This document shows, piece after piece, positions 1-64,000 of a stretch of DNA of 64,000 nucleotides (positions within the stretch are counted from its first letter, which is position 1; each line of letters opens with the position of its first letter). Position numbers and translations under genes: made by a program. Below the pieces are notes generated by a model. That model was not told the origin of the DNA. It was given only the letters and a program-made list of their open reading frames with translations, and did no database searches. The DNA is from Thermodesulfobacteriota bacterium. Lineage in GTDB: Bacteria; Desulfobacterota; BSN033; UBA1163. Location: contig JAOAHX010000008.1 of NCBI GenBank assembly GCA_026415035.1, positions 16,270 to 80,269 of the forward strand, given 5' to 3'.

Positions 1-708
1 CTCGATCCCCTTCAGAAGGGCCTCGCCCTGATGCTGATCACCGACCTCAGCACCCTCAAAGGGCTTCAGGTGGTGGAGCGAATCAAGTTGCAGGCCTTGG
101 TGGAGGAGATGGGATTTGGAACCGCAGGCCTGGTTCAGCCCGGAACGGCTCCCCGGGTGGGAAGACTCCTGGGAGCCAGGTGGATCATCGGGGGAGAGAT
201 CGTCAAAGGGTCGATCCACCTCAAATCGACCCTCCTCGACGTAGGGGAGCAGAGAATTGTGGGGCAGCCCCTCGTGACGGGGGAATTGGCAGACCTGTTT
301 CGTCTCGAAAAAGAGCTCCTCTTCAAGCTGATCGAATTTCTCAAGATCGAGGTCTCCCCGCAGGAGCGGGAGGAGCTTCGGAAATACATTTCCACCAATC
401 TTCGGGCTCTTACCCTCCTCTTCAAGGGGATTGAGGCAAGCGACCGGGGGCAGTACGAAAAAGCCGGCCAATTCTATGAGTCGGCTCTTAAAGAGGATCC
501 CAAGATCTTTGTGGCCCGGAGTGCCTTGCAGGAATTGATCCAGCTGAAATTGATCAAGCCGCAGAAGAGAACCCGTGAGCTTCTCAATTCCTTGAGAGAT
601 CGAAGCTCCCTCACGGATCAACTGACTCCCGAAGACGCAACGAGAAGGGGGCGGGGGCCTTCCGAGATAACCCCCTCCAAGGGCGAAAGGCCCTATAACC
701 CAGATTAA
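1..708 (+). CDS. 5'-truncated CDS: C-terminal part of a CsgG/LpoB/TolB-N-like domain fused to a TPR-like tail
   Basis: Frame 1 is open from the window edge (LDPLQKGLALMLITDLS...). The VVERxxLxxLxEEMGF and IIGGEIV segments resemble the CsgG-like fold found in two neighbouring proteins. The C-terminal LLFKGIEASDRGQYEKAGQFYESALKEDPK is TPR-like. The N-terminus lies off-window. Confidence 0.5.
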   Translation, partial: LDPLQKGLALMLITDLSTLKGLQVVERIKLQALVEEMGFGTAGLVQPGTAPRVGRLLGARWIIGGEIVKGSIHLKSTLLDVGEQRIVGQPLVTGELADLFRLEKELLFKLIEFLKIEVSPQEREELRKYISTNLRALTLLFKGIEASDRGQYEKAGQFYESALKEDPKIFVARSALQELIQLKLIKPQKRTRELLNSLRDRSSLTDQLTPEDATRRGRGPSEITPSKGERPYNPD

Positions 709-780
709 GGGAACAAGGAAAAGGAATCCTGGAACCACGGGCAATATTGAAATACTTTATAGAAATTAGGAGCGATTTTC

Positions 781-2010
781 ATGAAAACTTTCCTTAAATG
801 GGTCATTTTTTCTTTTCACATCCTTCTCGGTTTGGAGGCAAGTTTTGCAGTGGAGTTCGAGGCCCAGACATGGGTTCGGTCGGATTGGTGGAAGGATGAC
901 GTCAATCGTCAGGGTCAGCAGGTCTACATCCCCATCTGTGCCGAAGCCCGTTTTCAAAATCTATCCCTGAGGATCCTTACTGGGGAGGCTTACACCCGAC
1001 TCGACCCGCGTAGAAATCCAAATCGTTCCCTGGCCACTCTCCTTGACACCAAAGTAAACTTTTCCTATGAAATCATTGAGAAATTGCCGGTTGATCTCCT
1101 CGTGGGCCTCGATTTCAACTTGCCCACCGGTAAATCGAACCTCAAGCTTAAAGATCGGGGACTCCTCATGGATCCGGACCTTGTCTCCATTAACAAATTT
1201 GGAGAAGGTTTTAACGTAAATCCCAACCTTAGCATTGCGAAGGATTGGGGAAGGTTCGCTGCGGGAGTCGGTTTGGGTTATGTCTGGAGAGGAGAATACG
1301 ATTTTACCACTCAGGTTTTGGAAATCAACGACTTCTTATTCGGAAGAATTATTAAATTTTATGCCCGGGATTATGATCCGGGGGAGATCTTCAATATCAA
1401 TGCTGAGCTCCGTTATGATGTTTTGCCGAGATTCCAGGGTCGTCTTTACAGCCAGTATGTCTGGTATGGCCGGGACAGGCTGAAGAAAAAGGACTTTTAT
1501 CAGGAAGGTGATCTTTGGATGGTTGGCATGGGGCTCCAATATTCCCAAGAGGAGTGGGAGGTGGAGATCACCTTAAGAGGGCTTCTCCGAGGGAAGAGCA
1601 AAGTGAAACAAGACCCAGGAGATGTTAGCTTGATTCCTCCGGACCGGTGGTATCTCTATGGACTCCGCCAGCCCATCCGGACCGAACCCAAAAACAGCCA
1701 CGGCGACGAATGGGTGGCGGATCTTTCGATCCGATATTTTCTCGACGAAAAGACCGCGCTGAAATCCTTTCTCCAAGGGCTTTACGTCACCAAAAACGAC
1801 TATCCCTTCGGCTCGCCCCGTTTCCTAGGGAGACGAGAGAAAGGCTCCCTCGGTCTCGGCCTCTCCAGGGTGTTGCATCCCTCGCTCCAGGGAGAGCTTA
1901 TCGGCAGAGCCTTCCTCATGCATGACGAAGAACGCTTTATGCCGGAATTTCAGAGCGAGCGGAATTACCGGGGATATTCCGTCGGTCTCTACCTGACCGG
2001 AAAGTTTTGA
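781..2010 (+). CDS. outer-membrane beta-barrel protein (signal peptide, C-terminal Phe)
   Basis: N-terminal hydrophobic signal MKTFLKWVIFSFHILLGLEASFA. Alternating amphipathic strands rich in Y/W/G/N. Ends ...LYLTGKF, a typical OMP C-terminal signature. An AGGAG-like RBS lies upstream. Confidence 0.55.
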   Translation: MKTFLKWVIFSFHILLGLEASFAVEFEAQTWVRSDWWKDDVNRQGQQVYIPICAEARFQNLSLRILTGEAYTRLDPRRNPNRSLATLLDTKVNFSYEIIEKLPVDLLVGLDFNLPTGKSNLKLKDRGLLMDPDLVSINKFGEGFNVNPNLSIAKDWGRFAAGVGLGYVWRGEYDFTTQVLEINDFLFGRIIKFYARDYDPGEIFNINAELRYDVLPRFQGRLYSQYVWYGRDRLKKKDFYQEGDLWMVGMGLQYSQEEWEVEITLRGLLRGKSKVKQDPGDVSLIPPDRWYLYGLRQPIRTEPKNSHGDEWVADLSIRYFLDEKTALKSFLQGLYVTKNDYPFGSPRFLGRREKGSLGLGLSRVLHPSLQGELIGRAFLMHDEERFMPEFQSERNYRGYSVGLYLTGKF

Positions 2011-2013
2011 ACC

Positions 2014-2514
2014 CTACCGAAGAAGTTCTTCGGCGGCCTTCCTCGTCGCCTCCATCCACCCTTCAAGGCTACCGGAGGCGGAAGTTTTCTGGACCGCCCT
2101 TCTCACCCTTCCGGTTTCGACTTCCACGAGCCTCAAATCGAGGCGCATCTGACCTCCGATGACCTGATAGCCGCCGAAGACCATCTGCTTCGCCCCGAGC
2201 ATTTTTCCCAGTCTCAGCCGGGTCGCTTCGTCGACCAAGGCGGTGGACCCCAGACGAAGCTCTTCAAGGGCAAGCAGAAGGCGCTGCCTCTCGACCACGA
2301 CATACTCCCTGCGCTCCTTCAGAAATTCGATGATCTTCCCGGCAAGGATTTCTCCCATGGGAAGCCTTGTCCCTTTGGCCGGGCTCAGATCATCGAGGTC
2401 CCAGACGGCGATCGTTTCTACCTTCTGCTCCCCCGGGGGGGAAGTGGCGCAGCCGGTCAGAATCCATAAGCCACACAAGAAAAAAATCGTCCCGGTCAGG
2501 TCTCTCTTCCTCAT
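2014..2514 (-). CDS. lipoprotein with CsgG/LpoB-like domain
   Basis: Lipobox LTGC after a signal peptide. Segments IAVWDLDDLS..., KIIEFLKERREYVVVERQRLLLALEELRLGSTALVD and LRLVEVETGRV follow the CsgG N-domain pattern. Confidence 0.6.
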   Translation of the reverse strand: MRKRDLTGTIFFLCGLWILTGCATSPPGEQKVETIAVWDLDDLSPAKGTRLPMGEILAGKIIEFLKERREYVVVERQRLLLALEELRLGSTALVDEATRLRLGKMLGAKQMVFGGYQVIGGQMRLDLRLVEVETGRVRRAVQKTSASGSLEGWMEATRKAAEELLR

Positions 2515-2518
2515 CGTC

Positions 2519-4474
2519 CTATCTCAATGCGACCTCCTCGGCCCTCTCCTGGACTTTGTCGTCTGTCCGGAAGGGCCGGGTCTGTTCGAGGATCTTGGCA
2601 TAGCTGAAATCTGGTTCGACCCGAACGACCTCCATCCGGCCCGCAGACTTGGGAGTGCCCCGTAGCGTCTTACCCTTATAGGTTATCTCTTCCCCTTCCT
2701 CGATCACTTCCAGTTTGGTTCCCACCACCATTCCATGTTTCGCCCCGAGATTGAGGACGACCTGGTCCCCCGTGACTTTGACGATATATCCCCTCAGAGG
2801 ATATTTGGTCACGACCGTCTTCAAAATCTCCCGATTCAGCTGAAAGAGTTCCTTTTCGAGAGAGGCTTGGGGAGGGATCTGTCGGGTGGTGACCTGCGGG
2901 ATGGCCGTGGTCTCGGTATCGATCAGCCTCAGATTGAGGAGCGTGCCCTGGGGGAGATAGAGGAGCGAGCCTGTGCCGATCAGCCTGGCCGCCAGAACCC
3001 GCCCCAATTTAAGGGCGGTCTCCGGATTGGCCAGTTCGGACGAGCCGATGTTCAGCTCCTCAAGGAGGCGGTCGATCAAAATCCTTTCGACGACCTTGAC
3101 CCTTCCGGAGGCATTGAGATGGTCCGCCAACTGACTCATCAGCACGGCTGAAAGACCATCTCTTTCGGCAAGGCCTCCCCTTTCCTGAAAATCGACAAAG
3201 GTCAGCACCATAGGGGGAGACGTCCAGGCGTCTTCGACCTTCCTGGCCTCTTCCTTTTGTGCCCTGAAGCGGGCGGCCAGCTCCTTCACAAGTTGATCGA
3301 CCCGTTCTTTTCGTTTGAGGTCTTTCTGAAGATCGATCATCTCCTGGGCCTTTTTGGCAAGGACGGCGGCAAAGGTGTCCGTCTTATCGAGGGCCAGGGC
3401 CATCCGGTAGGATTCGAGGGCCTGATCCCATTTGCCCTCTTTTTCAAAAGTCAACCCCTTATTGGTCGTCCCTTCGATATAATAAGGATCGATCTGGATC
3501 GCCTGGTCGTAGAATTCTCGAGCTTTACCATATTGTCCCGCGTTGGCGTAATAGCGTCCCATTTGATTGTAGCGGAGGGCCTCCTGATAGGGTTCGACGG
3601 TCTTTTTCTGTATCCCCTTCTGATATTCCGTCTCGGCCTCCTTCCTCTTATCCTGGGCGTAAAGCAGGTCGCCCTTGACGACGTGGACATAGGCTCGATC
3701 AGGGGCCTTCTGCTCGACCTCCCTCGCCAGCTGAAGGGCCTTTTCGGATTCCCCCTTCTTCGCATAGACCGTGGCGAGCCCCTCTTTGCCAAGGATCTCT
3801 CCCTGGCCACCCTTTTGAGAGACCTCTTTGAAGACCTCCTCAGCCTCCTTCAGGTTCTGCTCTTTGAGGGCCGCATAGCCCTTAACGGTCTGGGCTTTCA
3901 CGTTCTGGGGATTCTTCTTCACGACATCGTCGCTGATGGCCTTGGCAAGCTTGGTCTGCCTCCTCTGGAGCTCCCTTTCGGCGACCCGAACGAGCATCGC
4001 CTCCGTCGTCTTTCCCCCTCCCTGGAAGTAGTCGAGGACCTTCAGGCCTGGACCGAGGATACAAACCGTGGGAAGGACCTGCCGGGCCCGGTAAAGGTCG
4101 CTCACCTTGGCAACGTCCTGCAGAACCGGGAAGAGGATCCCCGTGCTTTCGACGAATTTCGAGACCTTCTCCCTGGAGGAGAGGGTGATGGCCCATACCG
4201 TCATCGACGCTTCCTGATGTTGTCTGGCAAGCTGGTGGAGGGTGAAGAGCCCCTCCTGGCTGGGCCGGGAGTCGACATCGAAAAAGTAGAGGATCACCAT
4301 CGATCGGTCCTTCAGCATCGAGAGGTCATGGACTTGGCCTTTCAGGTCTTTCAACGAGAAGGTGGGGGCGCTCTGGCCCGGTGCGACCTGTCCATAGCTT
4401 ACGGGCATGCCCAAGATCAGGAAGACCGTTACCGACATCAAGAAGCGACCCAGGTTGAGCACTGGCTTTTTCAT
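2519..4474 (-). CDS. secreted multidomain protein: thioredoxin/AhpC-TSA-like N-domain, TPR repeats, CsgG/LpoB-like domain, C-terminal beta domain
   Basis: Signal peptide MKKPVLNLGRFLMSVTVFLILG. FSLKDLKGQVHDLSMLKDRSMVILYFF is Trx-fold (AhpC/TSA)-like. The central region has Ala/Tyr-rich TPR-like repeats (YAKKGESEKALQLAREV...YYANAGQYGKAREFYDQAIQIDP). LSAVLMSQLADHLNASGRVKVVERILIDRLLEELNIGSSELAN and LRLIDTETTAI are CsgG-like. Confidence 0.65.
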   Translation of the reverse strand: MKKPVLNLGRFLMSVTVFLILGMPVSYGQVAPGQSAPTFSLKDLKGQVHDLSMLKDRSMVILYFFDVDSRPSQEGLFTLHQLARQHQEASMTVWAITLSSREKVSKFVESTGILFPVLQDVAKVSDLYRARQVLPTVCILGPGLKVLDYFQGGGKTTEAMLVRVAERELQRRQTKLAKAISDDVVKKNPQNVKAQTVKGYAALKEQNLKEAEEVFKEVSQKGGQGEILGKEGLATVYAKKGESEKALQLAREVEQKAPDRAYVHVVKGDLLYAQDKRKEAETEYQKGIQKKTVEPYQEALRYNQMGRYYANAGQYGKAREFYDQAIQIDPYYIEGTTNKGLTFEKEGKWDQALESYRMALALDKTDTFAAVLAKKAQEMIDLQKDLKRKERVDQLVKELAARFRAQKEEARKVEDAWTSPPMVLTFVDFQERGGLAERDGLSAVLMSQLADHLNASGRVKVVERILIDRLLEELNIGSSELANPETALKLGRVLAARLIGTGSLLYLPQGTLLNLRLIDTETTAIPQVTTRQIPPQASLEKELFQLNREILKTVVTKYPLRGYIVKVTGDQVVLNLGAKHGMVVGTKLEVIEEGEEITYKGKTLRGTPKSAGRMEVVRVEPDFSYAKILEQTRPFRTDDKVQERAEEVALR

Positions 4475-4486
4475 AAACTCCCTCCC

Positions 4487-5671
4487 TCATCTATTCCCTT
4501 CGCGGATGGGAATCAACCGCACCTGCAAAGGGGTTTCTCCTTCCTCGGTGATCTGGACCTGCGCCTCCCAGTCGTGGTGGTCTGGATGGGTGATCCGAAC
4601 CTCATGCTTGCCGACCGGAAGGCTCAAGGTTAAAGGGGCATTCCCTTTAAAAGCACCGTCGATGAAGACCTGTGCTCCGAGGGGATGACTCTCGATCCTC
4701 AACGAGCCCAGGAGGACCTTTTCCACGACATCCGGTTTCGACCCTTTCGAAGTGACAAACCAATAGCCTGTCCCCCCCAGGCCCAAAAGCATCAGAACCA
4801 ATATCAGCATGGGGAGAAAGCGCGATCTCGCCCCTTTCTCCTCTTGGGAGACGGAGGGCTTCTCTTCGACCGATTCCAGCAAGGCCCGGGCCAGGGCAGA
4901 ACCCGTTTGGAAGCGTTCCTCCGGCCCCTTTTTGAGGCATCTCAAAATGGTTTGAGACAGTTTCGGGGGAATGGACGGGTTGATCTGGGAAGGCTCGGGA
5001 GGATGGGCCTGGACGATGGCCTGGAAGATGGCCGACATATTTTCGCCCACAAAGGGCCTCTGACGGGTGGCCAGTTCGTAGAGCACGATGCCCAAAGAGA
5101 AGAGGTCCGAACGGCCATCCACCGGACGCCCCTGGACCTGCTCTGGCGACATGTAGGCTGGGGTGCCCAGGATCTCCCCGGCTTGCGTCTGAACCAGGGC
5201 CGAAGGGTCTTCGATGTGGGCGATTCCGAAATCGGTGATCTTGATCTGGCCGTCTTTTTGGAGGAGGATGTTGCTCGGTTTCACATCCCTGTGGACGATC
5301 CCCTTCTGATGGGCATAACCGAGGGTTTCGGCGATCTGGGCCCCCCAACGGGCGATCTCCTGAAAAGAGACCTTTCCCTCCTGAACCACCCGATTTAGCG
5401 GGATCCCTTCGAGGAGCTCCATGGCGATGAAGATGGTCCCATGGTCTTCCCCTACATCATAGATCGTCACGATGTTCGGGTGGGAAAGCCTGCCGATCGC
5501 CCTGGCTTCTTTCAGAAAGCGTTGGACAAAGGCCTCGCTGGTGACCCGGTCTTCCCGGAGCACCTTGAGGGCGATGGACCGGTCGATCTGGGGATCGTAC
5601 GCCTTATAGACGACCCCCATCGACCCTTTGCCCAGCTCTTCGATAATCTCGTAACGGCCGTATTTCATCAA
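4487..5671 (-). CDS. Ser/Thr protein kinase (Hanks-type) with TM segment and extracytoplasmic PEGA-like domain
   Basis: Kinase motifs are present: LGKGSMGVVYKA (Gly loop), ALK (VAIK-like), HRDVKPSNILL (catalytic loop), DFG, SPEQ. A Pro-rich linker leads to a TM helix (RFLPMLILVLMLLGLGGTGYWFV), then LGSLRIESHPLGAQVFIDGAFKGNAPLTLSLPVGKHEVRI, which is PEGA-like. Confidence 0.85.
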   Translation of the reverse strand: MMKYGRYEIIEELGKGSMGVVYKAYDPQIDRSIALKVLREDRVTSEAFVQRFLKEARAIGRLSHPNIVTIYDVGEDHGTIFIAMELLEGIPLNRVVQEGKVSFQEIARWGAQIAETLGYAHQKGIVHRDVKPSNILLQKDGQIKITDFGIAHIEDPSALVQTQAGEILGTPAYMSPEQVQGRPVDGRSDLFSLGIVLYELATRQRPFVGENMSAIFQAIVQAHPPEPSQINPSIPPKLSQTILRCLKKGPEERFQTGSALARALLESVEEKPSVSQEEKGARSRFLPMLILVLMLLGLGGTGYWFVTSKGSKPDVVEKVLLGSLRIESHPLGAQVFIDGAFKGNAPLTLSLPVGKHEVRITHPDHHDWEAQVQITEEGETPLQVRLIPIREGNR

Positions 5672-5674
5672 GGG

Positions 5675-6631
5675 TCAATCCTTCATGAAGTCCGCGAGGG
5701 TGGAGACGGGGATGAGAAACCCGATCCCCGAAACCCCCCGATACCTCCCCTTGATCATCCCCACCAAATGCCCTTCACGGTCAAAGACGGGGCTTCCGCT
5801 GCTTCCCGGTTGAATCTCCATTTCCGCCTGATAAAGGGGAAGATCATTGACCCACCTCATGGGGCCGTCGATCGTACCGGTGAGGAAGCGTCTCGTATGA
5901 TTGGGACAGCCGAGGGCGAAGATTTTATCTCCGTGTTGGAGGGGTCTCCGAATGGGCGAAAGGGGAACCGAGACATTCCATTTCGAGCGGATATCGATCA
6001 GAGTCAGATCCCGGCGGGGATCGATCTTCTTGATGGAACCCCGTAGGATCCGTCCATCCGGAAGGGTGACCGAGACCTCCGAGATGCCTTTGAGATCGTG
6101 CGCGGTGGATAGGATGAGGCCTTTGCGGTCCGCGACGAAGCCGGTAAACTGCATCGTTTCCTTCCCGTTGGAGACGCCCAGACAGACCAGGGCCTCCATT
6201 TTCTGCTGGACTTTCTGTGGAATCGTCTCAGAAACTTTCTCGGAGGCTCTCGGACATTCTTCTTTGAATTGGCCCTCAAGAAAGGCCTCAAGGTCAGCCA
6301 GGACCTCCTCCGAAGTTCTCATCTCCCCTTCCCCACGAAGGACCTGGACCTGGGTGGCTAAGGCCGATTTCGGCCTGAGGACGAGGACCAACACCTCCTT
6401 CTCTTTTTTGATTCCCCTGAGGTGAATCTCCAACCCTTCCCTCTCCTGTCGGTGAACCTCTAAGCCCCCTTGGAGAAGCCATCGGACGAGGAGATGCTCG
6501 ATCTCTCTTACGGGAAGGGGGAGAAGCTTCTCTTCGGCCCGAGGGAAAACAGGGCTCGCGGAGAAGATCAAGAGGAGCCAGAGGAGAACAGCCCGACATC
6601 GGTTCGGCCTCACCTTTCCTCCATCTCGCAC
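5675..6631 (-). CDS. secreted trypsin-like serine peptidase (S1 family)
   Basis: Signal peptide is present. LILSTAHDL carries the catalytic His context and GSSGSPVFDREGHLVGM is the GDSGGP-like Ser motif. The 5' end overlaps the 3' end of the PP2C gene by about 22 nt. Confidence 0.7.
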   Translation of the reverse strand: MRDGGKVRPNRCRAVLLWLLLIFSASPVFPRAEEKLLPLPVREIEHLLVRWLLQGGLEVHRQEREGLEIHLRGIKKEKEVLVLVLRPKSALATQVQVLRGEGEMRTSEEVLADLEAFLEGQFKEECPRASEKVSETIPQKVQQKMEALVCLGVSNGKETMQFTGFVADRKGLILSTAHDLKGISEVSVTLPDGRILRGSIKKIDPRRDLTLIDIRSKWNVSVPLSPIRRPLQHGDKIFALGCPNHTRRFLTGTIDGPMRWVNDLPLYQAEMEIQPGSSGSPVFDREGHLVGMIKGRYRGVSGIGFLIPVSTLADFMKD

Positions 6632-7344
6632 AAGACCACGGTGATATTGTCCTTTCCCCCTGCGGCCTTGGCCAGATCGATCAGGCCCTCCCCTTTTTGA
6701 TCGAGGCGGAGGGAGGAGTGGAGGAGGTTCAAGATTTCATCATCCTCCACCATATCGGTCAACCCATCCGAGCAGAGCAGAAAGAGGTCGCCCGGAAAGA
6801 CCCTCCCTCTGATCAAATCCAAGGCTAAGGCCTCTTCAATGCCAACGGCCCGGAGGATGACGTGCCGCATGGGATGGTGTTTTGCCTCCTCTTTCTGGAG
6901 CAGCCCCTGATCGATCTGTGCCTGAAGATAAGAGTGGTCCCGGGTCAGCTGTCTCAATTCTCCTTTTCTCAGGAGGTAGGTCCGGCTATCGCCCACATGG
7001 CCTAAGACGTAGGTCTGATTCGAGAAGGTGATCAGTTCTGCCGTGCAACCGAGGCCCTGATGATGGGGATGGGTGGCCGAATATTTCAGGATCTTTTCAT
7101 TGGCAAGCTGGAAGGCCTTTTGGACCGACCTGGAGCTCTCCTCTCCGGGGCGTAGGATTGAGGTGGAAAAGACCTCGAGGGCGGTATCGATAAAGATTTG
7201 GCTTGCGACTTCCCCTGCGGCCGCCCCCCCCATGCCATCGGCAACCACAAAGAGATTTAATTCGGGTTTTATGAGGAAGGCGTCTTCGTTGTTGGCCCGT
7301 TTCAAGCCCGGATCGGACCTGCCGTAAGACCGTATTTCAAACAT
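6610..7344 (-). CDS. PP2C-family Ser/Thr protein phosphatase
   Basis: GRSDPGLKRANNEDAF, VADGMGGAAAGEVAS, LCSDGL and GGKDNITVVL are the canonical PPM/PP2C motifs. Confidence 0.85.
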   Translation of the reverse strand: MFEIRSYGRSDPGLKRANNEDAFLIKPELNLFVVADGMGGAAAGEVASQIFIDTALEVFSTSILRPGEESSRSVQKAFQLANEKILKYSATHPHHQGLGCTAELITFSNQTYVLGHVGDSRTYLLRKGELRQLTRDHSYLQAQIDQGLLQKEEAKHHPMRHVILRAVGIEEALALDLIRGRVFPGDLFLLCSDGLTDMVEDDEILNLLHSSLRLDQKGEGLIDLAKAAGGKDNITVVLCEMEER

Positions 7345-7428
7345 GACTCATTATACAAAAATTGTCTCTGTATTGGCAATAATTTTTCTTGACCCGGGGG
7401 ACGGGTTGGTTATAATTTATTCGGACCG

Positions 7429-8313
7429 ATGAAGAAAGCCCCGTTAATCATAGCCCAATTTTTCCACATCAAAGGGCCCTTGCCTGTGAACGGGAAGGAG
7501 GCGGAGTTTTCGAGCCCTTCCATCACCATCGGCCGACATCCCTCGAGCCAGCTCCGTTTTCCCGGAGATCTCACCTATATCTCCCGCCAGCATGCCGAGA
7601 TCGTCCGCGAGGGCAATCAATTTAAGCTGATCGATCACAGCACCAACGGCACCTACGTGAATGGGAAAAGGGTGAAGGAGATTTTCCTGAAAGACGGAGA
7701 TGTCCTGATGTTCGGCGAGGGAGGGCCTCAGGTGAGTTTCCTCACCCGGATGGCAGAGGGGAGCCTCGAAAGCGAGGCGGTGCCCGTCCCACCCCCTCGT
7801 GTGACCGAAAAGGAGGTTGGAGGAGAGCCGCCCCGGATCGAGAAACCTTCCATACCCTCCCCACCTCCCGAACCAAAGATTTCGGAGGTCTCCCCTCAGG
7901 TGGTTAAAGTACCGCTGATCATCCAGTACGGACCCACCATCCGCTCTTTCAAACAATTACCCGTCACCATCGGAAAAGGCCCTGCCTGCGACTATCCCTT
8001 GGAACATCCCGCCCTCCATGACCAACACGCCCAGATTTTTTTCAGCGAGGGCCAATACTACGTCAGAGACCTGACCGGCCAGAAATTGGTCCATATCGAC
8101 CGAAGGCCCATCGACTTCCAGGCCCCTTTAAAGGCAAGCGACGAACTGGCACTGACCCCCCAAGGACCCTTCTTTCGATTCTTCGGCGAGGGCCGCCTGG
8201 GCGAGGTGGAGGAAGTCAAAGAGGAAGCGCCTATGGAGGCCCCAAAGACTTCCCCGGAGCCATCGGAAGAAAAATCTGTCCTTTCGAAGTTAAAAAAGAT
8301 CTTTAAATCCTGA
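7429..8313 (+). CDS. protein with two FHA domains
   Basis: ITIGRHPSSQLRF...ISRQHAEIVREGNQFKLIDHSTNGTYVNGKRV and VTIGKGPACDYPL...AQIFFSEGQYYVRDLTGQKLVHIDRRPI are both FHA signatures. A Pro-rich linker sits between them. The gene is divergent from the kinase/phosphatase operon. Confidence 0.8.
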   Translation: MKKAPLIIAQFFHIKGPLPVNGKEAEFSSPSITIGRHPSSQLRFPGDLTYISRQHAEIVREGNQFKLIDHSTNGTYVNGKRVKEIFLKDGDVLMFGEGGPQVSFLTRMAEGSLESEAVPVPPPRVTEKEVGGEPPRIEKPSIPSPPPEPKISEVSPQVVKVPLIIQYGPTIRSFKQLPVTIGKGPACDYPLEHPALHDQHAQIFFSEGQYYVRDLTGQKLVHIDRRPIDFQAPLKASDELALTPQGPFFRFFGEGRLGEVEEVKEEAPMEAPKTSPEPSEEKSVLSKLKKIFKS

Positions 8314-8347
8314 TCCGGGAGCCGGCCCCTCCCCGCAGGAGGTCACG

Positions 8348-9913
8348 ATGTCCATTCCCTCACTCCCCTTCAAGGTCCTGGCCTTGGGCCCTTTTGTCCC
8401 CTCGGGAGAGGAGGTCATGTTTCGGGACCCGATTCGGGTCGATCCCGAGCAGCCCGATCAGGCCATCGAAGCCCTCCATCTCCAGCTTTCCATCGCCCTT
8501 CCCGGGAACCTCTGCGCCTGGGATCGACTTGCTTTCCCTATCCGGAGGTTAAAGGACTTCCACCCAGACTCCCTCCTCGAACACCATTCCTCTCTCAAGA
8601 ATCTCCTCGATGCGAAAAGGCTCGTTCACACCTCGAAGGCCCAGGGACTGCCTGACGAAGAGGTCTATCGCCAACTCCAAAACTGGCCAGACCTTCCATT
8701 CGACCTCCGCCCTCCTCCCTCCCGGACCCAGGAACACGCCTCAAGCCCGGTGGACCGTCTCTTAGAGATGGTCGCCATGCCCGGGGAGGAAACTGCCTCC
8801 CCGGCAGCCGCTGTGCCTCTTTCAACCCAGATCGATTCATTCCTCCAACAGGTCTTGAGGCAGATCTTCTCCGACCCCGAATTCCGAAAGGTAGAATCGA
8901 CTCACCAAGGCCTCCACTTCCTCCTGAGGCAAGCCAAATCGGAGAAGGAGGTCGCTTTCGAAATCCTCCCGGTCTCCTTTGAAACCCTTGAGGAGATCCT
9001 CGATCATCTCACCCTCTCGAAGCTCGACGACCTGCCCTCCCTGGTCATTCTCGACCTCCCCTTTGACCACTCGATGAGGAAATTGGAACTCCTTGAAAAA
9101 GTGGCCCTCTTTTCCGAAACCCTCCTCGTCCCCACGCTCTGCTGGGTGAGCCCCAAATTTCTCTTTCTCGAACGTTGGGAGGAGATGGACAAGCTCCCGT
9201 TCCTCCCCCACTATATCGATGAGCCCGCTTTTGCCAAATGGCGACGCCTGAGAGGGCTCACCTCCTCGAGATGGATCGGCCTTTTCTGCAATCGATTTTT
9301 GATCCGATATCCCTATGGCCCGGACAATCGGGTGCGATCCCTGCCCTTCACCGAATCTGATCCCCTTTGGATCTCTCCCGTATGGGCTGCCGCCAGCCTC
9401 ATCCTCCTCAGCCATCTCCAATTCGGCTGGCCCACCCGATTCACCGACTGGCAGAGCCTTCGGTTGACCGATTTAGCCACCCATCTCATAGGGAACGACC
9501 GGGGGATTGCGACCGAGGCCGATTTCGGTGACGAGAGGATCGACCAGCTGATCCGGATCGGGATCATTCCGCTGGCCTCGTTTCTGAACCGAGACATTGC
9601 CTTTATTCCCCGTGAGACAACGGCTGGAGGAACGGCCTTGAGCTGGCAACTCTTCCTCTCCAGGACCTCTCAATTCCTACTCGGGTGCCGGGATCATCTC
9701 GGATCGGATCTCTCTCCCTCCACCCTCGAAGAGAAGCTGAGGGAGGCCTTCCTTCGGTTCTATGAACGATCTGGCCGCCAGTTTCCCCAATCCCTTGAAA
9801 TCACAGCGAAGCGACCGGCCCCTGGAGAGCCTATCCAATTGAGAATTCGAATCGACCCCCCCAAACAGATTTTACCTTCAGGAGAGAGACTCGAGCTGGA
9901 ATTGCGCTGGTGA
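8348..9913 (+). CDS. 521-aa protein with a TssB(VipA/ImpB)-like N-terminal region fused to an uncharacterized ~390-aa C-terminal region
   Basis: N-terminal LPFKVLALGPF..., LHLQLSIALPGNL and PIRRLKDFHPDSLLEHHSSLKNLLDAKRL parallel the TssB family motifs LPLKLLVLGDF, RLSLSVP and FRSLKDFSPDAV...ELRKLLELR. The C-terminal region has no motif I can name. A GGAGG RBS precedes the ATG. Confidence 0.6.
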   Translation: MSIPSLPFKVLALGPFVPSGEEVMFRDPIRVDPEQPDQAIEALHLQLSIALPGNLCAWDRLAFPIRRLKDFHPDSLLEHHSSLKNLLDAKRLVHTSKAQGLPDEEVYRQLQNWPDLPFDLRPPPSRTQEHASSPVDRLLEMVAMPGEETASPAAAVPLSTQIDSFLQQVLRQIFSDPEFRKVESTHQGLHFLLRQAKSEKEVAFEILPVSFETLEEILDHLTLSKLDDLPSLVILDLPFDHSMRKLELLEKVALFSETLLVPTLCWVSPKFLFLERWEEMDKLPFLPHYIDEPAFAKWRRLRGLTSSRWIGLFCNRFLIRYPYGPDNRVRSLPFTESDPLWISPVWAAASLILLSHLQFGWPTRFTDWQSLRLTDLATHLIGNDRGIATEADFGDERIDQLIRIGIIPLASFLNRDIAFIPRETTAGGTALSWQLFLSRTSQFLLGCRDHLGSDLSPSTLEEKLREAFLRFYERSGRQFPQSLEITAKRPAPGEPIQLRIRIDPPKQILPSGERLELELRW

Positions 9914-9974
9914 AGGGGATTGTGATCCCAAGTTTGACACCCCATCGGGCCATGTGATATAAATTTCTATAGGC

Positions 9975-10130
9975 ATTCAGGAGAGGGAACCCCGTGAGAG
10001 TCGGGGACGGCCACGCCGCTGTGATCGGGGACGAAACCTGCCGAAGACCACTGGTCTTTGAATAAAAGACTGGGAAGGGGCAGGGAGGCCCAAAGGACGT
10101 TGGGCCGAGTAGGTCGATCCGTCAGTCAGA
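9975..10130 (+). promoter_or_regulatory. cobalamin (B12) riboswitch aptamer
   Basis: GGGAACCCCGTGAGAGTCGGGGACGGCCACGCCGCTGTGA matches the GGGAAnnnGGUGnAAnUCC...CCCGCCaCUGU core. ACCACTGG ... GGGAAGGGGC matches the B12 box. The 3' element is CAGTCAGAAAACCTGCC. It lies upstream of tonB and the B12-type ABC importer. Confidence 0.75.
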
Positions 10131-10202
10131 AAACCTGCCTGGATGCGCTTCACGCATAGGTCTTCGGTGGAAGGCTGTGAAGGGTCATTTAAAATAAAAA
10201 AA

Positions 10203-10234
10203 CCCGCTCTTTCTTCCGAAGAGCGGGTTTTTTT
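10203..10234 (+). terminator. intrinsic terminator (riboswitch expression platform)
   Basis: Stem CCCGCTCTT, loop TCTTCCG, stem AAGAGCGGG, followed by TTTTTTT. Located between the aptamer and the tonB start codon. Confidence 0.7.
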
Positions 10235-10256
10235 ATGCCACCTTAGAATTCGCAAC

Positions 10257-11042
10257 ATGGAGCGCTCCTCCATAGTTAAACGCTTCTTACCCCTATCGTT
10301 GGGAACCCACCTCTTCTTCGTGGGTCTCCTTTCCCTCATCACGCAGGAGGGGAAAGCCCCGACCTTCTCCAAGGTCAACTTGGAGGTCTCCTTTCTGCAG
10401 GAGGCCAAAGAGGAACGAAGAACGCCCGAAGGCGGAAAAGTCGAAAGGACCCTCAAGCGTTCCGAAAGGAGAGGAGAGGAATTGGGCGAGAAGGGGCGAG
10501 AACGAACTCTGGAGGAGAGGGAGGATAAATGGCAGGACCACCCGACAGAGGTTCCTCCACTTCCCCTACCTGCTCAGACCGAGGCCGTTGCCTTGTCTTT
10601 AAACCTCACCCCGTCTCTCCCGATCGAAGGGGAGATACCGAAGAAAGAGGAGAACCATTCCGAGAGGGTTCTGGTCGCCTCCCCCGGAAGCGTTGTTTCT
10701 CCAACCGACATGGGAAACCCCTCCGACGGCCTAATGAAGCGATCCCCTTCCCTCCCAGCAAATGAGCCTGTCCTGATCCAACCCCGATACGCCAGCAATC
10801 CAAAACCCCCTTATCCCAAAGAGGCAAAGAGACTGGGCTTCGAGGGCGAGGTTCTTCTCAGAGTGGAGGTCCTCTCCAATGGCAGGGTAGGAGAGATCGA
10901 GGTGAAGCGTTCCTCTGGATATAAGATCCTGGATCAATCGGCAGTGGCTGCGGTCAAGGAATGGAGGTTTATCCCGGCCAGGATGGGCGAAACCCCTGTC
11001 TCCGTATGGGTCAACATCCCTGTGCTCTTTAGGCTTCGATGA
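10257..11042 (+). CDS. tonB: TonB-family energy transducer
   Basis: N-terminal TM anchor, Pro/Glu/Lys-rich spacer, C-terminal PPYPKEAKRLGFEGEVLLRVEVLSNGRVGEIEVKRSSGYKILDQSAVAAVKEWRF (TonB C-terminal domain). Start chosen at the ATG after the terminator (10257); the ORF track extends to 10143. Confidence 0.75.
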   Translation: MERSSIVKRFLPLSLGTHLFFVGLLSLITQEGKAPTFSKVNLEVSFLQEAKEERRTPEGGKVERTLKRSERRGEELGEKGRERTLEEREDKWQDHPTEVPPLPLPAQTEAVALSLNLTPSLPIEGEIPKKEENHSERVLVASPGSVVSPTDMGNPSDGLMKRSPSLPANEPVLIQPRYASNPKPPYPKEAKRLGFEGEVLLRVEVLSNGRVGEIEVKRSSGYKILDQSAVAAVKEWRFIPARMGETPVSVWVNIPVLFRLR

Positions 11043-11977
11043 AAAGATTTTGCATCTCTCTTACAAAGATTTGGGCCACGTTTTGGCCAATCGCCCTCCT
11101 CTTCTCGCCCCTCCTCGCCGCTTCGGTCTCCTATCCCGCGACCCTCACCTTCAGGGACGAAGTGGGAAGGGAGGTGGCCCTTCCTTTTCCTCCTCGGAGG
11201 ATCGTCTCCCTTGCCCCCAACATCACCGAAATCCTCTTCAGCCTCGGCCTTGATGAGGAGGTGGTCGGGGTTTCGATCCACTGTAATTATCCGGAAAAGG
11301 CGAAGACCAAGGCGAGGGTGGGAAGTTATATCCAGATCGACGTCGAAAGAGTGCTCTCGCTAAGGCCAGACCTGATCATCGCCACTGGCGCGGGAAACCC
11401 AAAGGAGGTCGTGGAACGTCTCGAACGGTTGGGGATCCCTTCTTTCGTCATCTTTCCAAAGAGGGTGGACGATGTCTTTCAGAGTATCCGCCATGTGGGT
11501 CAGGTGGTAGGAAGGGAGAAAGAGGCGCTTCACCTCATCCGGTCCCTGCAGAAGAGGAAGGAGAAGGTGGTGGCGGCGACCCAAGGACTTCCCCGGCCAC
11601 GGGTCTTTCTCCAGATCGGGGAACAGCCCATCGTGACGGTTGGAAAAGGAAGTTTTGGAGACGACCTCATCCGCCTCGCCGGGGGGGAGAACGTTGCAGG
11701 AGAGGACCGCGAGGCCTATCCCAGATGGGGCATGGAGGAGATCCTGAGGAGATCTCCGGAGGTGATCCTCATCAGCTCCATGAACCCGAAGGGAAACTAT
11801 CAAAAGGCCCTTCAGGACTGGGAGCGCTGGAAGACGATCCCTGCGGTCCGGACAAAGAGGGTCCACCTGATCGACTCCGACCTGATCGATCGACCCTCCC
11901 CGAGGATCGTAGAGGGCCTGGAGGAGATGGCAAAGGCCATCCATCCGAACCGGTTCCCCAAAACGATCCCTCCATAG
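11039..11977 (+). CDS. periplasmic binding protein of cobalamin/siderophore ABC importer (BtuF-like)
   Basis: Signal peptide. RIVSLAPNITEILFSLGLDEEVVGVS is typical of the BtuF/FhuD PBP family. Overlaps tonB by 4 nt (translational coupling). Confidence 0.75.
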   Translation: MKRFCISLTKIWATFWPIALLFSPLLAASVSYPATLTFRDEVGREVALPFPPRRIVSLAPNITEILFSLGLDEEVVGVSIHCNYPEKAKTKARVGSYIQIDVERVLSLRPDLIIATGAGNPKEVVERLERLGIPSFVIFPKRVDDVFQSIRHVGQVVGREKEALHLIRSLQKRKEKVVAATQGLPRPRVFLQIGEQPIVTVGKGSFGDDLIRLAGGENVAGEDREAYPRWGMEEILRRSPEVILISSMNPKGNYQKALQDWERWKTIPAVRTKRVHLIDSDLIDRPSPRIVEGLEEMAKAIHPNRFPKTIPP

Positions 11978-12009
11978 CCCTTCCAAGAAGTTGGCTCGGA
12001 TAGAGACCG

Positions 12010-13074
12010 ATGGTTTTCTCCGATAATCGCCAAAAGATCCCATTGAACGTCCTTCGGCCTAAAAAAGTGATCTCGATCTGCGCTATCCTCACCCTCCTCC
12101 TGATGGCCATCGTCCTCACTTCGGTCATGGTGGGTAGCGTCAAGCTCGACCCACGGCGCAGCCTTTCCATCCTTGTCGAATCATTTTGGGGCCGTCCGGG
12201 GGAGGGGACAGAGACCGAGGCCGCAATCCTCCTCTCCATCCGTCTCCCCAGGGTGCTGCTCGCAGCGGGGGTGGGAGCCGGGCTCTCTCTTTCGGGCGCC
12301 ATCTTCCAGGCCCTTCTGAGAAACCCTTTGGCCGATCCCTATATCCTCGGCGTATCGAGCGGCTCGGCCGTGGGAGCGATCCTCGCCATCCTCCTCGGTT
12401 GGGGGAGCCTCTCCTTCGGACTCCCCCTGGCCTCCTTTGCCGGAGCGGTCCTCACGATCGGCCTCGTCTTCCAGTTTGGAAAGCAGGATGGCCGGATCCA
12501 TCCCAATACCCTTCTGCTGGCCGGTGTGATTACAGGGTCGTTTCTTTCGGCCCTCATCATGTTCTTCCTCTCCATCTCGCAGAGGGAGGAGCTTAGAACG
12601 ATCGTCTTTTGGTTAATGGGAGACTTTAGTTTCACTCATCCTCGGTCGCCCCTCATCATCCTGCCTTATCTCGCCATAGGCTTTTTCATCCTTTACCGGC
12701 GGTCACGCCAGCTCAATCTAATCCTTTCGGGCGAGGAAAGCGCCCTCCAATTGGGGGTGGAGGTGGAGCGATTGAAGGTCATCTCCTATCTCTGCGCCTC
12801 CTTGATCACCGCAGCCTCCGTCTCCCTCTGCGGTCTCATCGGATTTGTCGGGCTGATCATCCCCCATGCCACCCGGCTCCTTTTCGGTCCAGACCACAGG
12901 CTCTTGCTTCCTGCCTCTGGCCTGATCGGAGCTTCCTATCTCATCCTCTGCGATACGTTGGCGAGGACGATTCTCTCTCCCGTGGAACTCCCCGTTGGGG
13001 TGATCACCGCGGCCTTCGGCGGGCCCTTCTTTCTTTACCTTCTCAGGAGAAGCGTGGGGGTGAGGCCCCTATGA
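12010..13074 (+). CDS. FecCD/BtuC-family ABC permease
   Basis: Polytopic membrane protein with the FecCD signature region (LLAGVITGSFLSALIMFFL, GLIGFVGLIIPH). Confidence 0.85.
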   Translation: MVFSDNRQKIPLNVLRPKKVISICAILTLLLMAIVLTSVMVGSVKLDPRRSLSILVESFWGRPGEGTETEAAILLSIRLPRVLLAAGVGAGLSLSGAIFQALLRNPLADPYILGVSSGSAVGAILAILLGWGSLSFGLPLASFAGAVLTIGLVFQFGKQDGRIHPNTLLLAGVITGSFLSALIMFFLSISQREELRTIVFWLMGDFSFTHPRSPLIILPYLAIGFFILYRRSRQLNLILSGEESALQLGVEVERLKVISYLCASLITAASVSLCGLIGFVGLIIPHATRLLFGPDHRLLLPASGLIGASYLILCDTLARTILSPVELPVGVITAAFGGPFFLYLLRRSVGVRPL

Positions 13075-13850
13075 TCGACCTCCGCTCAATCGCTTTTCGC
13101 TACCGCAAGGATTGGGTCCTTGAGGAGATCTCTTTCCGGATCGAAAAGGGTGAATTTCTCGGCGTAATCGGTCCCAACGGCTCGGGAAAGAGCACCCTGC
13201 TGAAGCTCCTCTGCCGCGTCCTCACCCCACAGCGGGGCGAGGTCCTCATCAATTCCATCCCCTTGAGGGAGATGGGGCGCAGAGAGATTGCCCGGAGGAT
13301 CGCGGTGGTCCCCCAGGAGACGTATTCCCTATTTCCCTTCCGTGTGATAGAAATAGTGCTGATGGGGCGTTCTCCCTATATCAACCATCTCCTCTTCGAG
13401 AGCCCAGGGGATCTGGAGATTGCCAAAAGGGCGATGGAGTGGACCGAAACCCTCCCGGTTCAGAACCGGTTGATCGATGAGCTTTCGGGCGGCGAACGAA
13501 AGCGGGTCTTCATCGCCAGGGCCCTCGCCCAGGAACCGGAGGTGATCCTTCTTGACGAACCCACGGCCAACCTCGACATCCATCACCAGGCCGATTTTCT
13601 AAACCTCCTCCTCGCCCTCAACCGGGAAAGAGGCCTGACGATCGTCATGGCCCTCCACGACCTGAATATCGCTTCCGAATATTGCGATCGGCTCGTGCTT
13701 CTCCGGAACGGAAAGATTTACAACATGGGCCATCCTGCCGAAGTGATCACCCGGGAGGCGATCGAAGAGGTTTATGGCTGTGAGGTATGGGTGGACGAGC
13801 ATCCCGTCTCCCGAAAGCCGAGGGTCACCCTGCTGAGACCTCGACATTGA
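13071..13850 (+). CDS. ABC transporter ATP-binding protein (BtuD/FepC-like)
   Basis: Walker A GPNGSGKST, signature LSGGERKRV, Walker B ILLDEPTANLD. Overlaps the permease gene by 4 nt. Confidence 0.9.
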   Translation: MIDLRSIAFRYRKDWVLEEISFRIEKGEFLGVIGPNGSGKSTLLKLLCRVLTPQRGEVLINSIPLREMGRREIARRIAVVPQETYSLFPFRVIEIVLMGRSPYINHLLFESPGDLEIAKRAMEWTETLPVQNRLIDELSGGERKRVFIARALAQEPEVILLDEPTANLDIHHQADFLNLLLALNRERGLTIVMALHDLNIASEYCDRLVLLRNGKIYNMGHPAEVITREAIEEVYGCEVWVDEHPVSRKPRVTLLRPRH

Positions 13851-13909
13851 AAGGGTCTGAGCCTCTCTCGGTTGGGCCACCTCGTTCCAAAGGGGAATCG
13901 AGCGGTCTG

Positions 13910-15115
13910 ATGGAACTCTCAAAAGAGATCGAAAGGGCGGAAGAAAAGGTGCGAAAGGTCGTCCTCCGGACGCCGATCATCCATTCCGAGACCCTCTCCA
14001 AGATGACCGGAAAAGAGGTCTACCTCAAATTGGAGAATCTCCAGAAGACCGGCTCCTTTAAGATCCGGGGGGCCTATTACAAACTGTCCTGCCTGGCCGA
14101 TTCGAGCCGGTCGAATCAGGTGGTGGCCGCCTCGGCCGGAAATCATGCCCAGGGCGTCGCTTATGCCTCATCCCTTCTGGGGATGCATTCGACGATCGTG
14201 ATGCCCTTTGGGGCCTCTCTTGCCAAGCAGGTGGCCACAAAAGCCTATGGCGGAGAGGTCGTCCTTTTCGGCCGGGATACCGACGAGGCCCTCGCCCACG
14301 CCCGGGAGATGGCGAAGGCGGGGAGGGTTCTCATCCACCCCTTCGACGACGAAGAGGTGATCGCGGGCCAGGGGACGATCGGCCTGGAGATCCTCGAGGA
14401 TCTCCCGGAGGTGGAAGGGATCGTCGTCCCCGTGGGCGGAGGAGGATTGATCTCGGGGATTGCCACGATCGTCAAGGAGCGAAGGCCCCGGGTGACGGTC
14501 ATCGGGGTGCAGGCCAACCATGCCCCTGGGGCTTACCGGTCCCTCAAACGGGGGAAGATCATAGAGGCGAAGGTAAAACCGACGCTGGCCGACGGGATCG
14601 CCGTGGGAAGGATCGGGGAGATCGCCTTTCCCATCCTTCAGCAGAAGGTCGATGCGATGGTCCTGGTCAGCGAAGAGGAGATCGCCTCGGCCATCCTCCT
14701 TTTGATGGAGAGGAAACGGATCGTGGCCGAAGGGGCGGGCGCCGCAACCCTTGCCGCCCTCCTGTCTCATAGGGCCCGGATCAAACCCCGACGCGTGGTC
14801 TTGGTGATCAGCGGAGGCAATATCGACCTCCACCTTCTCGATCGGATCCTCGAGAAAGGGCTGAGCCGCACCGGCAGGATGGCACGGTTCCAGGTCCTTC
14901 TGAGGGACGTCCCGGGGGCGCTGGCCGAATTGACAGGCGAGATCGCCCGACATCAGGCCAACATTCTCCATATCGTCCATGAGCGGGCTGCCCGGGACAT
15001 CCCCATCGGATTCTCAAAGGTGATTCTCATCCTCGAAACCCGCGGCCCGCAACACATCCAGGAGCTGAAGAGGGGGTTAGAAAGAAAGGGCTATCTTCTC
15101 CCTCCTCCGGGTTGA
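13910..15115 (+). CDS. ilvA: threonine dehydratase (PLP-dependent, with C-terminal regulatory ACT-like domain)
   Basis: LKLENLQKTGSFKIRGA carries the PLP lysine motif. SAGNHAQGVA and the Gly-rich GGGGL loop are present. C-terminal ~80 aa is ACT-like. Start placed at MELSKEI (13910) rather than the upstream in-frame extension. Confidence 0.85.
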   Translation: MELSKEIERAEEKVRKVVLRTPIIHSETLSKMTGKEVYLKLENLQKTGSFKIRGAYYKLSCLADSSRSNQVVAASAGNHAQGVAYASSLLGMHSTIVMPFGASLAKQVATKAYGGEVVLFGRDTDEALAHAREMAKAGRVLIHPFDDEEVIAGQGTIGLEILEDLPEVEGIVVPVGGGGLISGIATIVKERRPRVTVIGVQANHAPGAYRSLKRGKIIEAKVKPTLADGIAVGRIGEIAFPILQQKVDAMVLVSEEEIASAILLLMERKRIVAEGAGAATLAALLSHRARIKPRRVVLVISGGNIDLHLLDRILEKGLSRTGRMARFQVLLRDVPGALAELTGEIARHQANILHIVHERAARDIPIGFSKVILILETRGPQHIQELKRGLERKGYLLPPPG

Positions 15116-15178
15116 CCCAATCAGGGGGTTTACAAATTTAAGAATAGGTTGTAGGATGATTTTGACGAGGGGAACTCT

Positions 15179-16138
15179 ATGGCGGAAGCAGAACATACCT
15201 TGGCGGTCTTCATCGATTTCGAAAACCTCGCCCTCGGGTTCAAGGGGAAGAAGGAGAAACGCTTCGACATCCAGAAGGTCCTCGAACGGCTGGTCGAGAA
15301 GGGGAAGATCATCGTGAAGAAGGCCTACGCCGACTGGGCGGAATATGCCGAATATAAGAAGCCCCTCCACGAGGCGGCCATCGAGTTGATCGAGATTCCG
15401 AAGCGCTCGATGAGCGGAAAGAATTCGGCCGACATCCGGCTCTGCGTCGATGCCATCGACCTCTGTTATTCCAAGGAACACATCGACACCTTCGTCATCG
15501 TCTCGGGCGACAGCGACTTCTCGCCCTTGGTCTCCAAACTGAAGGAGAACGGGAAGCGGGTCATCGGGCTGGGGATGAAGGAGTCAAGCTCCAACCTCTT
15601 GATCGACAACTGCGACGAGTTTATCTACTACGAAGACCTGGAGCGTTCCATCGGGACCCCTCCCAAGATCGAGAAGGACCTTCCCGAGAAGAAGAAGGAG
15701 GCCTTTCAACTCCTGGTCGATTCCGTCCTTGCCCTGGTCCGTGAGAATAAGGAGGTCCTCTGGTCTTCGCTTGTCAAGGAGACGATGAAGCGGAAGAAGC
15801 CCTCCTTCAACGAGTCCTACCACGGCTACCGGACCTTCAGTGATCTCCTCGAGGATGCGGAAAAGGAGGGGATCGTTCGTCTGAGGACCGACGCCCGCAG
15901 CGGCACCTATGTCATCGTCGGCTTCGGAAAGGAGGAGAAGAAGGAACCGCCTGCGGAATCGACAGAGAAGAAATCCCCGAAGGAGCGGAAGGCTCAGAGG
16001 TCCAGGTGGCGGTCCCGGCAGAAGAAAACAAACGCCGTTTCGGTGACGATGCCCTTAGACTCCGACCATCCTCCGTTGGAGACCCCAGATTACTCCGAAG
16101 GGGAGGAAACGGTCTTCGACCTCAAAGGTCAGGTCTGA
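15179..16138 (+). CDS. NYN-domain (LabA-like) protein with C-terminal OST-HTH/LOTUS-like domain
   Basis: LAVFIDFENL ... IVSGDSDFSPLVSKLKENGKRVIGLG is the NYN/LabA nuclease-fold signature. A C-terminal helical domain precedes a basic tail. Confidence 0.7.
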   Translation: MAEAEHTLAVFIDFENLALGFKGKKEKRFDIQKVLERLVEKGKIIVKKAYADWAEYAEYKKPLHEAAIELIEIPKRSMSGKNSADIRLCVDAIDLCYSKEHIDTFVIVSGDSDFSPLVSKLKENGKRVIGLGMKESSSNLLIDNCDEFIYYEDLERSIGTPPKIEKDLPEKKKEAFQLLVDSVLALVRENKEVLWSSLVKETMKRKKPSFNESYHGYRTFSDLLEDAEKEGIVRLRTDARSGTYVIVGFGKEEKKEPPAESTEKKSPKERKAQRSRWRSRQKKTNAVSVTMPLDSDHPPLETPDYSEGEETVFDLKGQV

Positions 16139-16164
16139 CCTCTCCGCGTCACGAGAAAACCTCG

Positions 16165-18015
16165 ATGAGGGGGGCTCACCTCAAAGCCATCCTCCTTAAA
16201 ATCCTGATCTTCTCCCTCTCGGTTCAGGGCGATCCCTCCCATGCCTTTCGACGCCTCGGAACACCCATTCAGGAGGGTATTCCCTGGGGCGTTTATGTCG
16301 GCCCAGGAAAGTCCGGGAGGATGGATACCCTCTATGTGGTGCTAGGTCGCTACCAGGAATCGGTCGCCCTCCTCTCGGTCTCTCCCGATACAGGGGAGGT
16401 CCGACAGTTCAACGGCCCCCTGCCCAGTGAGATGGGGTCTTGGGGCTTTGCGCTCGATCAGGAAGGCCGGATCTATCTCGGCACCTATTACCGTGCCCAC
16501 CTCCTCCGATTCGACCCGAAAACGGAGCGATGGGAAGACCTGGGTCGGCCAGCTGGAGAGGGCGAGTCTTTCATCTGCAGCCTCACCACAGCGCCGGATG
16601 GAAAGATCTGGGGAGGGACCTTCCCTTCAGCAAAACTCTTCTCCTACGATCCGAAGACAGGAAAGATGGAAGATCATGGCCGGATGGACGAGAAGGAGTT
16701 TTACTGCTATCCGACCGCCGGCGAGGACGGTTTGATCTATTGTGCGATCCGGTTTTCGAGGACGGACATCGTCGTCTTCGACCCGGCCACGAAGGCGAAA
16801 CGGTCCCTCCTCCCCTCCACGGAGCGGCAGCCGGGCTGGCTTCACCTCACCAAGGGAAGGGATGGAAAGGTCTATGCGAAGCTTCCCTCGGGAAGGTGGT
16901 ACCGGGCCGAAAAGGGAACGGATCTCGTCGCCGTCTCCGAATCGGAGATCCCGTTTCCGAGGGTGGGTCTTCCTGACGGGAGGCGTTTCCATCTGATCGA
17001 TCCCCACCTTCTGAGGATCGAAAACCCGGCCACCGGGGAGGTGCGGGAGATCGTTTTGAGGCACGAAGCCTCTGGGGCTTTTCTCTTTTTGGTGGGATCG
17101 GGCCCTGAGGGAAGGATTTATGGAAGCAGCATGCTCCCCCTGAGGCTATTCAATTATGACCCCCAGACGGGGAGAATGGCCAACCTTGGCAAGGCCTCTT
17201 TTTCGACAGGCCAGATCTATTCGATGGGGCCTTTAGGTGGCAAACTCTATCTCTGCGCCTATCCATCCGCCAGGCTCTCGGTTTACGATCCTGCCAAACC
17301 TCTCCATTTTGGAGATGGCCCAGAGGCCAATCCGAGGGACCTGGGACCCTTCGGAGAGGGGCAGGATCGGCCGAGGGCGATGATCGCAGGCCCCCAGGGC
17401 AAGGTCTATGTCGGAAGTTATCCGGATTATGGACTTCATGGAGGAGCCCTGAACGTTTATGATCCTGAGAGGGGTGAGAAACGGGTCTACCGAGACGTCG
17501 TACCGAACCAGAGCCTTGCCTCCTTGGCCTTTGTAGAATCCCTAAATCTGATCGTGGCCGGGAGTTCGGTCCGGGGTGGCGGAGGGACCCGTGCCCTCGA
17601 GAAGGAGGCCAAGCTTCTCCTCTGGGATCCCAGGAAGGAGAAGAAAGTTTTTGAGACCATCCCCGTTCCAGAGGCCAAGACCATCCTCTCCCTTGCCGCG
17701 ACCCCAGATGGCCTCGTCTTTGGGATCACCGACAACGAGAAGGTCTTTGTCTTCGACCCCGCAAGCAGGACGGTGAGGTCGATCTTCCCCCTCGGATTGA
17801 AAAACCCGGTAGAGGTTTCCCTTCAGAGAGGACCGGAGGGACTGCTTTACGGGCTTACTCGGGAGATGATCTTCTTTATCCAGCCTGGCCGCGATGAGGT
17901 CTTTCCCTTAGGCAAACCTCCTGTGCCGGTTACGGCTGGGATGGCCATTGGAGGAAGACAGATCTATTTCGGGTCCCATGCGGACCTGTATGAATTTGAG
18001 ATCCCCTCTTATTAG
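16165..18015 (+). CDS. secreted beta-propeller repeat protein
   Basis: Signal peptide. At least 8 repeats of the hydrophobic-x-[YF]-DP-x-T/K-x form (FDPKTERWEDLG, FSYDPKTGKMEDHG, FNYDPQTGRMANLG, VYDPERGEKRVY, LWDPRKEKKVF, VFDPASRTVRSI). Start placed at the internal ATG (16165) that avoids overlap with the upstream gene. Confidence 0.5.
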   Translation: MRGAHLKAILLKILIFSLSVQGDPSHAFRRLGTPIQEGIPWGVYVGPGKSGRMDTLYVVLGRYQESVALLSVSPDTGEVRQFNGPLPSEMGSWGFALDQEGRIYLGTYYRAHLLRFDPKTERWEDLGRPAGEGESFICSLTTAPDGKIWGGTFPSAKLFSYDPKTGKMEDHGRMDEKEFYCYPTAGEDGLIYCAIRFSRTDIVVFDPATKAKRSLLPSTERQPGWLHLTKGRDGKVYAKLPSGRWYRAEKGTDLVAVSESEIPFPRVGLPDGRRFHLIDPHLLRIENPATGEVREIVLRHEASGAFLFLVGSGPEGRIYGSSMLPLRLFNYDPQTGRMANLGKASFSTGQIYSMGPLGGKLYLCAYPSARLSVYDPAKPLHFGDGPEANPRDLGPFGEGQDRPRAMIAGPQGKVYVGSYPDYGLHGGALNVYDPERGEKRVYRDVVPNQSLASLAFVESLNLIVAGSSVRGGGGTRALEKEAKLLLWDPRKEKKVFETIPVPEAKTILSLAATPDGLVFGITDNEKVFVFDPASRTVRSIFPLGLKNPVEVSLQRGPEGLLYGLTREMIFFIQPGRDEVFPLGKPPVPVTAGMAIGGRQIYFGSHADLYEFEIPSY

Positions 18016-18104
18016 TAAGGTTGGGAAACGGCCTTGGGTCATGGAGCCGATTCGACCTCCGAGGATCCGAACCGCCACGCCCCTTAAAAAGGGAAACGCG
18101 GCCG

Positions 18105-19847
18105 TCACCAGCTTCCCCCTCCGCCGCCGCCGAAGCCCCCTCCTGAAAAGCCCCCTCCCCCGAAGCCGCCCCCACCCCTTCCGCCGCTGCTTCCTCTGGG
18201 AGCGGAAAACATCGCGGCACCGAGACTCGAGGCCACCGCCTCCATGGAACGGGTAAAACCGACCGGGTGAAAGGTCCTTAATCCTCCTGGAGAGATATAC
18301 CAGGAGGGCGGCTCCTGATAAATCCCCTCAAAGGCCTCTGCCCAGTTGTCCGCGACATCGAGGGCGATGGCATAGGGTAAATATCTCGAGAAGAGGTCTT
18401 TATCTCCCATCCGCTCGAGCCGGTCTTTCTCTGCGCGATTCATAAACTCCTGAAATCCCAAAATCGCCATATAGGCCAGGGCACCGGCTTTGGTTTTGGC
18501 CGGCATATGCCGGCCAAAGAAAAGGACGGGAAGCCCGGTCAGCCCCGCTGTCACAAACCCCTTCCACATCGAGGCGGGAGAGAGGAACGCCAGGACAAAG
18601 CCTCCGAAGACGATGATGAGAAATCCCACGAGAAAATAGAGGGTTCGGACTTTCTCGGGATTGACGAGAAAATATCTATTTTTGACGAGCTCCCCATAGA
18701 GGGTCTTCTTCAGGGAGGGTAATTCCTTGTAAAATTGATTCTTCAAACTGGATACGGAGAGGCGGGGGGAGGCCGAGGAGAAGAGGCGTTTCATCAGTTC
18801 TGACTCAAAAGAACTAAGTCCGCTATCAGGCTCTTTGATTTTATTGAGATAGAAATCCGATCGGTCAAAGATCAACCCTTCCTTCTTCACCTCTTCGATC
18901 TGGATGTAACCCTTGACCGCAAGTCCAACGATCGTCGAGGTGATGTCCCTCGGATCCAGTTTTTCATCGAGCAGGGTTCCTGCCTCTGCCGGAGTGAGAA
19001 AACGGCTCCCCACTTTTGGGGGTTCGTAGGCAACAGTAACAGCCTCTCTCACTCTCGGGTCTCTCCCCTTCCTGTACCAGCGATTGAACATAAAGAGAAA
19101 GGAGACCATGGGAAGGAAAAAGACCCAATTCTCCTGAAGGTTGATCCTCCATAAAAATTTCTTCCAGGAAGGAGGAGGGGAGACGAGCCCTTTATCCCAT
19201 CCAAAGGCAACCGTCAGGCCCTCTCCGGGTGCCAGGCTCTTGCGGGCAATAAATTTCCCCCGATGATCGTTCGCTTCAACGTCACACTCCGAGGCTTTGG
19301 AGCCGTAAGTTCCCGTGAATCCGGCCGCCCATACATTCTTGCTCTCCTCCTTTGTCGCAAGAAAGACCTCTGCAGAGGCCTTGAGGATATCGGCCTTCCA
19401 GGCATTCCCGGTCACGTTCCAGTAAAGCTCATCGTGATCATCGAGAAAGAGGACGGCATTCTCCACCTGGTAGGTGATCACGTAGGTCTGGTCTCCGGAG
19501 ACAAACCGCTTGGGATCACCGATCCGGATATGAATGACCGAACCCGATTTTTTGACCTGATACTTCCAGGGATTTCCGGATCCATCTTTCACGGACAGGA
19601 CGGTCGTCGGTGTGGTGATCGTCCGGCCGAACTCATCCTTATATTTGAAGGGGATCTCCCGGTAAATCCCATGCCTGGGTTGGTGGAACTTCACCTCGAT
19701 CGTCTCACGGACAATAAAAGAGGAGTCTTTCCGAATGGAGATATCGGCGTGGAACCGGGTGATGGTGAAGTGCTGGGCGAAGAGGGGAGTATGAAATAGG
19801 GTGAGCTCGCAGATGAGAAGGATGAAAAGGAATTGATGAAACGCCAT
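18105..19847 (-). CDS. DUF2207-family membrane protein with Gly-rich C-terminal tail
   Basis: Signal peptide plus a large extracytoplasmic domain, TM helices and a GGGFGGGGFSGGGFGGGGGGSW tail. This is the usual LemA-partner architecture. Confidence 0.7.
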   Translation of the reverse strand: MAFHQFLFILLICELTLFHTPLFAQHFTITRFHADISIRKDSSFIVRETIEVKFHQPRHGIYREIPFKYKDEFGRTITTPTTVLSVKDGSGNPWKYQVKKSGSVIHIRIGDPKRFVSGDQTYVITYQVENAVLFLDDHDELYWNVTGNAWKADILKASAEVFLATKEESKNVWAAGFTGTYGSKASECDVEANDHRGKFIARKSLAPGEGLTVAFGWDKGLVSPPPSWKKFLWRINLQENWVFFLPMVSFLFMFNRWYRKGRDPRVREAVTVAYEPPKVGSRFLTPAEAGTLLDEKLDPRDITSTIVGLAVKGYIQIEEVKKEGLIFDRSDFYLNKIKEPDSGLSSFESELMKRLFSSASPRLSVSSLKNQFYKELPSLKKTLYGELVKNRYFLVNPEKVRTLYFLVGFLIIVFGGFVLAFLSPASMWKGFVTAGLTGLPVLFFGRHMPAKTKAGALAYMAILGFQEFMNRAEKDRLERMGDKDLFSRYLPYAIALDVADNWAEAFEGIYQEPPSWYISPGGLRTFHPVGFTRSMEAVASSLGAAMFSAPRGSSGGRGGGGFGGGGFSGGGFGGGGGGSW

Positions 19848-19926
19848 CTTTCCTCCTCGGCCTCGACCGGACCTTCGGGAAGGGGAAGAGGGTGGTTCTT
19901 CCTTCCCCCAATGGAGCTTAATCGGC

Positions 19927-20487
19927 TCAGGAAAAGCTCACCTTCACCGGCCTTCTTTCCACCTCGGGGGTCTCAAGCTGAAACAATTCGGCCTGTCTGA
20001 AACCGAAGAGGGAGGCGATGAGATTTGAGGGAACCGATTCGATGAGGGTGTTATAATCCCGAACGACCGCATTATAATATCGCCTGGCATATTCGATGTT
20101 ATTCTCCAATTCCTGCAACTGGGTCTGGAGCTGCATGAAGTTGGCATTGGCTTTGAGTTCAGGATAAGCCTCCGCAACGGCAAACAGGCTCTTGAGCGTA
20201 TCCCTGATCATGTTCTCGGCCTTGGCCATCTCCGCAGGAGAGTTTGCCTGCATGGCCATGGTCCTCGCCTGGGTCACCTTCTCGAAGACGGCTTTTTCAT
20301 GTGCAGCATATCCCTTTACGGTCTCCACCAGATTGGGGACGAGGTCGAATCGTTTCTTGCACTGGACATCGATGTCCGACCACGAAGACTTGACCGTATT
20401 CCTGAGTCGAACGAGTTTGTTGTAGATGAAGATGACAACGGCAGCGATCACGATCGCGAGGACGAGGAGAACGATGGTCAGGGCCAT
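19927..20487 (-). CDS. LemA family protein
   Basis: N-terminal TM, then WSDIDVQCKKRFDLVPNLVETVKGYAAHEK ... LFAVAEAYPELKAN (LemA signature). Confidence 0.85.
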   Translation of the reverse strand: MALTIVLLVLAIVIAAVVIFIYNKLVRLRNTVKSSWSDIDVQCKKRFDLVPNLVETVKGYAAHEKAVFEKVTQARTMAMQANSPAEMAKAENMIRDTLKSLFAVAEAYPELKANANFMQLQTQLQELENNIEYARRYYNAVVRDYNTLIESVPSNLIASLFGFRQAELFQLETPEVERRPVKVSFS

Positions 20488-20616
20488 GGATTCCTCCTAC
20501 CGGGAAATTTTACTGTAGGGTACAGAATTAAAAGAATTTTTTCAAGCGCCGACCCCAGATCCCCTAAGGCCAGGGCATCCAATTGACAAAAAAATTGGCT
20601 CCTTCTACATTTAATT

Positions 20617-21762
20617 TTGAGGATGGTGGGAGTCAGTCGAAGAGAGTTTCTCAAGAAGGCTGGCGAAGGGTTTCTGAGGCAGGCCCTCCTTCCCGGCTTT
20701 CTCATCACCCTGTTTAAAGCCTCTCGGGCTTGTGGGGAAAAAAGGGCGGAGATCCTTCGGGAGGCTCTACACTACCAGAAGCTCCCCCAGGGTCGGGTGC
20801 GATGCCATCTCTGCTTTAGGGGATGTGAAATCTTTCCCGGAAGAAGGGGATTTTGTCGAAACCGGGAGAATTGGAACGGCACGCTTTACAGCATCGCCTA
20901 TGGAAAGGCAGCGGCCCTCCAGATCGACCCCATCGAAAAAGAACCCTCTTTCCACATGATCCCTGGCACCCAGATCTTTTGCACGGCCACGGCAAGCTGC
21001 AATTTTCGCTGTAAATTCTGTCATAACTGGCACCTCTCCCAGAAGGGCGTGGAGGAGGTCCCTTATGTCACGGTGAGGCCCGAAGAGATCGTAAGAAAGG
21101 CCATCGAATATCGTTGTGAAACGGTCTCCTTTACCTACTCGGAGCCCACGGTCTTCTATGAGTACATGCTCGACATCGTGAGGATCGCAAAGGAGAAGGG
21201 GCTCAAGACCCTCTACCATACGAACGGCTCCATCCGGAAAGAGCCCCTTCTTGCCCTGCTCCCATATATGGATGCCGTCACCGTCGATCTGAAAGCCTTC
21301 ACCGAAAGGTTCTATTCGGACATCTCCTCCTCCGAACTCGAGCCCGTCCTTCAGACCCTGAAGACCATCCGATCCTACGGCCGACATCTCGAGATCGTCA
21401 ACCTCCTCATTCCCACCTTGAATGACGATCCCGCCGATATCCAGAGGATGTGTCATTGGATCAGAAACCACCTCGGCAAAGAGATCCCCCTTCACCTCAA
21501 TCGGTTCTTCCCGAATTATAAACTGACCCACCTCCCACCGACCCCCATCGAGACCCTTGAACGGGCCCATCGGATCGCTAAAGAAGCGGGACTGGAATAC
21601 GTCTACATCGGAAATGTCCCTGGCCACGAGAAGAATTCCACCTTCTGCCCGCGATGTCAGAAAAAGATTATCCACCGAACCCACTTTTCGGTGACCGCCA
21701 TCGAGATCAGAAACGGGAAGTGCCGGTTCTGCGGCTATCCCATCGCAGGGATTTGGGCTTAG
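20617..21762 (+). CDS. radical SAM enzyme, AmmeMemoRadiSam/PFL-activase-like, with Tat-like N-terminal motif
   Basis: CNFRCKFCHNW (CxxxCxxC) plus an N-terminal Cys cluster CHLCFRGCEIFPGRRGFC and a C-terminal CPRCQ...CRFCGYP. The N-terminus SRREFLKKAG, a hydrophobic stretch and ASRA resemble a twin-arginine signal. Confidence 0.75.
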   Translation: MRMVGVSRREFLKKAGEGFLRQALLPGFLITLFKASRACGEKRAEILREALHYQKLPQGRVRCHLCFRGCEIFPGRRGFCRNRENWNGTLYSIAYGKAAALQIDPIEKEPSFHMIPGTQIFCTATASCNFRCKFCHNWHLSQKGVEEVPYVTVRPEEIVRKAIEYRCETVSFTYSEPTVFYEYMLDIVRIAKEKGLKTLYHTNGSIRKEPLLALLPYMDAVTVDLKAFTERFYSDISSSELEPVLQTLKTIRSYGRHLEIVNLLIPTLNDDPADIQRMCHWIRNHLGKEIPLHLNRFFPNYKLTHLPPTPIETLERAHRIAKEAGLEYVYIGNVPGHEKNSTFCPRCQKKIIHRTHFSVTAIEIRNGKCRFCGYPIAGIWA

Positions 21763-22194
21763 CGATTCCCGTGGGCCTCGATCCCTTCGGCCTTAGGCCG
21801 GTATCGAGGCCGGCTCAACTTTTAGCATGCCCTTAAAGGAAGAACCTCAATCCTTAAAAAGCATGTTAAGGCATTAAGGCTCTTCCGGGTTTTTAATGGG
21901 TCCCATCCCATTATATTCCATTATATTAAGGAAAGGAGGGGAGGGGTTATGGGTTGGTCAGGTTTAGCCTAAATCCATTCATCTGTATTCCGGATCCATC
22001 CGAGTGAATTTTATAACCTCCCTCCCCCTTAACCCCCGTTATCCCCCTAAGCTAAGAGGGGGATTTAAAGGGACGTCAGGAAGGAGGTAATTTCCCACAC
22101 GAATTCCCGAAGAACCTAAATGAAGAGTGATTTGCCGATGGTCAGATTCCCATTCCGGTTAAAACATCGAAACAGAGGGGGAGGACGGAAGGGT

Positions 22195-23142
22195 TCAGAC
22201 GTGGTTTCGGAGTTGGAGCTCGAGGGGATGGGGGTGGAGATAGACCTGCTCTTTCAGATAGGGTTGGTCGTATTTTCGGACATAGTGTTGAATGAGGGTG
22301 ATGGGGACGATCAAGGGAAGAATCCCTCTTCGATACTGATCGATAACCTCGAGGAGTTCCTGTTTTTCGTCGGGAGAGAGGTTTTCTCTGAAATAACCCA
22401 TCATGTGCATCAAGACGTTGGCGTGTTTCTTTGGGGTGGTTTGGAGTCGAAGGGCTTCCATGAGGAGGGCCTGGTATTTCCGGTAGAGCTCTTTGATGGG
22501 AAACTCTTTGGCCTTCGCCACCAGCGTTCCAAGGACCTGGTAATGCTTGGGACTGTGGGAGAGGATGAGGAGCTTGTGCTGGGTGTGGAATTGGACGAGG
22601 GGACCGCGGCTCTCCTTACGGGCCAGCATCTCCCTCCACCGCTTCAGGGTGAAGACCCTCTCGATGAAGTTTTCCCGGAGCTTCGGATCGTGGAGCCTGC
22701 CTTCCTCTTCGACCGGTAAAAGAGGAAAATGCTCCATAAAGATCCTCGCGAACACGCCCACGCCCCTTTTTACCGGTATTCCTTTATCGTTATAGACCTT
22801 TACCCGTTCCATCCCGCTGCTGGGCGAGTCGCTTTTGAAGATGAAACCGCAGAGGTCCTCTTTTTCCAACTCGGCGACCCGTCTTCGGGCCCATCGAACC
22901 ATCTGGTCGGTGAGGTCCCTTTTCGTTTGGATCGTCAACAACCGGGGGGAGTCCGGCGGACCCACGAGATGCATCGCCTCCCTCGGGATCGGAAGGCCGC
23001 ACTCCACCTCCGGGCAGACGGGGACGTACTCCACATATCGGCCCAAGGTGTCGCGAAGAAACCGGTCCAATTTGTGTCCGCCATCATAGCGGACGTTCTG
23101 ACCGAGCAGACAGGCGCTGATCCCCAGTTTGATTTTTTCCAT
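22195..23142 (-). CDS. DUF523 + DUF1722 (YbgA-like) protein
   Basis: GISACLLGQNVRYDGG (DUF523 start), with the DUF1722-like helical C-terminal half. Confidence 0.75.
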   Translation of the reverse strand: MEKIKLGISACLLGQNVRYDGGHKLDRFLRDTLGRYVEYVPVCPEVECGLPIPREAMHLVGPPDSPRLLTIQTKRDLTDQMVRWARRRVAELEKEDLCGFIFKSDSPSSGMERVKVYNDKGIPVKRGVGVFARIFMEHFPLLPVEEEGRLHDPKLRENFIERVFTLKRWREMLARKESRGPLVQFHTQHKLLILSHSPKHYQVLGTLVAKAKEFPIKELYRKYQALLMEALRLQTTPKKHANVLMHMMGYFRENLSPDEKQELLEVIDQYRRGILPLIVPITLIQHYVRKYDQPYLKEQVYLHPHPLELQLRNHV

Positions 23143-24238
23143 CGAACCTCCCCGGCTCCCTCCTCCCCCCCTGTTTTAACGCCTCCTGGTAGATCTGAAC
23201 CAGACCCCTTGCTTCCTCTTCGGGGGTCGGCATTTTGGCTGCCTGTTCTCTCCCGTTGTCGCCGAGGGCCCGACGAAGTTCCTCCTCATCGATGAGACGA
23301 AGGGCCTGCTGGACGAAGTGTTCTGGCGATTCGGGATCGAAGAGAAGTCCCGCGGGAGCCCCTTCTCCCCCTCCACGAACCGGCCATCGGTTCCCCGGAA
23401 TATCGGATGCCAGGATGGGCTTTCCCGCTGCTTTGGCCTCAAGGAGGGCGTTGGAGAGGCCTTCGGAGGAAGAGGCATTGAGAACGATATCCGCTCCGGT
23501 GTAGGCCGAACGCATCGCCTGAAAGGGGATGAGGAAGAGCCATCGAGCAAAGAAAAAGAGGAGGTTCACCTCGGCCTTGAATCTTTCTCCATAGGCCTTA
23601 TCGATGACCGGGCCGCTGAAGACCGCCCGGATCTTCGGCCTCAAACGATGGACCTTTTCGAGAAGTAGCAGGGCTTTCAGATTTCCCTTCACCGGACGGA
23701 TTCCCGCGGGATAAAAGAAGAGGATATCCTCCGGGCCGCAGTGGGCCACCTCCCGAAGGTCGAAGGCTTCGTCTCCCATCCAGCAGAAGGATTTGGGAAG
23801 GAAGGCGACCTTCCCCCGAACGTCCGGATAGGAATGCCCTATCTGTTGGATCATCTCTTCGCTCTGGGCGATAATCGCCTTTGCTCCCTCGAAGATCCTC
23901 GTGATGATGGGCCGACGATCCCTCTGGTAGGTATCGAGAGAAAGGTCGGTCCCCCCCGGGGAGACCACCAAGGTCCACGGAGGGCCGGCCAACGCCTGAG
24001 GTAGGGCCAGAAATAAGGATCCCGTCCGGTAGGCATGGTGGAGGTGAACGATCTCGGGTTTGAAGTCGATTAGCCTCCGTTCCAACTCGATAGGGCTGAG
24101 ACCCTCGGTTGCCACTACCAAGACCTCTTGGCCTTCTCGGGAGAGAAAACGTCTCCACCTCTCGGTGGTAGAGGCGTTTCCGGTCGGGGTGGGATAGGCG
24201 GTGGGTGTGAGAATTAGAATTCGGAGAGAGGGACTCAA
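23084..24238 (-). CDS. glycosyltransferase family 4 (group 1 GT)
   Basis: GT-B fold features. The C-terminal half (GIRPVKGN...LFFARW...SSSEGLSNALLEAKAAGKPILASD) has the E-x7-E-like motif region typical of GT4. Confidence 0.75.
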   Translation of the reverse strand: MSPSLRILILTPTAYPTPTGNASTTERWRRFLSREGQEVLVVATEGLSPIELERRLIDFKPEIVHLHHAYRTGSLFLALPQALAGPPWTLVVSPGGTDLSLDTYQRDRRPIITRIFEGAKAIIAQSEEMIQQIGHSYPDVRGKVAFLPKSFCWMGDEAFDLREVAHCGPEDILFFYPAGIRPVKGNLKALLLLEKVHRLRPKIRAVFSGPVIDKAYGERFKAEVNLLFFFARWLFLIPFQAMRSAYTGADIVLNASSSEGLSNALLEAKAAGKPILASDIPGNRWPVRGGGEGAPAGLLFDPESPEHFVQQALRLIDEEELRRALGDNGREQAAKMPTPEEEARGLVQIYQEALKQGGRREPGRFDGKNQTGDQRLSARSERPL

Positions 24239-25104
24239 CTCAGGATCTCCGGAAAGGGGGTCAAGAAGATCTCCTTTCTTTTTAGGATAAGACGCAAATG
24301 GCCATCAAGCAATATCTTAAGTTCTTCTTCCCTGTCCTGGGTCGAAAACCCCGAGAAAGGGGTCTGCGGAGGGTCCTTTATCCTCCGTCCGGGATGGACC
24401 ATCCACTCGGTCAGACCATCGGGGAGAGTCTCGAGAAAGGATTCCACCCTCTGAAGGGAAGGGCGGTTTTTTAGATAGAGACCGTAAAAATGATCCGGCA
24501 CATGGAGTCCCGAGGCCAAGATGAAGGGCCGAGCGGCCTGGCCCAACTGGCTGAAGAATCTGGCCTCTTCCAGGGCAGAGGGAGATAAAGGGTCCTCCCC
24601 AAAATCCGAGATAGGTTCCTCTGGGATTCTGACCCAAGGGATCTCGTGCTTCAGGGCAGCCCTGATCATGGCCTTTAAAACGGCCGGAAATACATGAATA
24701 TGCTGATGGCCGTCGATGTGAGAAAGGGAAAGCCCCGATGTTTTGAGGAGGGTGATCTGGGCATCGATTTCACGACCGATCTCATCCTCAAGGAGGGGGT
24801 CGCCTTGGGTCATCAAAAGGCGTTGCGAGGCTGGTTTCCCCAGAAACGTCCCCTCGGGGCAGAGAAGCGGTGACGGCTTGGTCGATACGGGCCTTCCTTC
24901 TGAAAGATTGAGGTGAATTCCCCAAGAGATACGCCCAAAGGCGCTGGAACGAATCCTTTCAATGGCATCCCGAAGCCCTGGGCCATTCGGAAGGATGCTC
25001 ACGCTGGTCACCATGCCCGCCTGGATGGCTTCAAAGATTCCCGCGTTTCTCCCCTCATCGGCTCCGAGGTCATCCGCGTTGATGATGAGCCTTTTGGCGG
25101 TCAT
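24235..25104 (-). CDS. YdjC/ChbG/HpnK-family carbohydrate deacetylase
   Basis: LIINADDLG and HIDGHQHIH motifs. Start placed at MTAKRLI (25104), overlapping the upstream stop. Confidence 0.7.
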   Translation of the reverse strand: MTAKRLIINADDLGADEGRNAGIFEAIQAGMVTSVSILPNGPGLRDAIERIRSSAFGRISWGIHLNLSEGRPVSTKPSPLLCPEGTFLGKPASQRLLMTQGDPLLEDEIGREIDAQITLLKTSGLSLSHIDGHQHIHVFPAVLKAMIRAALKHEIPWVRIPEEPISDFGEDPLSPSALEEARFFSQLGQAARPFILASGLHVPDHFYGLYLKNRPSLQRVESFLETLPDGLTEWMVHPGRRIKDPPQTPFSGFSTQDREEELKILLDGHLRLILKRKEIFLTPFPEILS

Positions 25105-26810
25105 CGGAGACCTCTGGCCCGAATAAAGAGATTGCGAAAGAACCATCTGCCATTCGAATCCTGTTCGAATTGAGATAATCCGGAGGATCTCAACTGAAGA
25201 AGGTGATTGAAGAGGCCGGCCTCCATGGCCTCGTACTCCTCAGGGGTGAAGAATCTCTCGGTTTCATAAACGAGCCTGACCTCTTTAAACCGTTCCTCCA
25301 ATCGTTTCCATAATCCCTCGGGGTCTGCCAGAGAGATGGCAAGCATCCAGAGCCTTCCCCGCTCAGGATGGAGAAACCTTTGGACCTTTTCAAGGATCGC
25401 AAAAAGATGGTCTGTTCCGTGCAGCCCCCCGTAGCGCGGGCCGAAGGGCCGGGGCCCAGGAGTCTGGGGAGGTGTGGCGATGACCACGTCGAACCGATCG
25501 AGATTCTCCTTCAGCGGCTCAAACCAAGACCCTCCTTTGATCTGGATCCTGGCAGCCACCCCGTTGAGCTTGGCGTTGAGGGCCGTTGCCTCGAGGGCCT
25601 TGGGGTCAATATCGACCGCCACCACCTCTTTCGCACCGAGTTTGGCCGAAACGATGGAGAAAAGCCCGCTTCCGCACCCAAGGTCAAGGACCTTCTCATC
25701 CCTCCGAATGTCAAGGAACTTGGCCAGATCGATGCTCGAAGGGGGTGGGATATGGACGCCTTCAGGAAGATCGAGGAGGATGCGGCCAAAAGGGAGATCG
25801 AGGGTCATCTGACTCCTTTCTGGGCCACCCATATGGCCATACCGGTTCAGGCCGGAGGAGAGGAGGCGTCCGATAAGGGTCGGATAATCCAAACCCGACC
25901 ATCTGGCAGATCGGGCAAAGGCCTCGCCGATCTCGAGGCTCGGCGTGACATTGGCCTCGAGAAGATAAGGGGTCCCATCCTCCGTGAGCCGTAAATCAAA
26001 GCGAGCGTAGTCCTTCAAACCGAGGGCGTCGAAGGCTTTGCGTGCAAATGCCTCGATCCTCTCTCGAAGATTAAGCGGGAGGTCGGCAGGCCTCATGGAT
26101 TCTTCGGGTGGATCCACCTTTTTAAAGGTTTCGCTGAGCACCTCATTCCCGGTATGTTCCAGTCGCCATTCGAGGATCGTCAAGACCTCTAACCCCTTCG
26201 GACCAGCAATCACCGGTACGGCCAGTTCCCGCCCCTTAAGATAGGTTTCGACCAGAACAGGTTGGCCATACCGTTGGAGCAGGTCGGCTGCATGAAGGTG
26301 AAGCTCCTTTTCATTTCGGGCGAGCCTGAGGCCACGACTCATATGCTCGAAGGCGGGTTTGAGCACCAGAGGGGGTTCAAGCCACTGAGGAAGTTCGAAT
26401 TCTTTTGTGCGGACAAGGATCCCTGGAGGCGTCGGGATCCCCGCGGTGGAAAGCCGCGCTTTCGAAGCCATCTTGTCATCGGCAAGGAAACAGGCTTTGG
26501 CATCCGAGCCCACGATTCGGGCTCCTCGGGACTCGAGCAGGAGCCGGACGAGGGCCCGGAAGAATCCCCTGCCTTTGAACGTATCCGTATGATCGATGAT
26601 GAAGTCACATTGGCAGGCCAGATCGTCTGCCTGAAATTCGATCTCCTCGGAGTTGACGATGAGGGCGTCATGACCGAGAGCGGCAAGACCCTGGGCAATC
26701 GACTCCGCACAGCGGCAGACGGATTCGAGGGTTCGGACAATTCCTATGCGCATTCGGTCATCAGAGATCTTGAGAAGCCTCACCGAGGCCGATCCTCCTC
26801 GGTCTGTCAA
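25101..26810 (-). CDS. fusion protein: ATP-grasp ligase (D-Ala-D-Ala-ligase-like) N-terminal half, SAM-dependent methyltransferase (HemK/PrmC-like small MTase) C-terminal half
   Basis: ATP-grasp: LVLKPAFEHMSRG, VLVETYLKGRELAVPVIAG, DYARFDLRLTEDGTPYLLEANVTPSL. MTase: VLDLGCGSGLFSIV (motif I), VVAVDIDPKA, VIATPPQTPG (NPPY-like). The exact start codon is uncertain. Confidence 0.65.
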   Translation of the reverse strand: MTDRGGSASVRLLKISDDRMRIGIVRTLESVCRCAESIAQGLAALGHDALIVNSEEIEFQADDLACQCDFIIDHTDTFKGRGFFRALVRLLLESRGARIVGSDAKACFLADDKMASKARLSTAGIPTPPGILVRTKEFELPQWLEPPLVLKPAFEHMSRGLRLARNEKELHLHAADLLQRYGQPVLVETYLKGRELAVPVIAGPKGLEVLTILEWRLEHTGNEVLSETFKKVDPPEESMRPADLPLNLRERIEAFARKAFDALGLKDYARFDLRLTEDGTPYLLEANVTPSLEIGEAFARSARWSGLDYPTLIGRLLSSGLNRYGHMGGPERSQMTLDLPFGRILLDLPEGVHIPPPSSIDLAKFLDIRRDEKVLDLGCGSGLFSIVSAKLGAKEVVAVDIDPKALEATALNAKLNGVAARIQIKGGSWFEPLKENLDRFDVVIATPPQTPGPRPFGPRYGGLHGTDHLFAILEKVQRFLHPERGRLWMLAISLADPEGLWKRLEERFKEVRLVYETERFFTPEEYEAMEAGLFNHLLQLRSSGLSQFEQDSNGRWFFRNLFIRARGLR

Positions 26811-27080
26811 CAGCCCGGCTCTCCAGGATGGCCGCAGCAGGACTGAAAGCGACGGATCTTAATCCAGTTGTTCCTCAACAAAAGCCATAGCTTCTTAGGC
26901 CATGGCAGATCCCCTCGGAGATTGGTGAGAAAAGATCGGGGATTTGGTTTATCCATTGTATTCCATTTTAGCCAAATGGAGCCCCGATTTTCAAAAGAAA
27001 TTTCTCCAAAGAGGGCCCATTCCAAAGACTGCTTTCCTCCTCTCTTGACAACCTCCTCGCCTTTTATTATTATTCAAGCT

Positions 27081-28331
27081 ATGAATAATGATCATTCAAA
27101 ATATGAATTATTTTACAGAAAAAGATGGATTGGCCCCCTGATCCAATCAGGGATCAAAACATTTCCTGTGGTCATTGTCTCTGGAGCGAGACAGGTCGGG
27201 AAGAGCACCTTCCTGCAGAACGAATTCCCAGATTTTAAATACCTCAGCCTGGATGATTTCTCGGCGCTCCACCAGGCCCAAAGAGATCCATCTTCCCTGT
27301 GGATCGACACGGATCGGGTCATCCTCGATGAGGCCCAAAAAGCTCCGGAGCTTTTTAGCGCTGTGAAACTTGCGGTAGACCGTAGCAGAAGGAAGATCCG
27401 CTTTTTAATCTCCGGGTCCTCGAATCTGTTATTGATGAAAGGGATCAGCGAGACCCTTGCAGGAAGAGCCATCTACTTTGAGATGCATCCGATGACCTAT
27501 GGCGAAATGTATGGAAAAGGCGAAAGGCCTCAAAATTTCCTTCACCTTCTCCATACCCATTTCAAGATCAAAGAACAAGAGTTGAAGGAAGTAGATCCCG
27601 TTCCCCTGATGCTCAAAGGTTTCATGCCTCCCCTGCTGCATTTGTCAGAGGGGAAAGACGTCCTACTCTGGTGGGAGGGTTATGTTAAGACATATCTTGA
27701 AAGGGACTTGAGAGAACTTTCGCAGATCGAGTCCTTGGTCGATTTTAGAAGAGTCCTGGAATCCCTCGCCCTCAGGACAGGGAATTTACTTAATCAGACA
27801 GAGGTCAGTCGAGATACCGGAGTCAGTCAACCTACGGTTTATCGATATATGAAGCTTCTCGAAATCTCAAACCTCGTCAAAAGGATTCCAGCCTACTTTC
27901 CTGCCCGAACGAAAAGGATTACAAAATCTCCTAAATGTTTCTTCGTGGACCCAGGCCTGAGCATTTATCTTTCAGGATATTACGATGAAGAGTCTTTGAG
28001 GAAGGCGAGGGAGATCGGACATTACTTCGAGTCCTTTATCTTTTTACATTTACAGGTCCTGAGCGAATGGTTGGTCCCCAAGGCCTCTCTTTTTTACTGG
28101 AGAACCCCATCGGGAAAAGAAGTGGACTTCGTCCTCGAGCAGGGCAAAAACCTCTTTGCCTTTGAGGTTAAGATGACCCAGAAACCTACTTTCCATGATG
28201 TGCGGAATTTAATCGCCTTTGTGGAAGAGCATCCGAGGACCGTAAGAGGGGTTTTGATCCACGCCGGATCATCGATTCAATATTTTCATTCAAAGGTGAT
28301 CGCTATCCCCTGGTGGTGGATTGGATTGTAA
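27081..28331 (+). CDS. AAA+ ATPase with DUF4143 C-terminal domain
   Basis: Walker A GARQVGKST, Walker B ILDEAQ, and a C-terminal DUF4143-like region. Local GC is visibly lower than in the flanks. Start placed at MNNDHSKY (27081). Confidence 0.8.
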   Translation: MNNDHSKYELFYRKRWIGPLIQSGIKTFPVVIVSGARQVGKSTFLQNEFPDFKYLSLDDFSALHQAQRDPSSLWIDTDRVILDEAQKAPELFSAVKLAVDRSRRKIRFLISGSSNLLLMKGISETLAGRAIYFEMHPMTYGEMYGKGERPQNFLHLLHTHFKIKEQELKEVDPVPLMLKGFMPPLLHLSEGKDVLLWWEGYVKTYLERDLRELSQIESLVDFRRVLESLALRTGNLLNQTEVSRDTGVSQPTVYRYMKLLEISNLVKRIPAYFPARTKRITKSPKCFFVDPGLSIYLSGYYDEESLRKAREIGHYFESFIFLHLQVLSEWLVPKASLFYWRTPSGKEVDFVLEQGKNLFAFEVKMTQKPTFHDVRNLIAFVEEHPRTVRGVLIHAGSSIQYFHSKVIAIPWWWIGL

Positions 28332-28346
28332 TTTAAACGAGTCCTT

Positions 28347-29465
28347 TCAAAAGATTCCACCTAAGCTTCCGGCGTAGCCGGTCAGTTCCACATAGCCCTC
28401 GCAGGTGATCGCTCTGCCTCCCGCGGTTCCCCTTCCGGCGACCGCGCCCTCCCAGTAAACGATCCCGGTGGACCCTTGGGTCAGGAGTTCCTGGCCGGAG
28501 ACGAGGGGGGTCAGTTCTACCTCTATCTTTTCCGAGGCGATCTTCAATCTCCATCGGCTCGGATATCTGCCACCGCTCTGAGGGCTTTTCCAGTAATCGA
28601 GGACTTGCAGGTTGATGTCGTTGAGTTGGAGATGAATCGCCTCCCCCGAGGCCTTGACCAGGGTCCCCGAGGAGGAGGCTTCGATCGTCCCGTCCTTCCT
28701 CCTGAGAAAATAGACCATCAGCTCCCGGCCGTCCGAAAGGTGGAGGCTGAACCAGTCCCAACCCACCTGATCGGGGGCGAGTTGATTCGAACCGAATTCA
28801 TGGTCAAACCAGCTCGTCCCTTTTACAGGAATGGAGGAATTGGAAAGAGGCGTTTTGATGAGTCCTTCGGTTGCGAGATTCGTATAGGAGAAGTAGTAGG
28901 AGGCCTGGCCTTCCTTCGGCCCTTTTTGGCTGAGTCCGTTCCTTCCATGGAAGACGAGGGGCTTGCGGGGCACCAGGCGGAGGGAGAGCCCCATCTCCTG
29001 ATGCCGGGCCGATAGGTGGATCCGGTTCCCCTCCATCTTGGCGAGCCAGTTGAGGAGCCAGACGTCCATCCTGTCTCGAGCGGCCCCTGCAAGCCCAGGA
29101 CCCTCCCGCGAAACCCTTTCTGCATACCAGAAACGATTGGAGGAGACATCGGTCAGGGCAAAATGGGCCAGGTAGATGTCGCGAATCGACCAGGGGTGAT
29201 CCGGATCCTTTGCCTTGGGGAGCGCCCCCTGCCGGAAGAAGGTGAGCTGGTATCCAAAGCGGTTGTTCGAAGCATCTCTCAGATGGCCCGTGAAGTACCA
29301 CCACTCGGTCCTGAATTCAGGGTGAGAACCATGATCTCTTGGGAAGGACCAATCCCAAGGACCGATGGCCTGACGCCAATCCCGGGCGGAGGCCAGAGAG
29401 AGGAACCCCATCAAAAGCAGAGGAGGGAGGAGCTTCCAAAGGGATTTATGAAGGCGACGATTCAT
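28347..29465 (-). CDS. AttH/CrtC-like (lipocalin-like) secreted protein
   Basis: Signal peptide. HPEFRTEWWYFTGHL is the hallmark of the AttH / hydroxyneurosporene synthase-like family. Confidence 0.65.
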   Translation of the reverse strand: MNRRLHKSLWKLLPPLLLMGFLSLASARDWRQAIGPWDWSFPRDHGSHPEFRTEWWYFTGHLRDASNNRFGYQLTFFRQGALPKAKDPDHPWSIRDIYLAHFALTDVSSNRFWYAERVSREGPGLAGAARDRMDVWLLNWLAKMEGNRIHLSARHQEMGLSLRLVPRKPLVFHGRNGLSQKGPKEGQASYYFSYTNLATEGLIKTPLSNSSIPVKGTSWFDHEFGSNQLAPDQVGWDWFSLHLSDGRELMVYFLRRKDGTIEASSSGTLVKASGEAIHLQLNDINLQVLDYWKSPQSGGRYPSRWRLKIASEKIEVELTPLVSGQELLTQGSTGIVYWEGAVAGRGTAGGRAITCEGYVELTGYAGSLGGIF

Positions 29466-29510
29466 CTTCTTTTTGCGTAATCCTGAGGCCCCCGATCCTG
29501 CTTAGATGAA

Positions 29511-32000
29511 CTACTCCTCCCGGATTTGGATTTGAGGATAGGTCCGGTAGACCCTCCAGATGGGATAAACGGCGGCTCCGATGCTGGCCAGAATGGCGAT
29601 GAGGCCCGTCCATAGATAAGGTTCGGGGGTAGGGTGATAGAAGATGGTCCAGTTGAAACTTCGGAGGTTGATCACCTTGATCAGGAGAACGGCAAGCCCG
29701 GTTCCGACGACGAGGCTCAGGATGAAACTGATCATCCCCATCCCCAGCCCCTCCATAAGCGTCATCTTCGCCACCTGACCCGTCGAAAATCCCAGGGCAC
29801 GGTAGATGCCGAACTCCCGGCTCCGCTCGATGAAGAGCGTCAGCAAAGCACCGGCGATGCCGAAAAAGGCGACGACGATGGCGATGACCCTCATGGAACG
29901 GGTGATGGCAAACGTCGTGTCAAACACCTCGAGGATCTCTCGATGGAGTTGAGCGCCCGTCAGCACCGGAAGCCCCCTCGCCTCCGCCCTCTTCTTCACC
30001 TCTTGGATCAGTTCGGATCTGCGCGGGTTGTCGGGGTCGATGAAGATCCCGATGTTGTTGAGGGTTCGGTCACCAAAAACCTTGAGATAGGTGGACCGGT
30101 CCATCATGACCAAGCCGTGTTCCGTGGTGTAATCGTAAAAGATGGCCCCGACCCTAAAGGCCGTAGGGCCTTGTCGGCCATCCAGCGTGATCGTATCACC
30201 CGATTTCACTCCAAAGCGCCTCGCAAAACTTTCGGAGACAATGACGCCACCCTGTTTGACAGGTTCCCAATTCTCATCCCCCCCTTTGACCCAGCCAAAC
30301 CGGGCATACTTCTGAAGGACCTTCGCATCCACCGCACTGATATGGATGGGGGTCTCTTGGTATAAGGTCTGGACATTGCGATAGGGATGGACCCCACCCA
30401 ATCCCTCCAACCCCTTCAGCTCCTCGAAGAAGTCCTCCGGGACCTCGGCTTCGAGGATCTTTCCGATGTAAAGATCCCCCCGGATCTGGGTGCCCATCCA
30501 CCAGATCAGGGACTGTCTGAAACTTCCGATCATCGTCCCCAGGCCGATCGACATGGAGAGCGAGATCATGAAGGCCGCGATGGCCACACCCGTCCTTCCG
30601 AGATTCTGCCGGATCGTCCCCGCCGCCACCTTCCCCGGAAGCCCTCCCCAAAGGACGAGGAGTTTTTTGAGAAAGGGGTGAAGGCCGAGGAGCAAGACGC
30701 CGGTGAGAAGGCTCGCCCCGAGGACGAAGCCGAAGACGCCGGCGAAACCGACATAGACATCGCCATCAGGGATGAGGAAGAGCATCAGGCTGACGAGAAA
30801 GACCGCAAGACCCGCGAGGGCCAATTGTATGGCCCGCTGGCCGCTCTTTCGGCCGGGCGCCCTTCCGCTCAAGGCTTGAACCGGATCGGTACGGATCAGT
30901 TCCACGAGGGGGACGATCCCTCCCACCAGGCCGGCGCCGCATCCGAGCAGGATGCCGACCACCGGGATCCAGAGCGACCAGACGACCGGTTCCGGTCTTA
31001 AGAAGAAGTAGAGATTGCTGATGGTATCGCCGATCATGCCGGTCAAAAATCGGGTCAAGAGATACCCCACCCAACCTCCGAGGGCTCCGCCGATGGCGCC
31101 GAGGATGAGGATCTCGGAAAGAAAGGCGAGAAAAATCTCGACCCTTGTTGCCCCGAGGCTCCTCAAGATGCCCGCATCGCGCCTTCGGCTGATGACCGTG
31201 AACATGGCGGTATTGTAGATGAGAAAGACGCCGACGAAGAGGGCCAACAGGGAGAGGGCCTCGAGATTGAGACGAAAGGCCCGAAGCATCCCGGAGTAGG
31301 TCTCGCTCCGCTGACGGGACGACTGGATGAGAAACCCTTTTCCCCAGCGAGACCGAAAACCGGGTTCGTCTGAAAGGATGAGGTCGACCCGGTCGACCCA
31401 GCCCTGGAGTTGATAGAGTTTCTGAGCATGACCGATATCCATGACCATCAGAGGCTCTGCCGAAGGATTGGAAAACACCCCCTTGACCCGAAGCCTCCCT
31501 TTCGTCGTCTCCAGGAGGGTATCGGGTGGGATTTCGATCTCTTCGATCAAATCCTGGTCCACGAGGACCGAGCGCTCGTCGGTCAAAAAGGAGAGGAGAT
31601 GAGAAAGGACGTCTGCCTTTTGATCCAGCCATTCCACACGGGCAAGTTCGGGGCGAAGCGTCCGGTCCAAAAACGGATCGATCCCCAGAAGCCGGACCTG
31701 GCCACCCTGGAGGAGGCTCAGCTGACGGTCGATGACCGGAGAGAACCACTCCACCGCAGGATCGCGGCTCAGTTGGATCAACAGGTGCTCCTCCATGGGA
31801 CCGACCGGTCTCTGGATCGAGTGGGTGGCTTGGCCTCTCAAAAATTCGATGGCCTTATGGAAACTCCGGAGGGCCGTCTGGGCGGAGAGGGTCATGCCCA
31901 CCACCGCGGCCACGCCGCAGGCCACGCCCATCAGTTGGAGGAGGCTGAGGCTCCGTCTGCGGGGAAGATAGCGGAGAAAGGATTTGGCGACGATCCTCAA
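29511..32000 (-). CDS. ABC transporter permease with duplicated FtsX-like domains (MacB/LolE-type)
   Basis: 829 aa, with two 4-TM FtsX-like modules each preceded by a large periplasmic domain. Overlaps the ATPase gene by 4 nt. Confidence 0.8.
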   Translation of the reverse strand: MRIVAKSFLRYLPRRRSLSLLQLMGVACGVAAVVGMTLSAQTALRSFHKAIEFLRGQATHSIQRPVGPMEEHLLIQLSRDPAVEWFSPVIDRQLSLLQGGQVRLLGIDPFLDRTLRPELARVEWLDQKADVLSHLLSFLTDERSVLVDQDLIEEIEIPPDTLLETTKGRLRVKGVFSNPSAEPLMVMDIGHAQKLYQLQGWVDRVDLILSDEPGFRSRWGKGFLIQSSRQRSETYSGMLRAFRLNLEALSLLALFVGVFLIYNTAMFTVISRRRDAGILRSLGATRVEIFLAFLSEILILGAIGGALGGWVGYLLTRFLTGMIGDTISNLYFFLRPEPVVWSLWIPVVGILLGCGAGLVGGIVPLVELIRTDPVQALSGRAPGRKSGQRAIQLALAGLAVFLVSLMLFLIPDGDVYVGFAGVFGFVLGASLLTGVLLLGLHPFLKKLLVLWGGLPGKVAAGTIRQNLGRTGVAIAAFMISLSMSIGLGTMIGSFRQSLIWWMGTQIRGDLYIGKILEAEVPEDFFEELKGLEGLGGVHPYRNVQTLYQETPIHISAVDAKVLQKYARFGWVKGGDENWEPVKQGGVIVSESFARRFGVKSGDTITLDGRQGPTAFRVGAIFYDYTTEHGLVMMDRSTYLKVFGDRTLNNIGIFIDPDNPRRSELIQEVKKRAEARGLPVLTGAQLHREILEVFDTTFAITRSMRVIAIVVAFFGIAGALLTLFIERSREFGIYRALGFSTGQVAKMTLMEGLGMGMISFILSLVVGTGLAVLLIKVINLRSFNWTIFYHPTPEPYLWTGLIAILASIGAAVYPIWRVYRTYPQIQIREE

Positions 32001-32686
32001 TGGGGCGATTCCTCACAGAAGGTCTCTTCGGTGATCACGCCATCGACCATTCTCAGGATGCGGGTCGCATAACGGCAGGTCAATGGGGAATGGGTGGCCA
32101 TGATCAGGGTGGTTCCTGATTCGCGACAGCTTCGGGTCAACAACTCGAGGATCTGGTTTCCTGTGGCCGTATCGAGATTTCCCGTGGGTTCATCGGCCAA
32201 GACGATGGTAGGGTTTTTTACGATGGCCCTGGCGATGGCCACCCGTTGCTGTTCCCCTCCGGAGAGCTCATTGGGATAGCGGCGTTCTTTGCCCTTAAGC
32301 CCCACGTCTCTCAAGGCCTGGAAGGCCAGCTCCGGCTCCGGCCGATTGGCCAGTTCGAGGGAGAGGTAGACGTTTTCGAAGGCCGTGAGGGTCGGAAGAA
32401 GGTTGAAGAACTGGAAGATGAATCCGATCTTCGCCCGTCTCAACAGCGTTCGGCCCCTCTCCCCAAGTTCCTCTAAATCTCGACCCTCCACCTCGATCCG
32501 TCCCCGTGTCGGACGATCCAGTCCCGCGATGAGGTTGAAGAGGGTCGTCTTTCCGGAGCCGCTCTTTCCGAAGAGGGCGACGACCTCTCCTGCCTCGATC
32601 TCGAGGCTCGTCCCACAGAGGGCGGGGGTGGCCGCCCCTACCTCCCCATAGTGTTTCCAAAGATCGTGGATTCGGATGAGGGCCAT
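31997..32686 (-). CDS. ABC transporter ATP-binding protein (LolD/MacB-NBD-like)
   Basis: Walker A GKSGSGKTT, signature LSGGEQQRVAIARA, Walker B LADEPTGNLD. Start placed at MALIRIHDL. Confidence 0.85.
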   Translation of the reverse strand: MALIRIHDLWKHYGEVGAATPALCGTSLEIEAGEVVALFGKSGSGKTTLFNLIAGLDRPTRGRIEVEGRDLEELGERGRTLLRRAKIGFIFQFFNLLPTLTAFENVYLSLELANRPEPELAFQALRDVGLKGKERRYPNELSGGEQQRVAIARAIVKNPTIVLADEPTGNLDTATGNQILELLTRSCRESGTTLIMATHSPLTCRYATRILRMVDGVITEETFCEESPH

Positions 32687-32696
32687 GGGGGGAAGG

Positions 32697-32900
32697 CTAA
32701 AGTTTTTCTGGGAAACAGAGGTTCTCCCCGCGAGCTGCGGCACGTCCGCAGTGTTGACAGAAATATTTGGCGTCCCGGATGAGCTCCTTGTATTCCTCCT
32801 GGGTCATGCTCTTCCGGAGCTCGCAGAGATGCCGTTCGTGTCCCTCATGGGGCACATTGAGAGCTGCCTCGGATAGGAAGACCTTTCCTGTGGTGGCCAT
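32697..32900 (-). CDS. small Cys-containing (zinc-ribbon-like) protein
   Basis: 67 aa with a CQHCGR pair plus two further Cys. A GGAGGGTG RBS sits 8 nt upstream of the ATG. It is the first gene of the ABC/AttH operon. Confidence 0.4.
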   Translation of the reverse strand: MATTGKVFLSEAALNVPHEGHERHLCELRKSMTQEEYKELIRDAKYFCQHCGRAAARGENLCFPEKL

Positions 32901-32955
32901 GCTTAATCACCCTCCCTTCGTCAAATTCACCAAAGAGCCGTGACGAAACACACGC

Positions 32956-33819
32956 TCAAAGACCCCGTTTGGTTTCGATCCATTCGGAGAGTTTCTTCAG
33001 ATCCGGGCCCCTCGTGAAGAGAGGGGTTTTGTTTTCCCGATAGACCGTCAGGTTCTCTTCAAAGGTCGGCCTCGGGTTGAGGTAAAAGATCCCTAAAGGC
33101 ATGCGGTCGGTCTCCCAGGCCTTTTTGAGCGCCTCAACTCGATCGTAAGGATCGTGGTCCTCCCCAAGATAGTAAATCTTCGATTTAAACCACTGGTAGG
33201 TATTCAACTTGTTATAGGTAACGCAGGGCTGGAGGATGTCGACAAGGGCATACCCTTTGTGGGAGATCGCCTTTTTGATCAACTCCTTCGTCTGATCCAC
33301 ATCCCCGGCAAAGGCCCTGGCGACAAAGGAGGCCCCCAGGGTAATGGCGATCGCAAGGGGGTTGAAGGGTTCGTGAAAGACGCCTTCCCGCTGGACGAGG
33401 GTTTTGAACCCTTGAAGGCTCGTGGGCGAGGCCTGCCCTTTGGTCAACCCGTAGACCATGTTGTTGTGAACGATATTGGTGATGTCCGGGTTCCGACGAA
33501 TGGCGTGGAGAAAATGGTTCCCGCCCTCGCCATACATGCAGCCGTCACCGCTTTCGTCGATGACGATGAGGTCAGGGTTGACCGCTTTGATGGCGGTGGC
33601 CACGGGCAGGGATCGCCCGTGGAGGCCGTTGAAGAGGTTGCACCGGAAATAGTGGGGGGCTTTGGCCGCCTGTCCGATGCCCGAGACGACGACGAGCCTC
33701 TCGGGTTCGATCTGAAGCTCAAAAAGCGCGGCCTTCAGGGCCCTTAGGATGGCAAAATTCCCACAGCCCGGACACCAGGCGATATCCAATCCTTCTATGT
33801 CATATCGGTTCGTTTCCAT
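32956..33819 (-). CDS. korB: 2-oxoacid:ferredoxin oxidoreductase beta subunit (TPP-binding)
   Basis: CPGCGNF N-terminal motif, GDG...N TPP-binding motif ([15 protein letters not shown]). Confidence 0.85.
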
Positions 33820-33828
33820 TTGAGGCTC

Positions 33829-35553
33829 CTAAGGCAGGATCGATTGCAGCCGCCTTTCGAGATCGTCCACGGCAAAGGGAAGACCGTTATATTGAAGGAC
33901 CTGATCGTCCATCTCCAATCCCGTCTCCATCCGGAGGAGCCGGCCGAATTGGCCAGTGGCGTTGTTCTCGACGAGGACCCTCTTTTTGGCCTTGCGAAGA
34001 TACTGGCGTGTTTTCGGATGAAGGGGGTAGGTCTGTTTGAAGTGGAGGAACGATACCCCCTCCCTTCCCAGCCTTCTTATCGCCTCCTGGATCGCATGGT
34101 AGGTGGATCCCCATCCAACGATGAGGGTTTCGTACTCTTCGGGTCCATGAAGCTCTGGAGGGAGGAGGTCTTTCCTCAGGAGTTCCAATTTTTTGAGCCT
34201 CTTGTCAACCATCCTCGTTCTCAGGCCGAGATCTTCGGTGATGTGACCCTCCTCGTCGTGCTCATCGCTGTCGAGGACGACAAGCCCCTGGCCGTAACCG
34301 GGGATGCCCCGAGGTGAGAGGCCGTCCTCGGTGATTCGATAACGCTTATAATCGCGGTCCGTTTCGATAAAATGCCTTTTCGGTTGAAAATCGGAGAGGT
34401 CGATTGAGGGAATGTTGTAATGAGACTCGAGGAGGTATTGATCGGTTAAGATGAACACAGGGATTTGATATCGATCGGCCAGGTCGAAGGCCTTCTGGCC
34501 GAGATAGAAACAGTCTTCGATCGTCCCCGGGGTGAGGATCGCCCTCGGAAATTCCCCATGGCCTGCGAAGAGGGCAAAGAGGAGTTCCCCCTGTTCGGTC
34601 CGGGTGGGAAGCCCTGTGGCGGGACCCGGCCGTTGTCCGATATGGATGACCATGGGCGACTCGATCATCCCCGCAAGGCTCAACCCCTCGACCATCAGGG
34701 CAAAGCCTCCCCCCGAGGTGGAGGCCAAACCCCTGGCGCCCGCATACCAGGCGCCGAGGCCCATGTTCATGGCGCTGATCTCGTCCTCGGCCTGCTCCAC
34801 AATGAGGCCAAACTCGTTTGAGCGTTCTGCGAGATGCACGGCCAAAGCCGTGGAGGGGGACATGGGATAGAAAGCGAGGAAGTTGCATCCTCCGGCGATG
34901 ACGCCCATGGCGAGCGCTTCGACCCCGTCCAACAGGAGCTCGTTTTTGACGAGCTCGTGTTTCGTGAGGTCGATCCGGATGTGGCCGGATTGGAGGATGG
35001 CCGCGGCGATCTCATATCCCCTGTCCATCGCCTGAAGGTTTTTCTGGACGGTCTCTTCCTCTTTTCCCGAAAAATGGTGGCGGAGATACTGACGGAGCAA
35101 TTCCGTGTCCACCTGAAAGAGTCCGGCCAGGACTCCCGCCGCAACCGTGTTGATATAGATGAGGCCCCCCACTTCCTGGGCGATCGAAGAGAAAGGGACA
35201 TCCACGGCCCGGCAGGTCGGACATTCCTTTTCATAAAGGGCCTTCTCTCCCAACAGGAGAGTCTGAGGCGAGATATGTTTCTGAAGGTGATGGACCGCTC
35301 CGGGGTTGAAGGGGATCAAGAGATCGATTCGATTTACAGGGGCGGCCACCCGATGGTTGGAGACCCGAATCCAGGTGGAGTTGCTCCCGCCCCGGATGCG
35401 GGACATATATTCCTGGGAGGAAAAGACGTGATATCCCGAAAGCTTCAACGTTCGTGTGAGGAGGTGTTCGACGGTCTGAATCCCCTGACCCGCCTCTCCA
35501 CAGAGAACGATGGAGATCTCTTCCCCGAATCTACCGCTCCTTCCCTGTTCCAT
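33829..35553 (-). CDS. korA: 2-oxoacid:ferredoxin oxidoreductase alpha subunit (gamma-alpha fusion)
   Basis: N-terminal gamma-like domain (IVLCGEAGQGIQT), then the alpha catalytic domain. Lies 10 nt upstream of korB. Confidence 0.85.
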   Translation of the reverse strand: MEQGRSGRFGEEISIVLCGEAGQGIQTVEHLLTRTLKLSGYHVFSSQEYMSRIRGGSNSTWIRVSNHRVAAPVNRIDLLIPFNPGAVHHLQKHISPQTLLLGEKALYEKECPTCRAVDVPFSSIAQEVGGLIYINTVAAGVLAGLFQVDTELLRQYLRHHFSGKEEETVQKNLQAMDRGYEIAAAILQSGHIRIDLTKHELVKNELLLDGVEALAMGVIAGGCNFLAFYPMSPSTALAVHLAERSNEFGLIVEQAEDEISAMNMGLGAWYAGARGLASTSGGGFALMVEGLSLAGMIESPMVIHIGQRPGPATGLPTRTEQGELLFALFAGHGEFPRAILTPGTIEDCFYLGQKAFDLADRYQIPVFILTDQYLLESHYNIPSIDLSDFQPKRHFIETDRDYKRYRITEDGLSPRGIPGYGQGLVVLDSDEHDEEGHITEDLGLRTRMVDKRLKKLELLRKDLLPPELHGPEEYETLIVGWGSTYHAIQEAIRRLGREGVSFLHFKQTYPLHPKTRQYLRKAKKRVLVENNATGQFGRLLRMETGLEMDDQVLQYNGLPFAVDDLERRLQSILP

Positions 35554-35759
35554 TGCGCCTCCTGAAGGACACCGGGCCCTTTGAAGATATTATAAATGAC
35601 CTCCTCCGGCGGGGCAAACGGCCAGCCCCTCGGAACTTCAGGAAACTTTTAACGATTGGAGAAACCTGCCCCGTTGTGTTAGCTTTATTAAAAAGCCCTT
35701 CACCCCACCAAACCCTTTTTTCTCGATCACGGGGATCGAAAACGGGCGTCCTTTTGAGA

Positions 35760-36497
35760 ATGATCTGGGAAGGAGGACTCTTTAGTTTAGGAGCAGGATT
35801 GGCCACAGGGTTAGGGGCCCTTCCTGTCCTCTTTACGAAGAACGCCTCTCCTAAATTGCTCGACACCCTTCTCGGCCTATCTGCGGGCATCATGCTGGGG
35901 GCGACCTCTTTCAGCCTGGTCCTACCTTCGATTCAGTTGGGAGATGTTTGGGTCGCTGCCTTGGGCATTCTCCTGGGAGGGGCCTTTCTCGCCCTATCCA
36001 ATCGCCTCGTCCCGCACCTCCACACCTTTTCAGGACGCGAAGGACCCTCCTTGAGCCTCTCGAGGGTCTGGCTCTTTGTGTTGGCCATCACGATTCATAA
36101 CTTCCCTGAAGGGGTGTCTGTCGGCGTGGGGTTCGGAAGGGGCGATCTCCTCGAAGGGATGGGGTTGGCCATGGGCATCGGCTTTCAAAACATACCCGAG
36201 GGGATGGCCGTCGCCTTTGCTCTCCTGCGGGAGGGTTACAGTCCCTTTCGAGCCATCGGATATGCGACATTAACGGGATTGGTCGAGCCCATCGGAGGCC
36301 TCATCGGGGTCACGGTCGTCACCCTCGCCCAGTCCCTCCTTCCCTGGGGCCTTGCCTTTGCGGGAGGGGCGATGCTCTTCGTCATCAGCAACGAGATCAT
36401 CCCCGAGACCCATCGGAGCGGCCATCCCTTAGAGGCCACATCAGGGGTCCTGTTGGGTTTTGTGGTGATGACCATTTTTGACAATCTTTTCGGTTAA
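35760..36497 (+). CDS. zupT: ZIP-family metal (zinc) transporter
   Basis: HNFPEGVSVGVGF and GFQNIPEGMAVAF are ZIP signature motifs. About 8 TM segments. Start placed at MIWEGG (35760). Confidence 0.8.
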   Translation: MIWEGGLFSLGAGLATGLGALPVLFTKNASPKLLDTLLGLSAGIMLGATSFSLVLPSIQLGDVWVAALGILLGGAFLALSNRLVPHLHTFSGREGPSLSLSRVWLFVLAITIHNFPEGVSVGVGFGRGDLLEGMGLAMGIGFQNIPEGMAVAFALLREGYSPFRAIGYATLTGLVEPIGGLIGVTVVTLAQSLLPWGLAFAGGAMLFVISNEIIPETHRSGHPLEATSGVLLGFVVMTIFDNLFG

Positions 36498-36524
36498 ACA
36501 TTTAACCCCCATAAGGAGAAGTGT

Positions 36525-37154
36525 ATGAAGCTTACGTCATTATTCCCTTTACTTCTTATCGGGACCTTGATGAACCTGCTGATGATGCTTGAGAGGGTTC
36601 CTCCAGTTGGAGCAAATCCCCTGACCCAAACCACATCTGCCTTTGATAAAGAGCTCCTCGAGGCCAGGAGAATTGCCAATGAGCTGATGGAGACCGTCCG
36701 TGGGCTTTTAATGCAGGAGATTCAGAAGGGAGGTTTCGAGGGCGCAGTCCGCGTCTGTTCCGAGCTGGCCCAGGAGATGACGGCCCGCCTCTCGAGCCAG
36801 ACCGGCCACCAAATCCGGAGGGTTAGCCTCAGGTACCGGAACCCCAAGAATATCCCAGACCCGTACGAGGCAAAAAGGTTACAGGAGCTCGATCGCCTCA
36901 ACCGGGAGAAAAGACTCCCTGAGGAGACCTTTGAGATCGTCGAAGAGGGCGGGGTCAAATATCTCCGTTATCTCAAACCCCTGACGGTCGCCCCTCTCTG
37001 TGTGACCTGTCATGGACCCAAGGAGAATATCCCCTCCGATGTCCAGGCCATCTTGAGGGAGAAGTATCCGGAGGATCGGGCCACGGGATTCCTCGTCGGA
37101 GACCTTCGGGGAGCCATCAGCGTGAAAATCCCCCTATCGGAGAGTCGGAGGTAG
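36525..37154 (+). CDS. secreted DUF3365-family (c-type heme-binding sensor-like) protein
   Basis: Signal peptide. The CVTCHG heme-binding motif sits in the conserved C-terminal region typical of DUF3365. Confidence 0.65.
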   Translation: MKLTSLFPLLLIGTLMNLLMMLERVPPVGANPLTQTTSAFDKELLEARRIANELMETVRGLLMQEIQKGGFEGAVRVCSELAQEMTARLSSQTGHQIRRVSLRYRNPKNIPDPYEAKRLQELDRLNREKRLPEETFEIVEEGGVKYLRYLKPLTVAPLCVTCHGPKENIPSDVQAILREKYPEDRATGFLVGDLRGAISVKIPLSESRR

Positions 37155-37187
37155 GGGAGGACGAGAGGCGGCAGGAGAAAGGACGGG

Positions 37188-37352
37188 ATGGCCATCGACA
37201 AAGAGTCGCTCATCCGCCTCATCTGCGGCCATTGCGATTTTTACAAAGAATCCGAGAAGGATCTCGAATGCGGCGCCTTCAAGATCCTGAGAGCCCTTCT
37301 TGAAAAGGGGATCGTCACGCCGGAAGAGATCGAGGATGCCCTACGAAGGTAG
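37188..37352 (+). CDS. 54-aa Cys-containing peptide (MAIDKESLIRLICGHCDFYKESEKDLECGAFKILRALLEKGIVTPEEIEDALRR), putative RiPP precursor; absent from the ORF track (under 60 aa)
   Basis: ATG has an AGGA RBS 8 nt upstream. Three Cys (CGHC pair plus ECG). The stop codon lies 16 nt inside the start of the downstream radical SAM/SPASM gene. Confidence 0.5.
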   Translation: MAIDKESLIRLICGHCDFYKESEKDLECGAFKILRALLEKGIVTPEEIEDALRR

Positions 37353-38511
37353 ATTCTTGACCCTCGCCCCCCATTGCACCCTCAAGAGGCTCGAAAAGCC
37401 CTACCTCTTCGATATCGAAAACGATCAGCTATACGAGCTGGGGGAGGAGGCCTTTCAATTCCTTTTGAAGGCTTCGAGGGGAGAACCCCTCTCGGCCACC
37501 GAAGAGGAAGAAGGGTTTCTCCACTACTGCCTCTCAGAGCAACTCGTCACGATCTCAGAGAGGCCGGTTCCGAGAACGTTCCGGTTGGATCCCTCGCCCG
37601 TTCCTTCTCTAAGGTATCTCGAACTCCTGATCACCGATCGCTGTAACCTCCGCTGTCGCCACTGCTATCTTGGAGAAGGGCGAGGCCAGGATCTCCCTTT
37701 CGTAACCATCCTCAAGGTCCTCGAAGAGTTCGAATCGATCCAGGGGCTCAGGCTCCTCCTTTCTGGTGGAGAACCCCTGCTTCATCCCGACTTCTGGGCG
37801 ATCAATGACGTTTTAACGAATTACCCATTCCGATCCGTCATGCTCTCCAACGGGACGTTGATAACCGAGAACGTCGCCCGGAGGCTTCGCCTCCACGAAG
37901 TCCAGTTGAGCCTCGACGGGATGAAGAAGGGACACGAAGCGATCCGGGGAGAAGGGACCTTCGAAAAGGTCCTCCGGGCCATTGACCTCCTCCAAGAGGC
38001 CGGTCTCCGGGTCTCGATCGCCACGATGATCCATCGAAAAAATTTAGAGGAGTTCGAGGAGCTGGCCTCCTTGCTTCAGTCCAAAGGGATCGAGGAGTGG
38101 AATGTTGATATCCCATGTCCCGCGGGCAGACTCGAGGAGAGTCAAGACCTCTGGGTCTCGCCCGAGGAAGGAGGCCCTCTTTTGCGCTACGGATTCGGGG
38201 GAGGATTTCACGGTTCGGAGCATAGGGAAATCTGCGGCGCCCACCTCTGCGCAGTCCTTCCGGACGGAACCGTCGCCAAATGCGGTCTCTTCGGCGACGA
38301 ACCCCTCGGCACGATCGAAGAGGGGCTGCGGGTCTGCTGGGAGCGGATGGCCCGAATCCCCCTCGATCGGTTGAAGTGCCGGTGCGAGGTGATCGAGGAG
38401 TGCCGAGGAGGATGCCGCTTTCGGGCCAAAAGGCTCGGAGATTTTTATGGGCCGGACCTCTACCAATGCTTCGCCCGCGGGGTTCTCCCTTCCACCTCCG
38501 AATCTCCTTGA
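37336..38511 (+). CDS. radical SAM/SPASM-domain peptide-modifying enzyme with N-terminal PqqD-like RRE
   Basis: N-terminal KPYLFDIENDQLYELGEEAFQFLL is PqqD/RRE-like. CNLRCRHC is the CxxxCxxC motif. GGEPLL is present. The C-terminal Cys-rich SPASM region is CGAHLCAVLPDGTVAKCG ... CRCEVIEECRGGCRFRAK. Start chosen at MPYEGRF (37336); the ORF track's upstream extension is MKRGSSRRKRSR. Confidence 0.8.
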   Translation: MPYEGRFLTLAPHCTLKRLEKPYLFDIENDQLYELGEEAFQFLLKASRGEPLSATEEEEGFLHYCLSEQLVTISERPVPRTFRLDPSPVPSLRYLELLITDRCNLRCRHCYLGEGRGQDLPFVTILKVLEEFESIQGLRLLLSGGEPLLHPDFWAINDVLTNYPFRSVMLSNGTLITENVARRLRLHEVQLSLDGMKKGHEAIRGEGTFEKVLRAIDLLQEAGLRVSIATMIHRKNLEEFEELASLLQSKGIEEWNVDIPCPAGRLEESQDLWVSPEEGGPLLRYGFGGGFHGSEHREICGAHLCAVLPDGTVAKCGLFGDEPLGTIEEGLRVCWERMARIPLDRLKCRCEVIEECRGGCRFRAKRLGDFYGPDLYQCFARGVLPSTSESP

Positions 38512-38571
38512 CATGGACGAGGGATTTGATATATTGGGAGGCATAATTCCAAGGTTTAAAGGAGGGGAAGC

Positions 38572-39534
38572 ATGAAACGCCTCATCGTCATCGGAATCCT
38601 TTTAATGCTTATTTGTGGAGTTTCCACCGCTTGGGCCCAGAAGGCGGTCCGCCTCTCCATCGCCACGGGCGGGACCGGAGGGGTTTACTATCCCCTTGGC
38701 GGCGGCATGGCCAGCCTCATCTCGAAATACATCCCCTATGCGGAGGCGACCGCAGAGGTGACCACGGCCTCCGTCGACAACGTCCGACTGATAGGCGCTG
38801 CCAAGGCCGATCTTGCCTTCACCATGGCCGATACCGCCTGGGATGCCTTCCAGGGAAAGGGGGTTTTCAAGGAGAAGATTCCCCTTCGGGCCCTCTTTGC
38901 CTTCTATCCCAACAACATGCACATCGTCACGGTGGAGGGCAGGGGGATTGAAAAGGTGGCCGACCTGAAGGGAAAGAGGGTCTCCACCGGCGCGCCTGGA
39001 AGCGGGACCGAAGTGATGGCCCTCAGGGTCCTCGAGGCCTTCGGCATCGATCCGGACAAGGACCTCAAGAGGGACAAATTGGGGGCCTCCGAGTCCGCAG
39101 GCGCTCTGAAGGACCGCAAGATCGATGCCTACTTCTGGGTGGGAGGCGTTCCGACCGCCTCTGTGACCGATGTGGCTGCCACGCCCGGGATGAAGATCAA
39201 ATTGATCGCCCATGACGAAGCCCTCCCCAAGATGAGAGAGAAGTACGGACCCCTCTACGTCAAGGGAACGATCCCGGCCAAGGCCTATCCGGGACAGGAC
39301 GTGGACGTGCCCATCGCCGTGGTCTGGAATCTTGTTGTTTGCCATGAGAATATGAAGGGCGACGTGGCCTATGACATCGTGAGGACGATGTTCGAGCGGA
39401 AATCGGAGCTTGTGGCCGTCCACAAGGATGCGGCTTGGCTTGCCCTTGAACCCCAGGCCGCTGGCGGCTCTCCGATCCCCTTCCATCCGGGGGCGGTTCG
39501 CTTCTACACCGAGAAAGGCCTGAAGATCCGATAA
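38572..39534 (+). CDS. TAXI-family TRAP transporter solute receptor
   Basis: Signal peptide, then LSIATGGTGGVYYPLGGGMA (TAXI hallmark). Confidence 0.85.
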   Translation: MKRLIVIGILLMLICGVSTAWAQKAVRLSIATGGTGGVYYPLGGGMASLISKYIPYAEATAEVTTASVDNVRLIGAAKADLAFTMADTAWDAFQGKGVFKEKIPLRALFAFYPNNMHIVTVEGRGIEKVADLKGKRVSTGAPGSGTEVMALRVLEAFGIDPDKDLKRDKLGASESAGALKDRKIDAYFWVGGVPTASVTDVAATPGMKIKLIAHDEALPKMREKYGPLYVKGTIPAKAYPGQDVDVPIAVVWNLVVCHENMKGDVAYDIVRTMFERKSELVAVHKDAAWLALEPQAAGGSPIPFHPGAVRFYTEKGLKIR

Positions 39535-40050
39535 TTGAAATTCAGACGCTGGCCCCTCCTGTCCTTGATCGGGTTCCTCATCGTGGCAGGAGGGGTCTTT
39601 GTTTCGACAGAGGTCACGGTCCTCCAACTTGAAAACCTGGACCGGCAGAAGATCCTGCGGATCAAGGTAAGCCCGGCCGAATCCCTCTCCCTTTCTTACC
39701 TCCATTCCATCTATCGCGAGCCCGTCGTGGAGGAATTTCGCCTGAGGGAGGGCGAATTCCTCCTTACAGGGGTGATTACGAGAAGCCCGGGCGTCATGGA
39801 GTATTACGGATTCGAGGAGGTGAGAGACCGCCATCCGGTCGAGAGGAGATGGGCCTTCCTCGATCTGAAGAGGACGCCGGGAGGAGAACAGGTCCTGATC
39901 GTCAAGGGAAGGCAAATCGAACTTAGGGATCTCGGAGAGGAAGGAGATCGAATCCGATTGAGGGTTCTCTCCCTGAGGCTCGGCCCTTATCTTTTGGGAT
40001 CAATCGACCAGCTCCTTTCTCCTCCTTTCCTGGGCCAGGAAAGGGAGTAG
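39535..40050 (+). CDS. DUF1850 domain protein (TAXI-TRAP associated)
   Basis: N-terminal TM, with SYLHSIYREPVVEEFRL typical of DUF1850. Start codon abuts the receptor stop. Confidence 0.7.
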   Translation: MKFRRWPLLSLIGFLIVAGGVFVSTEVTVLQLENLDRQKILRIKVSPAESLSLSYLHSIYREPVVEEFRLREGEFLLTGVITRSPGVMEYYGFEEVRDRHPVERRWAFLDLKRTPGGEQVLIVKGRQIELRDLGEEGDRIRLRVLSLRLGPYLLGSIDQLLSPPFLGQERE

Positions 40051-41289
40051 GTTTCCTTTGGGATCGAACCTCATCGGATAGGGGCCCTCCAAGACCCTCA
40101 GATCGGTCCTTTCGAGAAGCTCCTCCTTGTAGATTTCGGAAACCTCCACCTCGTCCACCTGGAGGGTGTTCTTGATTCGAACGATCCTGGCCCTCTCCGG
40201 CGGGGTGAGGCCAATCGAACCGAGGCCGACCTCGATCGCCTCTCGATCCGTCTCGAAGGCCATCGGAATCGCCGCCTTTTCGAGGCTGATGGCGGTGATG
40301 CAGTTCGTATAGGTGGCCCGAGGGTCGATCCTTTCGACCAGCCTTTTCGTGGTGAGGTCGGCCAGCCCGATGCCGATGGCGTTGCCGTTTGAATTGGGCG
40401 TCAGGTCCCGGACGAAGAGCCTCCTGACCGAGGTGGGATGGGGAAAGGTTCCGAGGATGTCCCGATTCCGTCCGGTGACGTTCGGGTCCATCCCGACACC
40501 GCTCACATCCTTTCCCATCTCGTCCACGATCAGCAGATCGATCTGGTCGAAGGGGAGTTTTGGCATCCACTGCTTCGCCTGAGCAAGAAGTTCGGGTTCC
40601 CGTTCCCTGATTTCCCTGGCCGAAAGGCCGACCAGCGCCGCAGTCTCGTCGTATCCATTTTCTATGATTCCGAGACCGAAGAGGATGGGCATCCTGTCGA
40701 GGACCACCGTGGCGACCTCCTCGATCACCTTAGGAAAACCGTGATCGATGGCGGCCCGATGGGCCAGTTCCGCGCCCTTCTGTTTCCCCATGCCGATGGC
40801 CATCATCTTCATCAACCCGCTCTCGATGGGCCCTTTGAACTTGGTATGGGGTTTGATCCGGTTGACCACGACGACATGGTCGGCTTCGAAGGCCTGCCTG
40901 TCGATATAGACCGGTAGGCCCGATCGGGTCCTTCCGATCTCGGCCACCTCCATGGAGGAGAGGATGGGAGCGCCGATCGCCTCCTCGGTGATCCGGTAAT
41001 GCCTGAGGAGGGCGACCTGCCCCTCTGCCGTCGCCCCTCCATGAGAACCCATGGCCGGAAAAAGGAAGGGTTGAGCACCGAGAAAACGGAGGTAATCGAC
41101 GAGGGTCTTGAGGATGAGGTCGATCTGGGAGATCCCCCGGCTTCCCGCGGTGATCGCCACCCGGTCACCCGGCCTCACCTTCTTTCTCAAGTCGTGCTTG
41201 GAAAGCTCCTCCCGGATCGTTCCCTCAACGTCTCCGACCGCGGTCCGATCGAAGGTCTGGCCGATACGGTACATCCTGGGAAGATCCAT
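40000..41289 (-). CDS. LarA-like (DUF2088/lactate racemase N-terminal domain) protein
   Basis: 429 aa. AITAGSRGI and PAMGSHGG motifs resemble the LarA family. Reverse-oriented inside the TAXI-TRAP gene set. Confidence 0.55.
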   Translation of the reverse strand: MDLPRMYRIGQTFDRTAVGDVEGTIREELSKHDLRKKVRPGDRVAITAGSRGISQIDLILKTLVDYLRFLGAQPFLFPAMGSHGGATAEGQVALLRHYRITEEAIGAPILSSMEVAEIGRTRSGLPVYIDRQAFEADHVVVVNRIKPHTKFKGPIESGLMKMMAIGMGKQKGAELAHRAAIDHGFPKVIEEVATVVLDRMPILFGLGIIENGYDETAALVGLSAREIREREPELLAQAKQWMPKLPFDQIDLLIVDEMGKDVSGVGMDPNVTGRNRDILGTFPHPTSVRRLFVRDLTPNSNGNAIGIGLADLTTKRLVERIDPRATYTNCITAISLEKAAIPMAFETDREAIEVGLGSIGLTPPERARIVRIKNTLQVDEVEVSEIYKEELLERTDLRVLEGPYPMRFDPKGNLLPFLAQERRRKELVD

Positions 41290-41407
41290 GGACCAATTAT
41301 TCTTGATTTACCCATTGCTGTCAAACGCCTTGGGTCCCTCTTTCTCCTTGACATGAAAAAGCCTTTTTTATTATTTTGGAACTGCTTTTCAGGGAGAGAG
41401 GTGGGAA

Positions 41408-43351
41408 ATGGAAACCGAAGACCGACTGCAAAAGGACGAAGGCCTCATCACGGAAGAGGTCCTCAAGGAGGCGGAGAAGTATATCGAGGAGGAAGAGGGA
41501 CCATCCCGGAGGCTTTCGGGGAAGGTCGACCTCTTCGTCACCGTCGTGGCCGTGGTGATGTCCCTCGTCCATCTCTATGCCGCCATCGGCGTGGTCATGA
41601 CCCAGGTCCTCAGGGGCATCCATGTGATGTTCGTCCTCTTTCTCTCCTTTCTGGTCTTTCCTTCCTTTAAGCGATACAAAAACCGGATCATCTGGTACGA
41701 CTACCTCCTCGCCCTCCTCGGGGTGGCGGTGATCGCCTATATGTTTATCGATTTCCAGGAATTCATCTACCGGTCGGTCGTGCCCACGCGCTGGGACATC
41801 GTCTTCGGCACCCTCTTGATTCTCCTGGTCCTCGAGGCCACCCGGAGGACTACAGGCTGGATCATGCCGGCCATCGTCCTCCTCTTCATCGTCTATGCCT
41901 TCATCGGCCCCATCCTTCCAAAACCCTGGACCCATCGGGGGTATGACCTCGACCGGCTGGTGGGGCACATGTACATGACCCTCGAAGGGATCTTCGGCGT
42001 TCCGATCGACGTCTCCTCCACCTTCATCATCCTCTTCACCATCTACGGCGCCTTCCTCGAGGTGTCGGGGGCTGGGAAATTCTTCATCGACTTCTCTTTT
42101 GCGGCCATGGGGGGGAAACCGACCGGTGCCGGACGAACCGTCACGTTGGCCTCCTTTCTTCTCGGAGGGCCATCGGGAAGCGGTGTGGCAACGACCGTCA
42201 CCTTGGGTTCGGTCGCCTACCCGATGCTGGCCAAGGCCGGCTACAGCAAGGAGGCGGCAGGGGGGCTGCTCTCCGCAGGGGGCATCGGGGCCATCCTCTC
42301 GCCACCGGTGCTCGGCGCCGCGGCCTTTCTCATCGCCGAATTCCTGAAGCTCTCCTACCTCGATGTGATCGTCATGGCCTGCATCCCGACCTGTCTCTAT
42401 TATTGGTCGATCTTTCTCATGGTGGAGATCGACGCCAAGAAGTTCGGGGTGAAAGAGATTTCCGTGGATAAGACCTATAGCCTCTGGCAGCTCACCTACC
42501 TCTACGGCTTCCACTTCGTCTCCCTCATCGCCATCGTGGTGATCATGGTCCTCGGGTTCACGCCGATCCTCGCGGTCTTCTGGGCCACGGTCGTGGCCTT
42601 CGCCGTAAGCTTCCTCCGGAAGGATACGGCCCTTACCCCGCCGAAACTGGTGAGGGCCTTGCGAGGAGGGGCGATCGGCGTCCTGAGCGTGGCCTCCACC
42701 TGCGCAGCCGCAGGGATCATCGTAGGGGTGGTGACCCTCACGGGCCTGGGCCTCAAATTCAGCTCGATCATCATCGAATATGCGGGAGGAAGTCTGCTGC
42801 TGACGGCCATCTACACGGCCCTCATCGTCTGGGTGATCGGATTGGCCGTGCCCGTCACCGCCTCCTATATCATCGCCGCGGTGATCGCCGCGCCGGCGCT
42901 CATTCAACTCGGCGTCCCCGATTTTGCCGCCCACATGTTCGTCTTCTACTATGCGATCCTCTCGGAGGTCTCTCCGCCCACGGCCCTCTCCTGCTTCGCT
43001 GCGGCCGCCCTGACGAAGGGGAATCCCTACAAGACGACGATGTATGCTTGGAAATATACCCTTCCCGCCTTCATCGTCCCCTTCATGTTCACCCTCGATC
43101 CCAAAGGGGTGGGCATCCTTCTCAAAGGGTCCTTGACCGATGTCATCTGGACCACCGTGACCGCCTTCTTGGGGGTGGCGGCGCTTGCAGGGGGCGTGGA
43201 GAACTGGTTCTTCAAGAAGGCGCTCCCCTACGAGCGGGTCCTGTTGATCGTCGCAGGCCTCCTCCTCTTCTACCCTGTGGCACAATACGACTTCATCGGC
43301 CTGGGGTTGATGGCGATCGCCCTCGTCTCTCAGAAATTGAGAAGGGAATGA
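41408..43351 (+). CDS. TAXI-TRAP fused permease (DctQ-DctM-like fusion)
   Basis: 647 aa with more than 16 TM segments. The acidic N-terminal cytoplasmic segment is typical of TAXI-associated fused TRAP permeases. Confidence 0.85.
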   Translation: METEDRLQKDEGLITEEVLKEAEKYIEEEEGPSRRLSGKVDLFVTVVAVVMSLVHLYAAIGVVMTQVLRGIHVMFVLFLSFLVFPSFKRYKNRIIWYDYLLALLGVAVIAYMFIDFQEFIYRSVVPTRWDIVFGTLLILLVLEATRRTTGWIMPAIVLLFIVYAFIGPILPKPWTHRGYDLDRLVGHMYMTLEGIFGVPIDVSSTFIILFTIYGAFLEVSGAGKFFIDFSFAAMGGKPTGAGRTVTLASFLLGGPSGSGVATTVTLGSVAYPMLAKAGYSKEAAGGLLSAGGIGAILSPPVLGAAAFLIAEFLKLSYLDVIVMACIPTCLYYWSIFLMVEIDAKKFGVKEISVDKTYSLWQLTYLYGFHFVSLIAIVVIMVLGFTPILAVFWATVVAFAVSFLRKDTALTPPKLVRALRGGAIGVLSVASTCAAAGIIVGVVTLTGLGLKFSSIIIEYAGGSLLLTAIYTALIVWVIGLAVPVTASYIIAAVIAAPALIQLGVPDFAAHMFVFYYAILSEVSPPTALSCFAAAALTKGNPYKTTMYAWKYTLPAFIVPFMFTLDPKGVGILLKGSLTDVIWTTVTAFLGVAALAGGVENWFFKKALPYERVLLIVAGLLLFYPVAQYDFIGLGLMAIALVSQKLRRE

Positions 43352-44388
43352 TTCTCGGGACAAGGCTCCTCTTCGTCCTAACCTTTTTACCCTTGCTCAC
43401 GGGGTGCGGAAATCTCCTCTACCTTTCTCGATTGGGATGGCATCAGTCCTTTGTCACCTTTCGAAGCCTCCCCGTTGAAGAAGTCCTCGAGGAAGAGGGC
43501 CTCGACGAGGAGGCCCGAGGCAAGGTCCTCCTCATTCAGGAAGTGAAGCGGTTCGGAGAGAGGCGATTGGGACTGAAGGAGACGGGAAACTATACCAAAT
43601 TTTTCGAGGCCAGAGGGCCCATCCTCTTCCTCCTCACGGCGAGCGAGAAAGACCGTCTTCATCCCCATTCGTGGCATTTTCCCATCATCGGAAGGGTGAC
43701 CTACAAGAGCATCTTCACCCTGAAGGCCGCCTTGAAGGAGAAGCGCCTCCTGGAAGGCCGAGGCTTGGACGCCTATCTTCAAGCGGCAGCTGCCTACAGC
43801 ACCCTCGGATGGCTGAAGGACCCCATCTTTTCGACGATGCTCACCTGGGACGTCCCCACCCTGGTCAACGTCATCCTTCACGAGATGGTCCATGCCACGA
43901 TCTATTTCAAAGGCGAGACCGATCTCAACGAAAAGATAGCCACCTTCATCGCCAATCAAGGAACTCTCCAATTCCTTTCCGAGAGATACGGGCCCGATTC
44001 GAGGGAGGTCTCCCTTGCCCTGCAGTATCAAGAAGACGACCTCCTCTTTTCCCGGTGGGTCGAAAAGGCTTACCGGGAGTTATCCGAATTTTACGCTCAA
44101 CCCCTGTCAAGGGAGGAGAAATTGAAGGGACGGGAGGAGATCTTCGAGCGGCTCCGGGAGCAATTTGTCCAATTGCTGGGCCAGTTCAAAACGGACTGTT
44201 ATAGGGGATTCGAGAAGACGGAGTTCAACAACGCCGTGATCCTGGCCCACCGTCGATACGTCGGCCACCTCGAGGGCTTCGAGGAGCTTTACGAGCGATC
44301 GGGGAGAGAGCTGAAAAAGGTCGTGGATTACTTTAAGGAGATCAGGGCGAAGGGCGATTGGAAGGCCCTTTCCCCATTCAAGGAGTGA
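43348..44388 (+). CDS. lipoprotein, predicted zinc aminopeptidase-like (HExxH)
   Basis: Lipobox LTGC. The HEMVH zinc-binding motif fits the COG4324-like predicted-aminopeptidase architecture. The ATGA overlap with the permease stop (43348) fixes the start inside the longer ORF-track call. Confidence 0.6.
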   Translation: MILGTRLLFVLTFLPLLTGCGNLLYLSRLGWHQSFVTFRSLPVEEVLEEEGLDEEARGKVLLIQEVKRFGERRLGLKETGNYTKFFEARGPILFLLTASEKDRLHPHSWHFPIIGRVTYKSIFTLKAALKEKRLLEGRGLDAYLQAAAAYSTLGWLKDPIFSTMLTWDVPTLVNVILHEMVHATIYFKGETDLNEKIATFIANQGTLQFLSERYGPDSREVSLALQYQEDDLLFSRWVEKAYRELSEFYAQPLSREEKLKGREEIFERLREQFVQLLGQFKTDCYRGFEKTEFNNAVILAHRRYVGHLEGFEELYERSGRELKKVVDYFKEIRAKGDWKALSPFKE

Positions 44389-44397
44389 TCCCTCTCG

Positions 44398-45510
44398 TTA
44401 TCTCTCCCGCTTCCCAGCGATGAACTCTTCCACCATCACCTTGGCCTCGTGATCGGGAATCTGGATCGGGGGGTGTTTCATCGCATAGGCCGAGATGGAG
44501 AGGAGGGGGCCGCCGATGCCCCGGTTTCGTGCGATCTTGCAGCAACGGATGGCGTCGATCGTGATCCCGCCGCTGTTGGGAGAATCTTCGACCGAAAGCC
44601 TCAATTCGAGATTCAGGGGGACCTCTCCAAATCCCCTTCCTTCCATCCGGAGAAAGCAGACCTTATTGTCGTTCTGCCAGGGGACGTAATCGGAGGGCCC
44701 GATGTGGATGTTTTCGGGCTCAAGCGGGACGCCGAGTTGAGACTGGATGGCCTCGGTCTTCGAAATCCGCTTGTTCTTCAGACGGCTCCGGTTGAGCATA
44801 TTGAGGAAATCGGTATTCCCCCCCGTGTTGATCTGATAGGTGCGATCCAGCTTCACCCCCCGGTCCTCGAAGAGTTTGGCCAGGGCCCGGTGGATGATGG
44901 TGGCCCCCATCTGAGACTTCACGTCGTCGCCCACGGCGGGGATCCCTTTCTCTTCGAATCGTTTGGCCCACTGAGGATCCGAGACGATGAAACTGGGCAT
45001 GCAGTTGATGAAACTCACGCCCGTATTTAGACAGGCTTCGGCATAGAATTGGGTGGCCTGATCCGAACCGACGGGAAGGTAGTTGAGGAGGATCTCCACA
45101 CCGGACTCCTTGAGGACCTTCTCCACGTTGCAGGGCTTCTCATTGGCCAGGAGGAAGGTTCGGTCTTCCGGATAGTCCTTCATGTGTTCCGAGATGCCAT
45201 CAAGCGGTTCGCCCATGGAGACGGTGACGCCGGAATCGTTGAACTGGGAGAAGAAGATACGGGTGCAGTTGGGTTTGGCGAAGATGGCCTCCCTCAAGGG
45301 TTTTCCCACCTTTCTTCGATCGATGTCGAAGGCCGCCCCCACTTCAATATCCCAAGGCTTGTAACCTCCGAGGTCGAGGTGCATCAGGCCCAAGGGCTCG
45401 AACTTTGGGTTTTTCCGAGAAAGATCTCTATAGAATTCAATCCCCTGAATCAGAGCACTGGCACAGTTTCCAACGCCGACGATGGCAATGCGGATCGAAT
45501 TCTTTTTCAT
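44398..45510 (-). CDS. myo-inositol-1-phosphate synthase (bacterial/archaeal type)
   Basis: IAIVGVGNCASALIQG is the NAD-binding motif. SYTNLA-like and LNYLPVGSDQ regions and overall length fit the MIPS family. Confidence 0.85.
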   Translation of the reverse strand: MKKNSIRIAIVGVGNCASALIQGIEFYRDLSRKNPKFEPLGLMHLDLGGYKPWDIEVGAAFDIDRRKVGKPLREAIFAKPNCTRIFFSQFNDSGVTVSMGEPLDGISEHMKDYPEDRTFLLANEKPCNVEKVLKESGVEILLNYLPVGSDQATQFYAEACLNTGVSFINCMPSFIVSDPQWAKRFEEKGIPAVGDDVKSQMGATIIHRALAKLFEDRGVKLDRTYQINTGGNTDFLNMLNRSRLKNKRISKTEAIQSQLGVPLEPENIHIGPSDYVPWQNDNKVCFLRMEGRGFGEVPLNLELRLSVEDSPNSGGITIDAIRCCKIARNRGIGGPLLSISAYAMKHPPIQIPDHEAKVMVEEFIAGKRER

Positions 45511-45759
45511 AAGTCATCAACCTTTCTGACGAAACCCCATTTTTTACAACTAAACTTACTATCTCATTTCAACCCGGTTGTCAAGGAATTTGGAAAAGGG
45601 CAATTGACTCACATGCAATGTTACTCCATGATATCCCATCGCGATTTTTTTAAGCTATGGAATTTGGCCTGAAACGCCCACTTTTGACAAATCCGATGAG
45701 GTTTGGTACCTTTTTTGTAAGGGAATGATGCTCCATCTGACCCCCGACCTTCATCTCCT

Positions 45760-47088
45760 ATGGGCACAAAACACTCCCCTCACATCCTCCTCCTCAATCC
45801 CTGGATCACCGATTTTGCCGCCTATAATTTCTGGATCAGGCCTTTCGGGCTCCTCTATATCGCAAGCCTCCTCAAGGAGTATGGGTTTAGAGTCACCCTG
45901 GTGGATTGTCTCGAGTACGATCGTCGGGTCAAGAGGTATGGGGATGGGAAATTTTTCAGGTCGAAAATTGCAAAGCCCGATCCACTTCGTTCCATCCCGA
46001 GGCACTATTGCCGGTATGGAATTCCTGAAGAAATGTTGTTGAAAAGACTCTCATCCCTTGAAGGAAGGCCAGACCTTATCGGGATCACTTCTGGGATGAC
46101 CTACTGGTATCCAGGGGTATTTAAACTTATCGAAATCCTAAGGGATATATTTCCTGAGGTCCCGGTGGTTCTCGGTGGAATTTATGCAACCCTCTGCCAC
46201 GATCACGCCCAGAAGCATTCTGGCGCAGATGTCGTGTTGACAAAGGGAGACGATGGGGCAGTGGTGGAAGGGATCTCCCAATTGATCGGTTTTCCGACCC
46301 CGCCCCCTAAAACCGAACCCCGAACCGACCTTTATCCCTCCTTCGACCTCTATCCCCGACACGATTATGTCTGCATCGCCACCTCAAAGGGGTGTCCCTT
46401 CCGGTGCGCCTATTGTGCCTCTCCGATCCTTTCCAAGGAATTCGTCAGACGGGACCCTTTCAAGGTCGTGGACGAGATCGAATATTGGGTCTCCCGGTTT
46501 GGGGTGTTTAACGTGGCGTTTTATGACGATGCCCTGCTGGTCGATTCCAGAAATCATTTCATCCCGATGATGAAGGAGATCATCAGAAGGGAGATCCAGG
46601 TCAATTTTCATACGCCCAATGCCCTTCATATCCGGGAGATCGATGAGGAGGTGGCCAGGCTTCTTTTTCAGGGCGGGTTTAAGACGATCCGGCTGGGCCT
46701 CGAGACGTCGAACGAGGAGGCCCAGATCGAAACAGGAGGGAAGGTAAGCAATCAGGACTTCCGAAGGGCCGTTTACCATCTCCAAAAGGCTGGATACTCG
46801 ACCGATGAGATCGGCGTTTACATCATGGCAGGGTTGCCCGGGCAGAGGGTTGAAGAAGTCACCGAAAGCATTGCCTTCGTCAGGGAGGCAGGAGCAAAGC
46901 CCATTCTCGTGGAATACTCACCCATCCCGGGAACGCCCCTCTTCGAGAAGGCGAAGCGGTTCTCTCCCTACGACATCGAGAAAGAACCTCTCTTCCAGAA
47001 CAACACCCTCTTTCCCTGCCAGTGGGAGGGGTTTACGTTGATGGACTTCAGGCGATTGAAGGAGAAGCTCAGGAGCGGAGAGGCCTGA
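45760..47088 (+). CDS. B12-binding-domain radical SAM protein (class B)
   Basis: N-terminal Rossmann-like cobalamin-binding domain (ILLLNPW...GFRVTLVDC), then CPFRCAYC (CxxxCxxC). Confidence 0.8.
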   Translation: MGTKHSPHILLLNPWITDFAAYNFWIRPFGLLYIASLLKEYGFRVTLVDCLEYDRRVKRYGDGKFFRSKIAKPDPLRSIPRHYCRYGIPEEMLLKRLSSLEGRPDLIGITSGMTYWYPGVFKLIEILRDIFPEVPVVLGGIYATLCHDHAQKHSGADVVLTKGDDGAVVEGISQLIGFPTPPPKTEPRTDLYPSFDLYPRHDYVCIATSKGCPFRCAYCASPILSKEFVRRDPFKVVDEIEYWVSRFGVFNVAFYDDALLVDSRNHFIPMMKEIIRREIQVNFHTPNALHIREIDEEVARLLFQGGFKTIRLGLETSNEEAQIETGGKVSNQDFRRAVYHLQKAGYSTDEIGVYIMAGLPGQRVEEVTESIAFVREAGAKPILVEYSPIPGTPLFEKAKRFSPYDIEKEPLFQNNTLFPCQWEGFTLMDFRRLKEKLRSGEA

Positions 47089-47774
47089 TGAAGCCCCAAG
47101 AGATTGTCCGAGGCATCTATATCGTGGGAGGGCCAGAGATGACCGACGGTCGAGATGGTTGCGTCTATCTCCTTCATCTGGACGAACTGGTCTTGATCGA
47201 TTCGGGCGCTGGCTGGAGCGTGGGGAAGATCATCGAGAACATCGAGAAGTTAGGGTTCGACTCTCGAAACCTTAAAAGGATCCTCCTCACCCACTGCCAT
47301 ATCGATCACATCGGGGGGGCCCCGGAGTTGAGACGACGGTTCGGCTCGAAACTCTACATCCACCGCCTGGACGCCCCTCCCCTCGAAAAGGGAGATCCGA
47401 TTCTTACCGCCGCCACCTGGTATCAGACCTCTTTTCCACCGACGCCCATCGATGTCCAGCTCCGTCTCCCCGAAGAGACCCTCGAGATCGGCGGCGAGAG
47501 GATCGTCTGCCTCCATACGCCGGGCCACACCCCTGGGTCGATCTCCCCCTACATGGATCGGGACGGAAGACGCATCCTCTTCGCACAAGACCTTCATGGC
47601 CCTCTGCTCGAGGAGTTCGGGTCGAGCCTCGCCGAGTGGGATCGTTCAACCCAAAAACTTCTGGAACTGGAGGCCGATATCCTCTGCGAGGGGCATTTCG
47701 GGATCTACAAAACGAAGAAAGAGGTGAGGAACTATATTCTCTCCTACCGGCGGCAGTACGGGGTGGGAGGTTAG
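47088..47774 (+). CDS. MBL-fold metallo-hydrolase
   Basis: THCHIDHIGG (HxHxDH) and a later His (HTPGHTPG). TGATG overlap with the upstream radical SAM gene. Confidence 0.8.
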   Translation: MKPQEIVRGIYIVGGPEMTDGRDGCVYLLHLDELVLIDSGAGWSVGKIIENIEKLGFDSRNLKRILLTHCHIDHIGGAPELRRRFGSKLYIHRLDAPPLEKGDPILTAATWYQTSFPPTPIDVQLRLPEETLEIGGERIVCLHTPGHTPGSISPYMDRDGRRILFAQDLHGPLLEEFGSSLAEWDRSTQKLLELEADILCEGHFGIYKTKKEVRNYILSYRRQYGVGG

Positions 47775-47784
47775 GGGGCTTGCG

Positions 47785-48636
47785 GTGGGATTTTACGACG
47801 CCCATGTCCATTTTTTCTTTGACGGTCCTCTGGAGGACCTAAAAGGGAAGATCAGCCTCCTTAAAGAGGCCGGTTTTGCGGGAATCAACGTCCTGGTGAT
47901 CAGTGAATTTCCTCCGGAAAAGGAGACCTATCTAAAGATGATCCCGGGCGCCTACCATGGTCACGCTACCCCTGACGCTTTCCGACATCAGAAAGACCCC
48001 TTCGAGGCCCTCGGGGTCTTATCCTCTCAAATCGCCATCGTCCCATTCCTGGATGCGCGCTTTATCGGGAAGGATATCGCAGAGACGGTGAAAAGATATT
48101 GGGAAAAAGGGTTTAAGGGCCTCAAACTCCTCTATGTTCCCGAGGAGGATTCGACGTTTCAAATCGGGGGCATGGAGAAGACCTTCGGCCGAACGCTCAA
48201 GGAGTCGGAGGAGATCACCTCCCAGCTCATCGACCAGGCCGATTCTCTGGGATGGCCCGTTCTGATGCATGTCGATTTGCGGCGATACGGAGAATTCGCC
48301 GAATCGATGCTCCGGAGCTATCCCAGGACCCCCTTCAACATCCCCCATTTCGGTTTTTCGCGCAAGGCCATCTCCTCGCTTCTAAAGAGATACCCCAACT
48401 GCTTCACCGATACCTCCTCCTTATTCCCCTATATGGAGCAGGAGCCCGCCGCATACCGGGATTTTATCAAATCCTATCAGGACCGGATCCTCTTCGGAAG
48501 CGATGCCGTCATCGGCGAACCCGAAAAGATGGTCTCTGTCTTGAATTTTATGAAGGGTTTTCTCGAGGACGAGCAGCTCCTCCTTAAAATCGCCCACCGA
48601 AATTACCTCCAATATATGGCCTATAGGGCCGGTTGA
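47785..48636 (+). CDS. amidohydrolase-2/TIM-barrel metal-dependent hydrolase-like protein
   Basis: N-terminal DAHVHFF metal-ligand motif, HVD later, and alternating beta/alpha periodicity. Start codon uncertain. Confidence 0.6.
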   Translation: MGFYDAHVHFFFDGPLEDLKGKISLLKEAGFAGINVLVISEFPPEKETYLKMIPGAYHGHATPDAFRHQKDPFEALGVLSSQIAIVPFLDARFIGKDIAETVKRYWEKGFKGLKLLYVPEEDSTFQIGGMEKTFGRTLKESEEITSQLIDQADSLGWPVLMHVDLRRYGEFAESMLRSYPRTPFNIPHFGFSRKAISSLLKRYPNCFTDTSSLFPYMEQEPAAYRDFIKSYQDRILFGSDAVIGEPEKMVSVLNFMKGFLEDEQLLLKIAHRNYLQYMAYRAG

Positions 48637-48784
48637 ATCGATTGACATCGAAGGGATGATTTTGATAAAGTGAGGGCGTTTCCCCCGGAGGGGAGGATTT
48701 TGAGCACGGGCAAGAAAGGGGGTGAAGGAGAAGGTTTGAAGAGGGACCCATAAAAGGAGGTCGAGAACGCAAGGAGGAACGAAG

Positions 48785-50443
48785 ATGACGGAGAAGATCA
48801 GGAGACACAGCACCTCAGGAGTTGTCGTTTTAACGATTTTGGGCCTTATCATTTATATGTTGTTTGTTCCGATCGAGAGGTCGACCGGGCAGACCAAGCC
48901 GGCGGAGGTGAAGGCAAAGCCCGCCGAGGCCAAACCCGCCGAGAAATCGAAGCCAGCGGTGGCGGCCAAACCCAAACCCAAGGTCCCCCAGCGGCTGATC
49001 ATCGCCCAGGGGACGGATGCCCTCACCATGGACAATCACCACATGATCGATTCTCCCACGATCACCATCGGAGAGCACATGGTGGAGACCCTCCTCGAGC
49101 TGACCACGAAGGGCGAGATCGTGCCCCGGCTTGCGGAAAAGGTCGAGGTCTCCCCGGATGCCACCGAATATACCCTGAAACTGAGAAAGGGCGTCAAATT
49201 CCATGACGGTGTGCCTTTCAATGCGGAGGCCGTAAAAATCAATTTCGACCGGAGGCTCGATCCGAAGGCCGCCACCAAATTCGGCTTTCTCGTCGCGCCG
49301 ATCTCGTCGGTCACAGTGGTGGATGAATATACGGTGAAGATCAAGACCAAAGCCCCCTTCGCGCCGATGTTGAGCAACCTGACCCACGGCACCAACGGCA
49401 TCATCAGCCCGGCCGCGCTGAAGGCCTCGTGGGATAAACCCATCACCAAACCCGTTGGGACGGGTCCTTTCATGTTCAAAGAATGGATTCCCGGGTCGAA
49501 GCTGGTGATGGTCCGAAACGAGAATTACTGGGGAAAGAAGCCCCACCTCGAGGAGGTCGTCTTCCAGGTCATTCCCGACGATGCTGCCAGGGTCGTCGCC
49601 CTCGAGACCGGAGAGGTCCATGTGGCGGTCCGGATCCCGCCTTTCGACATCCCACGCTTGAGGGCCAATCCGAAATTGACGGTGGTCAGCGCGCCCAGCG
49701 TCCGGACCATCTACCTCGGCTTCAATCATCTCAAGGAACCCTTTCACGATAAGAGGGTGAGGCAGGCGCTCAATTATGCGGTGAACAAAGAGGCGATCGT
49801 AAAGCATGTCCTGGGCGGCGTGGGAAGGGTTTCCGATGCGCCGCTAAGTCCGGGGATCTTTGGGTACACCCCGATCAAAACGTACGAGTATAACGTTGAA
49901 AAGGCAAAGGCCCTCCTTGCCGAAGCAGGATATCCCAAGGGGTTTGAAACGACGCTCCACCCGGCGGTCGGGCGGTATTATATGGATGTCTCGGTGGCCA
50001 CGGCCGTGGCCGCTGACCTCCTCAAGGTCGGGGTCAGGGCAGAGATCAAGATGATGGAGTGGGGCACCTACCTCCCCACGATCCTCCGAGAGAAGGAGGT
50101 GGCCGATCATAAGATCTATATGCTGGGATGGGGCTGCGTGACCGGAGATGCCGACTACGGGCTCTATACCCTTTTCCACTCCGGAGAATGGCCCAAAAAA
50201 GGGATGAATGCCTCTTTTTACAAGAACGAGAAGCTCGATCCGATCCTTGACGCCGCCCGAAGCACGGCCAACCCCGAGGAGCGGAAGCGGCTCTACAAAG
50301 AGGCCCTCACCCTCATCCACGAGGACGCCCCCTGGCTCTTCCTTCACAGCGAGGTCCAGATGGTGGGCGTGAGGGCGAACGTGAAAGATTTGATCGTCCA
50401 TCAGACCGAACGGGTGATGGCCCATTCGGCGAGGATAGAATAG
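48785..50443 (+). CDS. ABC transporter substrate-binding protein, family 5 (peptide/nickel type)
   Basis: Signal/TM anchor, Pro/Lys/Ala-rich linker, then the SBP_bac_5 core (AQGTDALTMDNHHMIDS..., KFHDG..., VRNENYWG). Confidence 0.85.
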   Translation: MTEKIRRHSTSGVVVLTILGLIIYMLFVPIERSTGQTKPAEVKAKPAEAKPAEKSKPAVAAKPKPKVPQRLIIAQGTDALTMDNHHMIDSPTITIGEHMVETLLELTTKGEIVPRLAEKVEVSPDATEYTLKLRKGVKFHDGVPFNAEAVKINFDRRLDPKAATKFGFLVAPISSVTVVDEYTVKIKTKAPFAPMLSNLTHGTNGIISPAALKASWDKPITKPVGTGPFMFKEWIPGSKLVMVRNENYWGKKPHLEEVVFQVIPDDAARVVALETGEVHVAVRIPPFDIPRLRANPKLTVVSAPSVRTIYLGFNHLKEPFHDKRVRQALNYAVNKEAIVKHVLGGVGRVSDAPLSPGIFGYTPIKTYEYNVEKAKALLAEAGYPKGFETTLHPAVGRYYMDVSVATAVAADLLKVGVRAEIKMMEWGTYLPTILREKEVADHKIYMLGWGCVTGDADYGLYTLFHSGEWPKKGMNASFYKNEKLDPILDAARSTANPEERKRLYKEALTLIHEDAPWLFLHSEVQMVGVRANVKDLIVHQTERVMAHSARIE

Positions 50444-50473
50444 CCCACTCAGGAAAGTCAAAAGCGGGAAGGG

Positions 50474-50520
50474 GCTGACTTTTCCATGAAAATTTGTTAT
50501 GAGAAGCGTCAGCCCCTTTT
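50474..50520 (+). terminator. intrinsic terminator after the SBP gene
   Basis: GGGGCTGAC, a long loop, GTCAGCCCC, then TTTTTTA. Confidence 0.5.
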
Positions 50521-50551
50521 TTATCCCTCCCGAGGATGACGAACGAGACCG

Positions 50552-51475
50552 ATGAGCGGCCAGTATATCGTCCGAAGACTCCTCATCATGTTACCGGTCC
50601 TCTTTGGAATCTCCGTGATCATCTTCACCATCGTCAGGGTGATCCCGGGGGATCCGGGCTACCTTATGGCTGGTCCTCATGCCACCAAGGAGCAGGTCGA
50701 ACAGATCCGGGCCCAGCTCGGATTGGACCAACACCCGGTGAAGCAATACCTCCTCTTCATTGGAAACATCCTCCAGGGAGACCTTGGGACCTCAAACCGG
50801 ACGGGACTGCCCGTCCTTAAGGAGATTGCCGCTCGCCTACCGAACACCCTCTCCCTGGCCTTTGCCAGTATTCTGGTGGCCACGGTCTTCGGCGTGCTCA
50901 CCGGCATCATCGCCGGCGTGAAGCAGAATTCGAAATTCGATTACCTGAGCATGCTCTTCGCCCTCTTCGGCCTCTCCATGCCCGTCTTCTGGCTCGGTCT
51001 GATGCTCATGCTTCTCTTCTCGATCAAACTGGGATGGTTTCCGGCGGTCGGCGCCGAGAGTTTCAAGCATCTGGTGCTTCCGGCCATCACCTTGGGAGCC
51101 AATTCCACCGCAATCATCGCCAGGATGACCCGATCGAGCATGTTAGAGGTCATCCGGCTCGATTATATTCGGACGGCAAGGGCGAAGGGGTTGACCGAGA
51201 GGAGGGTCATCCTAAGGCATGCCCTGAAGAACGCCCTGATCCCTGTGGTGACGGTGATCGGACTCCAAACCGGGACGCTCCTCGGAGGCGCGGTCCTCAC
51301 CGAGATCGTCTTCGCGTGGCCGGGGATCGGAAGGCTTCTGGTGGAGGCGATCCTCTCCCGGGATTACCCGGTCGTTCAAGGAGTCGTGTTGGTGGTGGCC
51401 ACGATGTTCATCTTTATCAACCTGATCGTCGACATCCTCTACTCCTACCTCGATCCGAGGATCCGATATCATTGA
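50552..51475 (+). CDS. ABC transporter permease (DppB/OppB-like)
   Basis: Six TM segments and the BPD_transp_1 EAA-like loop (RTARAKGLTERRV). Confidence 0.85.
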   Translation: MSGQYIVRRLLIMLPVLFGISVIIFTIVRVIPGDPGYLMAGPHATKEQVEQIRAQLGLDQHPVKQYLLFIGNILQGDLGTSNRTGLPVLKEIAARLPNTLSLAFASILVATVFGVLTGIIAGVKQNSKFDYLSMLFALFGLSMPVFWLGLMLMLLFSIKLGWFPAVGAESFKHLVLPAITLGANSTAIIARMTRSSMLEVIRLDYIRTARAKGLTERRVILRHALKNALIPVVTVIGLQTGTLLGGAVLTEIVFAWPGIGRLLVEAILSRDYPVVQGVVLVVATMFIFINLIVDILYSYLDPRIRYH

Positions 51476-51502
51476 GGGTCGTTTTAGCCAACAGGATCGG
51501 CA

Positions 51503-52387
51503 ATGAAAGAGAACGGTCCACCGATGGAAGCGTTAGAGAGAGAGGAGAGGGGTCGCCTCCGGGAGGTGTTCCGACGCCTCTCGAAGAGCCTAACCGCGAT
51601 GATGGGATTGACGATCGTGGCGGTCTTCCTCCTTTCGGCGCTCTTCGCCCCATGGATTGCTCCGAATGATCCTCTCGAGCATAGCCTCGTCCATAAGCTG
51701 GAAAAACCCTCATGGGCCTACCCTCTCGGAAGGGACGAATTGGGCCGCTGCATCCTCAGCCGGATCATCTATGGAGCCCGAATCTCGCTCCTGATCGGAC
51801 TGATCGTCATTTCGATCGGGATCCTCCTCGGCGTGCCCATCGGGGTGGTCTCGGGCTATTTCGGGGGAAAGGTCGATTTCCTCATCCAGCGTTTCGTCGA
51901 CACGATGCTCGCCTTCCCCGGAATTCTCCTCGCCCTGTTGCTGATCGCCATGCTCGGCGTGGGCCTCCACAATGTCATGATCGCCGTGGGGATCTCCACG
52001 ATTCCCATCTATGCCCGCCTGGCAAGGAGCTCGGTGCTCTCCCTCAAATCGAGACAGTTCGTGGAGGCGGCCCGTTCCATCGGGTCGAGCCATCTGAGGA
52101 TCATCCTCCAGCATCTCGTCCCGAACAGTCTCTCGCCGATCATCGTCCAATCGACGCTCCATATGGCCACGGCCATCTTATGGGCTGCAGGGCTGGGGTT
52201 TTTGGGGCTCGGGGTGAGCCCACCGACTCCGGAGTGGGGGGCCATGCTCAACGGGGGGAGGCTTTATATTCGGGTGGCCTCCCATGTGGCCACCTTTCCA
52301 GGGCTGATGATCTTCATTACGGTCCTCGGTTTTAATCTGTTGGGAGATGGACTGCGGGATGCCCTCGACCCGAGGTTAAAGACCTAA
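51503..52387 (+). CDS. ABC transporter permease (DppC/OppC-like)
   Basis: TM topology and the EAA-like loop (EAARSIGSS). Confidence 0.85.
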   Translation: MKENGPPMEALEREERGRLREVFRRLSKSLTAMMGLTIVAVFLLSALFAPWIAPNDPLEHSLVHKLEKPSWAYPLGRDELGRCILSRIIYGARISLLIGLIVISIGILLGVPIGVVSGYFGGKVDFLIQRFVDTMLAFPGILLALLLIAMLGVGLHNVMIAVGISTIPIYARLARSSVLSLKSRQFVEAARSIGSSHLRIILQHLVPNSLSPIIVQSTLHMATAILWAAGLGFLGLGVSPPTPEWGAMLNGGRLYIRVASHVATFPGLMIFITVLGFNLLGDGLRDALDPRLKT

Positions 52388-52431
52388 AAACCCCTTCGGA
52401 GGGGAGGCCGAAGGTCCGGGGAAAGTGATCA

Positions 52432-53415
52432 TTGAGAGAGATGGGCCTGCTTCAGGTCAAGGATTTAAAAACCTATTTCTATACGGACGCCGGGGTGGTC
52501 AAGGCTGTCGACGGAGTCTCCTATGAGCTGGAGGAAGGGGAGACCCTGGGGCTGGTGGGTGAAAGCGGCTGCGGAAAGAGCGTCAGCGCCCTCTCCATCC
52601 TCCGCCTCATCGCCTATCCTCCGGGGAGAATCATCGGCGGAGAGATTCTCTTCGAAGGCAGAGACCTCCTCAAAATTCGGGAGGACGAGATCCGCCAGAT
52701 CCGGGGCAATCAGATCGCCATGGTCTTTCAGGAGCCGATGACCTCCCTCAATCCCGTTCTCACCATCGGGCTTCAGATCGGAGAGGCCCTTGAACTTCAC
52801 CGAAAGATGAAGAAGAGGGAGGCCAGGGAGGAGAGCCTCCGGCTCCTGAGAATGGTCGGGATTCCCGATCCTGAAAGACGGATCGACGACTACCCCCACC
52901 AGCTGAGCGGGGGGATGCGCCAGAGGGTCATGATCGCCATCGCCTTGAGCTGCAATCCTAAGCTCCTCATCGCCGACGAGCCGACGACCGCGGTCGACGT
53001 GACGATCCAGGCCCAACTTCTGGAGGTGATCAAAGAGCTCACCTCCCGCCTTGGGACAGCGGTCATCCTGATCACCCACAACCTCGGGGTAGTGGCCCGC
53101 TATGTGAATCGAATGGCGGTGATGTACGCGGGAAGGATCGTGGAACAGGGGCGAGCGAGAGACGTCTATGCTCATCCCCGACATCCTTACACCCTCGGCC
53201 TGCTTGCCTCGGTGCCGAGGCTCGATCAGCCGAGAAAGAAACGTCTTGTCCCCATCATGGGACAGCCCCCCAATCTCATCTCCCTGCCGCCGGGATGTTC
53301 CTTTGGGCCGCGGTGTTCCTTTCGAGTTGAGAGATGTCTTCGGGAAAGGCCCGAGCTGAGGCCGGTAGGGGATGGCCATTTCGCCGCCTGCTGGGTCGAT
53401 CTCGATCAGGGATGA
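52432..53415 (+). CDS. ABC transporter ATP-binding protein (DppD/OppD-like)
   Basis: GESGCGKS Walker A, LSGGMRQRV signature, ADEPTTAVD Walker B, and a C-terminal oligopeptide-type extension with Cys pairs. Confidence 0.9.
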   Translation: MREMGLLQVKDLKTYFYTDAGVVKAVDGVSYELEEGETLGLVGESGCGKSVSALSILRLIAYPPGRIIGGEILFEGRDLLKIREDEIRQIRGNQIAMVFQEPMTSLNPVLTIGLQIGEALELHRKMKKREAREESLRLLRMVGIPDPERRIDDYPHQLSGGMRQRVMIAIALSCNPKLLIADEPTTAVDVTIQAQLLEVIKELTSRLGTAVILITHNLGVVARYVNRMAVMYAGRIVEQGRARDVYAHPRHPYTLGLLASVPRLDQPRKKRLVPIMGQPPNLISLPPGCSFGPRCSFRVERCLRERPELRPVGDGHFAACWVDLDQG

Positions 53416-53430
53416 GGAAGGCGGGTAGAG

Positions 53431-54408
53431 ATGTCTGAAACTTTTCTGATCGAAGTGAAGAACCTCTCGATGCATTTCCCGATCACGAAGGGGATCCTTC
53501 GACAGCGAAAGATTGCCGATATTAAAGCGGTCGACGAGGTCAGTTTCTTCATCCGGAAAGGGGAGACCCTGGGTCTGGTGGGCGAGAGCGGCTGCGGAAA
53601 GACGACCCTCGGCAGATGTCTGCTTCAGTTGATCCGTCCCACTTCTGGCGAAGTCTACTTCGAAGGCGTCAACCTCTGTGCCCTGCCCCCCCAAGACCTC
53701 CGGCCCATTCGGCAGAGGATGCAGATCATCTTTCAGGACCCTTTTGACTCCCTCGACCCGAGGATGCCCGCTGGGGAGATCGTGGCCGAGCCCCTCCGGG
53801 TCCACACCCGGATCCGGGGAAAGGCCCTGAAGGAGAAGATCGGCCAACTGCTGGAGACAGTAGGGCTTGATCCCACCATGGCAGACCGCTACCCCCATCA
53901 GTTCAGCGGTGGCCAGCGCCAGAGGCTCGGCATCGCACGGGCCCTCGCCATCCGGCCCCATTTTATCGTCTGTGACGAACCGATCTCGGCCCTTGACGTT
54001 TCGATTCAGGCCCAGATCATCAACCTCCTTGAGGACCTTCAGGCGGAGTTCAACTTGACCTATCTCTTTATCGCTCACGATCTTTCCGTCGTCCGCCATA
54101 TTAGCCATCGGGTGGCGGTGATGTATCTCGGAAAGATCGTCGAGATCGCAAACCGGGACGCCCTATACCAGTGTGCAAAACACCCTTACACCCAAGCCCT
54201 CCTCTCTGCCGTGCCGATTCCGGACCCCGTCGTTGAATCCCAGCGGGAAAGGATCCTCCTCAAGGGAGAGATACCAAGCCCTATCTCCCTACCTCCCGGG
54301 TGCAACTTCCATCCTCGCTGCCCCATCGCCATCGAACTCTGCAAAAGGGTAGTCCCTGCTCTCAGGGAGGTAGAAGAGGGACACTGGGTCTCCTGCCACC
54401 TTGCCTGA
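53431..54408 (+). CDS. ABC transporter ATP-binding protein (DppF/OppF-like)
   Basis: [27 protein letters not shown], and a C-terminal extension with CNFHPRCP. Confidence 0.9.
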
Positions 54409-54767
54409 TCTCCCGCGAAAGAGATTATTTTCAATTTCTTGAAACAAATAATCGGTTGAGGCAACCCGTTTTTTGAGGTCAACAGGGGAACCAAATGTAT
54501 AAAAAAATTATTCGTTCATCGGTTTCGTGAAAAAACCCTTTTAAATTCAAAAAAATATTTAAAATTCAAAAAGTTATAATAAAATCGGCCAGGGTTTAAA
54601 AGCTCATTGTGTATATTAAAAAAATTCATCCATGCCGGATGGGAAAGGTCAGAAATGGCGGTCTCATATAAAAAAATTATTAATTTCAATAAGTTATAAA
54701 ATGTGCCCAAATTGGCACGGTTAATGCTGATTATGAGGTTGAAGATCAAAGGAAGGAGGTATTAACG

Positions 54768-55052
54768 ATGGAAAGGATAAAAAATGGATTGAAGGTTGGG
54801 ATGATGGTTGGGTTGATGAGCCTTGCCGCCTCTCCTGCTTTTGCGAGGTCTCTTAGCCTTAAAGAAGCGGGGCCTGCCCTTTGGGTCTTTGTAATCATCG
54901 GGGCCATCATCATCCTTCTCCAGCTGATCCCTGCGGCCATTCTCTTCTTCAGCTTTATCGGAACCGTCACCGGCATGGCCTTGAAGAAAGAGAAGAAGGT
55001 CGAAGAGGAAGTGGTGGTGCCTGGGGTCAAGCCCGTTCCCGTGAAAAAGTAA
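54768..55052 (+). CDS. small membrane protein (signal peptide + 1 TM), paralog A
   Basis: Strong RBS AAGGAAGGAGG 7 nt upstream. Hydrophobic LWVFVIIGAIIILLQLIPAAILFFSFIG. Lys/Val/Pro-rich C-terminal tail. Confidence 0.55.
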   Translation: MERIKNGLKVGMMVGLMSLAASPAFARSLSLKEAGPALWVFVIIGAIIILLQLIPAAILFFSFIGTVTGMALKKEKKVEEEVVVPGVKPVPVKK

Positions 55053-55059
55053 CGGGGAT

Positions 55060-55335
55060 GTGAAAAAGAAAAGGGGTTTCCCAATGAAGAGTATGAAGAA
55101 AATCCTTACCATTTTGAGCCTTACCCTCGTTTTATCGATTGCGATGGGTTCTCTCGGAGTGGCCTATGCGGGAGGGGTCAGGGGGATCGGACTTCTGGGA
55201 GTCTGGTTCTTTCTGACCTTTGGGATCATCGTGGTCTTGGCTCAGCTCATCCCTGCAGGTATCCTTCTCAGCTCTTTAATCACCTCAACCATCAGTCCTC
55301 ATCGAAAGGCTGAGGCGCCGGTTGGAGCAGCCTAA
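55060..55335 (+). CDS. small membrane protein, paralog B of the preceding gene
   Basis: Shares LLGVWFFLTFGIIVVLAQLIPAGILLSSLI with paralog A (LWVFVIIGAIIILLQLIPAAILFFSFI). Signal peptide plus TM. Confidence 0.55.
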   Translation: MKKKRGFPMKSMKKILTILSLTLVLSIAMGSLGVAYAGGVRGIGLLGVWFFLTFGIIVVLAQLIPAGILLSSLITSTISPHRKAEAPVGAA

Positions 55336-55344
55336 ACGAGGAGG

Positions 55345-55791
55345 GTGGAACGGAGGGTTGTTATGCGCTCTAAAAGATTACTCATCGCCTATCAGGACGA
55401 TTTATGGGTCCGATCCCTGACGACCTACTTTCATGGAAAGGGATACCGGGTCGAAACGGTTCGGGTCCTGAGCGATATGATCAAGAAGGTCCGAAATGGT
55501 GGATATGAAGTGATTCTTCTGGACGATGAGATGGATGGGTTGAAGGCCTGCGAAGTGGTCCCTCTTGTCAAGAAGATCAACCCGAGGGTTCAGGTCATCA
55601 TGATCTCTTCCGAAGAGTCCTTGAGTTCGGTCAGGCGACTCCGCGGCGCTGGGATCTTTTATCAAGCGATGAAACCCGTGGATCTGGAGGAGATTCGATC
55701 TGCAGTGGAGTGCGCCTTTGAGAAGATCGCACGGGAAAGCGAGAAAGAAGGCTTCTTCTCCTTCCTCGTCCCGAGATTGGCGCCGGCCTAA
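55345..55791 (+). CDS. single-domain response-regulator receiver (CheY-like)
   Basis: QDD acidic pocket, LLDDEM (phospho-acceptor Asp context), S in the T/S position, and a KP motif (AMKPVD). Confidence 0.7.
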   Translation: MERRVVMRSKRLLIAYQDDLWVRSLTTYFHGKGYRVETVRVLSDMIKKVRNGGYEVILLDDEMDGLKACEVVPLVKKINPRVQVIMISSEESLSSVRRLRGAGIFYQAMKPVDLEEIRSAVECAFEKIARESEKEGFFSFLVPRLAPA

Positions 55792-55850
55792 ACAAGGGGA
55801 GATGAGATGAAGCCTTAGCCCCTATTTTTTGACTCAAAGGGGGGTGAAGA

Positions 55851-55879
55851 TAGCCGCAAGCCCAAGCGGCTATTTTTTT
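55851..55879 (+). terminator. strong intrinsic terminator
   Basis: TAGCCGC, loop AAGCCCAA, GCGGCTA, then TTTTTTT. Confidence 0.7.
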
Positions 55880-55902
55880 ATCTTCTCCCATCGCCTCCCT
55901 TT

Positions 55903-56676
55903 TTAAGAGAGCAACCCTTCGATCGAGAGGAGGAGGACCAATAGGATGGCCAATGGGAGGAGATGGCGCAAGGGGAGTTTAGAGAGAGTGAGGGGCAAGT
56001 CCTCCCTGTAACCGCGGGCAGCCAGGGCCCAGGTGAGCTCTTCCGCCTCATAAAAGGAGCGGCGAAGAAGAGGAAGCACGATGAATTTTATTCTCTTGAT
56101 GGGATTCTTCGCTCGATCTCCTCTGCGGGCTTTATTCGCCAAATGGACTTCGTCGGCATGATCCAGGATGCGGGAAAAAAAGCGGAGCGTGAGGGAAGCC
56201 ATCAGTCCGATGCGGCGTCCCGACAAAAAGGGAACCGGTTTGAGGAACCAGGTCAGGCCATCTCGGAGCTCCCGGGGGCGGGTCACCGCAGTGAAGAGAA
56301 TGGCATAAAGGAGAATCAGCCCCATCCGCCAACAGGTCATCCCTCCGAGCATGAGGCCCTCTTTGCTGAAGGGGAGGAAAGGCAGAAACGGAACCCTGGT
56401 TCCCGTGGTCCCGAGGGATTGGAAAAGAAAGAGGATGAGGAGTAAGATCCCCCAAAACCGCATCTCCCGGAGGAGATACCTCAGAGGAAATCTTAGAGCC
56501 ATCAGGAGTGCGGCCAGGAGGATGGAATCGAAGAGGAGCCAGGTGGTCTTCGGGTAAACCAAGGTCCCTGTGATCATCAGGAATCCCAAGAATTTACAAC
56601 GGGCGTCCCAACGGTGCAGAAAAGAATCTTTGGGGAAATAGTGGAGGGCTATTCGAGCCACGACAGTCTTTCGCAC
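55903..56676 (-). CDS. ecfT: ECF transporter transmembrane (T) component, CbiQ family
   Basis: CbiQ-like topology and conserved Arg-rich loop (ARRGD...). Overlaps ecfA. Confidence 0.85.
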   Translation of the reverse strand: MRKTVVARIALHYFPKDSFLHRWDARCKFLGFLMITGTLVYPKTTWLLFDSILLAALLMALRFPLRYLLREMRFWGILLLILFLFQSLGTTGTRVPFLPFLPFSKEGLMLGGMTCWRMGLILLYAILFTAVTRPRELRDGLTWFLKPVPFLSGRRIGLMASLTLRFFSRILDHADEVHLANKARRGDRAKNPIKRIKFIVLPLLRRSFYEAEELTWALAARGYREDLPLTLSKLPLRHLLPLAILLVLLLSIEGLLS

Positions 56677-57392
56677 CCTAAAAGGATGTAGCAGGGAGGC
56701 CGAACCCCGAAGAGGGAGAGGTCGTGGGCCAGATTTTCGGGCGGCCCTATCGCCTGGATCCTTCCTCCCTGGAGGACCACGACCCGATCCACATGGGCGA
56801 TCACCTTTTCGACCTCGTGGGTTGTCACGACAAGGGTATGCCCCTCCTGGTGTAGCTGGATCATCCCTCGCAAGGCCTCTTGAACGCCGGGATAGTCGAG
56901 ATTGGCAAAGGGTTCGTCGAAGAGAAGGATGTCCGGTTGCATCGCCATCACCCCGGCGAGGGCGAGCCGCCGTTTCTCCCCTCCGGAGAGGAGGTAACAG
57001 GGTTTTCCGGCGAGGGGTTCAAGCCCCATCTTCTTGAGGGCCCAAAAGACCCTTCGGTCGATCTCTTCTCGAGAAAGCCCAAGATTTTCAGGGCCAAAGG
57101 CCACATCCTCCTGCACGGTCTCTCCGACGATCTGGCTCTCGGGGTCTTGAAAGAGAAGCCCCACCGACTGTCTTGCCTTGAGGGGATCCTTCTTCGTATC
57201 GAACCCGTTGATAAGAATGGATCCCTCCGAGGGCTCGATCAATCCACTCAACAGGCGGAGCAGGGTGGTCTTTCCGCTGCCATTGGGACCGCAGATGAGA
57301 AGAAACTCCCCGGTCTCGATGGAAAGGTTGATGCCTCTCAGGGCATAAGTGCCATCGCCGTAGCGATAGTGGAGGTTTTTTACCTGAATCAT
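56649..57392 (-). CDS. ecfA: ECF transporter ATPase (CbiO family)
   Basis: GPNGSGKTT, LSGGEKRRLALA, LLFDEPFANLD. Confidence 0.9.
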   Translation of the reverse strand: MIQVKNLHYRYGDGTYALRGINLSIETGEFLLICGPNGSGKTTLLRLLSGLIEPSEGSILINGFDTKKDPLKARQSVGLLFQDPESQIVGETVQEDVAFGPENLGLSREEIDRRVFWALKKMGLEPLAGKPCYLLSGGEKRRLALAGVMAMQPDILLFDEPFANLDYPGVQEALRGMIQLHQEGHTLVVTTHEVEKVIAHVDRVVVLQGGRIQAIGPPENLAHDLSLFGVRPPCYILLGCERLSWLE

Positions 57393-57422
57393 AAAAAAAA
57401 ACGGGATCCCCGTGCCGGGGCT

Positions 57423-57986
57423 TTAGGATTTTCGGTCTCCAACCCCTACTTGCATGGCCCGGAGGTTTAAAATGGGCCTGACGGCCTTGGCCAAGACGAT
57501 CGCCGCCGATGCCTTCAATCCATCTCCAAAGAGAAAAGGAATCATCCCCGCAATCAGGGCTTTTTCCCAGGTCATACCCGTGACCATCTTGAGCCAGGGG
57601 AGGCCGAAGGCGTAGATGAGAAGGGAGCCGATGAGCACCGCCAGGATGTCTCCGAGGAGCCTTCTTACGAACCTTTCGGAGATCCAACCGGCCACATAGG
57701 CGGAAAGAACGAATCCGAAAAGGTAACCTCCGGTTGGTCCGAAGAGGTGGGCCAATCCTCCTTTTCCTCCCGCAAAGACCGGCAGGCCGACGGCTCCACA
57801 GAGAAGGTAGGCCCCGACGCTCGTTGCGCCCCAACGACTACCCAAGAGGAGACCTGAGAGAAGGACGAAGAGGTTGGTAAGGACGATGGGAACTGGACCG
57901 ATGGGAACGTGGAGATAGGCTCCGACCGCCATTAGCCCTGCCATGAGTGAAGAAAGAACAACGAGCCTCAGTTTTTCGATCGCCAT
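57423..57986 (-). CDS. bioY: biotin transporter substrate-specific component BioY
   Basis: Length and hydrophobic pattern of the BioY family, with a Gly-rich TM core (GAVGLPVFAGGKGG). Confidence 0.85.
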   Translation of the reverse strand: MAIEKLRLVVLSSLMAGLMAVGAYLHVPIGPVPIVLTNLFVLLSGLLLGSRWGATSVGAYLLCGAVGLPVFAGGKGGLAHLFGPTGGYLFGFVLSAYVAGWISERFVRRLLGDILAVLIGSLLIYAFGLPWLKMVTGMTWEKALIAGMIPFLFGDGLKASAAIVLAKAVRPILNLRAMQVGVGDRKS

Positions 57987-58003
57987 TATCCCCTCCTCAT
58001 TAA

Positions 58004-58035
58004 TTGTTAACTTAATCCGAGAAAGAAGTTAACAA
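58004..58035. promoter_or_regulatory. perfect inverted repeat TTGTTAAC-N16-GTTAACAA upstream of bioY (BirA-type operator candidate)
   Basis: 8-bp perfect palindromic half-sites with a 16-nt spacer, 18-50 nt upstream of the bioY start codon. It resembles known BirA operators (TGTTAACC...GGTTAACA). Confidence 0.4.
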
Positions 58036-58126
58036 ATTTTTGAGCCGCTGTCAATGACCTCCTTTTTTGAATCGAAGAATTTGACGAAGGGGTCAGGAAG
58101 AGGTATGGTAGGGAGGGGAGGAAGCG

Positions 58127-58471
58127 TTGATGTATTTCGTTCTAAAATTAGTCATCCAGATGATTTCCATTCTGATCGTCTCTTACCTTTTCCCCGACTG
58201 GATATGGGTCGATCATTTCTGGGCCGCACTGGTGGCAGCTTTCATCCTCGGGATCGTCAATGCCGTGCTTAGACCGGTGCTTGTCTTTTTGACCCTCCCC
58301 ATCACCCTATTGACCTTCGGCCTCTTCCTCTTGGTCATCAACGGACTGATGCTCTGGCTGGTCTCGGCGCTGGTGAAGGGATTTCACGTGGAAGGCTTTT
58401 GGGCAGCCCTGATGGGATCGATCCTGATCAGCGTCGTGAGCTGGATTCTCTCAAGGGGGGTCCCACGATAA
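58127..58471 (+). CDS. phage holin family 4-like small membrane protein
   Basis: 114 aa with 3-4 TM segments. The LRPVLVFLTLPITLLTFGLFLLVINGLMLWL pattern is typical of the Phage_holin_4_2/YvlD-like family. Confidence 0.6.
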   Translation: MMYFVLKLVIQMISILIVSYLFPDWIWVDHFWAALVAAFILGIVNAVLRPVLVFLTLPITLLTFGLFLLVINGLMLWLVSALVKGFHVEGFWAALMGSILISVVSWILSRGVPR

Positions 58472-58511
58472 GCTTCGAAAGGAGAACTTCTCTTTTTGAG
58501 GAACGGGTGGA

Positions 58512-59039
58512 TTAACCTCCGTCAAGGGTATGGTGTTCCATTTTCCGATACCACGACGCCGGATCCGTGAAATACTCTTCGGTATCTTTCAATGAGAGGT
58601 AGTGCTCGTGCTCGATTTTTGAAAGAAGATCGAAAAAGGCCTTCTCTTTCGGATCGCTCACCGAGTCCCTCAAGTCCGCATAGAATTTGGCTCCCTTGGC
58701 TTCGAAGTCCAGGGCCTTCCTGACCGCTTCGAGGTCATCGGCATCCCCCTTTTTTGAACCTTCTGCCTTTTTCGCCAGCCCATTGAGGACCTCTTTGATG
58801 TTGGTCTCTTTCACCTGCAAAGGGACGGTCTCGGGCCATCTCTCCTGCTTGGACCATCGCTCATGCAGCTGTTTAAGTCTCTCGTAATGTTCAAGCTCTT
58901 CGTCGCCGATCTGTTTGAACATCGCCTTCCCAAGGGGATTTGAGGTCCTCTCGGCATTCTTGAGATAGAACTCCCGTTCCACCATCTCATTTTTGAGCGC
59001 CACCTCCAAGGCATTCAATCGTTCTTGCTCGTTCATCAA
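58512..59039 (-). CDS. rubrerythrin/ferritin-like diiron protein (no rubredoxin domain)
   Basis: Two E...ExxH diiron motifs (EREFY...ELEHYERL and EAKGAKFY...EHEHYLSL). Confidence 0.75.
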   Translation of the reverse strand: MMNEQERLNALEVALKNEMVEREFYLKNAERTSNPLGKAMFKQIGDEELEHYERLKQLHERWSKQERWPETVPLQVKETNIKEVLNGLAKKAEGSKKGDADDLEAVRKALDFEAKGAKFYADLRDSVSDPKEKAFFDLLSKIEHEHYLSLKDTEEYFTDPASWYRKMEHHTLDGG

Positions 59040-59136
59040 ACTCTCCTCCTGACGACCTGCTGAGATTTGTAAACGCTAAGGTCTATCATATCTTAATTTT
59101 TTCGATCCATCAAGAGAAATCGCCGTTGGGGTTATC

Positions 59137-59165
59137 TTGACTTTAGAAGGCCCATTCAGTATAGT
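59137..59165 (+). promoter_or_regulatory. sigma70-like promoter (TTGACT-17nt-TATAGT) upstream of the T6SS-linked genes
   Basis: Near-consensus -35 and -10 hexamers with 17-nt spacing, about 100 nt upstream of the 59267 start codon. Confidence 0.45.
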
Positions 59166-59266
59166 GAGGTAATAAATGAGTGAATAAATAACAATAGATC
59201 CGTGGGTGAAAAGGTTGGGTCCCTTTCTACCGTTCCCCCCGGAGATTCCCTCATCTCAAGATCAAG

Positions 59267-59647
59267 ATGAACCGTGAGCAACGCCTTCAGGAAGAAGAGC
59301 GGCTCGCCCTTTATCGAATCCTTAAAGGAATTCTCGAGCATTGGCGAGCCGAGTTAAAACAACAGGAAGAGGAATTTACGGAAACCGTCGTCCTTTCTCC
59401 AGGCAGGGGTGGACGGCCAGCCGTTGCCTCTGAGTCGGAAACCCCGATCGAGGGGGAGGTTCTTACGGCCACCGTCATCCTGCCGTCTCAGAGAGGCCCC
59501 ATAACCCCTCCTGCCGTTGCGGAGGCAGAGGGGCGCATCGCGGAGCCAACCGAACCCCAAAAGGGGAAGCATCCCGAGACGGAAGAGTGTCTCGAAGAGA
59601 CCGTGATCCTTAAGCCCAAAACGCCTAAGGGAAAAGGAATTGGATAG
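59267..59647 (+). CDS. hypothetical protein, first gene of T6SS-linked operon
   Basis: 126-aa ORF with coding-like composition, Glu-rich N-terminus and Pro-rich C-terminus. Overlaps the next gene by 8 nt. Confidence 0.45.
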   Translation: MNREQRLQEEERLALYRILKGILEHWRAELKQQEEEFTETVVLSPGRGGRPAVASESETPIEGEVLTATVILPSQRGPITPPAVAEAEGRIAEPTEPQKGKHPETEECLEETVILKPKTPKGKGIG

Positions 59648-60380
59648 GGCCCTCTCGCTCGAACGGTTGACGGAAGAAGTCCAAACGATCTATCGATCCC
59701 TTCCAGAAGGGGCAGAGGAGGCGATAGAGGCCTATCTTCGTAACGCCCTAAAAAGCCAATCCACCGAAGACCGATTGGCCTTGCTCGAGGCCCTGGTCCG
59801 ACAGTTCGAGACGCCCTCTCCTCCTCCGTCCCAAGAGGGCCACCCTCTTCCCGAAGAAATCTCCCGCCTGTTTTCGCTCCTCTTCGGGCAGAGGATCCCG
59901 AAGGCCGGGCTCACTTCTCCAGACTTACTCGAAGAACTGGCCCATGTCCTCAATACCCTCTTCGACACCTTGAACGAGATCATCCGGACCATCGACACAA
60001 CCCTGCTTGGTAAGAGGCCAGAGCTCGAGACCATCCGGCACATCATCGGAAAGCAGCTGACCGCCGAGGTCCCCCCCGAACCCCTTCAACAATATCTCTC
60101 CAGGATCCAAGAGGCCTTTTTGATCTCTCACAAGGCCTTCCAGGAGGCCGCCCAGACCAAACTCGGAGAACTGCTGGAGGAGCTCAGCCCGCAACGCTTT
60201 GAGTCGGAGCCCGTGGATCGGTTCAAGATCGGCCCCCTACGGAAGGCCGAATTCTTTGAACGGTACAAGGAAAAATTTCTCACCTTAAAGAAATGGTTCG
60301 AGTCGGGCCGTTTCAGAGAAGAGCTCTTGAGAGAGTTTGAGAAATCGTGCCAGAAGCTCTATGATGCTAAACGGAGGTAG
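59640..60380 (+). CDS. hypothetical helical protein, T6SS-linked
   Basis: 246 aa, predicted mostly helical. Lies immediately upstream of tssJ in the same orientation. Confidence 0.5.
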   Translation: MDRALSLERLTEEVQTIYRSLPEGAEEAIEAYLRNALKSQSTEDRLALLEALVRQFETPSPPPSQEGHPLPEEISRLFSLLFGQRIPKAGLTSPDLLEELAHVLNTLFDTLNEIIRTIDTTLLGKRPELETIRHIIGKQLTAEVPPEPLQQYLSRIQEAFLISHKAFQEAAQTKLGELLEELSPQRFESEPVDRFKIGPLRKAEFFERYKEKFLTLKKWFESGRFREELLREFEKSCQKLYDAKRR

Positions 60381-60384
60381 AACG

Positions 60385-60921
60385 ATGAATCTGAGGACCC
60401 TGTGGATCTTCTCTCTCGTCGCCTGTTTGGTCCTTTCCTCCTGCGCTACCGTCGTCATCCCGCCGAGCTGGGAGTATGAACCCAATGCGATCCGCCTCAA
60501 CCTGAAAAGCGATGCCCAGCTCAATCTCTTCCAAGGGAGGGCCCATACCCTCGTCCTCTGTGTCTATCTCTTATCCGACCCCAATGAACTCAACCAGCTT
60601 GTGGACGAAAGAGGTGGCCTCGAAAAGCTCTGCGAATGCACCAAGTTTCATCCCAGCGTGACCTTTGCGAAACGGTTTATCATCCATCCGAATCGGGAGT
60701 ATAAGGAGACCCTGGACCGCGCGGCGGGGGCAAAGTATGTGGCCCTCGTGGCCGGATACTTCAAACTCCAGAAGGAGAATGTGGTCAAGCTCTACTCGAT
60801 TCCGATCGTGGAGGAGAAGAAGAAGGGCAATATCTATCAGAAGCCCGGCCCCCTCTCGATCGATCTCTACCTGGGATCCCAACAACTTCAGGATACGAAA
60901 CCCGCTCCAGAGAAAAAGTGA
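60385..60921 (+). CDS. tssJ: type VI secretion lipoprotein TssJ-like
   Basis: GGAGG RBS. Lipobox LSSC. Size (~178 aa) and position directly upstream of tssK-tssL-tssM. Start placed at MNLRT (60385). Confidence 0.7.
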   Translation: MNLRTLWIFSLVACLVLSSCATVVIPPSWEYEPNAIRLNLKSDAQLNLFQGRAHTLVLCVYLLSDPNELNQLVDERGGLEKLCECTKFHPSVTFAKRFIIHPNREYKETLDRAAGAKYVALVAGYFKLQKENVVKLYSIPIVEEKKKGNIYQKPGPLSIDLYLGSQQLQDTKPAPEKK

Positions 60922-61008
60922 CCCTGCTCTGAATCAAGGCTAAGGAGACATTCCGTTCCCCTTCTTCAAAGGGAATCCTTCGAGACGGGGGAGAAGGAGA
61001 CAACACGC

Positions 61009-62397
61009 ATGGAGATTCAAAGACCCCTCTTCTGGCATCAAGGGCTCTTCCTCCAGCCCCAGCATTTCCAGCTGTTAGACCTTTCCTTCCAATCGCTCCT
61101 CATCCCCTTTCACCAATTCATGGAACCCCATTTCTGGGGGGTGGGCGAGGTGGAGATCCATAAGGCCGGACTGGGGTTGAGAACGTTCAATCTCCTCAAA
61201 GGCTCCTTCCTCTTCCCAGACGGCACCTTTGTCGTCTTTCCTGGGAATGGGATCGTCGAGGCCAGGTCTTTCCACGAGGCCTGGACCGACGGAGGAAAGC
61301 CCTTCACCGTCTTCATCGGACTGAAGAAGATGAACCCGGCAGGGGAGAACGTGACCGTCGTCGACACCTTGGAAAACCTCTCGAAGGTTACGACCCGATT
61401 CGTCACGACCCCCAACCCGGAGGAGGTGAGAGATCTTCACTCCGGAGGCCCCGTGGGGCAGGTCAAGAGGCTTTACTACCTCCTCAAGGTCTTCTGGGAG
61501 ACCGAAAGGGAGCAATTGGGAGATTATGTGCTCATCCCTGTCGCCCAGCTCGAAAGGATGGGCGAGGAGGTCCGGCTCTCACCGCGGTTCATCCCCCCCT
61601 GTTTGACCCTCTCCGGCTCCGAACCTCTTCTGCGTCTCATCAAAGAGATTCGGGACCAGCTGGCTTCAAGGGCCCACCAGCTCGAGGAGTATAAAAGCCA
61701 ACGGGGGGTCCACACGGCCGAGTTTGGTTCAAGGGATATGGTCTACCTCCTGGCCTTGCGGTCCCTGAACCGGTATGTGCCCCCTCTTTACCACGCGACC
61801 GAGGCCCAGCTGACCCATCCATGGGCGATCTATGGTCTGCTGAGGCAGTTGATCGGAGAGCTTTCGTCCTTTTCCGAGCGGATCAATGTCATGGGAGAGC
61901 AGGAGGATGGAACCCGGGCCCTCTTAGGATACGACCATCAGAATTTATGGGAGTGCTTCTCAACGGCCCAGGCTCTGATCGTCCAGCTTCTCGATGAGAT
62001 CACCGCCGGGCCAGAATACGTGATCCCCCTCGTTTATGACGGGACCTATTATGCCGCTTCCCTCAAGCCGACGATCTTCGAAGGCCGAAACCGCTTCTAC
62101 CTCGTCCTAAAGACCGAAGAGGACATGAAGTCGGTGGTGAAGTCGGTCGAGACGATGGCCAAGCTGAGCGCCCGGGAGCATTTGCCTATTTTGATCGCCC
62201 GTGCCCTTCCTGGCATCGGGCTGGAGCACCTTCCCGTTCCGCCCCAAGAGCTGCCCCGCAGGGCCCATTCGGTCTATTTTGCCGTCAATCACCACAGCGA
62301 CCAATGGTCGTTGGTTCAGAAGACCCATAACCTCGCCCTCTACTGGGATAATGCCCCGGAAGACCTGGAGGTGGAGTTGATGGTGGTGGGACGATAA
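61009..62397 (+). CDS. tssK: type VI secretion baseplate protein TssK
   Basis: N-terminal PLFWHQGLFLQPQHFQ is the hallmark of TssK. Length 462 aa. Confidence 0.85.
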   Translation: MEIQRPLFWHQGLFLQPQHFQLLDLSFQSLLIPFHQFMEPHFWGVGEVEIHKAGLGLRTFNLLKGSFLFPDGTFVVFPGNGIVEARSFHEAWTDGGKPFTVFIGLKKMNPAGENVTVVDTLENLSKVTTRFVTTPNPEEVRDLHSGGPVGQVKRLYYLLKVFWETEREQLGDYVLIPVAQLERMGEEVRLSPRFIPPCLTLSGSEPLLRLIKEIRDQLASRAHQLEEYKSQRGVHTAEFGSRDMVYLLALRSLNRYVPPLYHATEAQLTHPWAIYGLLRQLIGELSSFSERINVMGEQEDGTRALLGYDHQNLWECFSTAQALIVQLLDEITAGPEYVIPLVYDGTYYAASLKPTIFEGRNRFYLVLKTEEDMKSVVKSVETMAKLSAREHLPILIARALPGIGLEHLPVPPQELPRRAHSVYFAVNHHSDQWSLVQKTHNLALYWDNAPEDLEVELMVVGR

Positions 62398-62407
62398 GGA
62401 GAGATCT

Positions 62408-63085
62408 ATGCACCTCACTGATGCCTTCATGGAACTGGTGGCCTATGTGGTCTATTTCGTCAAGACAGCGGGGGCCAAACAGCCCCCTTATGAACAAGTC
62501 AAGGCCGACGTCCTGAGGCTTCTCAGCCAGAGCGAATCGGTGGTGAAGCGGGGTCTTTTTTCCCAGGAGGATTACGATCTGGCACGCTTCATGGTCTGTG
62601 CCTGGATCGATGAGGCGATCCTCAACTCCGATTGGAACCAAAAATCACAATGGCAGAGAGAGCCCCTCCAGCGCCTCTATTACCATACCCTCGAGGCCGG
62701 CGAGGAGGCCTTTGAACGGCTCAACCACCTCGGCCTTCACCAGAGGGACGTCCGGGAGGTTTACTACCTCTGTCTCGCCCTCGGGTTCAAGGGTCGATTT
62801 CACCATCCGGGCGATGAGCATCTCTTAGAACAGGTCAAGACCTCCAATCTGAAACTCCTTCTGGGTAGTTCGGTGGGCCTGCCTTCCCTGGAGAGGGCCG
62901 AACTCTTTCCGGAAGCCCACCCGGTCGAAGCCGTGGAGATCGGCCCCCAGAAAGGGAAGTTTCGATTCTCGGCCTTTACCCTCGCCTGCCTGGTCGGACC
63001 GGTGATTCTCTTCGGCCTTCTCTTTCTGATCTACCAGTTCGCCTTGGGCGGGGTGGGAGAAAATCTTCTTAAGGCGGTGCCGTAG
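62408..63085 (+). CDS. tssL: type VI secretion membrane protein TssL (DotU family)
   Basis: YYLCLALGFKGRF DotU motif and a single C-terminal TM (LACLVGPVILFGLLFLIY). Confidence 0.8.
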   Translation: MHLTDAFMELVAYVVYFVKTAGAKQPPYEQVKADVLRLLSQSESVVKRGLFSQEDYDLARFMVCAWIDEAILNSDWNQKSQWQREPLQRLYYHTLEAGEEAFERLNHLGLHQRDVREVYYLCLALGFKGRFHHPGDEHLLEQVKTSNLKLLLGSSVGLPSLERAELFPEAHPVEAVEIGPQKGKFRFSAFTLACLVGPVILFGLLFLIYQFALGGVGENLLKAVP

Positions 63086-64000
63086 ATGAAAACCCTACTC
63101 TTGAAATATCTGAAGTACGCCCTGATCGGAATGGCCTTCCTCTTCGTCATCCTGCTGGCCTTTGCTCTGGTCCTTCTCCTCAACTGGCCCTGGTGGATGG
63201 GGTTCTTCTTGGTCCTCTTCCTCCTCGCTCTGGGCGTCCTCTTCCTCCTTCTGAGAAAGATCTGGCTCAAACGGAGAGAGGAGAGGTTCGTCCAGCAGGT
63301 GATCGAGCAGGACGAATCGAACCTCAAGGCCCTATCGGGCAAGGAGAAAGACGACCTCAAGGAGCTGCAACTCCGATGGAAGGAGGCGGTGGAGGCCCTG
63401 AGGCGATCCCATCTGAGGAAGTATGGGAATCCCCTGTACGTCCTTCCCTGGTATATGGTGCTGGGAGAAAGCGGGTCGGGAAAGACGACGGCCATCACCA
63501 GTGCCCGCCTCTCTTCTCCCTTCGCCGAGGTGAGTCGAACCTCTGGGCTATCGGGAACCAAGAACGTCGATTGGTGGTTCTTCGAACAGGCCATCATCCT
63601 CGACACCGCAGGGAGGTACGCCATCCCCATCGATGAAGGACGAGACAAGGAGGAGTGGCAGAAATTCCTGTCGCTGCTCGTCCGATACCGGAGAAAGGAG
63701 CCCCTACACGGCCTGATCATTGCCGTGGCGGCCGATCGACTTCTCGAAGGTCGAGCCGAGGCCCTCGAAGAGGATGGGAAGCAGATTCGGCGCAGGATCG
63801 ACGAATTGATGAGGGTCCTCGGGGCCAAATTTCCCGTCTATGTCCTGGTGACTAAATGCGATCTGGTCCAGGGGATGACCCAGTTCTGCGAGCAGCTCCC
63901 GGAGAAGAGCCTCGACCAGCCCATGGGATACATCAACCAGGATCTCCAAACCGATGTGGTCACGGTGCTGGAGAAGGCCTTTCAGTCCATCGGTGAGCGC
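63086..64000 (+). CDS. tssM: type VI secretion membrane protein TssM (IcmF family), 3'-truncated by window end
   Basis: N-terminal TM hairpin, then LPWYMVLGESGSGKTT (Walker A) and DTAGRY. The ORF continues to the window end. TGATG-type coupling with tssL. Confidence 0.85.
   Translation, partial: MKTLLLKYLKYALIGMAFLFVILLAFALVLLLNWPWWMGFFLVLFLLALGVLFLLLRKIWLKRREERFVQQVIEQDESNLKALSGKEKDDLKELQLRWKEAVEALRRSHLRKYGNPLYVLPWYMVLGESGSGKTTAITSARLSSPFAEVSRTSGLSGTKNVDWWFFEQAIILDTAGRYAIPIDEGRDKEEWQKFLSLLVRYRRKEPLHGLIIAVAADRLLEGRAEALEEDGKQIRRRIDELMRVLGAKFPVYVLVTKCDLVQGMTQFCEQLPEKSLDQPMGYINQDLQTDVVTVLEKAFQSIGER

What the first reader, a model, noticed from the sequence alone, without database searches (positions are those of the whole stretch)
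59137..64000. Start of a type VI secretion cluster (promoter, two unknown genes, tssJ, tssK, tssL, tssM) running off the window
TssK (PLFWHQGLFLQPQHFQ), TssL/DotU (YYLCLALGFKGRF plus C-terminal TM) and TssM/IcmF (LPWYMVLGESGSGKTT) are unambiguous. A lipobox protein of TssJ size precedes them. The operon appears to start at a near-consensus sigma70 promoter (TTGACT-17-TATAGT at 59137-59165). Two uncharacterized genes follow, of 126 aa (acidic/Pro-rich) and 246 aa (helical), which could be new accessory or regulatory components. No tssB, tssC, hcp, vgrG or clpV lie upstream. They are presumably downstream of the window, while a TssB-like fusion and an fha/kinase/phosphatase set sit 50 kb upstream, suggesting a dispersed T6SS.
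Basis: partly seen in the sequence, partly recalled or inferred. Interest (0 to 1): 0.55.

Follow-up and report, generated by a model that had tools for sequence, protein, structure and literature searches.

The report
T6SS cluster start with split Fha scaffold
This is the true start of an ordinary type VI secretion gene cluster, but its two "unknown" leading genes appear to be the assembly-scaffold protein Fha/TagH split into separate pieces, one of which carries three strictly conserved threonine motifs that may act as phosphorylation switches.

Summary
A sigma70-type promoter (59137-59165) is followed on the + strand by ORF1 (126 aa), ORF2 (246 aa), tssJ, tssK, tssL and the first 305 codons of tssM. 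Curated profiles identify the four core genes. In close relatives (TssK 82-85% identical) the same cluster continues with tagF, tssA, tssB, tssC, hcp, hcp, tssE, tssF, tssG, clpV and vgrG. The source contig beyond base 64000 could not be retrieved.

The new result concerns the two leading ORFs. They are coding and translationally coupled, and in other genomes they occur fused in one protein at the same position, upstream of tssJ. ORF2 is an all-helical protein weakly related to the C-terminal domain of the T6SS FHA protein TagH/Fha, but it has no FHA domain. ORF1 is a disordered chain with three invariant Thr residues in "acidic-L-x-E-T-V-I-L-S-P" motifs. In most relatives ORF1 is the tail of an unannotated 620-811 aa protein.

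The kinase, PP2C and double-FHA genes at 4.5-8.3 kb abut this cluster in relatives. I infer a threonine-phosphorylation-controlled Fha scaffold split into three genes. The phosphorylation step itself is untested. This is a new variant of a known kind, of moderate interest.

The parts
59137..59165 (+). sigma70-type promoter, TTGACT-17-TATAGT, 102 nt upstream of the ORF1 ATG
   Evidence: 10/12 consensus match. The -35/-10 block is conserved in 6 of 7 close loci despite unalignable flanks. No sigma54-like site in 59040-59266.
59267..59647 (+). ORF1, 126 aa: N-terminal amphipathic helix (LALYRILKGILEHWR) followed by a disordered acidic/Pro-rich chain with three E-T-V-I-L type motifs (T40, T69, T112). 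Proposed linker module of a split Fha scaffold.
   Evidence: Annotated CDS N3G78_06835. Homologs of 128-134 aa in 7 loci, and as the C-terminal tail of 634-764 aa proteins in 14 loci. T40/T69/T112 are the only invariant columns apart from M1. dN/dS 0.26-0.39. The equivalent tail has pLDDT 32-40 in the AF2 model. Fused to the ORF2 domain in P0170, P0180 and P0208.
59640..60380 (+). ORF2, 246 aa, all-helical: an FHA-less relative of the C-terminal domain of TagH/Fha. The TTG start overlaps the ORF1 stop by 8 nt.
   Evidence: PF20232 at 22.5 bits (cutoff 23.7). 29 of 30 family members hit PF20232 at E<0.01. hhalign against Rhizobium Fha residues 250-371 gives E 0.0037. AF2 pLDDT 74 with 11 helices. 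275 clusters in 1.84e9 proteins, almost all standalone at about 245 aa. Always directly upstream of tssJ. Overlap geometry ATGAATAG/TTGGATAG is conserved.
60385..60921 (+). tssJ, outer-membrane lipoprotein (lipobox LSSC, Cys20)
   Evidence: PF12790 9.1e-15; TIGR03352 39.2 bits, above the 31.6 cutoff.
61009..62397 (+). tssK, baseplate subunit
   Evidence: PF05936 2.5e-109; TIGR03353 329.6 bits.
62408..63085 (+). tssL (DotU family, short form with C-terminal TM, no peptidoglycan-binding domain)
   Evidence: PF09850 2.8e-39; TIGR03349 141 bits.
63086..64000 (+). tssM, the first 305 codons of about 1155; cut by the window end
   Evidence: PF14331 9.8e-37; TIGR03348 4.9e-69. Full length is 1155 aa in L001, L004 and L035.
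7429..8313 (+). Two-FHA-domain protein (294 aa): proposed trans-acting FHA module of the split scaffold
   Evidence: PF00498 5.1e-31 over 2 stretches. Homologs lie immediately upstream of the ORF1/long-form gene in L015, L021, L022, L023, L024 and L025. By eye, FHA1 keeps the GR/SRQH/NG residues and FHA2 does not.
4487..5671 (-). Membrane Ser/Thr kinase with an extracytoplasmic PEGA domain: proposed PpkA/TagE analogue
   Evidence: Pkinase 1.7e-58, PEGA 8.9e-16. A 61%-identical homolog lies about 1.1 kb upstream of the ORF1 homolog in L005, with only the protease gene between them (that gene ends 184 nt before ORF1). Another homolog is in L025.
6610..7344 (-). PP2C phosphatase: proposed PppA/TagG analogue
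   Evidence: PF00481 2.4e-16, PF13672 5.4e-16.
31..6631 (.). Envelope module that travels with the cluster in relatives: CsgG-like (31-708), 409-aa OM-like protein (781-2010), CsgG-like lipoprotein (2014-2514, -), AhpC/TSA-TPR-CsgG/FlgT_C protein (2519-4474, -), kinase, and trypsin-like protease (5675-6631, -)
   Evidence: Pfam. The same genes in the same order and orientation sit directly against ORF1-ORF2-tssJ in L005. CsgG-like plus OM409 also lie upstream of the long form in L014, L016 and L023.

Best explanation
The region is the promoter-proximal end of a complete type VI secretion system of the TssJLM-containing (T6SS-i) kind. The likely gene order is ORF1-ORF2-tssJ-tssK-tssL-tssM-tagF-tssA-tssB-tssC-hcp-hcp-tssE-tssF-tssG-clpV-vgrG.

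ORF1 and ORF2 together stand where fha/tagH stands in canonical clusters, and they are a split, FHA-less version of that assembly scaffold.
- ORF2 is the helical C-terminal domain. In studied Fha proteins this domain contacts the membrane complex and baseplate and drives condensate formation.
- ORF1 is the disordered linker. It carries an amphipathic helix and three invariant threonine motifs.
- The two genes are translationally coupled, so they are probably made in matched amounts. In some genomes they are one polypeptide.

Inferred mechanism:
1. The membrane Ser/Thr kinase at 4487-5671, fed by the neighbouring envelope proteins, phosphorylates the Thr of the E-T-V-I-L motifs. The acidic residues upstream and the hydrophobic residue at +3 fit the preferences I recall for bacterial Hanks-type kinases and for pT-x-x-[I/L]-binding FHA domains.
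2. The separately encoded two-FHA protein (7429-8313) docks on these phosphothreonines.
3. The resulting multivalent ORF1/ORF2/FHA assembly nucleates the membrane complex and baseplate.
4. PP2C (6610-7344) and TagF (downstream) switch it off.

My probabilities: T6SS start about 0.97; ORF1+ORF2 as one Fha-like unit about 0.75; phospho-Thr/FHA docking on the motifs about 0.35-0.4.
For: Shown directly:
- Core genes by curated profiles.
- Full colinear cluster in relatives with TssK 82-85% and TssL 88-91% identity.
- ORF2-tssJ-K-L-M order in 27 genome loci and 20 metagenome loci across Thermodesulfobacteriota, Nitrospirota, Brocadia, Deferribacteres and Geobacterales.
- ORF1 is conserved, with the three Thr as the only invariant columns, and under purifying selection.
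- 200 motif instances in 61 family proteins, nearly all in the disordered C-terminal tails. The logo is D/E(-7..-4) L(-3) E(-1) T V I L S P.
- Natural ORF1-ORF2 fusions (P0170, P0180, P0208). The genes for P0170 and P0180 lie directly upstream of tssJ; P0208's context was not looked up.
- The 8-nt stop/start overlap is conserved.
- PF20232 hits in 29 of 30 ORF2 family members, plus a colinear hhalign match to the post-FHA region of a canonical Fha.
- The two-FHA gene lies directly upstream of the ORF1/long-form gene in 6 loci. The order FHA / Thr-motif chain / C-domain mirrors the domain order of canonical Fha.
- The kinase block lies against the cluster in L005.

From the literature:
- Fha consists of an FHA domain, a disordered region and a helical C-domain. 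The disordered region is indispensable, while deleting the FHA domain only impairs function. Fha binds TssL/M and TssE/F/G/K (bioRxiv 10.1101/2023.12.21.572528).
- V. cholerae makes a free FHA-less C-terminal isoform that cooperates with full-length Fha (PMC13389060).
- PpkA phosphorylates Fha, PppA reverses it, and TagF sequesters Fha (PMC13584744, PMC12607579).
Against: - ORF2's similarity to the TagH C-domain is weak. It scores 22.5 bits, below Pfam's 23.7 cutoff. hhalign E-values are only 0.004-0.045 with low probabilities. NCBIfam TagH did not hit, and Foldseek found no PDB match.
- No data show that the Thr motifs are phosphorylated or bound by FHA. An invariant Thr in a beta-prone V-I-L context could equally be a structural or 'sticker' motif.
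- The motif is absent from three canonical TagH/Fha proteins.
- The FHA and kinase genes are next to the cluster in only a minority of the fetched loci. In this genome they are 51 kb away and sit beside a TssB-TssC-like gene, so they could serve something else.
- The downstream part of this particular contig was not seen.
Confidence: 0.6

Rival explanations
1. ORF1+ORF2 is an Fha-like scaffold, but the E-T-V-I-L motifs are not phosphosites. They would be short beta-strand or 'sticker' motifs that bind a T6SS partner (TssK, TssL, TssM, TagF, or the folded N-domain of the long form), or drive condensation by multivalency. In that case the distant kinase/PP2C/FHA set acts on another target, such as TssL as in Agrobacterium, or on the adjacent TssB-TssC-like protein.
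For: - The motif is hydrophobic and beta-prone, flanked by Pro, and repeated 1-7 times (most often 3-6), as in multivalent linear-motif arrays.
- FHA and kinase genes are adjacent in only 6-7 of the loci with visible upstream DNA.
- In the window the FHA gene is followed directly by the sheath-like 521-aa gene.
- Studied Fha disordered regions drive condensation by themselves (bioRxiv 10.1101/2023.12.21.572528).
Against: - Strict invariance of the Thr specifically (200 of 200 instances, while +1..+3 vary among V/I/L/M), with E at -1 and an acidic run upstream, is more typical of a kinase/FHA recognition site than of a generic hydrophobic strand.
- The gene order FHA / Thr-motif protein / C-domain in the Geobacterales loci is hard to explain otherwise.
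Confidence: 0.3
2. ORF2 is an unrelated helical T6SS accessory protein, and its resemblance to the TagH C-terminal domain is spurious. ORF1/ORF2 would then be a clade-specific accessory pair with some other role, for example a chaperone/adaptor or a membrane-complex cofactor.
For: - Every sequence-based link is below or near threshold.
- There is no structural match.
- The exhaustive profile search returned, among the 150 best of its 275 hits, only this narrow family and no canonical FHA-bearing TagH proteins.
Against: - 29 of 30 independent family members hit the same Pfam model in the same region.
- The matches are colinear with the post-FHA part of real Fha/TagH proteins.
- ORF2 occupies exactly the fha slot in an fha-tssJ-K-L-M-tagF gene order.
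- It is preceded by a disordered module and, in some genomes, by an FHA gene.
Confidence: 0.15
3. ORF1 is a decaying remnant left when the 5' part of the long-form gene (about 530 codons) was deleted, and it no longer functions. Only ORF2 onward matters.
For: - The long form is the commoner and more widespread state: 14 of the 22 aligned loci, plus 45 database hits that are nearly all long.
- Intermediate lengths exist (164, 278 and 357 aa).
Against: - The short form is kept at 126-134 aa in 8 genomes that have diverged to 30-40% identity.
- All three Thr motifs, the helix and the coupled stop/start overlap are retained.
- dN/dS is 0.26-0.39, not about 1.
- The same module is fused to ORF2 in other lineages.
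Confidence: 0.05

Closest known systems
Pseudomonas aeruginosa H1-T6SS fha1-tssJ1-tssK1-tssL1-tssM1-tagF1-pppA-ppkA operon with the TagQRST threonine phosphorylation pathway
   Same: - Same order of scaffold gene, then tssJ-K-L-M, then tagF (the H1 gene order is from my own knowledge).
- Same cast of Hanks-type membrane kinase, PP2C phosphatase, FHA protein and TagF (PMC13584744).
- An envelope-located module is encoded next to the kinase.
   Different: - Fha1 is one polypeptide (FHA, linker, C-domain). Here these are three genes.
- The kinase has a PEGA rather than a vWA periplasmic domain.
- The envelope genes are CsgG-like/AhpC-TPR/OM proteins, not TagQRST.
- The kinase/PP2C/FHA genes lie 51 kb from the cluster.
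- All genes are colinear rather than in two divergent operons.
Vibrio cholerae Fha dual isoforms (FhaL and internally initiated FhaS; PMC13389060)
   Same: A free-standing FHA-less C-terminal Fha product exists and works together with an FHA-bearing partner. The C-terminal helical domain is the functional core.
   Different: - In Vibrio both products come from one gene through an internal start. Here the C-domain has its own gene, and the linker is yet another gene.
- Vibrio lacks the kinase and phosphatase.
Acidovorax citrulli Fha (FHA 1-101, disordered region 102-561, helical C-domain 562-777; bioRxiv 10.1101/2023.12.21.572528, PMC12607579)
   Same: Three-part logic with an essential disordered region and a helical C-domain. 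PpkA phosphorylates Fha.
   Different: - It is a single chain.
- No E-T-V-I-L repeat is described, and none was found in the three canonical TagH/Fha proteins I examined.
Mycobacterium tuberculosis Rv1747 regulatory module (two FHA domains joined by a phospho-Thr-bearing disordered linker; PMC3138270, otherwise own knowledge)
   Same: Two FHA domains plus several pThr sites in a disordered chain, phosphorylated by a neighbouring Hanks kinase. This gives multivalent self-association.
   Different: - It belongs to an ABC transporter, not a secretion machine.
- The FHA domains and the linker are covalently joined.
Pfam PF20232 T6SS_FHA_C / NCBIfam TagH (TIGR03354)
   Same: ORF2 family members match PF20232 profile positions about 72-176 and occupy the tagH locus position.
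   Different: - Scores are at or below the gathering threshold.
- There is no FHA domain.
- TIGR03354 gave no hit.

Membership tests
Type VI secretion system, TssJLM-containing (T6SS-i) gene cluster | Membrane-complex genes tssJ, tssL and tssM present | tested here: met
   PF12790, PF09850, PF14331; TIGR03352, TIGR03349, TIGR03348. tssM is seen only for its first 305 codons.
Type VI secretion system, TssJLM-containing (T6SS-i) gene cluster | Baseplate subunit tssK present | tested here: met
   PF05936 2.5e-109; TIGR03353 329.6 bits against a cutoff of 100.
Type VI secretion system, TssJLM-containing (T6SS-i) gene cluster | Remaining core genes (tssA, B, C, hcp, E, F, G, clpV, vgrG) in the same genome | not testable with these tools
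   The source contig beyond base 64000 is not retrievable. All of these genes are present and colinear in relatives L035 and L043, and as far as hcp in L001 and L004. None is elsewhere in the window.
TagH/Fha (T6SS-associated FHA-domain protein) | N-terminal FHA domain in the same polypeptide | tested here: not met
   No PF00498 hit in ORF1, ORF2, the 30 ORF2 family members scanned, or the fusion proteins. An FHA protein is encoded separately at 7429-8313.
TagH/Fha (T6SS-associated FHA-domain protein) | C-terminal T6SS_FHA_C domain (PF20232) | tested here: inconclusive
   ORF2 scores 22.5 bits against a cutoff of 23.7. 29 of 30 members hit at E<0.01, best 4.7e-7. hhalign E-values are 0.0037-0.045, colinear with the post-FHA region of canonical proteins. 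There is no PDB structure to compare with.
TagH/Fha (T6SS-associated FHA-domain protein) | Long disordered linker preceding the C-domain | tested here: met
   The linker is supplied by ORF1 as a separate, translationally coupled gene. The homologous tail has pLDDT 32-40. It is covalently joined to the ORF2 domain in P0170, P0180 and P0208.
TagH/Fha (T6SS-associated FHA-domain protein) | Encoded directly upstream of tssJ/tssK in the cluster | tested here: met
   The position is the same as tagH in Photobacterium (L123) and fha in Rhizobium (L120).
Threonine phosphorylation pathway (TagE/PpkA, TagG/PppA, TagH, TagF) | Hanks-type kinase, PP2C phosphatase and FHA protein genetically linked to the T6SS | tested here: met
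   All three are present in the window at 4.5-8.3 kb. Linkage is by synteny in relatives: kinase in L005 and L025; FHA in L015 and L021-L025. The PP2C gene was not found next to any fetched cluster.
Threonine phosphorylation pathway (TagE/PpkA, TagG/PppA, TagH, TagF) | Scaffold Thr actually phosphorylated by the kinase and read by FHA | not testable with these tools
   There is only indirect evidence: the Thr are invariant, upstream residues are acidic, and L/I sits at +3 in 94% of 200 motifs.
Threonine phosphorylation pathway (TagE/PpkA, TagG/PppA, TagH, TagF) | TagF repressor in the cluster | not testable with these tools
   tagF would lie beyond the window. It is present right after tssM in L001 and L035 (PF09867).
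Bacterial sigma70 promoter | -35 and -10 hexamers with 16-18 nt spacing, placed upstream of the first gene and conserved | tested here: met
   10/12 match with a 17-nt spacer, conserved in 6 of 7 loci. The transcription start itself is not testable here.

The most novel reading that the evidence does not exclude
The ORF1 family defines an undescribed T6SS accessory module. It is a disordered chain carrying an array of 1-7 (most often 3-6) invariant 'acidic-L-x-E-T-V-I-L-S-P' threonine motifs. These would work as a multi-site phospho-barcode, written by a PpkA-like kinase and read by a separately encoded two-FHA protein. The Fha assembly scaffold would then be built non-covalently from three gene products (FHA reader, phospho-linker, helical C-domain) rather than from one chain. 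In most lineages the linker is attached to a 500-aa Cys-rich, possibly kinase-fold domain, which has no family annotation and would be a new T6SS-associated protein.
Probability: 0.35. Interest if true: 0.65.

Novelty: new variant of a known kind. Interest (0 to 1): 0.45.

Why it matters
Fha/TagH has recently moved from "accessory regulator" to the scaffold that seeds T6SS assembly through condensates. How its FHA domain, disordered region and C-domain divide the work is an active question (bioRxiv 10.1101/2023.12.21.572528; PMC12607579; PMC13389060).

This clade spans Thermodesulfobacteriota, Nitrospirota, anammox Planctomycetota, Deferribacteres and Geobacterales. In it, nature has already separated these parts into different genes, in several combinations: split, fused, or attached to a large unknown domain.

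That makes the division of labour directly testable:
- Each part can be deleted or mutated on its own.
- The three invariant threonines give precise targets for testing phospho-control.

It also assigns a role to two "hypothetical" gene families and shows that a kinase/phosphatase/FHA locus 51 kb away probably belongs to the same machine. For genome annotation, the ~245-aa family should be labelled as an FHA-less TagH-C-like protein.

Tried and rejected
- **Source contig beyond the window:** exact-sequence look-ups of TssL and ORF2 (P0001) found no record, so downstream content rests on relatives.
- **Single-sequence search with ORF1:** returned only itself. A profile was needed, and it mainly recovered long forms.
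- **Pfam and NCBIfam on six long-form proteins:** no family.
- **N-terminal domain of the long form elsewhere in the window:** tblastn found nothing.
- **Foldseek of the ORF2 model against the PDB:** nothing (best E 2.9).
- **Foldseek of the long-form model:** no significant hit. The weak top hits are nearly all protein-kinase folds (E 0.036-3, TM at most 0.36). I treat this as a hint only.
- **Canonical TagH comparators:**
  - The Serratia plasmid neighbour looks, by my reading of its sequence, like a TssA/ImpA-type protein rather than TagH; it was not profile-scanned.
  - The FHA proteins in L097 and L109 do not look like TagH. By my reading they are FHA-transglycosylase proteins; they were not profile-scanned.
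  - Three real ones were found, but profile-profile scores stayed weak.
- **TssW (PMC12607579):** considered as a match for the long form and rejected, because TssW is a secreted outer-membrane protein.
- **Rfam scan of 58400-61100:** only a sub-threshold chance hit.
- **sigma54 promoter:** none in the intergenic region.
- **Distant T6SS clades** (TssK 65% identical or less): they start directly at tssJ with no ORF2 or TagH, so the module is clade-specific.

Full report
**1. Observation**

The ORF map and sequence show a colinear + strand series.
- ORF1 at 59267-59647 (126 aa).
- ORF2 at 59640-60380 (246 aa; TTG start overlapping the ORF1 stop).
- A lipoprotein gene at 60385-60921.
- Three further genes at 61009-62397, 62408-63085, and 63086 to the window end.

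Curated profiles identify the last four as TssJ, TssK, TssL and TssM:
- TssJ: PF12790 9e-15; TIGR03352 above cutoff.
- TssK: PF05936 2.5e-109.
- TssL: DotU 2.8e-39; short form with a C-terminal TM.
- TssM: N-terminal 305 residues; PF14331 9.8e-37; TIGR03348 4.9e-69.

Upstream neighbours on the opposite strand are unrelated: rubrerythrin at 58512-59039 and BioY at 57423-57986, plus what looks by eye like an ABC ATPase at 56649-57392 (not profile-scanned). The 227-nt gap 59040-59266 is therefore a divergent promoter region.

The proposed promoter TTGACT-17-TATAGT (59137-59165) scores 10/12. An alignment of the regions upstream of ORF1 in seven close loci keeps TCTTGACTT-N17-TATAGT-like hexamers in six of them, while the surrounding DNA is unalignable. 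That is a phylogenetic footprint. No sigma54-type site and no Rfam element lies there.

**2. Source and downstream content**

ORF1 and ORF2 are identical to NCBI proteins N3G78_06835 and N3G78_06840 of a Desulfobacterota MAG, on a 112,781-bp contig. The contig itself could not be fetched.

A TssK-based scan of species-representative genomes gave 34 related loci. In L001 and L004 (TssK 82-85% identical), tssM (1155 aa) is followed by tagF, tssA, tssB, tssC and hcp.

A TssC-anchored metagenome scan gave L035 (TssK 83%, TssL 91% identical). There the whole cluster is visible and colinear: ORF2, tssJ, K, L, M, tagF, tssA, B, C, hcp, hcp, tssE, F, G, clpV, vgrG. L043 is the same.

For this genome it remains an inference. 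No other core T6SS gene is in the window.

**3. ORF2**

ORF2 belongs to a compact family. An exhaustive HMMER search found 275 clusters (at 50% identity) among 1.84 billion representatives, almost all standalone proteins of 232-262 aa.

The evidence linking it to the TagH/Fha C-terminal domain is as follows.
- Its only profile similarity is to PF20232, the C-terminal domain of the T6SS FHA protein TagH/Fha: 22.5 bits against a cutoff of 23.7 for ORF2 itself, with 29 of 30 family members hitting at E<0.01 and a best E of 4.7e-7.
- Profile comparison with canonical proteins taken from annotated plasmids gives weak but colinear matches to their post-FHA region. These were Rhizobium Fha upstream of tssK-L-M-tagF, Photobacterium TagH upstream of tssJ-K, and a Pseudomonas TagH fragment. 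E-values were 0.0037, 0.045 and 0.042.
- The AF2 model is all-helical (pLDDT 74), matching published descriptions of the Fha C-domain. It has no PDB neighbour.
- ORF2 has no FHA domain.
- It lies directly upstream of tssJ in 27 genome loci and 20 metagenome loci from five phyla or classes.
- More distant T6SS clades start at tssJ with nothing in this slot.

**4. ORF1**

ORF1 has no family hit, but it is not noise. Homologs of 128-134 aa precede the ORF2 homolog in L001-L004, L006, L007 and L021. In 14 other loci the gene in that position encodes a 634-764 aa protein whose last ~130 residues are ORF1-like.

In the 22-sequence alignment, the only invariant columns besides the start Met are ORF1's T40, T69 and T112. 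Across 61 family proteins there are 200 motif instances, nearly all in the C-terminal tails. The logo is D/E at -7 to -4, L at -3, E at -1 (190 of 200), T at 0, V at +1, I at +2, L/I at +3 (188 of 200), S at +4 and P at +5.

The linkers between motifs are hypervariable and rich in Pro, Glu and Lys. In the AF2 model of a long form the tail is disordered (pLDDT 32-40), while residues 1-490 fold confidently.

dN/dS for ORF1 is 0.26-0.39 in unsaturated pairs, against 0.12-0.21 for ORF2. This is purifying selection, relaxed as expected for a disordered protein with motif islands.

The ORF1 stop and the ORF2 start overlap as ATGAATAG (TTGGATAG in the window), and this geometry is conserved. That indicates translational coupling.

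**5. ORF1 and ORF2 are one unit**

Among the ORF2-profile hits, three proteins carry an ORF1-like N-terminus joined directly to the ORF2 domain: P0170 (415 aa), P0180 (546 aa) and P0208 (432 aa). Each has a helix of the IHEILKKVIKKL type, then repeated E-T-x-I-L motifs in a disordered chain. None has an FHA domain.

The genes for P0170 and P0180 lie directly upstream of tssJ, and for P0180 upstream of tssJ-tssK-tssL-tssM.

Four architectures therefore occupy the same locus position:
- long form, then the C-domain as a separate gene;
- short ORF1, then the C-domain as a separate gene (this window);
- a fused linker-C-domain protein;
- in canonical systems, FHA-linker-C-domain in one chain.

**6. 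Link to the remote kinase/phosphatase/FHA set**

Pfam confirms the genes at 4.5-9.9 kb: Pkinase+TM+PEGA, Trypsin_2, PP2C, a two-FHA protein, and a VipA+VipB single-chain protein.

Synteny ties them to the cluster.
- Homologs of the two-FHA protein lie immediately upstream of the ORF1/long-form gene in L015 and L021-L025. The gene order FHA / Thr-motif chain / C-domain there mirrors the domain order of canonical Fha.
- L005 (TssK 81% identical) carries the whole block of window 31-6631 in the same order and orientation, ending 184 nt before its ORF1 homolog. That block comprises the CsgG-like protein, the 409-aa OM-like protein, the CsgG lipoprotein, the AhpC-TPR protein, the kinase and the protease.
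- L014, L016 and L023 carry the CsgG-like and OM-like genes upstream of the long form.

In this genome the module is simply displaced by about 51 kb.

By eye, FHA1 keeps the canonical phosphothreonine-binding residues (GR, SRQH, NG) and FHA2 does not. This is inference from sequence and general knowledge of FHA domains.

**7. Mechanism**

The published framework is as follows.
- PpkA phosphorylates Fha, PppA reverses it, and TagF sequesters Fha (PMC13584744, PMC12607579).
- Fha consists of an FHA domain, a disordered region and a helical C-domain. It binds TssL/M and the baseplate proteins. Its disordered region is indispensable, whereas loss of the FHA domain only impairs function (bioRxiv 10.1101/2023.12.21.572528).
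- V. cholerae makes a free FHA-less C-terminal isoform that cooperates with the full-length protein (PMC13389060).

Against this background, the best-supported reading is that ORF1+ORF2 form the linker and C-domain of an Fha scaffold, and that the FHA reader is supplied in trans.

The step I infer but cannot show is that the invariant Thr are phosphorylated by the PEGA kinase and bound by FHA1. Acidic residues upstream and a large hydrophobic residue at +3 fit what I recall of bacterial Hanks-kinase substrate motifs and of pT-x-x-[I/L] FHA specificity. This rests on my own knowledge and was not tested here.

The main rival is that the motifs are phosphorylation-independent binding or sticker elements.

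**8. Comparison and novelty**

The cluster itself is an ordinary T6SS-i. ORF2 fails the defining FHA-domain test for TagH and passes the C-domain test only weakly. I therefore file it as "works like the Fha C-domain; membership suggestive", not as TagH.

I did not find the following in the literature I searched:
- the split architecture;
- the E-T-V-I-L threonine array, which is absent from three canonical TagH/Fha proteins;
- the long form, which has no Pfam or NCBIfam family. It has invariant Cys clusters suggesting zinc ribbons, and only weak kinase-fold hits from Foldseek.

Verdict: a new variant of a known kind. Interest is moderate, because it offers a naturally dissected version of a scaffold that is currently under active study.

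Noticed in passing
window 8348-9913 (+): A 521-aa single-chain protein combines a TssB/VipA-like N-terminus (residues 5-97) with a TssC/VipB-like middle part (about 160-420). It has no hit to the C-terminal gp25-like VipB_2 domain and is encoded directly after the two-FHA gene. PDB sequence hits are to TssC/VipB chains (5n8n_B 2.8e-18; 9n4v_A 'DUF877 family protein') and to TssB (5urw_1A). No ortholog was seen next to the T6SS clusters in the fetched loci. Its role is unknown; it could be a sheath-like regulator or another target of the kinase/FHA set.
   Followed up: partly
L008-L016, L018-L020, L022-L025 (for example L009:808-2883, L011:6489-8753); proteins P0122-P0164: The long form of ORF1 (620-811 aa) is an unannotated family with no Pfam or NCBIfam hit. 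Its folded N-terminal region of about 490 aa has invariant Cys clusters (FHPPCPxCG...C...RYLxCxxC; FPCxxCxxxxxC), suggestive of zinc ribbons. Foldseek finds only weak hits, nearly all protein-kinase folds (best E 0.036, TM at most 0.36). It may be a pseudokinase-like T6SS accessory domain.
   Followed up: partly
window 31-4474, and L005:1246-5671, L014, L016, L023: A set of envelope genes travels with this T6SS clade across phyla: a CsgG-like protein, a 409-aa OM-like protein with no family, a CsgG-like lipoprotein, and an AhpC/TSA-TPR-CsgG/FlgT_C protein. It may be the sensor input to the kinase, analogous in role but not in sequence to TagQRST.
   Followed up: partly
window 60337-60365 (+): A second 10/12 sigma70-like site (TTGAGA-17-TATGAT) lies inside the 3' end of ORF2, just upstream of tssJ. 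It could be an internal promoter. Its conservation was not checked.
   Followed up: no
proteins P0175, P0241, P0243 (367-370 aa): Some ORF2-family members carry a triplicated copy of the N-terminal helical sub-domain (three matched stretches) rather than an ORF1 fusion. This shows that the N-terminal ~60 residues of ORF2 form a separable repeatable unit.
   Followed up: no
protein P0208 (432 aa): This ORF1-ORF2 fusion has an N-terminus made of about five and a half copies of a 35-aa repeat (MRPPGKEESTKPVTPSSEEGELSKTVVLSHDDIKK), all but the last identical. Each copy carries one Thr motif. This suggests recent tandem amplification of the motif unit.
   Followed up: no
L004:3676-6344: In one close relative, a GAF histidine kinase and an NtrC-type sigma54 activator lie about 1.9 kb upstream of ORF1, separated from it by an AMP-ligase gene. 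The promoter in front of ORF1 is nevertheless still the conserved sigma70-type one.
   Followed up: no
window 7374-7389 (+): A sigma54-like sequence (TGGCAATAATTTTTCT, 2 mismatches) lies 40 nt upstream of the two-FHA gene. The window-wide count of such matches is not above chance (10 found against 13.8 expected).
   Followed up: no
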